Source: Penicillus capitatus | Lineage: Eukaryota; Plantae; Chlorophyta | Assembly (NCBI GenBank): GCA_965649825.1 | Contig: OZ287694.1 | Location: 371,197 to 435,196 of the forward strand | Length of the DNA: 64,000 nt | Direction of reading: 5' to 3' | Shown here: piece by piece, positions 1 to 64,000 of the stretch | How the letters are laid out: each line of letters begins with the position of its first letter | Position numbering within the stretch: the stretch's first letter is position 1 | Translations under genes and position numbers: made by a program | The notes under the pieces: model-generated | Databases searched by the model: none | Seen by the model: the letters and a program-made list of their open reading frames with translations, nothing else | What the model was told of the DNA's origin: nothing

Positions 1-494
1 GCTGAGGAGTTTCTGACCACGTACGTCTATGACGAAGTGCAGCACGTGACGGAGACAAGCGACTTGGCACGACGTCAAGGATGTGCATTGCCGTTCCACT
101 GGCGCAAGCGGATGCGGATCAAGAGCAGCTGTGGCAGAATTCGGTTGTCTTCACTGATAGAAGACCTTGATTCGGTTTGTCGATGGCACGTCGTTTCGAA
201 GACAGATCGATCGTTCTACTCTTGTGAAGCCGCCTAGTGCCTAGTACACAGATATCGGAGACTTTCAAGTAGAACTCTCGCGGCGAGACGCGCAGGATGC
301 GATGTTTTCGTCGCGTTATCAATTCTAAACTGTACAGGGAACGAGCGTCGCTCACTCCGTACTAGTGCGAAACGCACGCTGTTCTTTGCAGCAGACAAAA
401 CAAAGAAAAGTCACGTCGCAGTGTAGATGTGGAGCCCTGTCTTCGAGCTCAGCTTGGAAAATGATCATTCACCAGAGAATCCGACGCCATCTGT

Positions 495-3400
495 TTAGGT
501 TTCGTCGGACAGATGTTGGGCAAATTCAGCTGTCGCAGGACTGAGTCTCGACTTAGCAATCAGGTGCTTGATCTCGTAGCGGATCCAGTGCACCAGGACG
601 CGGAACGCGCCAGCCTCTGGCGCACAGTTTTCGCCCCGCTCTGTCAATCGGTGTCTCACGTACTCAGCTGCGAACTTGAGCATGTAGACTACGAAGACGA
701 AAAAGGTGATGAGGTTCAGAGCGAGACATGTGTCCGTGAGCACTTCACGCGTGTGCTTGCCCATATCGTCCTCGTCTCTGAGGGCAATCGCTATCTGCAT
801 CGTCACCAGCGATACGGACAGCGACGCCACTTCGAATCTATTGAGGTCCTGGAAGCCCTCTCGAAACGGCGCCGCCAGAATCTGCATCACGATGGCAAAC
901 GTGAGCAAAAGCTCAATGCCGGTGGTCGGCATCACGCTGTTGCCGACACGGTCGTAAGCCACAAGAACGGCGATGACTGTCTTTCGGACAAAAACGGCGA
1001 CCTCCCAGTATCGACGGCGATCTACTCGGTAGCAGCGATAGAGGAATCCCGTCGTCTGGTATGCCCAGCTGCTCTTGTGGGCGAGGTGCTGCGGCGCACT
1101 TAGGAGGAAGAAGATGAAGAGCGCGAGCAGTCCGCCGTACACTGGACACACGAACGCAACAACCACTCTGTAGAGGAGTTTCGCGTGGTCGCCTTCGTAG
1201 CACCTCATGCCCGTGTCGACAGCCCAGTACATGTGAGTCGCGTTGACTTGTGCAAAGTCTACCGAGTCGTGCACATCGACGCAGAGGAATACGCTCAATG
1301 CGGTCTTCAGCACCGGCACGAGCGTGACATACCAGATGACCATCGCCGAAAGCACGGATCTCTTCGACAGGTAGCGGCGAAGACCATCGCTTCCAGATTT
1401 CACCGATTTGGCCGCCCAGAACACGATCCAGCAAAGAAACACGGAGCAGGGGACGATGCACACGCCGACGACGAGCGCCAGAGCCGTCGGATGCAAGGAC
1501 AGGTGTTTTGAGGTCAGACACACGACGGATCGTCGAATGCCATCAGACGCGAGACCTCCGAGCAATTCTGACAGCAGCAGAAACCAATGGTCGACAAGCA
1601 GAAACTCACGAAATTCTGGCCTCACCTGCCGCTTCTGCCATGACGATCACAGGAATCGCCCATCCCACGTCAATGGAAGCTAGAAGAACGGTCGTTTGGA
1701 CGTAGCCTAGAGTGATCTACGAGACAACGAGTTAAGTGAGAGATGAACAGATTGACTTGCACCTTGAGCATCTCGACGGCCTTCCACTTGGCCAAAGTTT
1801 TCTCGGAAGCAGGCACTTCGGCGGCTTGGACCTGCAGCGTACTCATTCAGGTCGATGCGCATGTGATATCGTTTCACACGCACTTCCGTCCCGAGGCGTA
1901 TCGATTCGATCTGTTCCGCCGATGTAGACGGTGCACTCTGCTCACGAATCTGCACGACGTCTCCACGCAAAGCGCCGACCGTGCCGTGAATCGTGATGCC
2001 CGTGATTCCCAACAGAATTATCACCGACGCCAGAATGTAGGCCACGTTGAAGAACCCCTTCAAACACCTTTTGCATTCGGAGGATAGACCAGAGCCGAAG
2101 TCTTCTTCGCATGATCCACAAAGTGGGCCCGTGTGACCCTTTTGAAACAGACAAAGATATTTATAACATCCGAAGGATTGAGAATGCAGCTTACTTCGGC
2201 ACACTGAGCTTGTGTGTATTCCTCGATATACTCTTTCTCGAATTCGCAACTCGACACATCGCTGACCATGGCCATCAAGTTCTCGGAGCGGACTACGTAT
2301 TTGCAGGCCGAGGGCACTAGGCATCGTTGAAGGTGAGCCGAACACGGCGTCTTTTGCCAGAAGCCGTCTTCTGGCGTGATCACTCGATACTCGCAGTTCC
2401 CATTCTCTGGACAGAGATGGCAAACGGTCGCTGAAAGACAGAAGTTGTACGTCGTGCTGCTGCAGCTCTCGCAAAATCCAGCAGCCGATACAAACTCGCC
2501 GACAGAACAGTTGTGGACTCTCACGGTAATCCCGATGCTCTTGATCGCTTTTTCGCCAAACTCGACAGTCAAGTTGTACTCTCCCGGAGGAACGTAGCCT
2601 TTGATGGATTGAAAAGTGCAGAATCCATTCTCCATCGACAGGAAAATCGGCCAAAATAAGAATTCACTACTCGGCGACGTCATGTTAGCATTGACTGGGC
2701 GGTAGTTTATTGCGGGTCTTTGCTTGAGTCCGTCCAGTAGCTCGACTATCGCGGTTGGCAGATCTGTGCCAGCCCGGTATCTTTCTACCGCACAGTTCTC
2801 TCCACCGCTCACGCAGACGGCCTTGTTCGTGTCGTCCAACGTCATCTCTGCAGTTGCGGCATACGTCCCGACAATAGGGCCATAAACGCCACCGTGATTG
2901 TCTTTCCAGGAGGGACAAATGTCCTTGTCCGATTTGACTTGGCTCATAGCGTTCCACTCTTGCTCCTTGTAGAAGTCTGATCCAGCGTCTGACGAAACGT
3001 TGGCGCAACGAAAGCGGATAGCTTCTAAATATCCAGTGAAGACGGCTCCTCCAGCAATGCCAGCTTCATTGCTCAAGAATTGCGTTTCGATCAAAGCCAT
3101 GACGGGACAGTCGATGCTGTTGGCGAGGCATTCCTCGATTCTTTTGATGCAGACGAAGAAGAGCCCACCTAGAAATACACATCGTTGTCAGTCGAGCTTA
3201 CAAAGCGGGTGGGTGCCTACCACCCAGATTAGCCACGTTCTTCTCAATGTGGCATTTGACTAATTGCAAGGCCAGACTATACTCCAAGTCAGTGTCAAAG
3301 AAAATTGCGCCGCCATTGCCTCCCTTTGCCGAATTGTTGTAAAGCTTACAGTCCGAACAAAAGATGGTCGATGACGCAAAGCCATACACGCCACCACCGC

Positions 3401-5247
3401 TTTCGTCCGCTTGGCCATAAAGAATGGAGAGATTGCGCGCTACCAAGTGAGACTCCTTTAACCAGATTGCTCCACCGTTTTTGGATTTTGCTCGTTCAAC
3501 CGCTGAGTCAACGATAAAGATTAAGCTGCCCTTCGATGCAGCGGCAAAACCACCATAGACATTGGCCACGCTACTGATAAATTGTGACTGTAAGATATTC
3601 AGAGTCGAATTCCAGGCAAAAAGGAAGCCGCCACGTTTGGAACTGCTGTTGACTGCGGTGGTGTGTTTCACTATCACCGTGGAGTTCGCCGCGTACATGA
3701 CTCCGCCTCTACCATCCGCCTGGTTGCCAATGGCGTTCGTGTCCTCCAACACCACTTCCGAATTCTCTGCGTAGACGCAACTGCCATCTTCAAGACCGAC
3801 GTTGTCATCGAAACCGGACTCAAGCACGGAAACAGTCGACTCTCTGGCAAAGATCGCTGTCCCTCTGACGCCTTCATTCGCACGGAAGCTGCATTCGCGC
3901 ACCTGGGCAGAGGACCTGACCAAATGAAAACAGCAGTTTTCCCTTTTCTTGGCGATTCCTGTCGCAAGAAGATTTCGTTCCACTGACGCATTGGACACTG
4001 CAAGGGATCCGTCTTGGATTTGGATGAGCGTGAGACTGTTGTCGAAAGCCGCGAGTCCTTGGATCGTTGTCTCGGATGACGCAGGACCATAGAATACGGA
4101 CGACGGCTTCACAGCAGCTCCGGACACGGCGTTCTTGAAAACGGCGCAGTTCTTCAACCGGTTCTTTTTCGCAAGGTGGACGATGCGAGCTGCGTCCGAG
4201 CCGACATTCTCCGAGATCTCCACGTCGATCAACTCGACGGTAAAACAGGATGGGGACGACGTCCGCAATACCGAGGCGGCATTCAGTTCGTTCTTTCGAA
4301 AGACGACGCGACGCAATGTGATAACACCGGGGGCATCTGCCTCGCATCCTGTTACTTCGATGATCGCCTGGGCTTCATCTGTGCCACCTTGTGCGCAGCC
4401 TTCGAAGACGACGTCGACGAAAGCGACGTTCTTGGATCTGCGAGAGGAGAAATTTGCAGCGGAATTCGTTCGAGACGGTCTTACTGTACGAGGAAGAGGC
4501 CGGAGTTTCTCTGAGGGCATGTGAATCTTGTTCTTGTCGTCGGGTTCAGAAAGACGGCGTCATTCGATTCGACAACGTCGACTTGAGTGGCGAGAGTCAG
4601 TTGCCAAGGAATCGTGATGCGTGACGACGGACGGATGACGCCGGACACGTCGAACAGGATAACGTCGCCTTCGCTGGTGCAGTTGACAATCGTCTGCACG
4701 TCGTTGTCGATCTCGTGGAGGACGGCGTCGTTGATCAGCCACGTTTTGCCGTCGGCTGCGGTATACCTCTCTCTGGTCACGTCTATCAACGTGCATACGT
4801 AACCTACATGCGTCGGACGCCGTCAAATCTACGCTCTCCGTGCGACAGGTCGAAAAGACGAACCTGTGGCGATTCCTCGACCGGACGGGTTGGACGGCAA
4901 CGTAGCGTGCGCTTCGTTCGTCGGCTACGGAAGAAAGACGCGATGGTTAATGCCCTCGCCTTTGAATGGCGGCAGGCGCATTGGAGACGTACGTCTTGAA
5001 TGGGGTCAGTGACCGGATTGGTTGGTGTGTCAGAAGGTATGGGCGGCAATTCATCGTCCGTTTTGCCTAATACGCCAGACAGCACGGCTTGGAAGATGCG
5101 ACGAAGTTAGAGCGGAAAACCATGAACTGTGGAGACAGCGTTTGGCGGACGCAGTAACGCGCTCTCAACAGCGCACGTAAGTCCGACTCCATACGCGAAC
5201 GCGTAGCAGAGCAGGCAGAGTTTAAAAGGAGTAAGCGTGCTTCGCAT
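495..5247 (-). CDS. Receptor-like gene A (multi-exon): signal peptide, conserved N-domain, PMP-like GGA-repeat beta-helix, Cys-rich region, multi-pass TM C-terminus
   Basis: Exons can be spliced in frame through ~50-nt GT-AG introns. Signal-like MRSTLTPFKLCLLCYAFAYG starts at ATG 5247. N-domain 4481-4789 (DGKTWLINDAVLHEIDND...GDVILFDV). Beta-helix 3198-4440 (GGVMY, GGFLF, GGAIW, GGGVY, GGAIF). Cys-rich 2060-3100 (CESCSSTTYNF...CHLCPENGNC...FW), then GHTGPLCGSC. TM region 495-1625 (YQTTGFLYRCY...YWEV...RK). Confidence 0.85.
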
Positions 5248-6283
5248 GGCGAGTACGGGAAACGAACACTGAAAGCAACGTTTCAAAATGCGTTGGTTTG
5301 TTCGACGTGAGTCATCCTTAGATGATAGATGCGTTAAGTGAAAAGACAGATGCTCGTCACTTCTCTGCCAGGCGATGCGTTCTGGCCGCCAAGAAATGAG
5401 CTCCTTTGACATGTTGTCTTCGTTTTCGTCATGTATTAGGTACAGAAACTCGGCGGCTAATAGATTTCGTACCCCGAACTGCAGCCTTGGTCTAAACATT
5501 CAGAACGGATGATTCCAGGGATCATCGGCGACATCCATTCAGGTAACAGCTCACCTTTTTCGAGCTGCTTTATTTGCCTTTGCCTTTGTTGTGAAGGCCG
5601 AGGACTTTTGGGTCTGTGACAGTTCTTCTAAGAAGGCGAAGTCTTACCGAGTTCGTTGTTACAATAGGACGGGCACTAATCGACCCCAGCGAGTGGCTTG
5701 CTGACTTGCTACCTCACCTTTCTTTTCTGTCGACGTCAATAAACGAACAACGCTCTGTCTTACAAAGCGCTTCTGCTGTTCTCTATTCTGAATACCTGAC
5801 AAGACAGCTAGACAGCGCACGTACCGCCGTCCGATTCTCGTGGCTCGTCTTTCACTTTTTCACCTTACCTAGATCGGCTCAAAGCTAAAACGTAAGCGCA
5901 CCACACTCTAGAGTAAAGAATACAGATCTATCCTCCAGGTATGCATCTCCTCATACATCTGCAGTAGTATGCGCTGCGATAACAATGTCCAGACGAAAGA
6001 CAGTAAGACTCGGCAGGCGTCGAAAGCTGAACAAGGGTGTGCATTCTTACAAAGAGAGATTGCATTTGAGCGACCTCGTACTTGACTGTTTAGGTTCATT
6101 CAAGCTTTTCGATAAGGAACGTTAACATCACTTGTACCCTGAAAAAATAAAGCAGCGTCTGTCCATGCGAGCACCAAGCCCAACGCAAAGGATAGGACAT
6201 AACCGTAGAAACCCATCCATAGACGAAAAAGCAAAAAGCAAAGCTAAAAGCAAAACAACAGTTCGTCACAGAAAGCGTCTGAT

Positions 6284-9200
6284 TCAGACCACACCATCGT
6301 CCAGTCCTTTATCCGTCTTCCAGATATAGTTCTTCGCCAGGTTCAGTTTTTGATTCAGCTTCAAGGTGAGAAACTCTTTGAAGATGGAAAAGAAGGAACG
6401 CGTCTGAGTATTGGATATTCCTTCGATCTCCAAGACGACGCGCATATACGCCACCGTCGCCTGCACGAATTGAAACACGAGATAGCCGAACAGACCGCAC
6501 ACAAAGACGAACAGCAAGGCAGTGAGCACCACGCGCACCACATCTCCAGTGCGACGGTCGTGATAGAAGAGCGCCAGAACAAAGGCAAAATTCGAGACGA
6601 GCAACGAGGCGCCCTCGAGCGTGTTCAGCGAGGCAAACTCGTTTCCGAAGGGATGGGCGACGGTGTGTACGTACATCGCCGTCATCAGTATACAGACAGC
6701 GATGACGGCCTGGAGATTGGCGCCGAGATGGTAGCCGAAGGCAACGACGATCGTCAGCAGCGCCTTGCGCAGCATGATGATGGACTCCCAGTAGATGTAC
6801 TTGTCCGAGTAGGCGCGGTAGAGAAACGCCGTCGCTTCCATGAACCATCCCTCACGCGTCGACGGATCGCGTCTGCGCTGCAGCGTCAGCAGGAGGAAGA
6901 GCGGAAAGCCGGCGGTGAAAACGACGGCGACGGGCCATCCGAGTGTCCCGGCGAGAATGGCGTGGGAGCCTTGGTAGCACTTCAGCGAGGTGGCGCGCGC
7001 CCAGTAGTGGCTGACGTGATCCGCGTCGACGTCGACGGAATCGTGCACGCCGACGCAGTAGAGGACGCTCATGGCGGTCTTGGTTATCCAGACGTAGGTG
7101 AGATAGGCGACGGCGAGTAGACTGAGCGTGGATCGCTGTTTGACGTAGTTCCAGCTCTCGCCGCATTTCCACGCGACGCCGAGCCAGAACACGGCGTACA
7201 GGATCATCGACACGACTGGAATCGCCATGTTGACGATGGCCCAGGCGACGGTGCGCGACACAGGGGCGTCGGCAGGCACGAGACACTCAATGGAGAACGC
7301 GACCGGATTCGACATCATCCCGCCGAGCATGTCTGCAAGAAGACCGTGTGATGGGACGTGCGTCCGAAGCAGTGGTCGGTCGGACCTGTCGAGGACAGCA
7401 GGATGGATGCCGACGGGGTCCAGTTGGCGTTGATATGCACGGCGACGGACAGCACTTGTAAAAAGTTGATCGTGATCTGGAAGGCAGAGAGGATGGAGAT
7501 AGCGTCGTGTGGCGGCGGCGTACTTTAAAGATCTCGACGATTTGGCACTTGGCCGTCTCCGCCCGTCGCTGGCTGTCTTCCCCGAGGACGACGAGCCCGT
7601 GCAGTTGGCTCGACGAAGCGCCTTGTCGACAGCTCTCTTCGCAGGCGGCACTGTCCTCGATCATTTGCAGCGTGACTGGTGCCGAGGACATGCGCGGGAC
7701 GTTGTCTGACGGCGCATTTCGGAGAATGCGCACCATCTGCTGGACGGGAGTCAGGGCGGGTGCCAGACTGCTCTTAATGGCGAAGCTGCTCAGCGCCATA
7801 ACCGTAAGAATCGAGAGAACGACGTAGACGATGCTGAGTCCTTCGTCGCAACGTTCGCAGTTCAGCGACGAAGTGTGACCGAATCCCGGCCGACAGTCGC
7901 CACACAACGGACCCACATGACCCTGCACACGACACAACTGACCCACAGAACCCGGCGGCGAGCTGACGCTAACCTCATCGCACTGCGCTTCGCCGTACTC
8001 GACGTCGACCGTTTCATTGTAGCTGCAGTCCTGCATGTCCGCGGTGACGCTCTCCAGGCTCTCCTCTCGGTCGTAGTCGCAGGCCCCGCGACTCAGGCAT
8101 TCCTGCATGTGTGTGGAGCACGGGTAGCGGTGCCAGTACTTGCGCATGGGATAGATGACGTTCGCCGACGTGCAGTTGGCGTTTTCGGGACACGGTTGAC
8201 AGTCCTCGTGCGTCTTCGACATTCGATACTGCGTCTCGGTGCAGCGCACGCAGAGTTTGCGATCTTCCTTCGGCGCCTCGCCGATGATGCACGAGCGGAC
8301 CGTCACCGCCATCGTCAGCACGGACAGCGCCTTCTCGCTGAAGTCGATCTGCACGACGTAGTTGCCCGGCACCTGCAAACCGCTGATCTCCGAGAACTCC
8401 GCCGTGCCGTCCTCCATCAGCAGACTGACGTTGCCGGGGAACAGCGCGTGGCCTTTCGGCGTCGAATGCATCACGGCTTCGACCGAGCTGTTGCCGGATC
8501 CGACCGCAGGTCCCTGGCCGAACTGATCCACCACGCGCAGTCGGATCTTCGGCAGCGGATCGCCACTGCGGTACGTCGCGAGACGCACGTGTGTCTTCTC
8601 TTTCATCTCTTTCATCTCGGTCGCGTTGCCGCGTCGCTCCTCGAGGGACCAAAAGATGCGACGGGCGTAGGAGGCGACGTCGGGGCCGAAATTGGTTTTC
8701 TGGTTGTGCGTCCACGACGGGCAGAGGCCTTTGTCCGACTTGAGCACGCTCATGCGCTTCAGCTCTGCTGTGGAGTAGAACTGCAATGCGCTGCGTCGAG
8801 GATCTTCGTCGCAGCGAAATCGGAACGCCGTCAGATCGCTAGCGAAGATGCCGCCGCCGCTTTCGGCGCTGTTGTGCGACAGTGTCGTCCCGCCCAGAGC
8901 GACGAAGGTGCAGTTGGCTTTCGGTTCGCTGCAGTTGGCCGATGTGTAGTCGCTCAGGTAGTGCACGCCGCCGCCAAGTGTGGCGTTGTTGCCCCGAAAC
9001 AGACATCCATCGAACTGATAGGCCAGTCGCTGAAAGGAGGCGGAGGCAATCGACACGCCGCCGCCTAAGCGCCCCGCTGCGTTGTCCTCGAAACGGCATT
9101 TCAGGCAAAGGACAGACGACCCCGGATCCGTATGCAGACCACCGCCCGCTTCCTCTGCCACGCACTCGCTCACGTGCAGCTCTCTGGCGCGCAGACGGCT

Positions 9201-12200
9201 CGTAAAGATGCGAATGGCGCCGCCTTTGGCGGCGCGCGCACCGGTGACGGTGAGATTGACGACGTCGATGTCGCTGTCTTCGTCTGCGTCCATAAAGCCG
9301 CCCGTCCGGTTGGCCCAGCCGCCTTCTGCCTTGGCGTTGCGAATGGTCACATCGCTTCCGCGACACGACAGGAATCCTCCTGTCTGCGACGTCCCGTTGA
9401 CGAACGTGGCGTTGCGCAACCGCAGCGACGACTGCTGGACGGCAAGGGCGCCGCCTCTATCGGAAACGAGGCATTCTCTGAAGACCGAGTCCCGCAGTAT
9501 CGCTCTGGACTCCTCGAAGAGATAGAGACCACCGCCGCTGACCGCTGCGTTCTTGACAAAGGTCAATCCGCTCGCCGTCACATTCGACTCGGCGCTGAAA
9601 AGACCTCCGCCTCGGTCTTGGGCCCTGTTCACGACAAACTGCGAATCACTGAGCTCAACACGGGCGCAGCGATCGGCGTAAATCCCTGCACCGTCTTCAC
9701 TCGCCTCCCCGGCCGTCATCGTCACGCCATTCAGCACAAGAGGGCTGTTACGCGCAAAGATCCCTGCGCCAAACTGCGCCCTGTTCTGCGAGAAGGTCGA
9801 TTGCGTCACGTTCGCCAGTTCGGCGTGCAGAATGCACAGTCCAGCGCCCATAAGGCGACAGCTGTTCTGGACTATACGCACGCGCTGTGCGTGCATCGTG
9901 CTGAGCGATGCGTGAATGCCGCCGCCGTGACCCTTGGCCTCGTTTCCGTACAGATCAGAATCGGCAATGCGCAGCACACTGCGCTCTTCGATCTGAATCC
10001 CGCCGCCCACGTCTCGCGTCGCGTTGTTTCGATGGAACTTGCAGGATTCGACCGTCGCATTGGCGAGGTACACGCCGAGCCCGGCGCCATTCCCTGCGAC
10101 GTTGGAGGTAAAAACGCACGACACCAGCGTTCCGCGCGAGTCTTCGAGCAGCAAACCGCCGCCGTCTTTCCCCGCACGGTTGTCCGAGAATTCCGTATCC
10201 GTGGCGACTAGCACGGCTCGGTTCTTCACTTTGACGCCGCCGCCATCGCGGTTGGCGTGATTGTTTGCGACGGTGCATCGGGTCAGTTGCGTCTTGGGAC
10301 TCTCGATGAGCATCGCGCCGCCAGAGTCGGTAGCTTCATTGCCGGTGAGCACGACGTCCTCAAACGTCGCGTTTCCGTCGTGGATGTGGACGCCGCCTCC
10401 GGATCGCGCCTCGTTGTTCCGAAAGGAGCTGTTCGTAAAAAGCGCGTCCCCTCTCTGCTCGAACACACCTCCGCCCAGCTCGGCGACATTGGCTCTGAAC
10501 ACGCTGCGCTCCACGGACCACTGTCTGGCGTCTTCGATGTAGAGAGCGCCGCCCCACGACGCCGTGTTGCTCCTGGCTCGCAAGCGACGGAGACGACCAG
10601 TGGCGCCCTCCAAGAAGAGGCAGCCGCCATTGGCGCGAGCTCTGTTACCGCGGCAGTCGATGCGATCCAGAGCTGCATGTACCTGGCGCAGAGAGACAGC
10701 GCCGCCGGACTTGGCTGCGGCGTTGCGCTCAAAAAGACACCTGTCGATTCGGAGCGAGCCGGCTGAGGCGAACAGAGCGCCGCCGTCTCCCTGGACGCCG
10801 TTGTCTACGAAATCGCAGCGTCGCAGCGTCACGTTGCTGTCGGTTGAGGAAAGAGAGCTCGTTTGCGTCTCCGTCGTCGAGGCGCAGCCCAACGCGCCGC
10901 TGTGACCGAGCGTCGCCGCGTCATCCGGTGCCGTCACTTCGATTCCTGTCTTCTTGTCGCGGTTCCGTCGAAAACGGCAGTCGATGATCTCTGCGACGCT
11001 TCCCGATTCCAATTGCACGAGCGGCCCGTCGCTGTTCCTCACGAAAACTGACGTCCTTAGCGTCAACGTGCCGCCAATGACCTGTAGTCCAGCAATCGCA
11101 TTGCCACTAACCTCGAGACCAACGACGATGGTAACAGAGCCCGGCCTCGCGCTCAAGAGTGACGGCCGTCGCTGAGCATCTGATGCGACAGGCGCATTGC
11201 CTTTGATAGTAATCTGTCTGAGATCGCTGACACCGGAAAGCTGGGCGAAGCACGCGTCCCCGCAGACGTTATCCGCGAACTCCACGTCGACCATCTCCAC
11301 TGTAGAACACTCAGAGCCTTGCACAGAGAAAGCCATCGCTCCGTCCAGAACATTGCGGCGGAACGCCACGTGACGCAGCTGGACCTTTCCGCCGCCATCC
11401 TCGGCGCTGCATCTGTCTACCTCGACAACGGCGCCGTCTTTCTCTTCCAGACGGCAGTCTTCGAACGCCACATTCGCGAAAAGAACGTTCCGTGTCCTGC
11501 GCACCACCCGGTCGTCTTTTGTCTGCACCTCACGTCGCGCCTCACTTGACGAGAAAGGCTCCGCCGTTCCGAGGGCATTGGAAGACGGTTTGTTTATCCG
11601 CCTTCGGAAAAATGCCCTGTTCCAGATCGACGGATGCCGTGGCGGAACTCAGCGTCAGGTTGTGGGGTATGGTGATACGCCTGGGAGACTTGATCGGCGC
11701 GGCGACGTCGAATAGAATGACGTCTCCGTCGTCGCTGCAGTCGATCACGCTCTGCACATCGTAAGAGATCGAATCCAATCCTCGATCGTTAAGCGACCAC
11801 GTCCTCGACGCCACGTGATACATCTCATCAATTTCGCTCCTTGTCAGACGGCAGGTCTCATCTGCACAGGTAACAACGAAAAGAGTGAGACATGGTGTGG
11901 AGTCCACCATACCTCCTTGATTGAGGGTGGCATCGCGGCGCTGATTCAGGGAGCGGGAGGCCGTTCGTTGTCGAGGCTGCAGACACGGGTAACGACGTGA
12001 CGTTTGGTCATGGAAGGGAGAGGAGCGTACATGCCAGAACGTCGTCGTCTTTTCATCGCCATCTCCGTATGCGTATACCGACGGGGTCGAGTCTCCTTTC
12101 TCGCCTGTACCATAACGCGAGTTCACAAGAGGCGGAGTGCATCGCACGACGCGCTGCGCATTCGCAGACGAGACGGCAAACGTGCGCAAAGAGACGAGGG

Positions 12201-12333
12201 CGAGCAGAGGACATGCACCTAGCAGCCTCGCCAGCGGCGAAGGGAGTCGGGTCAGGTGTGCGAGAGAAGACGCATGGACTTGACATGTCCAGCGAAACGC
12301 AAGGAGTATGAGCACCAACAGCCGTGATGCCAT
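6284..12333 (-). CDS. Receptor-like gene B (multi-exon): same architecture with a long, diverged beta-helix of about 20 or more GGA/GGG rungs
   Basis: Signal-like MASRLLVLILLAFRW at ATG 12333. N-domain VIDCSDDGDVILFDV. The 1413-aa ORF 7287-11528 carries many N.A..GG(A/G)(I/L/V) repeats, then CVRCTETQY...CQPCPENANC...YW and GHVGPLCGDC. TM ORF 6284-7651 (FLYRAYSDKYIYWESIIMLRKA). Introns splice in frame. Confidence 0.85.
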
Positions 12334-15300
12334 CTCCGACTCCGTCGACGAGATGGAAACGGTGGCGGTTGAGTACTGGGAACGGAGGAACGTCTGCCGA
12401 GAGGGACGTCTCAGGCAGAAACGGAAAGAGGGTTTCAAAAGAGAGCGTGTGCTTAAGCGCAAAGGCGTTTGGTCTTTTGAATGATTGTGCGGACGAAAAG
12501 GTTATCTGCCCAATGTCTTTTCGCCCTATCTACTGCTAACTTGTGTACTGCACTTCTGCGTAGTGGTAGCGTTGGTACCGAGTAGGAAAGTGGAAGACAG
12601 CTGTCACCGTCACTGTCGCTTTTGAGAAGACAGTCCCACTTTTGCGTTCTTACAGTGACGGAGGAATGCGCCGGACTCGACGAAACGTTGAGACCGCAGA
12701 AGCGCGGCGCTCTGTCGGAAGGTCATCGTGAGGTGTTTGGGGTCACGCGTTCTGAATGCTCGCACGGCGCATGTTACAAGGCTCCCGCCTCTGCGTCTGT
12801 TGTGCAAGGACGAGAGAATGAATAGACAACAGCGAACTGGCTGTCAATTCTTACGAGGCCTTATAAACCCAAATCTGAGCAAGACCGAACGCTCCATTTA
12901 TGTATGCACAATGTAGACGAGCTGTTTAATTGACAAGTGCTGGTCCTCGTTTCTGGAGATCGTGCTTTTATTCTATGCTAACCCGAACCCGAGAAGAGGA
13001 AAGAGAGACATTGCTGTCTGAAATTGGTGGCTAATGGGCAGGAGCATCGCAACACGATGCAGTGCTAGAACATGTGATCTGACCCGACTAGATCTGACTT
13101 TGGCGACTGGCCTCGTCTTGATTGATGTCTTTTAATGGGATGTGGCTGCTCGCCTTCGCAGTCAAGCTCGAGCCCGTGTGTTAGCTGGTGTAGGATCTCC
13201 GGATCTCCGGCCGTCCATCGGAGAGAGAAGGTAACTCAGTCGACAGCCTAACGACGGCAAATGGGCCAGCCATTCACGAAAGAGAGATGACATTCACATG
13301 GAGGGGCCTTGGATCACGTCCAGTGATTTGGAGAGCCGCAACATCCACACATGCTGAGCTGACGCATCGGTAGAGGGCTGCTTGAGCGAAGTGCTACCAT
13401 AAGTGATAGCTGTATCGACCATGAACACAATTGCACGTTCAGCAGGATGGCAGAAGAGAGGAGGAGATTCGCTTAAGAGACTCCGTCAGTCTTCCGAGGA
13501 TTGTCCGATGACAGGGACGTTTGGATCCCTTACCTTCGCTGCCAACGAAAACGCATTAACGTTAGGAAACACGCATGTATGCGTTCGCATGCTGTCTCCG
13601 ATGATGTGACAGCTTCTGGCTACATGACGTTAGATCCGGTAAGTGACGTCATTTCCATACGCCGTAAATGTACGAGATGGACAGGATTGACGTGGAATTG
13701 ATAGGCATTGGCATTTAGAGGCGTCGTATCGCATGATGTGACAGCCACTTCTGAACGCATCCTCCGCTGAGGACTCTGACCGTTACATCGAGATGCTGAC
13801 GTCTGTCGACAAATACAACGTGATGGTACACATTATACAAGACAAAAAAGAATCCATCTACGACGCTTGCGATTTCTTCGCCCATCGCAGTCTAGGCTTT
13901 GCTTTAGGAGAATATAACGCAATCCTCGCCACTTGACGAGCCACACCTAGAGAAAACAGAAAACAAAGATCACCAACCTGCACTTATGTACTCACCGACC
14001 GTCGATCTGGTGACGATCTGGAATTCAATGTGTGGAAACAGGGTCTGCAAAGTCTTCGCCTACATTCCAGAAACGCAGATCTGCCGGCGAAGAACTATAG
14101 GTAATAAATGGCTCGCCATTTTGTATCGCTTGATAATGCGTTCCGAGCGAACGGCCATCTCTCCCTGAGCACAGGGACATTGTCACCATGGCATGTTTCC
14201 TTCAGTTCGTGTGCTCACCCGCATTTGCTTGATCACATGCTGTTCGTTGCTCATGATGAGAATACTATCCACTTGGCGCATGCGAGCCATGAACATCCCG
14301 AGAAGTATAGCTTCGTAGGATGCCTGATGACATGCAGAAATATGTCCATCGTTACGTGCGCCATACCTAGGCTGAGAATCACACGCGTGCACCTAGGTGT
14401 TTGCGTAGGTACCCTGTCAATCGGCCGTCTGGAAAGAAGAGCACCGCCCCTGCTCCGTAGGTATCCTTATCCCACCTGGCTCAACGGTGCCCATGCGTTT
14501 CATGCAGTGCGGCGTACCTGAAGCTTCCGTAGAAGTAGAGTCTGAAGCGACGCACTTCGATTCTGCCACACCACGACCACATGCGGCGCAGAAGTCCGGA
14601 GACGGTCGATGTCTACGGTGTTATGACACGGTGACGGACTTTCTGCACCGCTGAAAAAACGAACTGGATACAGTTCTTCATCATCTCTGCAGGGGGGCAG
14701 ACGTCCACCGCAGACGAACAGTCGCCGAAACGCGAGAGTCCGAGCAGGTCTCGAGTGACGCTCTGTTAGAGAATACAGGGTGAGTCACTCGACGGTGCCA
14801 CGTGTTTGCTTCATCTGTTGTGTCTGTCCTACAACAGGACGACCAGACCCCTCAAACGTCACATCAAGAGATCCCAGCACTTCTTGTCCTGCATGGAACA
14901 CGCAAGACAGCCAAACCGACACGTTGGCGCCACTCGATGCGAACAAGCCCGGCAGAAACCTGTGTGTTGATGCAGAGGCTGAAGGAAGTTGACTGCTTGA
15001 CTGCCTGGGGCTTCTCTACCGTAGAGACCCATTCGCACCCACAAACCCTGCGGCCACGGACTCCCTTCTGTAGGCAATGATGCCATATCAATGCAAAAGC
15101 AATTGCACGACACTTTTCCACGTTTGCCAATCCCTGACTTTGTTAGATAGACAGTCCATTGCACTGGAGAGTGGACAACATGCTTGTTCGCTGAAGAGTG
15201 ATACCTGGCGATGAAAAGAGTGTCCGCAGACATGCGAGAAATGATCGTGCTGGAAAGACACTCTGTACTGCAACCGGCGTTGCTGATCGCCCAGTTCGTC

Positions 15301-16244
15301 CTCCTTCGGAAGCGCTGCATTCCGAGCGATCATCGAACATGAGCGCTCACGGCGAAGAGATTTGGTAGCAGGCTGGGTGGGGGCTTCCAGACCTCTCGTG
15401 GAGACGAGATCTGGCAACTGCCATTTCATTCTATGACAACCGTCACATCAGAGTAGATGGTGCCCTGACGAATACCTCGACAAAGTCCAGATCAAGGAAG
15501 GCAGGAAGGACAGGTAGAATACGATAGCCACTTTCTCCCGTTGCCAGTAGATGTGTTGTGCCCAGTGGCGAATCTTCCAGACATGGGCAATATCCACCAA
15601 GTCATGCGTTCATGACGCGACAGAGTAACTGAGCCAGCAGCACGTTGAGTAGCGATGACCACATGCTGTCGAATCATTCTATCTGCACGAGTACTGAGTT
15701 GACTGGCACGTTATGGGAAAGGGATGATGAGAATTGCAGAGAATCAGAAGTCTTCCTTCACAGATTTCCGAAAGAATGCTGGCAGCATTACGGGGTCCCA
15801 TCATGAGGTGAGTTGAGCGACCGTTTGAATGGGCATATTGTCATTCAAAGAACTGTCATAGATGATTACATGTTTAAGATTACGCGTTTTCCCCGAAAAA
15901 AACATTATTAGAATCCACTTCATCAGCTGATGGAACGCGTTCAATCTGATGTGACCCGACAGTGAACACTACTGCATTGAAGGCGAAAGAAAAGGACGGA
16001 CAGGATGGATGGAACTTCAGTCCTCTTTGCCTCGCTGCCTCGACTGTCGCGATTTCATCGACATCGCCAGTTAAGAACGAAGACGGTTTGCCGACGACGA
16101 TTTCGCCAGTCTATCCGTGTCGCGTCTGGCCGTCGAGAGAACAGGACGCATCTGTCTTTTCGATGGACGAGGCAATCATCTGATGATGATCCTCGAAACG
16201 AAACGGATCATTCTGCAACGTTTCTTTCTGCGTTCTACGTCTAC

Positions 16245-19200
16245 ATGATGCGAAACTTTCTTCCCTGTCTCAAGCTTTGTCTGCTCTGCTGCGCCCTTGC
16301 GCAGAGAGTCGGACTTACTTGCGCTGTTCAACGCGCGTTGCTGCGTTCGTCAGACGCAGTTTCTGCAGCCGACGGTTCTCCTCCGCGAGCTGCGTCGCAT
16401 CTCTCCAGCGGTGCTGTGTTGCATTTTAGGCTACACGGAAGACAAACTGCCGCCCACACCGTCTGAAACGCCAGCCGACCTCACCGCAAAGCATCCTCAA
16501 TACGTAAGCCACGAATTCGCCTGTCTCCATTCGACGGCGAAGGCGTAAACCATTCCGTCTTTTCTCTCCGTAGACGGCAAAAGAGGAGCGCGCCCCGCCA
16601 GTTTACAGCACATTTAATCAAGGAATCACTACAGGTTCGACTTTTCTTGTCCATTGCACTGAACGCTGAGTTCTGACGATGTTTAAACTTGTCAGGGTTC
16701 GCATGTGCTTTGACGCGAGAAGACAAGGAAAAATATACCACAATGGACGGCCAGACATGGCTCGTCGACGACGGTGTCCTTGGACAAATTGACAACGACC
16801 TGCAGATGCTCGTCAACTGCACAAAGCAAGGCGATGTACTCGCGTTCAACGTGACAGGCGTCGTGCGTCCATCGTCGCCTGTCACCATTCCATGGCAACT
16901 GACCCTCACCACCCAAGTCAGCGGCGTCGACTCCAAAGACGCCGTCTCCCAAAGTTCAACCGCAAAGACAAGATTTACATGTCCTCATAAGAACACGGGA
17001 CTCTTTCTCGTTCAGTAAGACGAACTCGTCTGAGATCGTCATTCTTTCTCTTCTCCCATAGGTCCGGAAACATCACCTTCTCTAACCTTGTCTTCGAGAA
17101 GTGCACATTCGAGAGTGCTAGCAGTGAGGCCCAATCGCTTATAGAAGTCGCATCCTGTAACAGTCGGAATGCATCTGGCCTCGTAACTCTGCGGCACGTC
17201 GCCTTTCGGAAGAACAGACTGATTGGAGCCTCGGCACTTCGAATGTCTTCCCCGTCGTGTTCAGAACTGAAAATGGTTGAGGCGGAGATCTCGGAGAACG
17301 TCTGTTCGGGCGAGGCTTGCGGAGTTTACATCGGAAAGCAAGCCCGGTTGGAAGACTGCACTGTATTCGGGAACACGGTAGACAAAGCCAACGCCCGACA
17401 GTCGTCGTCCCTGATCTATGGCGAAACCTCATCCACCACGACGATCCAAGCTTTCAAGGCTACGGAAAACTACCTAACCGTCATCCAGATCAATGACGGC
17501 TCCCTTTCAGTGACGAAGACGACGTTTAGCCAGAATTCTCTCGATCCAAGTATCGCCGAAGAAATGAACAGTCCATGCTTTCACTTGGTCAAATCATCTG
17601 CCCAAATCAAGGACAGCATGTTTGTTGCAAACGAAGGCTTCAGAGGAGCAGCAATCTTTGCTGATCAGACAAGTATTTCCGTGCTCAACTCAACCTTCAA
17701 CAATAATGCCGGCTTCGAGAATGGTGGATGCATCTACCTGGCAAGCTCAACAGCGAGCGGCAAGCATATAAACGCATCCAGCAATAGCGCAGAGATACGC
17801 GGAGGATTCATGTTGGTGACAAACTCGACGGTGGTGCTCGACGACACGAACGCGGCCAACAATCGTGCACAAGAGCGGGGCGGATTTATAAGCGTCGAAA
17901 ACTCAAACATGACACTCCAGCGCACAAAAGCGACGGCCAACGGTGCAGGAATGTACGGCGGATTCATGTCAGTGTGGGACTCGAGAGTAAAGCTGGAGGA
18001 TACGAACGCAGTGAACAACAGTGCACAAGTGCGTGGTGGTTTCGCACATATGGAGCAGTCGACTGCAACGCTCAAGCACACCATCGGGACATCCAATAGT
18101 GCGGGAGACCTTGGCGGTTTTGTGTTTGTGTGGAACTCGACGGTGAAGCTGGAGAATACGCACGCGCTGAAGAACAGTGCACAATCACGTGGCGGCTTTG
18201 CGTACATTGAGCAGTCGATTGCAACGCTCGAGCGCACCAACGGGACATCCAACAACGCAGGAGACATTGGCGGCTTCATGTTTATGGCGAACTCGAGAGT
18301 GAAGCTGGAGGATACAAACGCGCTGAACAACAGTGCACAAGCGCGTGGTGGTTTCGCGTTCATCGAGAACTCGAATGCGACACTCGAGCGCACCGACGGC
18401 ACATCCAATAGCGCAGGAGACATTGGCGGCTTCATGTTTACGTGGAACTCAAGGGTGAAGCTGGAGGATACAAACGCGCTGAAGAACAGTGCACAAGCGC
18501 GTGGTGGTTTCGCACACATTGAGCAGTCGACTGCAACGCTCAAGCACACCAACGGGACGTCCAATAGCGCAGGAGACCTTGGCGGCTTCATGTTCGCGTG
18601 GAACTCGAGAGTGAAGCTGGAGGATACGAACGCAGTGAACAACAGCGCAGAAGCCCGTGGTGGTTTCGCCTACATTGAGAACTCGAATGCAACGCTCGAG
18701 CGCACCAACGGGACATCCAATACAGCAGGGGACATTGGCGGCTTCATGTTTACGTGGAGCTCGAGCGTGAAGCTGGAGGATACGAACGCGCTGAACAACA
18801 GTGCACAAGCGCGTGGTGGTTTCGCACACATTGAACAGTCGACTGCAACGCTCAAGCACACCAACGGGACATCCAATAGCGCAGGAGACCTTGGCGGATT
18901 TATGTTCGCGTGGAACTCGACGGTGAAGCTGGAGGATGTGAACGCAGTGAACAACAGTGCACAAGAGCGTGGCGGTTTTGCACACATTGAGCAGTCGACT
19001 GCAACGCTCAAGCGCACCAACGGGACATCCAATAACGCAGGAGACCTTGGCGGCTTCATGTTTGCATGGAGCTCGAGAGTAACAGTGGAGCACACCACCG
19101 ATATCAACAGCAAATCCAACCATGGAGGCTTTATCTGGACAGGGAATTCGAGTCTGGACATCTCGCAATCACGATTCCTTCGCGGCTCCGCGAACGTTTC

Positions 19201-22200
19201 TGGTGGTTTTGCTGCGGCAAGTGAAAACAGCTCGATCCTTATCGTTGACTCAGCGGTTGAACGAGCAAAATCCAGAAACGGTGGAGCAATCTGGTTAAAG
19301 AAGTCTCACTTGGTAGCGCGAAATCTCTCCATTCTTTATGGCCAAGCGGACGAAAGCGGTGGTGGTGTGTATGGCTTTGAGTCATCAACTGTCCTCTGTT
19401 CAAACTGTAGTCTTAACTACAACTCGGCTGAGGGAGGTAACGGCGGTGCAATTTTTATTGATGCTGGCTTGGAACAGAGTCTGACTCTGCAATTAGTCCA
19501 AAGCCACGTTGAGAACAACGTGGCGAGGATGGGAGGTACGCACTCGTGTTTTAGTACAACTGTCAACGATATGTATGTGCAGGTGGACTCTTCTTCGACT
19601 GCAGCGAAAGCGTAGAAGAATGCCTCGCCAACAGCGCCGACTGTCCCGTCATGGCTTTGGTGGAAACACAGTTCTCGAACAACGAAGCCAGCATCGCGGG
19701 AGGAGCGGTCTTCGCTGGATACTCAGAAGCCATCCATTTGCGTTGCACCGACGCTTCGTCAGACGCAGGACTAGACTTCTACAGGGAGCAAGAGTGGAAA
19801 GACCTGAGGCAAGTCGAATCGGACAAGGACATCTGCTCGTCGTGGAAAGGCAATCGAGCCGAGGTATATGGACAGGATATCGCGACGTATGCCTCAGCTG
19901 CACAGATGACGCTTGACGATGCCAACAAGACCGTCTGCGTGAGCGGAGGAGAGAACTGTGTGATCGACGGATACCAAATTGGCACAGATCTGCCGACGGC
20001 GACGGTGAAGCTGCTCGACGGACTGGGGCAGATAACTGCAACAATCCACCGCCAAATCAATGCTAACATGTACTCGTCGAATAGTCAATTCTTGGTTTGG
20101 CCAATTCTTCTGCCGATGGAGAATGGATCCTGTACATTTCAATCCATCAGAGGCTTCGTACCTCCGGGAGAGTACAGCTTGATCGTCGAATTTGACAGAG
20201 AGGCGATCAAGGACGTCGGGATTACCGTGAGAGTCCACAACTGTTCCGTCGGCGAGTTTGTGTCGAACGCTGGATTCTGTGAGAGCTGCAGCGGCACAAC
20301 GTACAATTTCCTCCTTTCAGCGACCGTTTGCCATCCCTGTCCAGAGAATGGGAACTGCGAATCTCGGGTGATCACACCAGAAGACGGCTACTGGCTAAAG
20401 ACGCCGTGTTCCGATAATCTTCACAGATGTCTACCGACCTCTGCCTGCGAGTCTCAAGGCCGTTCCGAAAAGTTGAAGACCATGGTCGAAGATGTCACGA
20501 GCTGTGATCTCGAGGAAGAATGGATCGAAGAGTACACACAGTCTCAGTGCGCCGAAGTAAGCTGCTTTCATGATTCTTCAGATGGTTAAATCATCTCTCT
20601 TCGAAAGGGTCACACGGGCTCACTCTGTGGATCCTGCGAAGAAGCTTTCGGATCTGGTCTGTCGTTCGAATGCAGACGGTGTCTCAAGGGCTTTATCAAT
20701 GTGGCCTATATTCTGACGTCAGCGGCAATACTGTTGGGAATCACAGGCACCACAATTCAAGGCACGGTCGGCGCTCTGCGCGGAGGCATCGCACAGACTC
20801 GCAGCCTGAGGACAGCGTCTTCATCGACGGAAATCGTCATTGAATCGCCACGTCTGCGAACTGAAGTGGGCGTAAAAGACATCATCAGTGCGTCTACCCA
20901 ACGAGTACGCTGTAGGTCCAAGCTGTCGGGGTGCCTGCTTCTGAGAAAACTTTGGCCAAGTGGAAGGCCGTCGAGATGCTCAAGGTGGAAGTCAATCTGT
21001 TCATCTGTCGCTGAACTCGTTGTCTCGTAGATCACTTTGAGCTACGTCCAAACGACTGTTCTTCTGGCTTCTCTTGACGTCGGATGGGCGATTCCTGTGA
21101 TCGTTATGGCAGAAGCGGCAGGTGAGGCCAGAATCGCGTGAGTTTCTGCTTGCTAACTGTCATACTGCTGCTGTCAGAATTGCTCGGAGGTCTTGCGACG
21201 GATGGCATTCGACGATCCGTCGTATGTCTGACAACGAAAGACCTGTCCTTGCATCCGACGGCTCTGGCGCTCGTCGTCGGCGTGTGCATCGTCCCCTGCT
21301 CCGTGCTTCTTTGCTGGATCGTGTTCTGGGCGGCCAAATCGGTGAAATCTGGAAGCGATGGTCTTCGCCGCTACCTGTCGAAGAGATCTGTGCTTTCGGC
21401 GATGGTCATATGGTATGTCACACTCGTGCCGGTGCTGAAGACCGCATTGAGCGTCTTCCTATGCATCGACGTACACGACTTGACAGACTTCGCTGAGGTC
21501 GATGTAACTCACATGTACTGGGCCGTCGACACAAGCATGAAGTGCTACGAAGGAGACCACGGAAAACTCGTCTATGGAGTGGTTGTTGCGTTTGTGTGTC
21601 CAGTTTATGGTGGATTACTAGCGCTCTTCGTTTTCTTCCTCAAACGTCCACCCCAGCACCTCACCCACAGAGCTGGCTGGGCGTACCAGACGACGGGATT
21701 TCTTTACCGATCTTACAGAATGGATCGCCGTCGATACTGGGAAGTCGCCATCGTCGCGAGGAAGGCCATCATTGCTTTTCTGGTGTTCTGCGCCCACCTG
21801 TTCGACAGCGGACTGCCGATCACCGGCGTCGCATGTGTCATCATGCTTGCCATCCTGGCTCAGATTCTGGCAATGCCGTTCCGCGAAGACTTCAAAGACC
21901 TGAATGGAATGGAACTGGCGTCTCTTTTCGTGTCGGTGGCGACGTCGTTGGCAGCTGTCATGCTCAAAGACGAGAGCTACCCTGAAGACTTCACTCGTGT
22001 GTTGCTCACGGTCGCGTGTGCTTTGCTGAATGTCGTTGCGTTCTGCGTCTTTGTTTTCTACATTCTCAAGTTTGCAGCTGAATACCTGAAGTATAAGTTG
22101 AGTGAGCGAGATGAGCTCTTTGCACCCGATGCTGGCATGTTCCGCGTTCTGGCGCACTGGGTCAGTTACGAAGTCAGACATTTGATTGGCAAGTTGTGCC

Positions 22201-22247
22201 GTGCTTCTAAAGACCCAGAGATCGCCGAGCAATCGGTCGATGCCTGA
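16245..22247 (+). CDS. Receptor-like gene C (multi-exon): close paralog of A in opposite orientation, with a tandemly expanded beta-helix
   Basis: Signal-like MMRNFLPCLKLCLLCCALA. Same intron positions as gene A. ORFs 16689-17018, 17243-19615, 19651-20589, 20701-21030 and 21138-22247 join through GT-AG introns with no exonic stop that I could find. Confidence 0.85.
17957..19048 (+). repeat. Coding tandem array of 7 x 156 bp (52 aa = two alternating 26-aa GGF rungs) in gene C
   Basis: Unit about GGFMFAWNSRVKLEDTNALNNSAQAR-GGFAHIEQSTATLKHTNGTSNSAGDL. The first GGC is at 17957 and the next half-unit starts at 19049 = 17957 + 7x156. Confidence 0.95.
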
Positions 22248-23806
22248 ACAATCTATCTCTTGGTTAAACAGTGTTTTTTCATTTCCAAGCTGAGCTCGTA
22301 AACCGGGCTCATCATTCTAAGCTGTGACGGGACTTTCCATCCTTTTCTCTGTCGAGTAGAGTGACAAGCAGATTGTACCTGATAGAGTGAGCAATGCGCT
22401 TTCTCTGTGACAGTTTGTAACTATGTGACGTGACGAAAACGCTGCACCTCTCGCCTTTCTTTCGCAAAATCGAACAGTGCGAGCTTTACATCGTCCGAGC
22501 AAGGCAATGTGAGGCTCGACATCAATATTATGTATTGGCAGGGTGATACGACTTGCTAGGCAGTTGAGTCACCGCGCACGTAGAGCTAGAGAATTGAGGG
22601 CCCTCTTCGCAGTCCATGAACCCCTTCTCCCAGGGCACGCTCTCGACCATCTGAAAAGGTGGCCCCTTACCTCTTCTTTTTGGGTTCCGACCAGCGACGA
22701 GAGTTAGAAATAAGTCATTGTTTGTCGCATCAAGGCCGATGACATCCGAGACGGCATAGAGCATGAGCACGTGCAATTTATCATCTTCACACACATGGTC
22801 TAAACAAAGGAACTTAGTGAATGATGGATAATGGATTGCCTCATCCTAGGTGTCATTTCTGAAGAGCTTTTGCAAATAGCATTTGGGTGTTATTCGTGAC
22901 TCTTGCTGAATCTTCATTTATCTGTTTGTTACTTGAATGCGTCGACCGAAATCGAAGGACAACAATCTGCGCATTTTCAGACCATGAGTAGCAGTATCAA
23001 AAGCAGATCGTTAGAAAGTATTTAAACAACCGAACACAACCGAAAGGTCAAGTAGAAAGAAAGAGCAGCTTCATGCGAGCGGATCAGTGACGATTCTTGC
23101 CTTCTCGACAAGGTTTTTCGGACAGCGAATATGAGTACCGTCACCGCTGCGCAAGACAATCATTGTTCGCATCGCGCTATCGTGTGCAACGATCTGCGTC
23201 CACCTGAGGAGTACGATTTATTGCGTCCGATCCGACCGAGCTGTAGCCAGAAATCGTCTGGGTGGCACTATGCGTCGTTATCTCAGTTTGCTTCGAATGT
23301 TGCTGTTTATGGGAGAGTCGAGCATTCTTGTAACCTGTGTGTTATTCCGGCAACATCCCGAAACCCTTGACATCCCTACGAGACCATACAAACTAAAATT
23401 TCCTCGCTAAGGTAGTCAATGTTACCTCGGAACGAAATGATGAAAGATCATCAGCATAATTATCATGAACGGAATACGTAAGTAGACAAAAAGAAGCAAA
23501 TTCCGATGACTCTCTAGATTTCGTCATATCACAACTGGCCGTTTCTGTTCAGAACCTTGTCCACAGCCGTACGGCAAAGCCGATTGCTGGATGTGACTGT
23601 TCGTATGCGACACTTGGCGCGTCAGTCATCGATTGACACTAACGACGCTAACGACGCTAACGATTCCACATTGCGCGATGCTTTGTTGGCTAGCTAAAGA
23701 ATCATAAGGATGACCCTGGATCGAATCCATTCAAAACACTCTGGTCGTAGTAGCGATGATGCGGACTGTCCGTTCATGTTCGGTCGTTCTCGACATGCTG
23801 GTGTAT

Positions 23807-24385
23807 TCAGTCAGTATACTGCTCTATGACAGCAATAAAACTCCGAGGATCGTGTCTGATCTCCATCACTGGGAACACCGGCTGTCCCACTCCGACGATT
23901 CCATCATCCTTAGTCGCACTTGGGGGAGTCGTCCCAGTAGAAACAACTGGCCCAGCTTCCACAACAGGATTCTGAACAACTCTATCGGGAAGCAGGACAG
24001 ACTCTACTGCCTCCTCAGACTCTACTGCCTCCTCAGACTCTACTGCCTCCTCAGACTCTACTGCCTCCTCAGATGCTATCGAAGCAGCAGCATCCAAGGC
24101 TGGGACCGATTCAAGAGCTTGATCTGAGGATATTCCCACTACCTCTTCCAGATCTCCTGCTTCATCCAGTCCCATCGTATCATCCAAAGACACAGCTTCG
24201 ACGCCAATGACATCCACTGCCGATACAGATCCCGTAACCAGCTCTGCATTCAAAGCGGCCGAATCTACGATCTGTTTTCTCTCGGCAGTGCAGAGCCGAC
24301 CCCCAACATCTCCAGCCGCTCTTGCAGACGTAACAACAGTATCACATGCAGCGATGTCTTTGTCTGGACTCATCAACGATTCCAC
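23807..24385 (-). CDS. Acidic low-complexity ORF of unknown function, possibly an exon of a larger gene at about 22.4-25.1 kb
   Basis: 192-aa D/E/S/V-rich ORF containing (EEAVES)x4. No recognisable domain. Confidence 0.3.
   Translation of the reverse strand: MESLMSPDKDIAACDTVVTSARAAGDVGGRLCTAERKQIVDSAALNAELVTGSVSAVDVIGVEAVSLDDTMGLDEAGDLEEVVGISSDQALESVPALDAAASIASEEAVESEEAVESEEAVESEEAVESVLLPDRVVQNPVVEAGPVVSTGTTPPSATKDDGIVGVGQPVFPVMEIRHDPRSFIAVIEQYTD
23999..24070. repeat. Perfect 18-bp tandem repeat x4
   Basis: AGACTCTACTGCCTCCTC x4. Confidence 0.95.
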
Positions 24386-25714
24386 AGACTCTACAGATGA
24401 TAGTAGAATTCACAGAATGGCAAGCAAGCGTGTCTGCGTCGGTACCCTCTTCAAAGGATACCATCGACATGGGACCGTCCGCCTCTTCTGATACATCTCT
24501 TGATATACAGCCACGCCCGCCGCATGCTTTCATCAAAGACCTACCCGTTTCCGAGTCCCGCAGTGATTCGACCTTCACATTTACAGCGTCTGTTTCGAGG
24601 AAACGGAACGGTGCCTTTCTGTCGCCCAAGCACCTGCACTACAACCAACAACACGTCATCGAAGCAACCTTGGACAAAGATGCGAATTACGTAGAGGGGT
24701 TGATGTAACGCACAGAATAGCGTATATCCCCTGCGAAGCACTCAATGTTAAACGGTAGCGTCTGCAGGTGAGAATACCAGCAAAGAGATTGTATTAGTGG
24801 CTGTCTTCACCGAATCGATCATCGAGCGACTATCAGTTCAGAGAACTTTGATTGTCCGTATGCCAAGACCGAACAAACGCCTTTCGGCTCTGACGTACGT
24901 TTCTTTAAGTCGGCGCATGAACGGATATGCGTGATGCGTACGTGTGAATAAATAGATCGAACCTCCGCATAAAGGGCCTAGCGAGTTTTACTGAACGGGG
25001 TGACGGTTGTCCTCCAAAGCTATCAAAGAGACACGACGTGTACGTGAACAACGAAGATGGAGAGGCGAACGACGAGAGGCATTTTTCAGACAATCACTTT
25101 CGAACGCGTCTCCCTTGTCAAAGAGAAGACAATGTAGCGAAGCTCTTCCGTCTTTGTGAGTGCGATCGATGGACGAACAGAAAAAAAGCGAAAGCTGATG
25201 TGGCACGTCGTGCGTTTCTTGTCAGGTTACGTCTGTACAACGCTTAACAATGTGCGCGGCTAATGCATGCTTACCAATGCGCAGAACTTACGGTAAGATC
25301 TGTTCACGATTCCTCCAAATGTCATCAAGTATCCTTAGCACCAGAGATATAGACTGCGTTCTTTCCCGTAAAGAATCCAGCAAGATTGGAAGAGAAGGAA
25401 GGCTGAAATGGATCGTTTTATCTACAGCGCGCGATCTGTTGCAGCCATCAGCAGGAACAACATTGACAAATAAATGCATTAGAGCCATCATCGTTTCGAG
25501 AGATTGCGCTAAAGACCATCGATAGGACGATCGTCTTACAGCGTTCAAGAAATCATTGCTGTGTGCATGTGGTGTTTTGCCCCCGCGAAGATGGATTCGA
25601 ACTCATGTGGTTTAAAAGTACCCCGCCCTTCTTTAAAACAACTACCGTCCGTGAAAGGTTCCTCCTTCACGTGGTGGCGTCATTCGCTACATTCTTTTTC
25701 GCCTTTCGACCCTC

Positions 25715-26260
25715 TCACCTCAGCATTTCAAGTCTGCGTTCGGACACCATGATAGCAATCTCACAAAATACACGCAGAAAACTGAAAGACTTTGCATCAC
25801 TCGTTTTTTCGATTTCGAGCACGATGCGCGTAAAATGCAACGTTGCGCGCAAAAAGGTGTCAACAAGAGCAGAGAGCATGCCACAGATCAGTATGAAAAA
25901 CACTACAAATAGAAAAAAATGCCGTCTTTGACGCGAACGTCGTTAAGAAGAGCGCCAAGACGAGGACGATGTTCGACACGCATAAGGAAGCTTTTTCGAA
26001 CATGTTCAGCGAACGGAACTCCTCGTGGAAGGGGTGAATAACAGTGTGAACGTATAAGGCTGTCATCAGAACGCAGACGGCGACAATGCTCTGGAGATTG
26101 GCTCCCAGATGATATCCAAACGCCACGACGTTCGTCAGCAACGCTTTTCGCAACATCGTCAGCGATTCCCATCCAGTAAACGAACCTATGGAATAATCCC
26201 GACAGAAAAACACGGTCCCCTTGATGAACAAGCCTCGGTTGACGCGATGTCGACTTGTGC
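25715..26260 (-). pseudogene. Degenerate fragment of the TM C-terminus of a gene-B-like receptor
   Basis: WESLTMLRKALLTNVVAFGYHLGANLQSIVAVCVLMTALYVHTVIHPF closely matches gene B (WESIIMLRKALLTIVVAFGYHLGANLQAVIAVC). It is frameshifted near 25900 and no intact upstream exons are visible. Confidence 0.8.
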
Positions 26261-27782
26261 TTCTTTCTCGATCGAGTGCTTAAACGATGTTGCGTAGATT
26301 GTTAATGGTTTGTGATTTGAATCGTAGAAGAACGAAACTTTAAAAATGCAGAGCCTTTCGCAAAAGAAAGACAACAACTATACTTCTACAGCGCTTTTGT
26401 CACGCTCTCGCATTGTTGATGTCATCTCGTTTGGACTGTCACATCGTTCCTGCCTCGTTTTTACGGGGTCTGTCTTTCAAGAGGCGCTCGTACAAGGTTT
26501 ACGTCCTCTCAGGAGCACTTAGCTATGGCTCTGAGAGTCAAATGACTCGCCTGACCTGTGAAGTTATTGCACAATACGTGCATAAATGGGCGCATACAAA
26601 CCTCGAAACAACCTTGCCTTCCAAGCTGTCACGCGGATGCGCCGCGCTAAAACGTACTGCACAGCGGAAGACTTTGTTGTGTTTACAGAGCAGGTCAAGA
26701 AAAGTTAAGATTGTCCATTATATATGCGCGTGCTGAGGTGACTTTCTAGGCATATGAGTCAACCTGTGCGCAGAGCCGGAAGAAAGGAAAACCCTTTCAC
26801 AGAAGAAAAGCCTTTCTGATGTGACATAAGCGTCCTTCCCACTAGGGTGACCCACATAGAAGAAGGCAGTCACATCACCATGACGAATCTTGGCGACACA
26901 AGCTTCAAAAGTTTTCCACTGTTGGTTCTCTCGAGTGCGACCAGCGCCTCGACAGTTTTATAGTGTTTTAGTGATGTAATATCAAGGCGGCGCGAGATTA
27001 TTTTTAGTAACAAAAGAAGAATATTCCGGAATCTGCTCGGAATCTGTGATATAGAAGGCACGGGCCTATGTTTAGATTGAAAGGTGGAGGGAAGTCAACG
27101 AGAACCTACGACCTGTTATTTAGAGATTGACATACGTGTAAGTAGAAGATGAGCTCATTATTAAGAGCGATGTAGATTACCACAACAATGGAACGTGTCG
27201 GCGGAATTCGCGATTGACGTTGTCATTGGCCAGGGTGGAGAACAAACGTTTCAAAGGTCGGGAAGCAATCCACAACTTAAGCCTCCCCGCCTCATGACTT
27301 TCTAGGCAAATTAAACACCAAATCCCCATAAGCAGAAAATAGAATCTCCTAACGCACTCAGGCCCCGCGTGACATGACAGCTAGCGCCTCTTTTAAACAG
27401 ATGGCCCACCCTTTCACAACAAGACAGTCATATCGCCATAGAGAAGGTCTCGGTGACAGTGCGACATATATCGCTATGATTATTGGGCTGATGGGCATTT
27501 ACTTGGCATTTTGTGATCCTTGTGCTTAAGGCACACGCTTCGACCGTCGCTACGCATGGTGCAGAAGTCGGAGTAACAAGAAGAGCGAATATTCCGATAC
27601 CGTAGCGTGATTGGCCATCGGCTGGATCGACGTTTCCTTGCAGCTTCCTCTTCCGACGGTTGTTATTTAAAACTCGCGTCGCGATTGGCTAATCGAGCGA
27701 CACAATGCAGTGACAACGTCACATCAACTGAAAGGTATATAAGTGGTGACGCACTCCACTTTCCGTCATTCTTTCTTTCCGT

Positions 27783-28540
27783 GAGATACTCCCCTACAGT
27801 TGCGAAGTTCGAGTCCGATGCGTCGAACACGTCGTATTGGTTGTTCCGTCATACGAAGTACCAAAGTATCCTCTCGCACACCACCAAAGAGGACGCTGAC
27901 GTAGACGGCGGAAACCGCGTGCCGGTTGTGGCGCGGACCGTTGGGCGCATTTTAGAGGCGTCGGGCCCACCCGTAAGTCCCGAAGGCGATGCAGGGGGCG
28001 TCTCCATGAGGCGTCCACCTTTCCGACCTGTTCGAGGAATCCCAGGGGGAAGGACATCCGTGTGATTTCCTTTCTTTCCGGAGGGAAGGGGGGTCCTCGT
28101 GATCGCCCTTCCTTCTGGGAGATACTCACCCCATTTGCGCACTTCGAGTCCAAACGCACCGAACGTGGTATTCGTTGTTCCGTCAGTCGTGCTACTGACT
28201 AGAGTATCCTTGCGCACCACTTGAGACGGTACCGTAGACGGCGGAAACCGCACGACGATTTGGCGCGGACAGTTAAGCGGCTTCTAGCGTCGTCGGTGAT
28301 GGACTGAAACGACGGCAAATCAGAGACTAGTCTGCAGAATCGAAGACATCGAACAATCAATCATTAATCCGCGTTCGCCCGCCGTTTCTCTGCCTCCGCC
28401 TCGCATCCGCATGCGCGCCGACGGCGCCCGGCGCAGCGCGCCGCGCGCACACGACAGTCGGGCCCACTTGTAAGTCCCGAAGGCGATGCAGGGGGTCGTC
28501 TCCATGAGGCGTCTACCTTTCCCACTGGCGGTGGAATCCC
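27783..28540. repeat. Diverged direct duplication of about 260 bp; second copy interrupted by about 165 bp of GC-rich sequence
   Basis: Copy 1 is 27783-28043 and copy 2 is 28119-28540. Shared blocks: GAGATACTC, GTAGACGGCGGAAACCGC, GTAAGTCCCGAAGGCGATGCAGGGGG, CTCCATGAGGCGTC, GGAATCCC. Confidence 0.8.
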
Positions 28541-28561
28541 GTAAAGAAGGACATGATCTTA

Positions 28562-28899
28562 TTATGCTCGTGACAATCTTGTAAAAAAGCATTTCATCTT
28601 ATGCTCGTGACAATCTTGTAAAAAAGCATTTCATCTTATGCTCGTGACAATCTTGTAAAAAAGCATTTCATCTTATGCTCGTGACAATCTTGTAAAAAAG
28701 CATTTCATCTTATGCTCGTGACAATCTTGTAAAAAAGCATTTCATCTTATGCTCGTGACAATCTTGTAAAAAAGCATTTCATCTTATGCTCGTGACAATC
28801 TTGTAAAAAAGCATTTCATCTTATGCTCGTGACAATCTTGTAAAAAAGCATTTCATCTTATGCTCGTGACAATCTTGTAAAAAAGCATTTCATCTTATG
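28562..28899. repeat. Perfect 37-bp minisatellite x9, no spacers
   Basis: ATGCTCGTGACAATCTTGTAAAAAAGCATTTCATCTT starts at 28564, 28601 ... 28860, with period exactly 37 and identical units. Confidence 0.97.
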
Positions 28900-29093
28900 A
28901 TTTTCCAAAAACTCGGTCCAAACAACGGTCGGTGCGTTTGCCAACGCAACGTCGAGCCCGTGTTTCCTCGTGGCGGCACTAACACGGAACGGACAGACAA
29001 CTGACAGTGTAAACGTCGTCATCAGCCTCTTGCGGGGATGGTACGTGTCTTGAATCATTCCTCTTCTGCCCCTCATCATCTTGACAGCACTCT

Positions 29094-29160
29094 TAGGGGT
29101 CTGATGAGACGGGTGGCGCCGTCGAAACTGCTCGGTCACTCGACTGAACAGTCACCCTAG
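29094..29160 (+). ncRNA. Type I hammerhead ribozyme
   Basis: CUGAUGA at 29101-07. Stem II GACGG/CCGUC with loop GUGGCG. GAAA at 29124-27. Stem III CUG..UCGGUC(ACUC)GACUGA..CAG. GUC triplet with predicted cleavage after 29153. Stem I GGGU(29097-100)/ACCC(29154-57), extendable past a bulge. Confidence 0.88.
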
Positions 29161-30209
29161 CCTGAGGCGGTGTTGTGCGAATTCGCTCGAAAGGGCAAAG
29201 GGATGTGCGTTCGCGGTAGGCTGTTCGTTTGTGAAAACGTACAGATCGCAATTACGATCCTGTGATCCTGTGAACGTCGACCTGACGGCCGAGTCCGGAC
29301 CGGATAGCGAGTCGCGCAGGGGACTGTGGCCGAGCGATGTGACCCTGCCTAGTTTCTGAGGGGGCCACGTCCTGGGGGGTGTTGGTTGAGTCACCCGAGG
29401 CCATTTTCTCTGGCTCTGAGGTTAGGGTGATTCACCTGCCTAGTCCAGTCGCGTCATTATGCGGGTATTTAAGGCAAGAATCTGAACCACTGAACGCCTT
29501 GCTCTGTAAACGAGAAAGACTTCCGCTGTTATCGTTTTCGTTCGGCGCCTCTGCGCGACAGGGACTCCGTCGGCAATGCTATTTACATAGCTAGAGGACG
29601 AACACAACAGGGCAGTTCTGTTTAAATACCCAGCAGTGTGAGAGTCACATCATTATGCAAGCACATCGTCACTCACACCTCGCGTCATGCGCGTTCCAGT
29701 GATGTTCTGCTGGCGTGGCGCCACAAGGACGGTTGGCACGCCAGCAGCGACTCCTCGCCAGAAGACCCGAGGAGGAACCAGCTACCTCTCACACACACCT
29801 TTCACAGATCCAACGCGTCCGTTTTTTAATGTTCATTTTGTCTAGATGTCAGAGCGATGTGACTGTCGCCGAGCGATGTGACACTGCCTTGTTCTGTGGG
29901 GGTCAGCCATGCGCAGAGGCGCTGCCTGTCTTGTCAACTGTCGTCAACGGACCACTTTCTCTGGCTTTTGGGCGGAGTTGACTCACCCGTCTTATCAATG
30001 GGGGAAATTTATAGGACGCTTTGGGATACATGTTTGATTTTTGCGCACTCTGTAAGACCTTGTTTTCGGCCATCCTGGAACGCAGCAACGACGAGTAGGA
30101 ACCGCGACGCGGCAGCGAATCGACGATGACAGAAGAACCGCGGACGATGTCGACATATCTACTCGTGATCTGGACATCGGCCGAGCTCCGACACGTAAAC
30201 AGAAGACTT

Positions 30210-30247
30210 GAGGGTTTCGACGGTGCCACCCGTCTCGTCAGACCCCT
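30210..30247 (-). ncRNA. Second hammerhead catalytic core, inverted; no adjacent cis substrate strand found
   Basis: The minus strand reads AGGGGU-CUGACGA-GACGG-GUGGCA-CCGUC-GAAA-CCCUC. It differs from the first hammerhead at only 2 positions over the shared ~34 nt; the flanks are unrelated. Confidence 0.7.
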
Positions 30248-30479
30248 TCGCGTCGAGGCACCGAAACCCTCGACGCGATCCGGAAGAATCCGGATTGGCT
30301 AGGATGACCCCAAGCCCACCCTCCCCACCGAACCAGCGACGCGTCACCCGAAGGTGGCGTGGCACTAGCGCAGCAGAGCCGTATGCCTTAAGCGTCCGGC
30401 GGAGCGCAAACTTCGCAGCCAGGTGTGGAGGTCATCAGCGTCCCCGAAGGGAAGCCTCGCAACGCGCCTTCGACACTCC

Positions 30480-30797
30480 GAGTCCAGCGTCTAACAACCT
30501 TCGCAGGCGCCAACTACGGTGCGGTGAGTAAAGATCCACGGCCACCCCCCGACCTCGCCTCCCGCTCCCTAGAGGGGTTTTTGCCTCCCCTTAGCCAACG
30601 CATCGTGTTGGTCGACTTACAGCATGGTAGCACTGGCCTGGTAAGCGTTCTGAGTTCCGAATCCAGCGTCTAACGACCTTCGTAGGCCGTCAACAACGGT
30701 ACAGTGACTGAAGATCGCCGGCATCCCGCCCCGATGGGTGCCTCCCCGCAGCCAACGCATCGTGTTGATCGACTTACAGCATGTGGCAGCACTGCCC
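30480..30797. repeat. Diverged tandem duplication of about 150 bp
   Basis: Copies at about 30480-30637 and 30659-30797 share TCCAGCGTCTAAC.ACCTTCG and GCCAACGCATCGTGTTG.TCGACTTACAGCATG. Confidence 0.8.
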
Positions 30798-30987
30798 CGG
30801 AAAGCCGAGAGCGAGAACGCCACCAGTAGAACCGCCAAAACGACAAAAGACGAAATGCGCGTCGCGGCGATCCTTATATACCTAAAAAGTGATGTGACCC
30901 TCTTGTCACGTCAATCTGTTGACGGTTAAACCACCGAAGGTGCGTGTTGATTGGCCGAATCGACGAGAAATTGATGTGACAGCCGGT

Positions 30988-31086
30988 GATGGAATATTCT
31001 GAAGTGACGGATGGAATATTCTGAAGTGACGGATGGAATATTCTGAAGTGACGGATGGAATATTCTGAAGTGACGGATGGAATATT
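30988..31086. repeat. Perfect 22-bp tandem repeat x4.5
   Basis: GATGGAATATTCTGAAGTGACG starts at 30988, 31010, 31032 and 31054, with a partial copy at 31076. Confidence 0.95.
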
Positions 31087-34000
31087 TCGATACCGCCACG
31101 TGATTGGCTGTCGGCTGAGTCGGCCGAGAAGCTGATGTGACCGTTTTTCGAGCAGCGCAAGCCTCCTATTAGCTAATTCGGCGGGTGAATGACAAATCAA
31201 TTTACTAATCAGAGCGAGCACTCGGCTGCAACGTCACGTCACGCGCGACCATTCTCTACGCGCCACTCTACCCTACCTTCGAAGATCGTCTCAACCGGTC
31301 CCGTCAGGCAGAGGCCTCCGACTTGCAACAGCGAGGTGCCGAACGGGTCATCGACAACGCGGAGATCTACGGTTCGCAGCGAAGCTCAGAAGACGCCAGT
31401 GTCGACCTTGTAGCGCCGCGCCCAGAAGACATCCCTTCTCCCGGACCACCAGACGCCCCTATGATGACCAGACCTCCGAGAATGGTTTTGTGCGACAGTT
31501 GGCTTTCCGTGTTTGCACACTCATGTCTTCTGATATTTTCCTCTATCGAAGTCGAATATTTTCGGAAGTAAATGTCGCTCGGTCAGAGTCTTTTTAATGC
31601 GCTTTAAAAAAAGCTGATACGAGCAATGTTTTTTCGGACGGTTATTAGGCTTGTGGAACATCTTGTGTCTTCTGCTATTCGGTTTCTCCGGCAAAGCGAA
31701 ACCTTAAAGTCATTCTAGAACTTTGAGTCGTCGGCTTTCACTTCGTATGTGGCCAGAGGTTTGAGGCAGATTAGGGACGAGAGCACTTCCGACAAAGAAT
31801 TCCTGGAGTACGAAAACATTCGCGGTGCACACGTCTTGCGCACCTGGAATACTCCAGTCGAAGCACTCGTCAAGAAGTTAAGACACAGCAGGTATCCAAC
31901 ATCTCCCTCGCGGTGATGTTATGTGTCTCGCATCCTTGGATGGCATCGACTTCATAAGGTCAGCGATAAACGGAAAATGACGATTTGGACGCTTGTCGAT
32001 CTTATTTGGTTGGCTTTGGAGGCTCTTTCTCCAAACCTCGAAGAAGAAGCATGTGTAGTGGCCGAAGGAACTAGGGAGCACCAGCCTGAAGAGCCTGAAT
32101 ATGTGTTGGCCGAAGATAAGCAGGAAGTCTCGTAATGAAAAATAATAAAATGAAGCCGCGATCTCGGCTCTTGTAAAAAAATGCGATATGTGTTCTCCGA
32201 CAAGCACCTACATCTCTGGTGTGTGTCCTTACGAGATCAATGTTCCTAGAATCGTAGTGGATTCCATAACTGTAACGCACATTAGCCGGTTTATATCGTG
32301 ACTTTGTCGACCGCCATTCTCTTGCTGTGCTCAAGGGGCGCTTAAAGGTTCGACGTTGGGTCTCAGTGTCTCTACTGGAAAACAAGGCATTAACATAGCA
32401 CAGCCTGAGTATGCAGCCAGTCCTGTTTTGGTGACGATTGGAAGGTACATAGAAAGAGAATCAGCGCACTTATTGATTTCACAGGCCAAGAGTGCAGGTT
32501 CTCCTTGCTTGATGGAACGTCTGCCCCGTTTGAAATGGTTGCTGGAAACACAATGCTTTCTAAGTGGTCTGACATTACGTCTTATGCAAACGAGATTTCT
32601 AACGAGAGAATTTTTGGCCCTCTGCTTAAAACGACTTCCCATGTTTCCACGTGGCGACGTTCGGCGATAACAGATGGTGTTGTAGTATACAATGTGTATA
32701 ATCAACGTATGTTCGACAACGTAAAGATAACAATCATGCTCATGTAAAAAGCTGTGAAGAAATACGGCGACAGTGTAGAGGGAATGATCTCTTGGTCGAA
32801 AATGCTGAATGCGGTTAGGTGGCAGAATCCATCGTTGCCATGGCAAACGTGAAACGCACTGGTTCATGCTCAATGAACGTCACAGGATGGATCGATCAGC
32901 TCGACAACCAGTGCCAACGACTCCATTGCAGAGACAGACACATCGTTACGAAACCTGTTGTGCTAACGACGGCGTCCTGCTTTGACCCTCGCACTCACGA
33001 CCAAAAGGAAAAATCCACCCTTCAGGAAGCCGGAGGATGACTCTGTCACTCTCGTCACCGGGAAGAAATCGGCTCCCCAATTCTCTCCTGTGCGTGCGAG
33101 GACTTCATTCCTCCCTTCAGAGAAACCACAGTTGTTCTGTTCGCTGCAAAACGACGACAGACTGCAGATCTTTACCCACGCGGATACTCTTGGTGTCATC
33201 TTTGAAGTTGATAAGAGTGAATTCGAGATCGACCTTCATCTGCACCACGTTCACTGCATTGAGACAAGCCTCCAAGGCTCCATCATCCCCGAGCTTGGCA
33301 ATGATCTTCCTGAACCAGGGGTCAGACAGCAGCAAACAAAAAACAGCTGTCTTCTCGCACCAGTCGGCGTTGAAAAAGCTAAAGATCTCTGAGATGAACA
33401 CACTCCTCAGCGGCGACGGGTTCAACAGCGATCGATACAGAAGAACCTTCGCAGAAAAGAGAGATTGGGAAGAAAGCAGACAACACAGAAGGAGCACACC
33501 TCATAAGACAAACAGCAACCGTTTGCGACGACTGAGTAGGCATGTACCACTCTTTTGTCGCCCGATCCCCATCTCACTACCATTGAACCGCAGATGAAGC
33601 AAAAACTCAAAGGCAGTGCCTACCTCTATCTGCTGCTCTCGGCTGCGAGACAAGACAGGAGAAGATATTCTCCCCTTCTTCTCTTCTATCCTGCAGCACC
33701 TTTGCAGCGAAGTGTTCGGGACTCCAAGAGGAGAGTGTCAGACACAGGATCGTCCAATCACACGCCTCGGCGCATTCCGATGCTTCTGCAGGATCGTTAG
33801 TGTACTCCAGTATCTGGACGCTCACGATCCCAGACGCGGAATCGAGTTCCTCGGCAATATCTGCAGGAACGAGATCAACGGAGTTTCTTGCGATTAGCAG
33901 AGCAACTTTTGTGATGGTTGCGATACGCCGATCGGTGATGCGTCATAGAGATCTCGCCAGTCAGCCAACAAGTGCGGTGTCTGATGCCGTGCAAGAAGAC

Positions 34001-36419
34001 TTTCAGACCGCTGCATTCCGTTTCCGTTTTGCTAAGGCGAATCTCCAATTCTCTGTTCAGAGAAGCAAACAGCCATAATTAAGGAAGTGAACACCAGTGC
34101 TCACTCACAGTTTGTATCCTCCCACCTCCAGTGTTTCTTTTGTCAAGCTAAAGGGACTCATCCCTTGCAGGTTCTTGAGCTTCCACTAGGAACACATCTG
34201 TCTTTCGCATAAGCATCTCTTCGCGTTGGACAAACCGCGCATGTTGTCGTCCTTCCGTTTTCAGTGATTTGACAGGACTCATTGAGCGGTGTCTTGATTC
34301 TCATCTGCAGACGCAAGAGGACAGCGTCGTCTTGGAGGAAACCCGATTCGACGCTGGTAATGTGCGACACGGCACCCATGACTAATTCCCTTCGACTGCC
34401 CAACCAACCGGAGCTTCTCACACTCCCTAAGACAGCAACAACCTTTAGACAGCGACAAGGTCACACTTATGGATACCTTGACAGACAACGTTCCTTTCTG
34501 CGAGACGATTGCAAAGAGCAAAACTGTGGTACGCTTCGGCGCTGCTTTCAGTACGCGAAAGTAGGCATGCGTACAGTATTCCATCCGTGTGCTTGACGCG
34601 GACACGCCTTTAGCAAACGACGGTCCCCGTCGGTTTAGCTACGGGTTGAATTTCATGCGTTACCATTTGATACCATTTACTGTGAAGTCCTCCAGGTCAT
34701 GCGTCCGCTCCTTATCGAACAGAGAGCGGTGTAAACGGCACTGTCATGCATCCAACTGTCACCGACGCAGAGAGTGCGTGTTGAAAGGTTTACTTCGTAG
34801 GTCGCATACCAGTGGTGTTTGCGCAACACGAAAGAATATGGTATGCCCTTGGAGACACTGTGTCCTTCCTCTATATTAAACAACGCACTCGAGCTGAATG
34901 AAGTACGTTGCGCAGGTAATACCTTGAACTTGCATTGCGTGTTGCGATTCGAGTTTCTCGACAGACTTTTTGAAACCACACGTTTGGAGACGACTGCAGT
35001 CGGAGCAGGATACTGTTTTCTGCTCTCTGATCTTTCCCCTTAAGTAGAGAAAGGAAATAAGATTCGGTGCGGATATTCCATTTCCAGGTACGTTCTGGCG
35101 CCACTGGAACGCGTTTCATAACCCTTCTGTTGCCATCTGTTGACATCTATTGTGAACGATATATGACAATGACTGATGCGACGGCTTTACAGTCGACATT
35201 CTCCGTATCGGTCTGTTTTCAAGGCAGGCAATTCACGGCTTGACTCGTTTTGAACAACTTTCTAAGGACTGACTGGGCTCCATCGTCAAACCAAAGCTCC
35301 AGTTCACTTAAAGCGGTCTACGTTGTCCCCGAAGGGACGAGCGACAGCAGTACGTGTGAATTCACGCTGGACCAGGGGAGTTGTTTGTGCTTTTCCTCTG
35401 AGTCGAATGAGTTTACTTTTCTGTATCATCGTCTAACAGTCAGAAGCTTTTCCCTTTGTAATATAGCTTTCATCTAAAGGTTCTTTCGTCTATCGTTTCA
35501 GCGATGCGTGTTCCACAAAATTCTTCCTGTACGACACAGTTGTCGAACTATCCGAACGAACAAACTCCTCATACACCGAGCAAACGCACTCGATCAAATG
35601 AACGAATGCCTATGCAAACAAACAAATGAACGCTGCAGGTGTTGCTGAGGAGACAACTCTTGGGAAATCTGTCACTGGATGACAGGACAGGAGGACACTC
35701 AGGTTGAATATTTTCTGCCACCAAGCACCCTTTGAGCCTTCGACTGATCTGACGGTTTTGCACATCGTATAGGCGTCGACGGTCAACAGGATGCGCGCTG
35801 TAGCATCATGGTCATCGCTTTCAAACGATAAGGCAAAACGATTTGACAGCTTCCATCCTTTAATCCAGGCCTGGAGTGTTTGACGGCTAAGAAAGCGATG
35901 AAGTTCTCGTAGTGCCTCTGTAACGCCTGGCAGAGGAAGCACAAGCGTCGGTTTATCGCTCACTACGCAAATCTGACTGTAACGGCAAGTACGTCGTCCA
36001 CGTGTCGCCTCTCTCAGTGTTCGTTTTGTGGCAGAGGGCAAGTTTGTTAAGAGTTGTTGTGGGACACGACGCAAACGCCTAGTCGTTTGCTGCTTGTTCT
36101 GAGCCTTTCTCTATCTTTCCTTCTACACGGATTCGACCATTCTGCTGAGCGGCGCCCTCTGTATCGCGCGCATAGAGTGGAAGGCAGAGTCACTTGTTTG
36201 TTAGCAGGTTACGACGGATGTTGGGTCAATTCTCCTCGGAAAGCACCGCCAACTGAACAACGATATCTGTGATTGGAATGAAACCGATGCATGTTGTTTG
36301 CTTACCATGACTGGCCTTTAAAGCATCTGGAGCCCTCGGACAATTCTGTGGCAAAGCACATCAGCCGCCTCTACGTAATAACCCTCGCTCCCTTTATCTC
36401 CGTAACCGTTTGAACCCCC

Positions 36420-37379
36420 ATCGGCCACCGACATGTTCATCAACTGAGTCAGAGAGTGCGTGTACGGATATGAACTGCCAATGGTCATCGTCTGGTGCAA
36501 GACAAGATCTCAGAGCAAAGTTTGTTTGTGGACAGGGCGGGGCAGCATGGATGCTTTCTCCTTTTCGAGGAATATCGAGCATGCGGAACTGTATCCGAAA
36601 CCCAAGACGATGGATCGAATCTCACTGTCCGCGCCGATGCATTGGAATTGATCAAGGGGTTGACGCTGCGCCTGTTTGTGGATGTCCGAGTCACGCTGAC
36701 GAACTGCACACCTCAGACGTCGATTGGCGGGAGTATTCAGCTGATGGTGAGTGGCGTCATGCATCAGAAGAACTGTGATGAGGAACGTCTCTTCACCCAA
36801 GCACTGCTGCTGGCGTAACGGGATCAAGGGTATTACGTTTTGAATGATATGGTGCATGTGCATTCGCGCAGTTTGAGCTGAAAAGTGCTCAACTTCAGAG
36901 AGGATCAAAAGAAAACTGTAGAAACGCCTGTTGAAGCGTTAAAGGGTGTCATGACGTCGACAAAAGAGGCAGAAATGAAACAGGAGATGGTGACGGAGAC
37001 ACCGGAAACATCAGGACCCGTTACACTTGTTAAAGTGAGAAGAATAATTGCTCGACAGAATTGTGAAAGAGTGAGAAACGCTGTCTAGGAAGATAAGGAG
37101 GAAGATGTAAAAGAGGAGACGGTGGCGGTTGTAACGCCAGAAGAAGTGGCGGCGCCAGTTATCAGTCCGGAACAGAGAAACACTGAGCCACAGAAGACAC
37201 CGGCCACTTTGGAAGATGCAGCAGTGGGACCTCCAACGAGTCAGAACGTTGCGCCGATTGAGAAGCCTCCAACCATGCACACTCAGCCGCCGGCAAGTTC
37301 CCCAGGACCATCAAACCGCAAGACGTACAAAGATGCGTTGAAGACTCAGAGTCAGGCGCCAATAACGCAGGCCAAGTAG
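36420..37379 (+). pseudogene. NTF2-domain (G3BP/NTF2-family) pseudogene with P/E/T-rich tail
   Basis: TPQTSIGGSIQLMVSGVMH...RLFTQALLLA*RDQGYYVLND matches the NTF2 C-terminal signature (G.V.V.V.G...F.Q.F.LAPQ..GY(F/Y)VLND). In-frame stops of different types (TAA ~36816, TGA ~36878, TAG ~37086) interrupt one frame. Confidence 0.7.
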
Positions 37380-37602
37380 AGAAACATGAGGACTTCGACC
37401 TGCTTGCTGTCCTGTTGCACGACTTCCTTCATGATGATGATGAAATCAAAGAGAAATAATTGAGAGATCTTGTTTTAGTGATCGTCTGTATTGTGTGGAC
37501 GAGACGGCGATAAAGATACGAAATAGTATTCATGAATTGTGTCTTCGCGCGTATGATCGAGGAGGGAGGCGGCTTATCTACACAGATGATGTGTACAACT
37601 CC

Positions 37603-38463
37603 TTACGACGTTGACGTCGCACCTTCGGATTTGTGACGTTCCGATTCAGGTAGATGCGTCATCAAGGACCCCGTGAAATAAGAAGAACGCGGAAACCACA
37701 CTGCACATCGTTTCTGCCACTGATCTGCCACTTCTGGCGCGGCAAACACAGGTCTTAGCAGTATCTGATGCACTTTTTCGCAATCCTTGAGCGAGGGTCT
37801 TTGTTTTTCGATCTCTTCAGATTTGAGGAAGGATTCCGCGTGGGCTGCTCTGTGCTCAGGATCCAGGATCATTAGCATCTCGATGCCGACAATCTTGTGG
37901 ATGATGCTCGAAGCGGACTCCTGCTCCATGTAATCCTGATTGTACTGGTAGACGGTGCGTCCATGCAACAAGGCATCGATGCCTTCTTTCAATACCTCCC
38001 CCCGGAGGGGAGACATCTTCCACTTCTGTCTTCTCTCGCATTTCGGCCACTGCGCACAACGACAGTCCACGAAGCAGCAGAAAGGGATAGATGTATTACC
38101 TGATTTGCAAAGACGGACAGTCATGGCGTGTACGGTGGGATGTGCCCTTCCTGCAATGTTCATGATCCTTTGGACGCAGGAAAGGACCAACAGCATCCTC
38201 CCTTTCCGAAAATAGACTTCAAATCCGAGCTTTTGCGAATCGCGCTTGTCTGCATTGTAGCTCCGCAGCATTGTTACGAATTTGGTCGCCTCTTCTAACG
38301 GCATCTTGGTCGTCGCCAGTTCCACGCCATCAGGAACCGGATCTGCCTTTGCTGGCCTAAATGCGAATCCCTTTGTGTCGGCCAGGCGCGCCGAGGCGCC
38401 GCAGCGGAAGATGGATGGCGCGGGCTCGGCCCGAGAGCGGAGGCGGGCGCGCAGCGCGTCCAC
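37603..38463 (-). CDS. 286-aa ORF of unknown function; 5' end abuts the LINE
   Basis: Long ORF with globular-looking composition and a possible in-frame intron near 38030-38095. No motif recognised. Confidence 0.35.
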   Translation of the reverse strand: MDALRARLRSRAEPAPSIFRCGASARLADTKGFAFRPAKADPVPDGVELATTKMPLEEATKFVTMLRSYNADKRDSQKLGFEVYFRKGRMLLVLSCVQRIMNIAGRAHPTVHAMTVRLCKSGNTSIPFCCFVDCRCAQWPKCERRQKWKMSPLRGEVLKEGIDALLHGRTVYQYNQDYMEQESASSIIHKIVGIEMLMILDPEHRAAHAESFLKSEEIEKQRPSLKDCEKVHQILLRPVFAAPEVADQWQKRCAVWFPRSSYFTGSLMTHLPESERHKSEGATSTS

Positions 38464-38536
38464 GCGACAGGACCACTGCGAAACGGAATCATTAAACGTG
38501 TCATGCGCCCATTTGTAGGGCGGCAGATATTACGTC

Positions 38537-40633
38537 ATGTCTGACCGAATACCCCATTCGCCCACACATCTGCAATCCGCTATTCGAGCCCGCAAAAGAG
38601 AAACGTGGCGGGAGTTCTTGGTCGATCACAGCGGGAGCACCAAGGACCTCTGGGCAACGTATAAAAGACTTACGAAGCCAACCAGAGTGGACAAGCTCAC
38701 CTTTCTAACCACTGAGTCTGGAAACACAGTGGAGGAACCTTCCAAGATCAGTGACCTTCTCTTCCAGAAGTTCTTCCAGTCGAACCCAAACATTGAACCG
38801 AGGAGAAATTATGTACTGGACGCGCCGCCCTTGTTCCCTCGAGGGCAACAACTAAAACACAGGTCTGCGGTGCTCTACCTAGGAATCTGGATTGACGAAA
38901 CTTTGTCTTGGAGCCCTCAGGTTCACAGCGCAGCGGGCAAAGTCCGCACGCGATAGGAGTGGATCAGACGAATGACTGGACCGACCTGGGGCATGCTCCC
39001 GGAAGCGGTCGGGAAACTCGTCAGCCGAGTGCTCGAACCTGCTGCCTATTACGGAGCAGAAGTGTGGCAAGCTGTGGCATACAACGAAAGGAAGCTGGCC
39101 CCCTTGAGAAAGTCATGCGACAAGCCTGTCTGCTTTTGTCAGGCTCATTCAGAACTCCTTCATACCCCTCGGCCTACACGCTTGCCGGGGTCCCCCCAAC
39201 ACAACAGATCGTCCAACAAGCACTCTATTTTGATTCAAGACGAAGACACCGCGAAGAAGCAGGCTCGCTGTTCCGCTTATTCCGAGCAGGGCGCTCGGCG
39301 GGCCAATGCTACCGCAGAATTGCTTGGTCCCGCCTTCAAAGATCGATGCCTATGAGGCCGCTGGAATGCAACCCGCAGAGCTCACGACCATGGAGTCCGG
39401 TCCCTCCTCACTTGCTCGATCGTCTCACAGGCACAGCAGCGGTCCCAGAAACGGAACGGCCAGATTGGATCTTGATTGTAACGACGCACAAGGACCACGC
39501 TCGTAGGCGTATCGGTACAGGGTAAGGCTTGTTCCAAAAAGACCGGTCAGTTGGGGAAAACCGGTGGGACCCCGACCGGGCATCCGAAGAACTTTCGGTC
39601 CTGCTAGGGATACAAAAGGGACTATCCAAGCTAAGAGAACTAACCTGCCAAGCTGAGAATGACAGGAAACAAAGCCTTGGCATAGCGGTGGACTCGAAAA
39701 AGAGACAGGCTGCAGCGCTGCGATGGACAAACGTACCTGTTGGAAATGTAGCATCCTATCCACTGTTCGTAGCCGTCTGAAGCGGTTCGTTTCATGGTAA
39801 CCACCTTTGGCGCGCTGTCCATCAGATGCGACGGGTGCTAGCCTCCGAACCGAATTCTTCATAACAGTCGGGCGATGGTTTTCGAACATGCCCTGAAGTT
39901 CGCGACTGATAGCTGTTGGGGTTAGGAAAGCCACAACCATCGTGGGTATTTAAAGACCGACAATCCTCTTGTAATTATCCTGAGTTCTTGGTGCTATCTC
40001 TGAGTATTCATTATCACCGTCGTCACGTTGTTTCGACTCGTGTTTGTTTCTCGTTGTGCAGAAGATTCCCAACAGTACCTAACCTCAGTGTTGAGATACA
40101 GAAGACTCTGTTACTCTGGTCTCTTGACGGGCACAGCACCTTTTGGACGACCTCGGATTGGTGTCCGGGACTCAGTCCCTTCATGTCGGTGCTGAAGAGG
40201 GCAAAATCCGCGACCGAATCAAAGGTCTGGGATGCTAAAGGTATGCCTCCGGACAGAGCATGGTTCAAGCGAAGAATAGCTCAGTACCTCAACGATATGG
40301 CTCGGCGAGAGATCCAACAAAGAGAGGCCAGTCAACACCTGACAGCATACTTATTAGAGTTCAAACGCGGCCAGTTCCCTGGAAAGTATTTACATAGAGC
40401 CCCAGCCTCCAGACTCTCTCAGTTTGCGGCCAGCCACTTTCCCTGCAGACAATACCTGAAGCGATTTGGAATATCAGACGACCCAGTGAGTTGCGACTGC
40501 GGCCACTCATGCGAAGATCGTGACCATTTACTGCTCGACTGTCCAAGGTTCTCGTTGGCCACGCGACATTTGGTCAACCGATTAGAGGCCCCCTCACAGT
40601 TGCCAGAATCTTTGACAATGCGGAAGAGATCTC
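38537..40633 (+). mobile_element. Degenerate non-LTR retrotransposon ORF2 (I/Tad1/R1-like, with RNase H and terminal CCHC); RT core deleted
   Basis: Pre-RT linker (AIRARKRETWREF...KDLWATYKRL...DLLFQKFF) joins directly to post-RT LYLGIWIDETLSW...WG...VLEPAAYYGAEVW. RNase H-like remnants follow (GTG*GLF, EELSVLLGIQKGL, IAVDSK), then CDCGHSCEDRDHLLLDCPRF. Stops and frameshifts are present. Confidence 0.85.
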
Positions 40634-40993
40634 GGAATTCGTCGAAGCTATAGCGGAGCAGTGGTCCTCGGATGATCGCAAGTGGAAACGAGACACGGGT
40701 CCAAGGGAAGGGAGGCGAAACTTCCCCGACGCTGGACGGCCCTAATCGCTTCATCTTGGAACGCAGGGACCGGAACGCAGAGAGCATGTCTAAAGAAACT
40801 AGGTCTTCAAGCACCCAAGATGCATTAGGGAAGTCGCAGTTCCGATCGTACCGCAGTCTCTGCCCAACCTTCCTTTCTTTACTGTGATGATTCGATCTGT
40901 CACCTAAAGTTTGACGCCTAGAACTCTGTCTCTGTTACCTATAAACACATGCACTCCTGATCATTTCGAAAAGGAGTTGTAGAAGCAACCAGA

Positions 40994-41260
40994 CTAGAAA
41001 AATGTCTTCCTCCACACAAGGGACATAGATGCTTCGGTTTTTTTCGGTTTGAGCGGGCAATCAGCTTGGAAATGATTGGGAGACCCGCACCACCAACAAA
41101 CCATCCGTTTTTGTCCCGTGGGCGAGCTGTCTACAGCCGACGTACTCGGCATCGCCCCGTCGCGACTGGCACTCCCGGCTGTCGCCTTCGTCGACTCCGT
41201 CTCAGCGATCCGCGCTTCGAGCCGGCGCACCTGCTCTGTCAGGCGCCTCGTCTCAGTTGT
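40994..41260 (-). mobile_element. Gag/ORF1-like C-terminus with coiled coil and CCHC zinc knuckle
   Basis: RRLTEQVRRLEARIAE...CWWCGSPNHFQADC (CX2CX4HX4C). Confidence 0.7.
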
Positions 41261-42091
41261 GGGCGGTGCGAGAAACGACGGAATCCGCAACCAAATGTGC
41301 CTAAACAATGAACGACTGGAAGGCGTGAGAGCTGTGTCGCTATCGCCGAGGCCACAGAATACGGAGACGCCAGACGAAGCAAACTCCATGCGACTACGTT
41401 CATCGCCGCACAACACCGCTACCAGAACCACCGTCTCCACCTCGCGGAGGCTTTGGACGAGGTCAACAGCTGCGGCGACAAAACCCTCCGTGAAGACGAG
41501 CGGTGACCAGAAGAGTCGGCCAAATTGACTGAAGACGAAGACGGTCAACTCTCCGGCTTTCTCGAGGACGTCTGTCGCGCAGACGAACGCGCCGTCACAA
41601 GCTTCGCGATGCTCGTCCGGCTCGGGCACCAACACTGGCGGTGGCTTGGCTCTAAAGAAAAGTGATCAAAGCCACGACCACCAGGATTTGTGCTGGGGTT
41701 GAGATGCCGACGCAGAAGACGACGATTCATCTGTGCTCGTGGATGTAGCTTCGTTCGGTGATGTTTCCGCCCCAGAACGAGTCTGGATGGCGACGGTGCC
41801 ATGCACAAGCAGCAGCGGAAGAACGCCTAACGACGCTCCGAAACCAAACTGTCGTGTGCGCTGCGCGGTGGGCCGGGCGCCGTCTGCATGCGAATCCGAG
41901 GCATCGGAAAACGACGAACGAACGCGGATTAAAAGTTAATAACAATTTCGTGATTGTCAATTTCAGTTTCCTTGCTCACAGGTCATGATCAATCCATCAC
42001 CTGTCAAGCATGCCACGGCTGCCATACTCACGTTCTTTGGTGTAGTCGTCTATGGTCAACAATTCATTTTCGAATGACACGCTTACCGCGT

Positions 42092-43329
42092 CTAGCGCAG
42101 TGTTCTGCAAGTAAACATCACATAAGGAGAAAAGTTTTCATGATGTACCCGTGCTCGTTCTGTATTGAAGTGGACGTATCCGTAGTTCGCCAACCTGGTT
42201 TTCCTGCCGCGTAGACGGGGGACTTCTACCTCTGCGACTGCGCCAAACTGCGCGAATGTTTCACTAAGTGCATTCGTCAAAGCTTCTTTCTCTGTTCTCA
42301 TTCGTGATCGAAGTCCCCTGATGCGAACGGAATAACGGGTCTCTAAACATAGAAGAACATCTTCCCTTACAGATAACGATGAGTGGGTGACCAACTTGTT
42401 CTTCGAGTTACAGGCTCATCATCGGCCGCCGAAAGGCGCACTTGACTGCCGTAGATTTTCACCGCCTCCTTTGCCACAGCTTTATCTGCCTCATCTTGGG
42501 TGTGAAAAAATACATGCCCTTCTGTGCGATTTTTGCCTCTTCCGTCACGAACTTCAGAACAAACAATTGTCACTGACAATAGAATCGATAGAGTCTTCAT
42601 ACGCTGCATGAGACGGTCCACTTCTCCGCAGTCGGCAAGGGCATGGGTGAGACGGATTTTGTTCATTCGGGTAACAAGTTCGTAAACAGTCGAATCCGTC
42701 GGAAGGTTGTGCACCCGTACTCTGTATTCGGCGCGACCACGGAGTCAGGACGCTTCGGCGCGACCAAGGCCTCGGGACGCTTCGGCGCGGTCACGGCCTA
42801 GCGATCGCGATCGCGATCGCGACCGCGTGACGGGGCCCGTCGTCTCTTGCGGCTCCTGCGTCGTCGTCGGCACCAAGCGCGATCGCGACCGCGTAACGGG
42901 GCCCGTCGTCGTCGGCGGCTCCTGCGTCGTCGGCGGCGTCATCTCTTGTGGCTCCTGCGTCGTCGTTGCCGCCAAGCGCGTTTGCGACCGAGTGACGGGG
43001 CCCGTCGTCCTCGGCGGTTGTTTGTCTCCGCCGCCCCGAAGCCCGAGATCGCCCACGTAGATGAACTTCTGCATAACGTGGGACCGATCCGCCAGGATGT
43101 GAATCCGACGGCTCAGTGCGCTACAAGGCAGGCGGGCCAGGTCTCGCATCGCTTCTGCCGGATCGCGGAAACCCTTGCAGCAAAGCGGAACAGTCGTATC
43201 CCGAGAGAACGGACCCATTCGCTCGCGGATGCGCCCCGAGAAGCTCTTTCCTTCTCGAACGATCTCCACGAGGCCATGTCCTTCGACCTCGACCTCGCAG
43301 ATCTTCTCGGAGTCACGCGTTTCGTTCAT
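42092..43329 (-). pseudogene. Degenerate protein with three RRM-like domains and a T/E/P- and RS-rich linker (LINE ORF1-like or SR/hnRNP-like)
   Basis: RNP-like motifs ICEVEVEG...FRDPAEA, RVRVHNLP...GHVFF, and SVRIRGL...FAQFGAVAEVEV...YGYVHF, plus RSRSRSRS. There is a TGA at 42745-47 and a frameshift near 42380. Confidence 0.65.
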
Positions 43330-43356
43330 CTCTATGGACCTCGAGGATAGGACATG

Positions 43357-45228
43357 CTAGAGTCTGAAGGAGCGGCTCCGGGAACGTGATGCGACTGGGA
43401 TCGTCAGGCGCTGGGACGTCAGGTTGCTCTTGATACCAAAGCTCGATAGAAACAGCAGCAGCACGAGGGAGAGGCCATACATCAGGACGTTCACGTGCAG
43501 ACTGCGACACTGTGCAACGACGCATCCGCCGTACAGTGCCTTGTTGTCGGCAGCGTCTGTTTCGGCCAGCTTCGCCGTCGAATTGCCCGAGCACATGAAT
43601 CCACCGCCCTTCTCTGCGCTGTTGTCCGTCGCATTGGTGCGATCAGGCGTCACTCTCGAATTCGGTGCATGGACGAATCCGTTGCAGTCGTCTGCGGTGT
43701 TCTTCGGTGCTTTCGTGTGTCTGAACTCCGACTCTGAGCTATCCACGTGGACACAGCCACCCTTGTCAAATGCGACATTGTCCTCGAACACGGAGCCGGA
43801 CACGGAAATCTTCGACTCGTAGCCGTAGATCACGGGTCCTCTGAAGCCTTCATTTGCACCGAACGTGCAGTTCTCTATTTGGACAGACGACCTCACTGAA
43901 TGAACACAGTTACTCTTCATTCTTTCGTCGACTCGCGTGATTAAAGCATTCCTCCTGAACGATGCATTCGAAAGTGAAATGTGGCCTTCTTCGATTCGAG
44001 TGATCGTCAGGTTGTTTTCGGATGCGGCGAATCCATGGATCGTGGTTCTCGATGAGTTGTGCCCGTAGAACAGGGAAGACTGCTGCCCATCGGCCTCGGC
44101 GACTCTGTTCCCGGATGCGGTGCAATCTTCCGGTCGGTCTCTCTGTGCGAGGTGAACTCCACGGGCTTCGCCCGAGCAGACGTTGTCCGAGATCTCCACT
44201 TCGACCATCTCTAGTTCTGAGCAGGATGGAGAAGACATCCGGAGTGCCGACGCCGCAGTAAGGTCGTTGTGACGAAACGTGAAGCGGTGCAGAGCCACGA
44301 GACCGGCGACAGCTTCTGTGCGGCATGCCGCACCTTCGATGAGTGATCGGGCTTTATGTGCGCCGTCGAATGCGCACTCTTCGATGACAAGATCGACGAA
44401 GGTAACACTTCTGGACCTACGGGAGAAAAGGTAATTGTCGTCTCACTCGAGCTGTCTGTCTTACTGAATGAAAAAGAGTCCCGTGTTCTTATGAGGACAT
44501 GTGAATCTTGTCTTTGTGGTTGAACTTTGGGAGACGGCGTCTTTGGAGTCGACGCCGCTGACTTGGGTGGTGAGGGTCAGTTGCCATGGAATGGTGAAAG
44601 GCGACGATGGACGCACGACGCCTGTCACGTTGAACGCGAGTACATCGCCTTGCTTCGTGCAGTCGACAGGCATCTGCAGGTCGTTGTCAATTTGTTCAAG
44701 GACATCGTCGTCGACGAGCCATGTTCGGCCGTCCATTGTGGTACATCTTTCCTTGTCCTCTCGCATCAAGGCACATGCGAACCCTGACAAGTTTAATCGT
44801 CGTCAGAATTCAGCGTTCTGTGCGATGGACAGGAAAAGCCGAACCTGTAGCGATTCCTCGGTCGGATGAGTTGGAAAGTGGTGGAGTGCGCTCCCCGTTT
44901 GCCGTCTACAGAAAAAGATGGAATAGTTAATGCCCTCTCAGTCGAATGGCGGCAGGAGAATGATTGACTAACGTCTTGTGAATGGTTTGTGGTGAAGTCG
45001 GCTGGCGTTTCAGACGGTGTGGTAGGCAGTTCGTCGTCCATGTAGCCTAGACGCAACACAGCACCCGCTGGAGAGATGCGACGCAGTCGGTGGAGGAGAA
45101 CCGTCGACTGCAGAAGCTGCGTCTGGTGGACGCAGCGACGCGCTTTGAACAGCGCAAGTCTGTCTGCTCTGCTGCGCGAGCGCGCAGCAGAGCAGACGGA
45201 GCTTGAAACGGAGAAGAAAGCTTCGCAT
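43357..45228 (-). CDS. Receptor gene D: gene-C-like N-terminus fused in frame to a single TM helix, then a stop (internally deleted chimera or pseudogene)
   Basis: ATG 45228 with exons homologous to gene C. The beta-helix ends at KALYGGCVVAQCRSLHV and continues NVLMYGLSLVLLLFLSSFGIKSNLT, resembling TM1 of gene B (SIVYVVLSILTVMALSSFAIKSSL). The Cys-rich block is absent. Confidence 0.65.
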
Positions 45229-46012
45229 CTCGTGGACGTAGACTGCAGAACGAAACGTTGCAGAATGCGTCGTCCGAACTAACGCGGTCATTATCAAGTG
45301 ATCGAGACAGCGGCTGAAAAGACAGGCATTGATGGGGGTACACCAACGGTTCTGGCCCCGCGGACCGGACACGCTGTCCGCTTCCTGATGGGACGGCGGT
45401 CCGCGGGTGCCGACGGGTATAAAGCTGACGTCACGCCCTGCCTGTAGCATTTGCATTTGCTCAGGTTCGTCCCTCCGCTTCGCCGTGGCGCGTGCGCGCG
45501 ACGCGGTGCGTCTTTCGTTTGGCATCCTCGTCAGGCATCATGCCTTGAATTGTCTCCGCAGTGCAACGAATCCTACATGGTACAAGATGCGCTCGTTGGA
45601 CGGAGAGACGCTGCCAACCAGGTAGGTACGCGGGCGACATATTTTGAAGAATATCTGCTATTGCTATTGACTAAACGAAGGTACTGTCTTCAACAGGCAA
45701 ACATTCAGCACTGCCGATGCGGGAGTGTCCAGTGAGGCAGAAGGGATGACCTCATTTCGGAGACTCCTTCCTCCGCGTCCTCGAACCGGCGGAGAACGTA
45801 TCCGGTAAAGATGTGTGACGTTCTCGGTCACACTTTTGGCGTCTGGAATCGCAGTCCGATTCGAGAATCTCGACGTAGCGCGGGATCGTGTCCTGCGGCT
45901 TCCCCATGGCTTCCCCCGCCCCTCACACATCCAGACAACCCTCACTCTCTGCGACCTCCGAATTCAGGTCGCGACGCTGACGGACCAGAAGATGTCGTGG
46001 ATGCAGATCGTC
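44653..46012 (-). repeat. Inverted segmental duplicate, copy 1 (Cdc45-like 3' part, receptor promoter, 5' exons)
   Basis: Near-identical reverse complement of 58900-59232 plus 60339-61160, apart from the two different LTR insertions. Confidence 0.92.
45330..45533 (+). mobile_element. Solo LTR (204 bp) with 5-bp TSD GGCAT in the promoter region of gene D
   Basis: Termini TGATGGGG...CCTCGTCA. GGCAT lies at 45325-29 and 45534-38. The empty site is present in the sister duplicate near 60480. It has an internal TATA-like GGGTATAAAG and is homologous to 60133-60338. Confidence 0.9.
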
Positions 46013-46370
46013 GTCGTCCATGTAGCCTAGACGCAACACAGCACCCGCTGGAGAGATGCGACGCAGTCGGTGGAGGAGAACCGTCGACTGCAGAAGCTGC
46101 GTCTGGTGGACGCAGCGACGCGCTTTGAACAGCGCAAGTCTGTCTGCTCTCCTGCGCGAGCGCGCAGCAGAGCAGACAGAGCAGACAGAGCTTGAAACGG
46201 AGAAGTAAGCTTCGCATCTTGTGGACGTAGACTGCAGAACGAAACGTTGCAGAATGATCCGTTTCGTTTTCAGGACCATCAAGGGATGATTGCCTCATCG
46301 ATCGAACAGACAGGTACATCCTGTTCTCTCGACGGACGTGGCGCGACACGGATGGACTTATGTAAACGCT
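46012..46370 (-). pseudogene. Extra truncated receptor promoter and exon 1 (ATG 46217)
   Basis: MRSLLLRFKLCLLCLLCCALAQESRQTCAVQSAS... Upstream sequence resembles the gene C promoter (GAGAACAGGA...GAGGCAATCA...GAAACGGATCATTCTGCAACG). It is cut at the YMDD exon, where it joins the duplicate. Confidence 0.8.
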
Positions 46371-46412
46371 GGCGTCAGTGGTCCAGGTGCGTCACTCATT
46401 GGTTTCAGACTG

Positions 46413-46910
46413 TCAGAATACATGCGCGACGTTATAGAAGATAATCCAGAAGAGGCGGAAGGATAGAGTGCCGCTAGATTTGAAGACCGTCGATGTGAGT
46501 GGCACCTTCCATGCACCGTAGTACTTACGAAGACGGGATTCCGTGTTCGTCACGACCATTCCCGAATCCTATACATCACACTTGTCACACATTTGCCACA
46601 CCCAGGGCGGCGTTCTGTCAAGCACCAGTCCATGGAGGAAGAGCACATACATCAGGAATCCCTTCCATCCTGTGATCCCGAGCAATCCCGCCACGACGCC
46701 CGCCACGACGCCCGCCACCACAGACGCCACTGTCCGTCTGCCGTCACATCGATGCTCGAAGGTGTTGCGAGGCCGTCGAGTGGAAGGATACGTGAAGTGC
46801 AGGACGGAGAGGTTGTGTTTGAAGCTGGGAATAGAGGGGAGCTCTTTGTTCTTGAGTCCCGTCACGATGGCGCTCTGCCGTTTCTCTTCGCGTCCTGCTT
46901 TTCGTTCCAT
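46413..46910 (-). CDS. EMC6: ER membrane protein complex subunit 6-like
   Basis: KHNLSVLHF..RTVASVVAGVVAGVVAGLLGITGWKGFLMY...LFWIIFYNVAHVF* matches the EMC6 pattern. It has short introns and a 12-bp internal duplication. Confidence 0.75.
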
Positions 46911-46950
46911 CACTGGCGATACTGTACGACGCTCGACTGTCCCGCGGGCC

Positions 46951-47355
46951 ATGAAACGTCTACGACAGAACTTTAACTACGCCGGCATTCGTGTCTACCT
47001 GGACCTCCTGACGGTCCCTCTGCCGCGTCGAGATGCAGGCAGTCCTGTCGGATGCGTTTCTAGGGCAGCGGCAACACGGCACTGCCGCATCGGACGGTCC
47101 CGAAGCTCGGTGCCGTGAACTGGAGGGCCTTGAAGACGGCGGGAATCAGAGGTCACACTTTCTCACACTTTTCACTTGCGATGGTGTTGCTCCGTAGGAT
47201 GCGTGTTCGACAAGGATAGCACATTGACGAGGCCGATTCAGCAAGAACTGGACAAGGAGACAGCACCAGGCTTGATCGCCTGCAAAGAGGCGTTCGGCGA
47301 TGCCATCGTCCTCTTCAGCAACTCCGCCGGTCTCGAACAGTGCGATCCCCGATAG
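46951..47355 (+). pseudogene. 5' half of a PGP phosphatase (GEP4/PGPP1/YqeG-like HAD) gene, truncated
   Basis: RQNFNYAGI..., VNWRALKTAGIRG|CVFDKDSTLT...CKEAFGDAIVLFSNSAGLEQCDP matches the DKDNT and SNSAG motifs. It ends abruptly at about 47350. Confidence 0.8.
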
Positions 47356-50300
47356 CTGTAGAGAAAGTAGAAGAGCAGAATCATCAGCATGAGAAACGGC
47401 AACGTCAATGGCGTCAACACCGCTACCATCACCAACGTCGACGCCAACTGCAGCGCACTTCTGCGTCACATCATCGGTTAGCCACGTCACATCACGGAAG
47501 AGCGGACGACCTGACGAAGAAGGAGATAAAATCGACGAGATTCTTGTCGATGTCGGCCGTGTCTTTGGTCACACGGTTGATGATGCGACCCACCGGTGTA
47601 GTATGGCAGAACGACATCGGTGCCCGAATCAGTTGCCACATCATGTTTCGGTGCAAGACGTCGGAGGCGATGCGTCCCAGTCTCTTGAAATACAACTGAT
47701 TGATAAGGCTGACCGATACCTGGCCCAAGAGAATGGCGCCGTAGATCCACATGTAAAACATCTCTCCGTGATCGGCATCGTCACCAGCGTTGGTCCAGAC
47801 GGTTAGCCAGATGGTTCCGGCCACGCGGATCGCTTCGCCCATGGTGAACTGGAACATGAGGAAGAGGGAAGGCACTCGGCCACCCATCGCAGCGACGTAG
47901 CTTCAGATCACTTTGAGAGAGACCAGTCCGATGGAACGACGCTCTTTCTGTATCAGCTGCGATTCTTTGATCTCTGCTGAGGTCGTTGATGTGACAGCAG
48001 CACCTTGCGCCGCCGCCGCCGCCGCCTTTTGCGGTTTTCGGATCGCTTCGAATTCTCCCCGGCCAATTCCTCTTCGACCAGAGTCTCGGCCATCATCTGC
48101 GCGAAGCTTCCGTTTGGTTTAGCCATGAGCGACGCAGAGGTGCCTTCGTCCGTGATCTTGCCGTTGTGGATGTAGAAGATGTGATCGACAACATTTACGT
48201 ACTGCAGTTGGTTTGTCACCAACACCATCGTCTTGTCCTTCATGGCTCCCTTGATGCATTCGTGGAAGACATTGCGCCCGACGTGCGCGTCCAGCGCAGA
48301 GAGGGGATCGTCCAGGAGGCAGATATCCGCATCGGCATACACCGCCCTGGCCAGGGCGATTTTCTGTTTCTGTCCGCCAGATATATTAATCTCCTTCTCA
48401 TCCAGTTCTGTCTGATCGCCGCCTGGCAGCACCTCCAAATCTGGAATCAAACTGGCGGCGTGAATGGCGGCGGCGTGAATGGCGGCGGCGTGAATGGCGG
48501 CGGCGTGAATGGCGGCGGCGTGAATGGCGGCGGCGTGAATGGCGGCGGCGTGAATGGCGGCGGCGTAGCGCCCTTCGTCAAATGCCGATCCGAAGAGAAT
48601 GTTGTCGCGCATGGTGGCGTTGATGATGAAGGGCGTCTGCGGGATGAGTGCCAGTCGACCGTGCACCGGCGTCTCCGTGCCGGCGACGTCCTGCATCAAC
48701 CCAACGATGCTGGACAGAATGGACGACTTGCCGGAGCCTGTTGGACCCGCAATGGCCGTCAACGAACCGGCAGCGATGTTCAATCGGAGTCCTGGCAGAA
48801 CAACGCCGTCATTTGTATTCCACGCAAAATCGCCGTGCACCTCCACAGCGATCTCTCCTACATCACCACAGCCACTGACGCCAACCCCTCGCCGTGTGAT
48901 GGGGGGACCTTTGGCTGCGGGAGGCATAAACGTGGCTTCCGGCTGCTCGTTCGATTTGAGAAACGCCTCCAGACGCTTGAGCGATACATTCGCCTGTGGC
49001 ACGTGCATTGTATGGAGGCGTAGAGAGATGCTGAACAGACTTGTGTGAGTTGGGTGATGACCTGAGGGAGTTGAAACATCGGAAATCGCAGAATGTTGAA
49101 CAGGGTCAGCGAGACGAACGCCTTCGATGCCGTCAGTTCGTTCCCGATGAGGTCATAGACGGCAAAGGTGGAAACGGAGACCACCGATGGGACACTGGTC
49201 ACGATGAAAGTATTCACCGCACCTACACACGCCCTCCACCTCGACAGAACTATCGAGGGTCAGCGGAGGCGCACTGAGGACAAAGGACTTCCAGAGAATG
49301 CCGAGCTCCCGTCCACGAACGGCCAGGATGCGATTCCAGAACGGCTTCTCCCGAGCATTGCATTTGACGGCGTCGACGCCTAGAACGAGAAGGCGGTGCA
49401 CGTGGGGTAGATGGGATGGCGAGGGGATGTATTGCCTGAGACGAGTTCTCCTTCGAGCTTTGCCCTTTCGTCCGTTTCTTGCAGCGCTCGACGGACAAAG
49501 CCAGCAGACCACCGCACAATGGCTGTCTGTACTGGGACCAAGACGAGCAGCGACGCCACAGCGACAAGGGATGAGACACCGAGTTGGCGAAAGAGCATGG
49601 CGGAGGCGCCAATCATACGCGGCGGAGCGGACATCGGACTCAACGAATTCTGGCAGGCCAGTTGAGGCGCTTCGGAATCTGAGGCGACAAAGTTGAAGAT
49701 CTGTCCGGTGGGAGAAGGCAGCTCGATTGGTGGGTTGGATGTAGAGCGATTTACGATGGACCTCCGTCGTAACGATCGATCGCATTTGGAATCCGGCACG
49801 CATCACGCGCTGGAAGTGCTGGTTGTCGGCGAGGGTGCCGAGAATGAGGGCCACGAACATCGACACGACAATGGTGTATCCCTTCCACGAGGGCTCGTCA
49901 TCTTCGACCGTTTTGAGCAGGAGATCCAGAAACACCGGCGCGGTAAACTGCGCGGCGTCGTTCATGAGCTTGAGGGGAACGGCCTGTAGCGATGGCATCT
50001 CACACAACGGGTCACATCAAAAAGTGCGACCAAACTTGGAGGAAGAGGCGCTGAATGCATCTCCACAGCGCACGGAAAAGACTGGGCTGTTGCCACCTCC
50101 TGGGTCCCCGTCCCCGTCTGAGCAACATCTCACTCTTCCAGTGCTTCTGAAACGTATTCAAGAGCGACTGTGCGCGATCGGGGCGATCCAGCAGCCAGAT
50201 GTCTTCGAAATCTAGCGGCTGTTTGTAGCCTTGAGGCAGAAAGAGAGAGATCCACGTGAAGAGGAGACGCGACAGGATGCTCACTCGATTCTCCAGAATG

Positions 50301-51248
50301 ACATCGGTATCGAACGGCGCCGATGTCGTCTCCGGTGCGTCTTCTATCATCTACACCACGAAGATGATGCGTAAGTGCGATAGGAGGCGGCGAAGTGTGA
50401 CCTCGTAATCATGATGTGACGTTTGAACGAGATGATGTGACCGCGGTACTTGAGCGACGGAAAAGACGGCGAGGAAGAGATGACAGGCAACAGAGATCAT
50501 ATAGATCGCATAGAATTTATCTTGATCCGTTAGATCCGGTTGAACGACAAAACTGAACTTGGCAAGTTGACCTGCGCAGACACGAGCGTCACACTTTTGA
50601 TAGAGTGAGACGTCACACCTGCTGCGACTAAGCAGATAGAGAAGCGCGTGCTCCAGACGCCTTCCAGGTGAATCGGTAGAGTTCTCGGTAGAGAACCATG
50701 AAGGCAACGAACCAATAGACGATGGCCAAGACAAAGCCTATATCACTCTTTCTCACTCTTTGCCCGTCGAAATCGAATGCAGCGACAGACTCATGTATTC
50801 GTAGGGAGCCAATGCCCCGTCTGGACTGATGAGAATTTGACTCTCACTCAAACGGGCACCGAACTCAAAGAGCGCCGCCACAAAACACGTCACGCCCGTC
50901 ACAAAGGCGCACCTGAGCGGCAGCACATACAGACGATGCCGAGTGGGCATTCATCTCGTCGATATCACCCACCATTGATAAACCTGAGCCGTGCCTGTGA
51001 GGCGATAGCGTCTGATGTGCCCATACCTCGTACGGTACCAGTACCGCAGGAAGAGAACAGCGCCAATGCGGTGACAGCATCCTATGGCACAGAGACATAC
51101 CATCGCAGAGATTCGCAGATGGACGTAGGGATGCGCCTAAGATAAGGGCGTCGACAAAACACGGCGAGTAGTTTCCGATGGCATTGGAGAAATGCGTCGC
51201 GACGCTCTCGGCGCCGCAGAAATCGGCCGCGATTCCGTGATCTTTCAT
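47350..51248 (-). pseudogene. ABCC/MRP transporter (TMD0-TMD1-NBD1 and part of TMD2), frameshifted and 3'-truncated
   Basis: N-terminus FCG...NAIGNYSPCFVDALILG. GYKQPLDFEDIWLLD. Walker A GPTGSGKSS, signature ISGGQKQKIALARAVY, Walker B LLDDPLSALDAHVG. TTPVGRIINRVTKD. There is a +1 frameshift near 49711 (FS-TGQIFN) and no NBD2. Confidence 0.9.
48454..48566. repeat. Perfect 15-bp tandem repeat x7 (AAAIH) inside ABCC NBD1
   Basis: GGCGGCGGCGTGAAT with period 15; TGAAT occurs at 48461 ... 48551. Confidence 0.95.
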
Positions 51249-51330
51249 CCGAACGCGAGCAAAGGGATTGCGAACAGAAGGGCGCCGTCGTGATGTGACG
51301 TTACATCGAAGTCGCTGTGAAGACGTCCCA

Positions 51331-52662
51331 TCATTTCGCCGCCGGAGCCGCCGATCGGCGTTTGAAACGGATCGGCGAGATGCTTCCTTCGAGATAGAGG
51401 CCAAGGCAGAGGAAGAGAAGATAGGTGCAGAGTTGGGGAGACCCATGGGCCAGGGCGACGATCGCGGGACCGGGGCAGATGCCACCCAATCCCCATCCGC
51501 TTCCGAAGATCAAACCTCCCGTCAATAGTTTCGCATCGACCTGTTTCACGCATAGCGCGAATGCTCTTCTGCGTGTGACGTTGATGTGACACCTGTCGGT
51601 TGGTCGGTACTTGGAATTGATCGGCGCAGAGTGGGGCCTTTCGACGAAGGATGATGTTGAACATGTGCATCGCGATGAAGAGAGCCGCGCCCTTGACGCA
51701 CATTAACGACGGATCGAATCCCTCGTGCAGTGGCGAGAGAAAGGCGGCGACCTTAGACGGCAGTGTCAAGCCTGACGACAGGAAATGACCCGTGATGCGA
51801 AATAGCGGGACGCGCACCGGATAGACAAAGGGCTGAGCCGAAAACGCCGCCACAGATGCCGTCGGCCAGGCCGTCGACAAATCCATCTGCAGTCTTCTGC
51901 TCAGTGGGCTTCTCTACAGAAGAGCAGCAGCGAGTGAACATCGTATAAAAGAATGAGCTCACTCTTTTGGAAAAAGAGTGAGGGCAACGTCAGCGCAAAG
52001 AGTGAGAAAAGCGCGAAGAGCGTCATGCTTTGAACAAACGATGCGCTGGGTGGGGAGGTGCTGACTGCAGCGACGACCCCTAACGCCTCAGCCGTTTTAG
52101 TTAACGTCGCTGTCACGACACCGGTCACCATGAACACACATCTACACCCAAGCGACAGTATCTCGCTCAAACAGTCACACTTTTAAGCGTAGTTACGTGT
52201 AGACGAAGCTTCGGAGTGAGAAACGCGCATTGCCGCATATACCGTGACCAGAAGTGCAGCCATTGCCCATAGCGCTGCCGACACCGACGAGCAACCCAGA
52301 CATCGCCGCCCAAAGGTGCTACCTCACACACGACCTCACTCAAGACAACCAGTCCAGACGCAACGCACAGAGTAAGTAATCGCTTCAAAGGCAGCGGGAT
52401 AGAAGAACGTCGCAGCCAGACCACTCCCGGCCAACCCGCCGAGGAAAGACGGACGCCACGGGTCGACATTGCCCCTCAGAAGACTACTGAAAAATGCGCA
52501 GCGTTCAGCAGGAAACGCCTTCTGGGAGACATACCGTAGTGTGTCTGAAATGCCGAGAATGCGTCCAGTAGTTGCGAGTTTTGCCGCGGGGCGGCGGCGG
52601 CGCCAAGGAGCGCGCCGCCGACAGAACTGTGAAAAGGTGTTAACGCAGAAAAACACTGCCAT
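51331..52662 (-). pseudogene. YeeE/YedE (sulphur-transport family) membrane protein, frameshifted
   Basis: [47 protein letters not shown]...DPSLM, GGLIFGSGWGLGGICPGP. Apparent frameshift near 52590. Confidence 0.8.
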
Positions 52663-52728
52663 GTGGGTCAGATTGCCGAGACGGGACGGATAAGAGAGGA
52701 GTCTGGTGTCTCCATCCGAGAGTCTCCG

Positions 52729-53720
52729 TCAGGAGGTTTGTTGGTATCGTTGACTGGTCGACCAAATGATGGGCGGAACGTCGCGTCGTACATGCAACAG
52801 TAGTGGCCAAGTAAGTCCGTAGAGCAAAATGCCACCATTGTCGAGGATCTTCTGCAGAATCGATTGATTAGCGAATAGACGTACGCTGCGGGACGGGACT
52901 ACAGTGTCAGTGGTACGACATCTTCGTTGGAGGCGTTGGACATGGATCGTTGCTGTCTGAATCTCTGCGTCGGACATGTGGACTAGCGAGGCGTTCTGGA
53001 AGCGGAATTCGGTAAGGATCTCTTCATCGGACAAGCTCTGATCAACTCCTTCTATGACTATGGACGGTCCTGGCGGTGTCGTTGGGGCAGCGCCTATGGT
53101 CCGAGTGCCGTGGATTCGAGCACGAGAGGCGGATAAGAGGCAGTCATGATGGCTTGTTTGGCAGCTTCACTGAGTTGTAGTTTCCAACCTTCGCGAGGCA
53201 AGCGTTTTAAGAATTCAATATGGCCATCCAGGGCAGCTGGGAGTTCAAGGCGTTGCATGAGGAAGCGAGTGGGTTGGCGTCTGAAGGATGGGTTTGGAAT
53301 CGATTCTTGGCGTTGTGGGTCGGCCTGAGGAGTCAGGAAGCACTGCCTTGAGATGTCTGGTTGGAATGGTCTCAGAAGACGAAGTCTTTGAAGGACAGAC
53401 CGTTTTTCAGCCGAGAAATTCGAGTTGGCGGATCTCGGGAGATCGTCAGGCCGTTCAATGGGATGGTTCGTAGCTCTGGAAGTGCGGTCAACGCCTTCTC
53501 GTGCCTTCTCCGCGTAGGTCGGCGGGCGGAGTGCGGGTTCAGATGCCGGCCAAACCGTAGGGGCGCGTTGCAGGGCTTCGGAGATTCCGACAAAGAGGCC
53601 GTCCAATCTGGCTGCAACAATTTGGCAGCGCATGTCTTCTGGATGGTCATCTGCGGCACCTCCTTGCGCATGAGTCAGCATTTCCTGGTACGTCTTCTGT
53701 TGTCGGCGGAGGAATTCGAC
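52729..53720 (-). mobile_element. Degenerate LINE ORF1 (gag-like) remnant
   Basis: PPTYAEKA..., DEEILTEFRFQN...SRSVRLF...GGILL...PPIIWSTSQRYQQTS, which looks like a decayed P.QC..CQR.GH knuckle. Stops and frameshifts are present. Confidence 0.55.
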
Positions 53721-53889
53721 GAACTCTGTCCATGGACGTTGGCCTGTAATGCCTGGGTCCTCCGTGTTTGTGGCTTCCGTCGGAGCCCTCCGCGGGATTC
53801 GGTGCGCATCGCAAGTGCGTTTTCCTCCCGGCTCGGGGGGGAAGGTCGGATTCGGGGTTCCGAGCAGAGGTGGATGGTCGATGTGACAT

Positions 53890-54165
53890 GATAAGATGAA
53901 TGGATGTTGAAGCGTTCGTGCGAAGATGCGAGGGTTGTCAAAGCGGAGCCAGACCCGTCTTAGAGACGAATGGAGAGGCATTGAATGCCCTGTGGCAAAA
54001 TACATGTTGTTCCTCGACTTCTTAGGACCAATCGAGCTTGGAAGATATCAAAAGAAGAACAAGCACGTCTTAGCAATCGTCGACGGGCTAACCAGGTTCT
54101 GCCAGTTGACGATAACGACGCACCCAAACGAAGAAACCGTGATCAAGGCCCTCCACGAGATGGTG
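53890..54165 (+). mobile_element. Ty3/gypsy-like integrase fragment
   Basis: DVEAFVRRCEGCQ (Zn-binding end), then after a frameshift LFLDFLGP...KHVLAIVDGLTRF (first D of the DDE core). Confidence 0.75.
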
Positions 54166-54167
54166 GA

Positions 54168-55424
54168 ATGCCACCGTGGCAAGACAGGGAGATTCGCTTC
54201 GACTTGAGCTCGAAGCAGATTCGACCGCGCAACGGCGAAACGGGCGTCGCCGCTTTGGTCCGTTCCCGTTGACCCGACGCCGTCGTCGATGGGCGCCGCC
54301 GCGTCTAGGAGAACGTCGAAGACGCGAAAGGACGGCGCTATGATATAGGCTGCCTCTATGTGACCCATCTCCGCACCGTATGGATCTCCCTCAGGCGAAA
54401 GCGCTGCAACATATCCGTCGGCCATCGCTGCATCGACGACGTGCAATTCGAAGACGCGCACACACGCCTCCGCGGCACGGACGTCTCTGAAACGACGTCT
54501 TTTGTGAAGATGACGTCTATAGGCGAACGCGCCGTGCTGCATTTCCTCACGCGTTACGGCGACTCGAGATTTCACTTCGTCTTTAGCAGCCACGAAAGCG
54601 ACGCCCGCGACGTCGGCGAGGTCCTGCGCCAGACGATCGAGACCTGGCGATGCGAGGTGCGCCGGACCGTACCGTACCGTACGTCCATACCGTAGACGTC
54701 GAACGCAGCCTGTACAGATCTCTTGATGAAAGACACGGCATTGCTGGTGCTGAAGGACGAAGACGTGGTCGAGCGCACCGAGCCGGTGCATAACTTGCTC
54801 TGTGACGAGCCGCATCGCGGCGTGCTGTTCGTGACGAACGTTCGCGTGGTGTGGAGTTCGTATCAGACGCCAGACCTGAACGTCAGCATTTCTTACCCGC
54901 AGGTAAAGCCCCAGCTGTCACATCACGTGGATCGGCTGTGGGTCGCGTCGGGCAGATGCGCAGCGTGAAGCTGCGGGATTCGAAGTTTGGTCAGGCGTTG
55001 GTGGTGGAGACGTCTGCCGAGAGCGGCGGTTATGTACTGGGCTTTCGCCTGGAGACGAAAGACGAAGGGCAGCGACTGCAGAAACAGATAGCCTCTATGC
55101 GTGCCGCATCCCCACGCCATCCGACCTGCAGCGTCGACCCCCAGGACCTTACGCCCCATCCGAGGCCCCCTGAGGTCTTTCGGCCGACGGACACGACACG
55201 TCGCGACCGTTGCCGGCCATCGCGCGCAACGACGCCTGTGTGTGCGGCTTAGGGATGCGGAAGACGATGGGCAGCACGTGCGATGTGACGTCCTTGCGCG
55301 TTACTACTGTACGAAAGAGGGAGAGGCGTCTGAACAGCCTCCGGTGTTCAACGCGACGCTGGGTCTCGCCGTCGAGGCGCTGCGCGACGGCGTGACGATC
55401 GAGGATCTGTGGAACGTTGCTTAA
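54168..55424 (+). CDS. BBS5: Bardet-Biedl syndrome 5 protein (divergent, possibly a decaying copy)
   Basis: WQDREIRFDLS..., VEDAKG...VTHLRTVW...NISVGHRC, LFVTNVRVVW, LRDSKFGQALVVE..SGGYVLGFR, PVFNATLGLAVEALRDGVTIEDLW* follow the BBS5 sequence in order across short introns. Confidence 0.85.
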
Positions 55425-57584
55425 GAGGAAGGACCGTTGTTGGATACGTCGAGGCGAGACATCAGCCGCGACGTTACGTGGTTTTCTTTGTCCATTGCGG
55501 CAGACCGTAAGGCGTCGCGCGCTGATCCACCCATCGCTCGCCTTTCTCCATCGCATCACTCGGAGGCGGCAAGGCCGCCAGGCGTTTCTGAAGGGAATCC
55601 CCGGGTCCTGGCCAAAAGGCGGCTGGCGGCGGGAGGCGTGCACGAGGTGGAGGAGTACCGACCGAGTATGCCGAAGGTGATTTTGTGCAGAAGGTTGCCG
55701 CTCTTCTGAATATCTGCCACATCTTGCAGCGTCTCGTACGACATCTTGTACGCGTGTCGCTCGCGTACGAGGTTTGACACGACGGTCGCGTCATTCGACC
55801 TCCTCAGCGAGCTGAAGGCAGCACACGAGATCAGAAGCGTCGCGCGCACCGGCTACGACTTCTCAATCGAGGCGGCGTGAGGCTGGATGACGGGTACGCG
55901 TTTGAGCAAGGGCAAGAGACGCGTCAGTTTGGGCAGTCCGAGGCACAGGGCTAAGGATGTGCAGGCGATGAGGAGCGACCGCGTGAGGCCCCTAACGCAC
56001 ACGGCGGCGTTCGTCCTGAGCGTGAGTGGCGGCGCGCACCGCTCGCGATGCAACGAGTCGGTCATGCACAGCGCCGCGTCGTTCTGCGCTGTGAGCTCGG
56101 TCAGTATCTGCTTCGACGTCTGCGACGCATCGACGATACCCTGTCGCGCATCTTGTGCCTGTCGACGGTATGTTCGTTCGCATAGAGGGACGAGCTCGGA
56201 GGGTCATATGCCAAACTTGCTCGACCGATGTGTGGAGCTCCGCTCCGCTGGAGTTGAGGTCCTTCAGCAGCGTCTTGAATCGTTGCTCTTGCGAGTGGGC
56301 GATTTCAATTGCCTGCGTCAGTTTCAGCTCCTGCTGCAGATCTTGCGACGTCTTCTGATGCGTCTGCACATCGGTGCCTGCACAGCGCTGGGCGGCAGCC
56401 ATTACATCACGTTGTCGTACACCTGCGTGGCCCATGTTCAAGTTGAGCACTCCTGGATAGCGCTCCGGCGTCAAGCACTCGGCCCACGACGCCGTGCGCT
56501 GCCGTGGATAGGCCGCCACGTAACACGACGGATCTGCCTGGCGCTCGGGCGACGCCTCGTGCACCAATTGCCGTACGGCGGCCTCTTTACTCGACGGCAT
56601 CAGCAATTCACGAATCTCTGTCCACTGCTGCCGAATGCCATTCCACCTCTCCTCAACACCTGGCGTCCCATGTGCACTCGACCCGCTGACCTTCTCTGTG
56701 CGTCGGTCGTTGGCCTTAAGATCCATCCGGCGACGATGTCCTGGACAGCTGGAGAGCGAAAACGATCGTCGTTGCGTTGGATGTCGCGCAGCAGATGATC
56801 ACGTCCGTCGAAACGCGCGACGCTGAGGCATCGACGCAGACGCCGGAGTTCCGCTTCGCAACGCACGAGCGTCTGCGGCACGGACGTGATGTGACCGTCC
56901 GCATTCGCCCTGTCGACCGCCACCCTTGACCGATCCGCGACATGCTCGGGCCCTTCCTTGCCCGAGAAGCGCATCGTGCAGTCGGTCGAGCGAACGCAGA
57001 GACGACGCCAGTTCGGTCACCATGAGCGATTCGCCCGACGACTCGACGTCGCGTTTTTCGACGGCGGCGCGTGGCGTCCGGTCGTCCAGGCGCATCGCAT
57101 CGGCCCACGTCATCACGGCGTCCGTACCGCCGCCCGTCGCTTTCTTCTCCGTCGTCATGGCTGGTGAACTGCGCGCCACGCCGCACCTCGTGATGTGACC
57201 CTTTCTGCGTCGGTCTGCTGATTTGGCACAATGACGTGACTGCGTGGACAAAAAACTGTCGCTTCATTGACAACGGAACACGCTTCGCCGCTTCCCGCAC
57301 CGACTGTTCGGCTTTCTTCTGCTCGCGCTTGATTTCTGAGACGCTTTACGCGAAAGTCGAACTAACGCAAGAGAGGGGATTACCTTGCATCTGCCGTTCG
57401 ACGGAGCGGGTCTCGCCGCGTAATGAGGTCTGCCATTTGCGTACGAGCACTTTGGGATCCTGTCGTGTGCCAAAAGCCCGCTCGAATGCAGAAGATGCTG
57501 CTCCCTTCATGTGTGTCGTCGTGATGAAGCGCCGCGTTCATTTCGGCATAGATGGAGTCATTTGGTCCGCAGCTGTAATCATCG

Positions 57585-59232
57585 GTGGACGTCGCGCGCA
57601 AAGTGGCCGAGGTTTTCTCGGCGATGGAAGCCGCGGCGAAGGTGGCGATCTTTGCGCATCCTGACGGAGCGGACTCGATCGCCGCCTACGGAATTCTGAA
57701 GGTGCGCATCGCCCGCTGTGGGTGCGGCAATGGAATGGGACGTCGCAGATGCTGCTGTTCTACTGCCGCCGCGACGTGGAAGCATACACGGACTGCACTT
57801 CGGCCGAGATCGTCCACCACCATCTCACGGCGGCGGAAGACAAGGCAGCTTCTCTCTGGCTTCGGAGGGAAGGTGTGAGATGGTGTGATCAGGAGGCTGG
57901 GATGCTTTTTATGGTGAACTGCTACCACGAAACGGTGGAGGAAGCTATGAGGCAGCTGCCTCGACTCTCTGAGGCTGCGATCGTCGTTCTCGACAGCCGG
58001 TGGGCGCGAAGGAGGCAGACGGTGGGTGGAGACGCTCCGTTGCTCTTCCTCGGCGGCACCGGTGCTATCCCGATGAGCACTGTGTCGCGATGAGGCGACG
58101 GGAATGCAGAGGAGGATGTCCTACATCGTGTCCACGAGCGCAGTCAGCGACAGCGGCTGCCGTGTTACAGGTACCACGGCACGCCCGCCTCTCTCTGCGC
58201 CTGTCACCTTTGATCTCCATGACGCCGAGTTTCCGGCGTCACAATGTTCTCTGGTTTCCTACGAACTCGATGCTGGATGGTGCGACGAAGTGTGAGATGC
58301 AGAAGGTGTGACTGGTCACTCATCTACTCTTTCCTCCCTCACCTGTGCCTGCAGGTGGAGTCCAGCACAGAGCAGATGGGCATCGAGTAGCGCTCTCCTG
58401 TAATCTCGCGTGTGTGAGTCGGGTGATGCGGTGCAGGGAATCCCACGAGACCTGCCTGCACTTCTTCCAGCAGTCGAATCCGTGGGACGCCCTGCACACG
58501 AGTCCGCACCTCTACGAGAAGTTAGACGCCTCCGGGTTCGAAGACTTCATCGCCAACGCGCTGGGATTACCGCAGCACATAGCCGAGTACTCCTACTGTC
58601 CGATCTCACTTTCCGCTGGGTAGCTGCCCTGAAGCTGCGCCCTGTAAGACCAGTTCGTGACCGGACCTGGAAGGGAGATCTGGAGCGAGCTGCAGACGTC
58701 CGGCAACCTCGTCGGCGTGCAGGACCTCGTGCTGCCCGGCTTCCAGAAGACGTTCCAGGACGGATACCTCGTCCACGCGATGGACCACGCCTTGGCCGTC
58801 AACCGTTAGCCGTTCAGCAAGAGCTTGACCTGGAAGAGAGCGAGGTGCACTGACTGCAGTGGCGCTGTGGCATCTGAGGGAGAAGCAGCACCGGCGGGAG
58901 ACGATCTGCATCCACGACATCTTCTGGTCCGTCAGCGCCGCGACCTGAATTCGGAGGTCGCAGAGAGTGAGGGTTGTCTGGATGTGTGAGGGGCGGGAGA
59001 AGCCATGGGGAAGCCGCAGGACACGATCCCGCGCTACGTCGAGATTCTCAAATCGGACTGCGATTCCAGACGCCAAAAGTGTGACCGAGAACGTCACACA
59101 TCTTTACCCGATACGTTCTCCGCCGGTTCGAGGACGCGGAGGAATGAGTCTCCGAAATGAGGTCATCCCTTCTGCCTCACTGGACACTCCCGCATCGGCA
59201 GTGCTGAATGTTTGCCTGTTGAAGACAGTACC
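57585..59232 (+). CDS. CDC45: Cdc45-like gene (divergent; 3' part apparently frameshifted)
   Basis: KVAIFAHPDGADSIAAYGILK (DHH-like motif), MLFMVNC...IVVLDS, FFQQSNPWDALHTS...FEDFIANALGLP, VGVQDLVLPGF...VHAMDHALA and HDIFWSVSAA occur in Cdc45 order, with ~54-nt introns. Confidence 0.55.
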
Positions 59233-60338
59233 TGTCGGATATGCAGATGTCACGTCGCCCGCCACAGCCATCAGAACGGTTGCGTCGGCGAAGAACCACC
59301 CTAGCGCGCTGACCATCGGTCGCGACGGGTGTTCGCCTCTGACCTGCTGTTACAATAACGGTAGGCTGATGGTTGTTGAAGGTGGGCAGGAGTTCACAGC
59401 TGTTGCTCTTGAGGTTAGGGAATCCCCAACCACCGCGAGTACTTAAACGCGACAGTTTCATTTAATCAACTCGTATTCCTGTGTTCGCGGTCTGAGCGTG
59501 CGTTCACGTCGTCGTTCGCGCTGAGAGCCGATTCGTGTGAAGCGCATCGTTACATCGATTCCCGACAACTGGTGGACCTCCGGGGTAAGTGGCGCCCTCA
59601 ATGCCACCGTGGAGGAGCGAGGTGCTGCCGTCAGTGATAGCCCTGCCGAAGAACATTTCGACCCCGTCAGCGGCCAAGAGAAGACGCTGTGGCCTGCAGC
59701 TGCGGAGACGACGATGTCCCGACCCGGCCGAGTCGACAGACACGCGTGGCCGACTGCGCGTACCGTGTCTTCCTCGTGCGCGGGCGTGGCCACTCTGCCT
59801 AGTGTTTTTGCGTTTTCGTATCCGTTCCGTCCTCCGTCCTGCGCAGGCAGCTGCGACCAGCAGTCGCGCTGCCACTGCACCGATAACGAAGTGGACAGGG
59901 TGCAGCATTGCACGGCGGAGCGACGCATTTCATTGGAAACGCAAGAAGCGTTTCTGTATCCGACCGTTTTGCCTGTTGGCGCTGGACCGTTTAGGACGGC
60001 CAGTGCGTCGTTGTTTTCGTTGTCGTCGTTCTTTTTCCGTGCAGCCGTACTACTGTTTTGTGCGTCTTTGGCTGTTCTCTCCCTGTTGGAGCGGTTGGCT
60101 CGTGGACGTTATGTCAACCGCTGGGGGAGTCCTGACGTGGGTACAACAACGGTTCTGGCCCCGCGGACCGGACAGGGTGTCCGCTTCCTGATGTGACAGG
60201 GGTCCGCGGGGGCCGGCGGGTATATAAGCTGACGTCACGCCCTGCCTGTAGCTTTTGCATTGGCTCAGGTTGTCTCCTCTGTCCGACGCTGCGCGTTCGC
60301 GCTGACCGCGGCGCGCGAGTCGTAATCGATTCTCGTCA
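59233..60338 (+). mobile_element. 1106-bp TRIM-like LTR element with non-identical LTRs and TSD GTACC
   Basis: GTACC at 59228-32 and 60339-43; the empty site is in the sister copy near 45680. 5' LTR 59233-59567 (TGTCGG...CCGACA). PBS-like TGGTGGACC at 59570. PPT-like GGGGGAG at about 60123. 3' LTR 60133-60338 (TGACG...CGTCA). Confidence 0.85.
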
Positions 60339-60584
60339 GTACCTTCGTTTAGTCAATAGCAATAGCAGATATTCTTCAAAATATGTCGCCCGCGTACCTA
60401 CCTGGTTGACAGCGTCTCTCCGTCCAACGAGCGCATCTTGTACCATGTAGGATTCGTTGCACTGCAGAGACAATTCAAGGCATGATGCCTGTCTTTTCAG
60501 CCGCTGTTCGATCATTTGATAATGACCGCGTTAGTTCGGACGACGCATTCTGCAACGTTTCGTTCTGCAGTCTACGTCCACGAG

Positions 60585-61160
60585 ATGCGAAGCTTTCTTC
60601 TCCGTTTCAAGCTCTGTCTGCTCTGCTGCGCGAGCGCGCAGCAGAGCAGACAGACTTGCGCTGTTCAAAGCGCGTCGCTGCGTCCACCAGACGCAGCTTC
60701 TGCAGTCGACGGTTCTCCTCCACCGACTGCGTCGCATCTCTCCAGCGGGTGCTGTGTCGCGTCTAGGCTACATGGACGACGAACTGCCTACCACACCGTC
60801 TGAAACGCCAGCCGACTTCACCACAAACCATTCACAAGACGTTAGTCAATCATTCTCCTGCCGCCATTCGACTGAGAGGGCATTAACCATTCCATCTTTT
60901 TCTGTAGACGGCAAACGGGGAGCGCACTCCACCACTTTCCGACTCATCCGACCGAGGAATCGCTACAGGTTCGGCTTTTCCTGTCCATCGCACAGAACGC
61001 TGAATTCTGACGACGATTAAACTTGTCAGGGTTCGCATGTGCCTTGATGCGAGAGGACAAGGAAAGATGTACCACAATGGACGGCCAAACATGGCTCGTC
61101 GACAACGGTGTCCTTGGACAAATTGACAACGACCTGCAGATGCTCGTCCACTGCACAAAG
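60585..61160 (+). pseudogene. Receptor gene E: 5' exons only, truncated in the N-domain
   Basis: MRSFLLRFKLCLLCCASAQQ..., YMDDELPTTPSETP and GFACALMREDKERC...QIDNDLQMLVHCTK, followed by unrelated sequence. Confidence 0.85.
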
Positions 61161-62595
61161 TTCGACGAAAGGTAGAGGTAGCATCCTTTCATGGTTTCCC
61201 TGCACGTGAGTGGTCGGGTTTCCACAAAGGAGTGCATTGAGTGCAGGATCGACGACAAATCTGAAGTGACGGCGATCAATTTGACTATCTGATTAACCAT
61301 CTCTACTTGTCAGAAGGACTGGGTCTCTCACATCGTGACTGCCACGTTGTCTAAAGATTCTGTCTCCGAATGGGCGCTTACATGAGGTTTACGTTAACTT
61401 GTAGATTCTTCCCCGTGGTCCTGATAGGTCGATGACTCATCTGTCATGTCACCTGTGGCTTACAAATACGTGAACGTAGACCTTTGTATACCTTTGCTCT
61501 ATAATACGCGAAGCATTCCGCTGACACTATTACCATCAAGCATCACCTGAATTTTTTAATCTCGTGGCGATCACTGATGCAAACAATCCTCCAAATGGCC
61601 GAGGTGGTCCATCATCATAGTATGTGTGTGTTACACGTGTAATCTCTTTCATCTGAGCCTAGTTAGCCCTGATTGCTCGGACGACGCATACCGGCGCGAA
61701 TAAGACGCTCGCGGGCGGTGTTGTGGACGTTCACTCTTTCTTTGGAACGATGCATCTTCTTGAAACACTGCTTCAACACAATTTTTCATATCTTCTTCAA
61801 ATGCGACATGGGTACGAATATGCAACGCCGCGCTTCAGCTTGTCTTCCAAGACTTCACTTCCGTTGACGGTCGTGGTTGATTGTCGGTCAATCAATGAAT
61901 CATAATAAAATGCCAGCAGCGTCAGGTGTCGTTTTCATTCTTTCATCGAGACTTCACGCGGCATCTGGCAGGCTTCATACTAGAGTACAGGCGACAATTT
62001 CTGCCTAAGCTCCATGGTCTGTTGCTCCAGAAGCTGCGCAGACACTTCCAAACTCTGTATCAACTCTGCCACATCTGTGAGGATCTGATTCGCATCTTCC
62101 GTCATCGCACAACGTTCAGCGCGCAGCTCCTGCAAATTAGTTTGGGAGACAGTTCACGGGTGCGGCGTCGATGCGAACCTTGACGGGTTCGTACAGATCG
62201 AGAGCTTGCGCAAGAAGAACCTTTGTATTTTCGCGGACAACGGCATTGCCCAGTCGGATGCCTTCGTAATCCAACAAGACGCGTTTCAGCTCCTTCAGCA
62301 TCAATGTGGAGAACTGCTCTGTCAACGTTTGGATTCCGATCTGCAGCATCTCCTTCGATTCCGCATCCAACTCTGGATTTCGCACGTCAGATTCTGCATT
62401 TCCACAACGGCCTCGGGCACCACCTCAACCAACGGTCTGACTCTTTACGTGTGGAGAATGGAGCTTGAATCATTCTGTCTGCTATTTGTTTTATTTCTTC
62501 TATGATGACGGTATCGGACGTTGAATTGACTTGTATCGGAAAGAGCTCTTGATAGGATCTCTGCTTGATGAACTGTGCGTTGCGTGTAAATTCTT

Positions 62596-63548
62596 TCACA
62601 AAACGAACGACAACGGCGTGTTGACGCTTCCTCGTATCGAGTCGTCTCTCATTCTGTCGAATCTGAGCCTCGGAGAGAATCCTGAACAACACCCCTCGTT
62701 GCAGCTTCTATGCAGCTTCGGTGACCACTTTTCCTGCTTCAGCATGGGCAGGATGTATTTGAACATCTGCTTTGGTGTGAACTCTGGATGCGATTGAATG
62801 GCCAGGACGTTCCGCAGGCACCAGATTTCGTTGACGCAGGTTGGAGAGGTGGCCAGAAGGACAGCTCCTTCCGGCAGTTCGACAACCTGATCGCCGTGCG
62901 ACTCGATCATCGACAGCGTTTTCGTCTCCGATCCTATAAACTTCGAAAACACAGGTAAGACTTCTAAACTTTCAACTGCCCTCGCAACAGAACGGGTCAC
63001 TCTTTGATCGCACACATTCCAGATAGCTTACCCGTCGCGATATACTCGCCGGGATTCTTTCCCACGCGACCCCCCAATGCCACGGCCAAGAGCTGGAAAC
63101 AAACCTCTCGGGGAGAAGACATCTGAAGGGCGATCGATGCACTTGTGCTCCAAAGCAGATGCCGACGACGAGGATCTGTTCTTGGGCGTATTGAGTGACC
63201 GTTTTGCACAGTCCAGCAATCCATGGCTGGGAGGCGTCGTTGACGGAGGAAGGACTGCCCGTAATAAAGATGGCATCGAAACGGTGTGCCTCCTCCACTG
63301 AAGGCCACTCACCGGAACAGCACTAATGCAACAAACGCCGTCACCGAAGCGCCGCCATCGCGCAGGCCGCTTGACCGCAAAAGCTTCCCACGTATCCGAC
63401 GCTTCGCCGTAGGTGTCGATGAAGAGTTCGATGAGGCCATCGACTGTCCCTTTCACATTCGCTCTAGGCTGCGCAGAGCCCAGCGCCGTTCGCTGGAGAA
63501 TGTGTGTGAGAGAAGTGTGACTTTACTTGTCTTGATGTTGCGCGCCAT
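62596..63548 (-). CDS. Class I glutamine amidotransferase (gamma-glutamyl peptidase-like)
   Basis: ELFIDTYGEASDTWEAF, FDAIFITGSPSS..D...WI, nucleophile motif GICFGAQ, ESHGDQVVELPEGAVLLATS, and His-Glu motif IQSHPEF. Confidence 0.85.
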
Positions 63549-64000
63549 CTTCCGGTCACAAAGCAACTTAATACCGCAAAGTGGCACATGTTGCGCAAAA
63601 AGGCACGATACGAAACAAGCTTCGTCTGTCGTACGCAAAATGCATCGAACGTGTGTGCCGATTCGGACGGCTGCGGTGCCACGATGTCTCGTCGGACGTC
63701 CTCGACGCCTTCGTGCTGCTCCACTGCGTCGCCAAACGATTCGCGCGACGGGATCGGATCCGCCGCCGGCAGAGGGAAGGAATTGGAATCCGTTCAAAGA
63801 GGACCCAGCCAAGCAGGTCACATCAAACGCCTTCTTTAAGGACTGCGACCCGCTTGGTTGTATAGGAGGCCGCAAAGAGGGCGGTGCAGGAGGCGATGGG
63901 CGGTCAAAAAGACGTTCTGGCAGATTTTGACGGCTCCGGTGGCGATGGGGACGACATTGGTGACGACGGCGACGAGGGATGGGATGAATGGACTTGGGAT

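Follow-up and report, generated by a model that had tools for sequence, protein, structure and literature searches.

In the window (the whole 64,000-nt stretch of DNA that we analyzed), we identified two units that each have a putative promoter and a hammerhead ribozyme fold (Table 1). The L unit, on the plus strand, runs for about 1.4 kb from its TATA box and ends in an intact type I hammerhead, which we call A1. The R unit, on the minus strand, contains a type III hammerhead, also intact, which we call B. As judged from the sequence, the L unit would start near 27770 and the R unit near 30850. The inverted CCAAT boxes of the L promoter read ATTGG on the plus strand. The sense strands of the units contain no conserved open reading frame, and we found no tRNAs or known Rfam families within the units. 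For the L unit, this agrees with a preliminary description of the locus, which had placed A1 in non-coding DNA.

Table 1. Positions of the L and R units and of the parts of their hammerheads (window coordinates; minus-strand features are read from high to low where so written).
Feature	Position	Strand	Details
Putative L-unit promoter	27610..27743	+	Inverted CCAAT at 27610-14 and 27684-88; TATATAAG at 27736-43
L-unit body (predicted start)	27770..29095	+	Internal duplication of ~334 nt; 37-nt tandem repeats at 28562-28899
Conserved block Y	28911-28980	+	Just upstream of A1
Type I hammerhead A1	29096..29162	+	From sequence, folding, descriptor and comparative alignment
A1 stem I	29096-100/29154-58	+	5 bp, GGGGU/ACCCU, conserved
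A1 core CUGAUGA	29101-07	+	
A1 stem II	29108-12/29119-23	+	5 bp, first pair G10.1-C11.1, loop GUGGCG
A1 GAAA	29124-27	+	
A1 stem III	29127-37/29142-52	+	10 bp with a single C/A mismatch, loop ACUC; hairpin 29127-52
A1 cleavage triplet GUC	29151-53	+	C17 = 29153; predicted cut between 29153 and 29154
A1 invariant AGCC	29159-62	+	Directly 3' of stem I
Replacement segment	29590..30100	-	~510 nt, unrelated sequence
Type III hammerhead B	30204..30319	-	From fold, core match and comparative alignment
B stem III	30311-07/30215-11	-	Extension reaching 30204
B GAAA	30218-15	-	
B stem II and loop II	30234-19	-	
B core CUGACGA	30241-35	-	
B stem I	30305-01/30246-42	-	Closes two hairpins, 30294-79 and 30277-49
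B cleavage site	C17 = 30306	-	Predicted cut between 30306 and 30305
Conserved block X	30306..30463	-	Ends at the predicted type III cut; 76-90% identical to relatives
Putative R-unit promoter	30873..31107	-	CCAAT at 31107-03 and 30954-50; TATATAAG at 30880-73
R-promoter 22-nt tandem repeats	30988-31086	-	

At 29094-29160 on the plus strand, the window reads UAGGGGU-CUGAUGA-GACGG-GUGGCG-CCGUC-GAAA-CUGCUCGGUCACUCGACUGAACAG-UC-ACCCUAG. The hammerhead core (C3 U4 G5 A6 N7 G8 A9, G12 A13 A14, A15.1-U16.1, and an H17 that is not G) is complete, and the three stems form between 29096 and 29158 (+). The preliminary description had claimed a complete type I hammerhead that would cut after 29153, and we arrive at the same ribozyme and the same predicted site. 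The fold constrained to be a hammerhead is nearly as stable as the unconstrained minimum: -25.2 versus -26.2 kcal/mol for A1, and -26.1 versus -28.0 kcal/mol in an 81-nt context, so the difference is within 1-2 kcal/mol in both contexts. We also scanned both strands with a loose type I descriptor, which asked for at least 4 bp in stem I, at least 3 in stem II, and at least 2 in stem III beyond 15.1-16.1; inserts in stem III could be as long as 120 nt. Applied to the actual window, the descriptor matched A1 alone (in two registers); the expectation from 200 dinucleotide shuffles, both strands, is 0.015 sites per shuffled window. The second register is nested within the first and pairs GGUC at 29134-37 with ACUC at 29138-41. 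We set it aside because it is absent from family members with different stem III sequences. We consider A1 to be a genuine type I hammerhead, and one that probably is active and cleaves in cis.

A search for repeats matched 29095-29128 to 30214-30247, with 94% complementarity. That is, the 33-nt catalytic segment of A1 recurs 1.1 kb away on the opposite strand, at 30246-30214. There are two occurrences of this 33-mer in the window, as compared to none in 100 shuffles. A1 and B have in common a continuous piece that starts with the 5' strand of stem I, runs through the core and the whole of stem II and its loop, and finishes with GAAAC. Within it, there are just two differences (U/C at N7 and G/A in loop II), and the flanks are unrelated. 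B does not form a type I hammerhead, as stem III and the substrate strand are missing downstream; its cut site lies upstream of the core, hence type III. For B, the hammerhead fold is itself the unconstrained minimum free energy structure (-56.9 kcal/mol).

We will refer to the type I copies of this core as class A and to the type III copies as class B. In class A, the core is followed by the stem III hairpin and then by GGUC, which is joined across the cut to ACCCUAGCC. In class B, the cut site is upstream: GGGCUUGGGGU(C/U), joined across the cut to AUCCUAGCCAA, lies 5' of the core, and GAAACCCU lies 3' of it. Stem III of class B pairs GGGGU with ACCCU, and its stem I (AUCCU/AGGGGU) closes a two-hairpin junction. 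A third, compact form (L015 -10903) is also type III, and its stem III (GCGG/CCGC) is a compensatory variant.

A search with the hammerhead families in Rfam, which the preliminary description had proposed, did not recover A1 at curated thresholds. We considered RF00163, RF00008, RF02275-7, and RF03152. In the whole window, no Rfam family, hammerhead or other, scored at or above its gathering score; there was no hammerhead at E ≤ 10 in 501 nt, and no hammerhead match in a gathering-score search of 137 kb of loci. With 86 nt alone, the RAGATH-1-hammerhead model (RF03152) was the only Rfam model to align, below its threshold (18.8 bits, with a cut-off of 56.3). In this alignment, stem I, CUGAUGAGAC, CGAAAC, stem III, and GUC all fall in the right places. 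Given a score this far below the cut-off, A1 is not a member of the RAGATH-1 family, and by the gathering-score test it belongs to none of the Rfam hammerhead families. The comparative evidence that we describe next is the stronger of the two and outweighs the negative result from Rfam.

To find relatives of A1 and B, we took advantage of the fact that the 33-nt core is open in one reading frame, so that gene callers predict spurious ORFs across it. We built a profile query from the translations of these spurious ORFs (...AKGSDETGG[TA]VETL...). With this profile, we found 19 spurious core ORFs; the 13 contigs that carry them are all ENA metagenome contigs. We then retrieved six more loci. The window stretch is itself contained in the 1.84-Mb ENA metagenome contig ERZ25074695 ctg340529. 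Another contig, L002 (from ERZ26696514), has seven further copies of the 33-mer inside 3.5 kb. Altogether, the window and seven related metagenome contigs, which come from two ENA assemblies (ERZ25074695 and ERZ26696514), contain 27 copies of the hammerhead, of which 16 are type I and 11 are type III. A1 thus belongs to a repeated family, and on this point the preliminary description's interpretation is supported. Since at least 27 canonical hammerheads escape Rfam's curated thresholds, censuses of ribozymes in protist genomes and metagenomes are likely to be undercounts.

Other candidates were less informative. A JGI metagenome contig (L004) has a true copy of the core with flanks that form no recognizable complete hammerhead, and a core match among metagenome contigs (L003) lacks the upstream GGGG and is probably a chance match. 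Scanning viral contigs with the core pattern gave no match, and scanning genome contigs gave one, in an Acidimicrobiia MAG. We also tried to walk from a flanking gene to the orthologous locus of a relative, but the 369-aa ORF family that we used is multi-copy, and both landings were paralogous.

Across the 27 copies, including the minus-strand copy in the window, the core is invariant except at N7 (U/C) and H17 (C/U). In the alignment of the 16 class A copies, 96.4% of cells are paired, as compared to 28-52% if the 3' partners are slid, and the fold is maintained in the 15 type I copies outside the window. We folded five class A copies singly: all five adopt the hammerhead, two of them as the unconstrained minimum. 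All of the type I copies have a stem III of 10-12 bp. The helix is retained by three stem III sequences that are unrelated to one another, and four of its pairs are doubly changed (C-G to U-A, and G-C to C-G twice, among others). Because the doubly changed pairs mostly split two subfamilies, they represent few independent events. Where the stem III of A1 has its single mismatch (C131/A148), the closest relatives have U-G. For class B, 96.8% of cells are paired (33-55% if slid). Because almost all of the class B pairs are invariant, the support for this fold comes from conservation and from its exact fit to the hammerhead rules, not from covariation. Similarly, stem II and loop II never vary across the copies, so their pairing is backed by conservation and not by covariation. 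More broadly, species that are only 70-80% identical in their neutral DNA have nearly the same 33 nt. We are highly confident that these sequences are a conserved hammerhead family. Apart from the lack of an Rfam match at threshold, nothing favors a chance match to the hammerhead consensus, and with 0.015 sites expected per window, 27 related copies, and covariation in stem III, the comparative data refute this idea; we give it almost no weight.

The preliminary description also suggested that a bulge in stem I might contact loop II. The pairing that would form this bulge (U94-A159 and A95-U158) is not conserved. The likelier candidate for a tertiary contact joins the (U)GGC of loop II to the invariant AGCC(A) directly 3' of stem I. 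In both classes, the loop II sequence GUGGCR can pair with (A)GCCA beside stem I; in class B, this contact is pairable in 97.7% of cells, with all positions invariant. Because the positions do not vary, covariation speaks neither for nor against the contact. Pseudoknots between stem I and stem II are common in natural hammerheads and are needed for fast cleavage (PMC3088659). The contact between the GGC of loop II and AGCC would probably stabilize the folded three-helix junction.

In the relatives, at several loci, two units lie head to head around a shared promoter region and form a module of 2.4-3 kb. An alignment of five modules from other loci shows that they share one layout: A1 leftward, then a central region, and then block X, a type III hammerhead, a spacer, and a type I hammerhead rightward. 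The center is 91-98% identical across the five copies, which exceeds the identity of its surroundings. It contains two CCAAT boxes and TATATAAG towards the left arm, and the octamer TATTTAAG towards the right arm. Considering all of the units that end in a hammerhead, 16 of 18 have TATWTAAG on the same strand 235-1664 nt upstream, with CCAAT or ATTGG no more than 260 nt away (the exceptions, which lack the octamer, are L002 A1 and L012 B). Octamers of this type are rare: there are just 28 in 318 kb, both strands, with the window stretch counted twice. We describe these TATA and CCAAT elements as putative promoters, as they match consensus sequences that may not be those of the host.

Homology between modules from different loci ends about 75 nt past the left cut and 20-40 nt past the right cut, and we did not see target-site duplications at the module ends. 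The flanking genes vary by locus: there are housekeeping genes at L015 and L012, and surface-protein-like families at L010, L011, and the window. One module has the gag-pol of an LTR retrotransposon 6 kb away. Tandem repetition occurs at one locus only, L013, where two modules are 2.9 kb apart. In the window and in L002, the units are convergent instead of divergent, and each has its own half of the center. This arrangement matches the boundary between two tandem modules.

These boundaries also bear on whether the 33-nt segment acts at the level of DNA, for example by binding a protein or by serving as the terminal inverted repeat of a DNA element, so that its likeness to a hammerhead would be incidental. 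The module ends are outward-facing, mutually inverted copies beyond which homology stops within 20-80 nt, and both the near-invariance of the 33 nt and the lack of covariation in stem II would fit a DNA motif. But a DNA motif does not need a cleavage triplet and a complementary strand, placed downstream in type I and upstream in type III, nor does it need unrelated stem III hairpin sequences to remain paired. Also, the inverted similarity of the two module ends does not continue past ACCCTAGCC. We consider a DNA-level function very unlikely as an explanation of the hammerhead fold.

Within the units, the conserved sequence is upstream of the cut sites; past the A1 cut, there is no conservation. 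Type I copies like the one in the window are preceded by 85 nt of shared sequence (block Y) and share nothing 3' of their cut; after ACCCUAGCC at A1, the window lacks the hairpin and the U-rich tract that are found in relatives. Block X (~160 nt) has hairpins capped by UUCG, and in at least one of them the sequence changes but the pairing is kept. The length variation of the units is due to internal duplications and to tandem repeats of 22, 34, and 37 nt. We rejected a reading of block X as a C/D-box snoRNA, as the UGAUGA box is not conserved (it is CUGCUGA in L010) and a D box is absent. Transcription of the R unit by RNA polymerase III was rejected because T4 runs occur right after the inferred start. 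Finally, a telomerase template was rejected: AAACCCUAAC, about 100 nt past the downstream cut, is not conserved (there is AAACGAUAAC in the window and L011, and the sequence is variable in L002).

In the relatives, a type I hammerhead follows the type III hammerhead after 225-240 nt, in direct orientation. The RNA that is predicted to be excised between the two cuts is 293-371 nt long and includes both cores. In the window, the partner of B is lost: the ~510-nt replacement segment takes the place of a ~150-nt segment that bears the second, type I hammerhead in the closest relatives, L011 and L010, where it comes about 225 nt after the type III hammerhead. Because this segment was replaced, the R unit of the window lacks a downstream partner ribozyme. 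The window thus has a solo type I hammerhead (A1) and a type III hammerhead (B) without its partner.

Given this anatomy, we propose, with somewhat better than even confidence, that these ribozymes cleave in cis and thereby fix the RNA ends in a repeated family of non-coding genes. In the L unit, the RNA would be transcribed, would fold into the three-helix junction, and would cut itself after C29153. The upstream RNA would keep the ribozyme and would have a 2',3'-cyclic phosphate at its 3' end, and the downstream RNA would be detached. In the R unit, the RNA would cut itself at the type III ribozyme after C30306, which would give an RNA of about 0.5 kb that ends in block X. We hold more tentatively, with slightly less confidence than doubt, that the main role of these ribozymes is to define the ends of promoter-driven non-coding RNAs. 

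3'-end formation alone does not account for the presence of a second ribozyme downstream of the first. Where a module is intact, its type III and type I cuts would together excise an RNA that bears both ribozyme cores. AYCCUAGCC follows both cut sites, so the 5' end of the excised RNA can pair with the downstream GGGGU to re-form a nicked hammerhead. The ends of this RNA, 5'-AUCCUAGCC and GGUC-3', could in this way re-form a type I hammerhead, and we infer that they might be ligated into a circle. A broader proposal is that, in this protist lineage, promoter-driven non-coding genes form their RNA 3' ends by means of built-in hammerheads and not by the usual cleavage signals, with the core in two circular permutations and a cassette that removes itself, possibly as a circle with both ribozymes. 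We consider this broader proposal possible but rather unlikely.

The excised RNA also suggests a retrozyme-like, non-autonomous retroelement, in which the RNA between the cuts would be circularized and then reverse-transcribed in trans, for instance by elements of the Ty3/gypsy type, which these genomes contain. Two direct hammerheads 225-240 nt apart bound an RNA of the size of viroid-like or retrozyme circles, the shared AYCCUAGCC would let its 5' end re-form the downstream stem I and join the ends, the family is multi-copy at different loci, and the gag-pol mentioned above lies near one module. Also, tandem hammerheads in algae and oomycetes have been termed putative retrozymes (PMC5680766). 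However, LTR-like direct repeats are absent (self-comparison finds that only the 33-40-nt core is repeated in the units), and no 12-mer resembling a tRNA-Met primer binding site (PBS), with up to 2 mismatches, occurs within or beside any unit. Retrozyme and viroid-like circles have a highly paired fold; the predicted excised RNAs are not unusually structured (fold z-scores of -1.8 to +0.4), and their spacer evolves faster than the flanking block X. Furthermore, what is copied between loci takes in the promoters upstream and both of the divergent arms. The cleaved RNA would lack these, and a single RNA intermediate could not carry them. The ordinary structure, the fast spacer, and the joint copying, which excision leaves unexplained, also make it less likely that the excised RNA is the main product. 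The window copies, which are a solo type I and a partnerless type III, fit a retrozyme poorly. Overall, we consider a retrozyme-like element unlikely.

By definition, plant retrozymes have hammerheads in LTRs of 300-400 bp, a tRNA-Met PBS, a PPT, and 4-bp target-site duplications (PMC5680766). The modules resemble them in having two directly oriented hammerheads with a few hundred nt of RNA between the cuts, in having ends that suit circularization, and in lacking coding capacity. Unlike plant retrozymes, whose type III hammerheads are in the LTRs, LTRs and a PBS were not found here and target-site duplications were not seen. Also, the two ribozymes of a module differ in topology, so that both cores stay on the excised RNA.

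Hammerheads of the Penelope type are minimal type I ribozymes, and their stem III is very short. In Penelope-like elements, the hammerheads lie within pseudo-LTRs that adjoin a reverse transcriptase (RT) gene; inverted, truncated neighbors are frequent, and some of the elements are from the green lineage and protists (PMC8557442). A1 could be in a decayed copy that has lost its RT gene, as hammerheads in eukaryotic repeats are overwhelmingly type I (PMC3088659) and the two copies in the window are inverted. But stem III of A1 is a long, stable hairpin of 10 bp, about half of the family (11/27) is type III, and the modules have their own upstream promoters. Furthermore, Pfam identified no Penelope-like reverse transcriptase or endonuclease among 20 ORFs from the window, and no RT or GIY-YIG ORF near the window site or beside the modules. 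Nor did tblastn with gag-pol find an RT gene near the site. In precomputed Pfam lists for seven loci, the only hit of this kind was an unrelated gypsy-type pol, and no RT adjoins the modules. We consider a Penelope-like element to be highly improbable.

The preliminary description had noted the absence of a nearby RT or endonuclease ORF, and both searches of the window concur. It had also linked the hammerhead to Penelope-like elements and retrozymes. This link is not supported, given the lack of LTR-like repeats and of a PBS, the long stem III, and the copying of promoters together with divergent units. Its suggestion of a host element that is non-autonomous or of an undescribed type was closer: an undescribed type is near to our result, but there is no recognizable retroelement.

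A1 is a further member of a very well known class of ribozymes, in an unusual setting. Type I hammerheads of eukaryotic repeats include those of Schistosoma SM-alpha, newt satellite 2, cave-cricket pDo500, and the metazoan retrozymes. Like A1, these are type I with a canonical core, and they are multi-copy, non-coding, and expected to trim their transcripts. Those repeats are short tandem or SINE-like sequences with one ribozyme each, whereas the units here are 0.5-1.4 kb with a TATA/CCAAT region. Also unlike those repeats, 11 of the 27 copies here are the type III permutation of the same core.

Of the thousands of hammerheads known from genomes, few have an assigned role outside of rolling-circle replicons and retroelements. 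One transcript-processing ribozyme is the hammerhead in the 3' UTR of rodent Clec2. To our knowledge, no case has been described in which type III and type I hammerheads with one core bracket a cassette. The closest functional analogy may be in prophages, where multiple hammerheads flank and process genes (PMC3088659): there too, cis cleavage sets the ends of transcripts and does not serve rolling-circle replication. The family described here differs from the prophage hammerheads in its eukaryotic host, in its non-coding genes with their own promoters, and in its two permutations of one core.

If these ribozymes do set RNA ends, then the anatomy of the units (a conserved promoter, a non-coding body, and a terminal ribozyme) suggests a role outside of replicons and retroelements that can be tested. 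With the same core present as type I and type III in one unit, this would be a natural case of ribozymes that determine where cellular non-coding RNAs end. Excision of the cassette may also give small circular RNAs without retroelement machinery.

As for the source of these sequences, it is a flagellate eukaryote: the related contigs carry the ribosomal proteins L14e and uL16 as well as fragments of dynein heavy chain. Among solved ribosomes, the uL16 from the related contigs is closest to those of plants.

The 33-nt core shared by the type I and type III hammerheads of the window also occurs in a compact type III hammerhead on the metagenome contig L015, which makes a third architecture. Its stem III is GCGG/CCGC, with an insert of only about 35 nt in stem I. 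This copy sits 500 nt past the right end of a module (the pair of hammerhead-ended units that is repeated in the relatives) and has the opposite orientation. The core is also found on the metagenome contig L004, with CCCAGCCAAGG before it and a perfect hairpin after it. A canonical hammerhead could not be completed from the flanks of this copy, and the remainder of L004 is not related to the window sequence. On a third contig, L012, a tandem repeat (CCCTACTTACCCTACTACTGTCTGTTTTCGTTTACTTA..., 10150-10360) directly follows the type III hammerhead and replaces the usual spacer and type I partner.

A conserved block in the window and on two contigs, GGCAGGUGAAUC-ACCCUA(G/A)CC-UCAGAGCCAGAGAAAAUGGCC, resembles a hammerhead cut site with a stem I strand. 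Upstream of the block, the catalytic core is absent in all three sequences. These core-less blocks could be relics, or they could be targets for cutting in trans.

Features of the window and of metagenome contigs
Feature	Sequence	Position	Strand	Remark
Compact type III hammerhead	L015	10871-10953	-	same core
Copy of 33-nt core	L004	358-390		JGI contig Ga0099817_1511750; one change in loop II
Core-less block	window	29420-29432	-
Core-less block	L011	10649-10660	+
Core-less block	L014	3818-3829, 6266-6277	-
Ty3/gypsy-type gag-pol ORF	L013	16474-20258	-	at least 1476 aa
zf-RVT match	window	39916-40653	+	E 0.0026; 18.8 bits, below cut-off of 27.5
Direct duplication	window	27822-27927, 28156-28260		spacing ~334 nt
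Direct duplication	window	30582-30626, 30739-30783		spacing ~157 nt
369-aa ORF	window	21138-22247
Beta-helix ORFs	window	3198-4520, 7287-11528	-
NatA auxiliary subunit, C-terminal fragment	window	37603-38463	-

Both internal direct duplications fall within the two hammerhead-ended units of the window, and such duplications account for much of the difference in length between copies of these units.

The gag-pol ORF on contig L013 is 6 kb away from two hammerhead modules in tandem. These genomes therefore have a source of reverse transcriptase, but it does not adjoin the modules. Within the window, the sub-threshold zf-RVT match is 10 kb from the hammerheads. The window also contains several pairs of inverted repeats (44653-46012 versus 58900-61160) that are 98-99% identical over up to 653 nt, with older relatives at 16130-17021 and 4478-4998. 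These look like recently duplicated or mobile sequence that is unrelated to the hammerheads.

The large beta-helix ORFs, which have no introns and carry right-handed beta-helix and Chlamydia-PMP repeats, may belong to a surface-protein family in variable regions; similar genes neighbour hammerhead modules on L010 and L011. An inverted segmental duplication (771-3192 versus 19559-21974, ~80% identical) covers several ORFs, including the 369-aa ORF. The family of this ORF has no Pfam domain, and its 90 homologues are all from ENA metagenome contigs; many paralogues are on the same 1.84-Mb contig. The C-terminal fragment of a NatA auxiliary subunit suggests a split gene with introns. There are also two tandem repeats within ORFs: a 156-nt repeat (17957-19080; 7.2 copies, 84% matches) that gives protein repeats of 52 residues in a 790-aa ORF (17243-19615), and a perfect 15-nt repeat, GGCGGCGTGAATGGC (48454-48566; 7.5 copies), in an ABC-transporter-like ORF (47953-49008, reverse strand).

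Follow-up and report, generated by a model that had tools for sequence, protein, structure and literature searches.

The window analyzed here, the whole 64-kb stretch of DNA, is eukaryotic, with open reading frames (ORFs) matching Bardet-Biedl protein 5, EMC6, a NatA auxiliary subunit and ABC transporter domains. The region from 22 to 37.5 kb contained no long ORF and no Pfam domain, and comprised perfect minisatellites and several diverged local duplications. Two complete hammerhead motifs, termed HH1 (plus strand) and HH2 (minus strand), lie within it (Table 1). The hammerhead core occurs only at these two places in the 64-kb window, and the gene caller placed no gene over either motif in the contig. 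Minisatellites with 100% match between repeats flank the hammerhead pair (37 bp × 9.1 at 28562–28899 and 22 bp × 4.5 at 30988–31086), and further perfect arrays were seen at 23998–24073 (18 bp × 4.2) and 48454–48566 (15 bp × 7.5). Diverged tandem duplications of 72–85% identity (27773–28057/28109–28554 and 30477–30646/30656–30805) include strings resembling splice donor, branch-point and acceptor sites, and may represent unannotated genes with small exons and introns.

Table 1. Features of the hammerhead locus, in window coordinates
Feature	Position	Strand	Basis or remark
HH1, complete type I motif; C17 = 29153, predicted scission 29153/29154	29096–29162	+	Read from sequence
HH2, complete motif, type III topology, 114 nt	30204–30317	−	Three-way junction is the free MFE of 30322→30200 and 30314→30207
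HH2 helix III 5' strand, GGGCUUGGGGU; U16.1 = 30307	30307–30317	−	MFE pairing with 30215–30204: 4 bp, 1-nt bulge, 7 bp
HH2 cleavage-site nucleotide C17 (GUC triplet); predicted scission 30306/30305	30306	−	Fold and homology to HH1 site
HH2 helix I 5' strand, AUCCU, positions 1.1–1.5	30301–30305	−	Pairs with GGGGU at 30246–30242
HH2 unpaired AGCCAA atop helix I	30295–30300	−	AGCC also adjoins helix I in HH1
HH2 insert hairpin P1a in helix I, UCCGGA-UUCU-UCCGGA	30279–30294	−	Pair probabilities 0.9–1.0
HH2 insert hairpin P1b in helix I, 11 bp, 9-nt loop	30248–30278	−	Includes partial inverted copy 30257–30271
HH2 helix I 3' strand, GGGGU, positions 2.5–2.1	30242–30246	−	Same as HH1 29096–29100
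HH2 core CUGACGA, positions 3–9	30235–30241	−	Differs from HH1 at N7 alone
HH2 helix II GACGG/CCGUC, loop GUGGCA	30219–30234	−	Pair probabilities 0.91–0.93
HH2 core GAA (30218–30216) and helix III 3' strand from A15.1 = 30215	30204–30218	−	
Promoter-like core GTCACATC-N10-GGTATATAAG	27718–27743	+	1.35 kb upstream of HH1, same strand
Second promoter-like core, same pattern	30873–30898	−	0.56 kb upstream of HH2, same strand
Interval between predicted cleavage sites, 1152 bp	29154–30305		Two promoter-like modules inside
Orphan cleavage-site-like string GGTCACCCTAG	26842–26852	−	No enzyme strand nearby

The enzyme strands of the two motifs are closely related. Positions 29095–29128 (plus) and 30247→30214 (minus) were identical at 32 of 34 nucleotides (blastn E 3e-8), which bears out the inverted match described in the original prediction. 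Written as RNA, the block reads GGGGU CUGAUGA GACGG GUGGCG CCGUC GAAA C in HH1 and GGGGU CUGACGA GACGG GUGGCA CCGUC GAAA C in HH2. The two differences from HH1 to HH2 are U to C at core position 7 and G to A in the final base of loop II, both positions being free to vary in hammerhead descriptors (PMC8557442, PMC3088659). The helix III arms are distinct, as had also been noted (CCCUC in HH2 versus CUGCUC in HH1). HH1 pairs GGGGU with ACCCU in helix I and ACUG with CAGU in helix III, with an inner GGUC/GACU, and carries a GUC triplet. Its hammerhead-constrained fold (−33.0 kcal/mol) lay 3.2 kcal/mol above the free MFE (−36.2 kcal/mol). On this model, self-cleavage of a plus-strand transcript is predicted between 29153 and 29154.

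HH2 had been described as lacking a substrate in cis and as having flanks unrelated to those of HH1; neither description held. Both strands were scanned for a U-H site whose 5' side pairs with the HH2 helix III arm and whose 3' side pairs with GGGGU. A substrate strand pairing both arms of the second core, CUUGGGGUC/AUCCUAGCC (the slash marks the predicted scission), was located on the minus strand at 30314→30297, which places it on the strand of the enzyme block and 55 nt upstream of it. It is identical to the HH1 cleavage-site strand at 11 of 12 positions. The 12-mer GTCAYCCTAGCC has exactly two sites in the 64-kb window, 29151–29162 (plus) and 30308→30297 (minus), which adjoin HH1 and HH2 respectively, each on that hammerhead's own strand. 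Arithmetically, about 0.015 exact matches are expected per window; in a shuffle control allowing one mismatch 0.35 matches were expected, and two matches were also obtained in 6 of 100 shuffles. A chance substrate with at least five helix III and at least five helix I pairs within 300 nt would be expected 0.015 times. With the substrate strand included the motif spans 30204–30317, so the 30210–30272 originally assigned to it was too short. The related pattern GGTCAYCCTAG matched twice in the window against 0.02 expected. The orphan string in Table 1 sits inside a diverged promoter-like module and may therefore be a motif of that module.

Unconstrained folding of HH2 returned a hammerhead junction with an unpaired core as the MFE structure, both for a 123-nt RNA (30322→30200; −56.9 kcal/mol, z −2.5) and for a 108-nt RNA (30314→30207; −49.1 kcal/mol, z −2.66). 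Unlike these, a 146-nt context yielded a competing MFE. In the hammerhead MFE, C17 is unpaired, helices I and II each have 5 bp, and AGCCAA and two hairpins make up the 53-nt insert that closes helix I. The elements follow one another along the minus strand as 16.x, C17, 1.x, insert, 2.x, core, helix II hairpin, GAA and 15.x, and the fold leaves helix III open and helices I and II closed, as in type III hammerheads. Every core position is canonical. The CUGANGA...GAAA core is present as CUGACGA (30241–30235) and GAAA (30218–30215), helix II begins with G-C, A15.1 (30215) pairs with U16.1 (30307), and GUC/A at 30308–30305 leads into helix I. Self-cleavage of a minus-strand transcript is predicted between 30306 and 30305.

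Helix I of HH2 includes two G·U pairs and, with its branched 53-nt insert, reached pair probabilities of about 0.2–0.3. The insert hairpins P1a and P1b are self-contained and leave the junction free in the fold; in P1b, 10 of 11 pairs had probabilities of 0.86–1.0, with 0.5 for the outermost U-A pair. AGCC is kept beside helix I in HH1 (29159–29162, 3' of the helix), in HH2 and, as AGCCAA, in a metagenome contig described below (343–348). Its GCC is complementary to GGC in loop II, without covariation. A tertiary contact between the AGCCAA segment and loop II of HH2 is possible, judging by this complementarity, and pseudoknots of the helix I–loop II kind are common in hammerheads (PMC3088659).

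The 15-nt partial inverted copy reported at 30257–30271 is present. It supplies the 5' arm and the loop of P1b, and its sequence complements the 3' half of the enzyme strand. Within the insert it repeats the 3' half of the ribozyme (30211–30228) as a fold-back copy interrupted by a gap of 2 nt, which suggests that part of P1b arose by local inverted duplication. The copy had been proposed to sequester the second core in a hairpin, and HH2 to be an enzyme strand without a substrate of its own, acting in trans or at a distance or switched by this copy. Folding 30275→30130 alone does pair the inverted copy with the enzyme strand, and partial substrate-like strings were seen on the minus strand at 26855→26844 and 30902→30891. 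However, the sequestered fold was the MFE only when the folded segment omitted the upstream substrate strand; in full context it was 6.4 kcal/mol worse than the hammerhead fold, with a pair probability of about 0. P1b would moreover be transcribed before the enzyme strand, so that it should form first, with kinetics favouring the active fold. The cis substrate is homologous to that of HH1, and window-wide trans substrates were at or below chance (7 matches versus 13 expected, and 1 versus 0.7). We consider a trans-acting or switchable HH2 very improbable.

Read along its own strand, HH1 has the order enzyme–substrate and HH2 the order substrate–enzyme, which makes HH2 a circular permutation of HH1 and not its mirror image. 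The helix III pairs 15.3–16.3 and 15.4–16.4 change on both sides between the two motifs (U-A to C-G and G-C to C-G, respectively) with pairing kept; this covariation comes from two sequences, HH1 and HH2, among the three core instances known. At helix I position 1.2, a C to U change (ACCCU in HH1, AUCCU in HH2) retains a G·U pair. Given the permuted block order, the intact core and the compensatory changes in helix III, the suggestion that HH2 is a decayed inverted copy is not supported as it was put. The observations of the original prediction were partly confirmed and its interpretation partly supported.

We consider it probable that HH1 and HH2 are two permuted, cis-acting copies of one hammerhead family. 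HH1 would be a type I motif composed of enzyme strand, helix III hairpin and cleavage-site strand, and HH2 a type III motif that starts with the cleavage-site strand, has the 53-nt insert closing helix I and leaves helix III open. Both would be oppositely oriented copies of a small hammerhead-bearing repeat family, each lying sense-downstream of a promoter-like core and each acting, if transcribed and catalytically active, independently of the other. The permutation suggests that the family once went through a circular or tandem RNA intermediate, in line with proposals made for retrozymes and Penelope-like elements. In a repeating unit of this type, an enzyme strand could use the substrate strand on either side; a copy opened in the helix III loop would present as type III and one opened in the helix I loop as type I.

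HH2 could instead be a silent relic, untranscribed or non-cleaving in place, its sequence intact through past selection on a mobile ancestor or through youth. The non-coding, repeat-rich surroundings without a conserved domain are compatible with this, as are the weakness of helix I, whose large insert contains the fold-back repeat of the ribozyme 3' half, and the non-canonical appearance of the lone relative outside the window. The core of HH2 nevertheless has zero damaged positions, double changes preserve helix III, the insert is organized as two self-contained hairpins that leave the junction free, and a promoter-like core lies upstream. We consider a relic rather unlikely.

The 26-nt pattern that defines the promoter-like cores matched twice in the window (0 expected). 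These two near-identical cores face each other and bracket both hammerheads, each being sense-upstream of one of them. The octamer GATGTGAC, which is the reverse complement of the first half of the pattern, was about ten-fold over-represented in the window (34 occurrences versus 3.3 expected) and is often paired about 20 bp apart, mostly between ORFs (for example 29856/29875, 47465/47486 and 50413/50434). The octamer probably serves throughout the host genome as a promoter or transcription-factor motif; no counterpart was found in the literature. The promoter-like cores look like ordinary promoters of the host genome. Four diverged modules of about 250 bp were also seen at 26400–26660 (plus), 26580–26900 (minus), 29300–29620 (plus) and 29835–30160 (plus), so that two of the four, both plus-oriented, lie between the hammerheads. 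Their layout comprises GATGTGAC, CTGCCT, GGCTCTG, TGACTCA, a TATA-like box and then CTCTGTAA, and a role as promoters for a small family of genes or RNAs is possible.

The predicted cleavage sites, 29153/29154 (plus) and 30306/30305 (minus), lie about 1.15 kb apart and enclose 1152 bp. No ORF above 108 aa, no credible ORF of any length and no Pfam domain was found in this interval. The original suggestion of a convergent ribozyme pair delimiting a unit of about 1 kb holds as regards geometry, in that the motifs are on opposite strands and enclose this segment. A functional coupling would go further: transcripts from the facing promoter-like cores would each be trimmed by their own hammerhead into uncapped, largely complementary RNAs that start at the ends of 29154–30305 and overlap across it. 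Such RNAs could serve as precursors of double-stranded RNA or antisense regulation, or the cleavages could terminate convergent transcription.

Both motifs are complete and inward-pointing, the near-identical promoter-like cores also point inward, and the 5' ends of both predicted products share 9–10 nt, A(C/U)CCUAGCC, all of which would suit such coupling. Geometry is nonetheless the only link between HH1 and HH2, the interval holds two more promoter-like modules that are both plus-oriented, and copies of the module elsewhere have no hammerhead. The distances from promoter-like core to ribozyme are also unequal (1.35 versus 0.56 kb), and the metagenome relative has no second motif on its 1.2 kb. 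We regard a coupled pair as unlikely. A purpose-built convergent unit, with two inward promoters and hammerheads of opposite topology releasing both strands of the 1152-nt segment uncapped, appears distinctly unlikely.

An arrangement of hammerheads of one family on both strands, about 1.15 kb apart, would also be expected of a DNA copy of an ambisense, viroid-like rolling-circle RNA replicon with one hammerhead per polarity. This seems barely credible here, as the locus resides within a 1.84-Mb eukaryotic DNA contig without flanking unit-length direct repeats, and the interval shares promoter-like modules and the genome-wide motif with neighbouring host DNA. The interval RNA folds into a branched structure and not the rod of a viroid, and holds no ORF with a known domain.

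A set of comparisons bears on a mobile origin of the permuted copies. No ORF for a reverse transcriptase (RT), GIY-YIG or transposase protein was found within 15 kb of the hammerheads, and no RT or GIY-YIG Pfam match was obtained among 92 stop-to-stop ORFs of at least 70 aa (22.0–37.6 kb) or 109 ORFs of at least 130 aa (rest of the window). Self-comparison of 26–33 kb gave no pseudo-LTRs, the 34-nt core being the sole inverted match around the hammerheads. The window has one motif per strand, with no tandem copies and no LTRs in the manner of a retrozyme, and no tandem array or terminal repeat tying the locus to a mobile element was found. A terminal-inverted-repeat transposon was considered and rejected, with no target-site duplication read in the sequence at the ends of the 34-nt arms. 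Telomere association was likewise discarded, as the window has no telomere-like arrays.

Type III hammerheads are found in plant viroids, satellites, retrozymes and many bacteria. HH2 resembles them in its canonical core, GUC triplet, closed helices I and II, open helix III and free MFE. It differs in that helix I carries a branched 53-nt two-hairpin insert and not a simple loop, and in its location in the nuclear DNA of a eukaryote taken to be flagellated and non-plant-like, a setting in which type I predominates (PMC7229834). It also escapes detection by RF00008. In the 3' UTRs of rodent Clec2 genes, an insertion separates the enzyme and substrate strands of a discontinuous hammerhead. The two strands of HH2 are separated in the same way, but the gap is merely 53 nt and is taken up by two hairpins, which makes long-range pairing unnecessary. 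Hammerheads of metazoan genomes are mostly type I and those of plant genomes type III (PMC7229834), and all three permuted architectures occur naturally (PMC3088659).

Opposite-strand hammerhead pairs 100–700 bp apart in Schistosoma have been ascribed to truncated Penelope-like elements, for which a circular RNA template has been proposed (PMC4209133). Insertions of these elements often carry an inverted truncated copy (PMC8557442), and protist and fungal elements of this group bear type I hammerheads whose helix III is large (PMC4209133). The present locus is similar in being a eukaryotic genomic, opposite-strand pair in which HH1 is type I with a large helix III (compare PMC4209133, PMC8557442). 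In contrast to Penelope-like elements, it has no RT/GIY-YIG ORF or pseudo-LTR tandem within 15 kb. HH1 and HH2 are also permuted and not mirror copies, with flanks that are unrelated as inverted sequence beyond the 34-nt core, and helix III is long here, unlike the minimal dimer-dependent form. The link to Penelope-like elements drawn in the original prediction accordingly stays an analogy, no such element being detectable nearby.

Among retrozymes, those of plants are of the LTR type and carry type III hammerheads (PMC4918200), and those of metazoans are of the non-LTR type and carry type I hammerheads within tandem repeats (PMC7229834). The locus is likewise non-coding and hammerhead-bearing, and retrozymes are thought to pass through circular RNAs; a similar passage would explain the circular permutation of HH1 and HH2. 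In retrozymes, however, hammerheads in direct orientation liberate a unit from one strand, whereas HH1 and HH2 are on opposite strands. Because the protein and pseudo-LTR features of Penelope-like elements and the direct repeats of retrozymes are absent, we class the locus as resembling these elements and not as a member of either.

Neither hammerhead was matched by the Rfam hammerhead models at gathering threshold, in the window or in narrow slices. Sub-threshold scores were obtained for HH1 with RF00008 (18.7 bits; threshold 48.5) and RAGATH-1-hammerhead (15.4 bits; threshold 56.3). For HH2 there was no Rfam hammerhead match at E ≤ 10, even with the substrate strand included. The misses probably arise from the long inserts in helix I of HH2 and helix III of HH1.

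Searches for relatives gave 0 matches in viral contigs and 0 in bacterial and archaeal genomes. Two matches were returned from JGI metagenomes. One of these (L002), which lies in coding-like DNA and lacks helix I, was dismissed as a chance match. The other (L003), a 1.2-kb contig, has the same 33-nt core at 97% identity with the remaining sequence unrelated, and by this similarity its core is a true relative. A covariance model built from HH2 alone aligned a block at 338–390 consisting of UUCCC-AGCCAA, nine bases and the GGGGU-core, which places the helix I strand and AGCCAA upstream of the enzyme strand in the same order as HH2. No canonical cleavage triplet adjoins that helix I strand, and no second motif was found on the 1.2 kb. 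As a complete ribozyme L003 was rejected, since three candidate substrates were unconvincing and hammerhead-constrained folds were 9–13 kcal/mol above the MFE; by these models it has either decayed or departs from the canonical form. An ORF (511–1106) that follows about 130 nt downstream of the core weakly matches the C-terminal end of a trypsin profile (E 0.1), and the block is possibly located within an intron. Sharp conservation of the enzyme block in three unrelated contexts argues for ribozyme constraint or a mobile origin.

Closely related type I and type III hammerheads next to each other at one eukaryotic locus would capture, in nature, circular permutation inside a single ribozyme family, and would indirectly support circular or tandem RNA intermediates of genomic hammerhead repeats. 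Both motifs fall below the Rfam thresholds and illustrate a long-insert hammerhead class missed by standard annotation. Where an enzyme strand has no downstream substrate, the upstream sequence should be checked before it is called orphan or trans-acting. A convergent unit, if true, would give a eukaryote a source of double-stranded or antisense RNA whose limits are set by ribozymes, and co-expression of the pair, if found, would make it possible to test whether ribozymes define the ends of sense and antisense RNAs.

Outside the hammerhead region, a 790-aa ORF (17243–19615, plus) without a Pfam match contains a 156-bp (52-codon) repeat in 7.2 copies at 17957–19080. Right-handed beta-helix domains were identified in ORFs of 1413 aa (7287–11528, minus) and 440 aa (3198–4520, minus), the former also matching the polymorphic-membrane-protein (Chlam_PMP) repeat.
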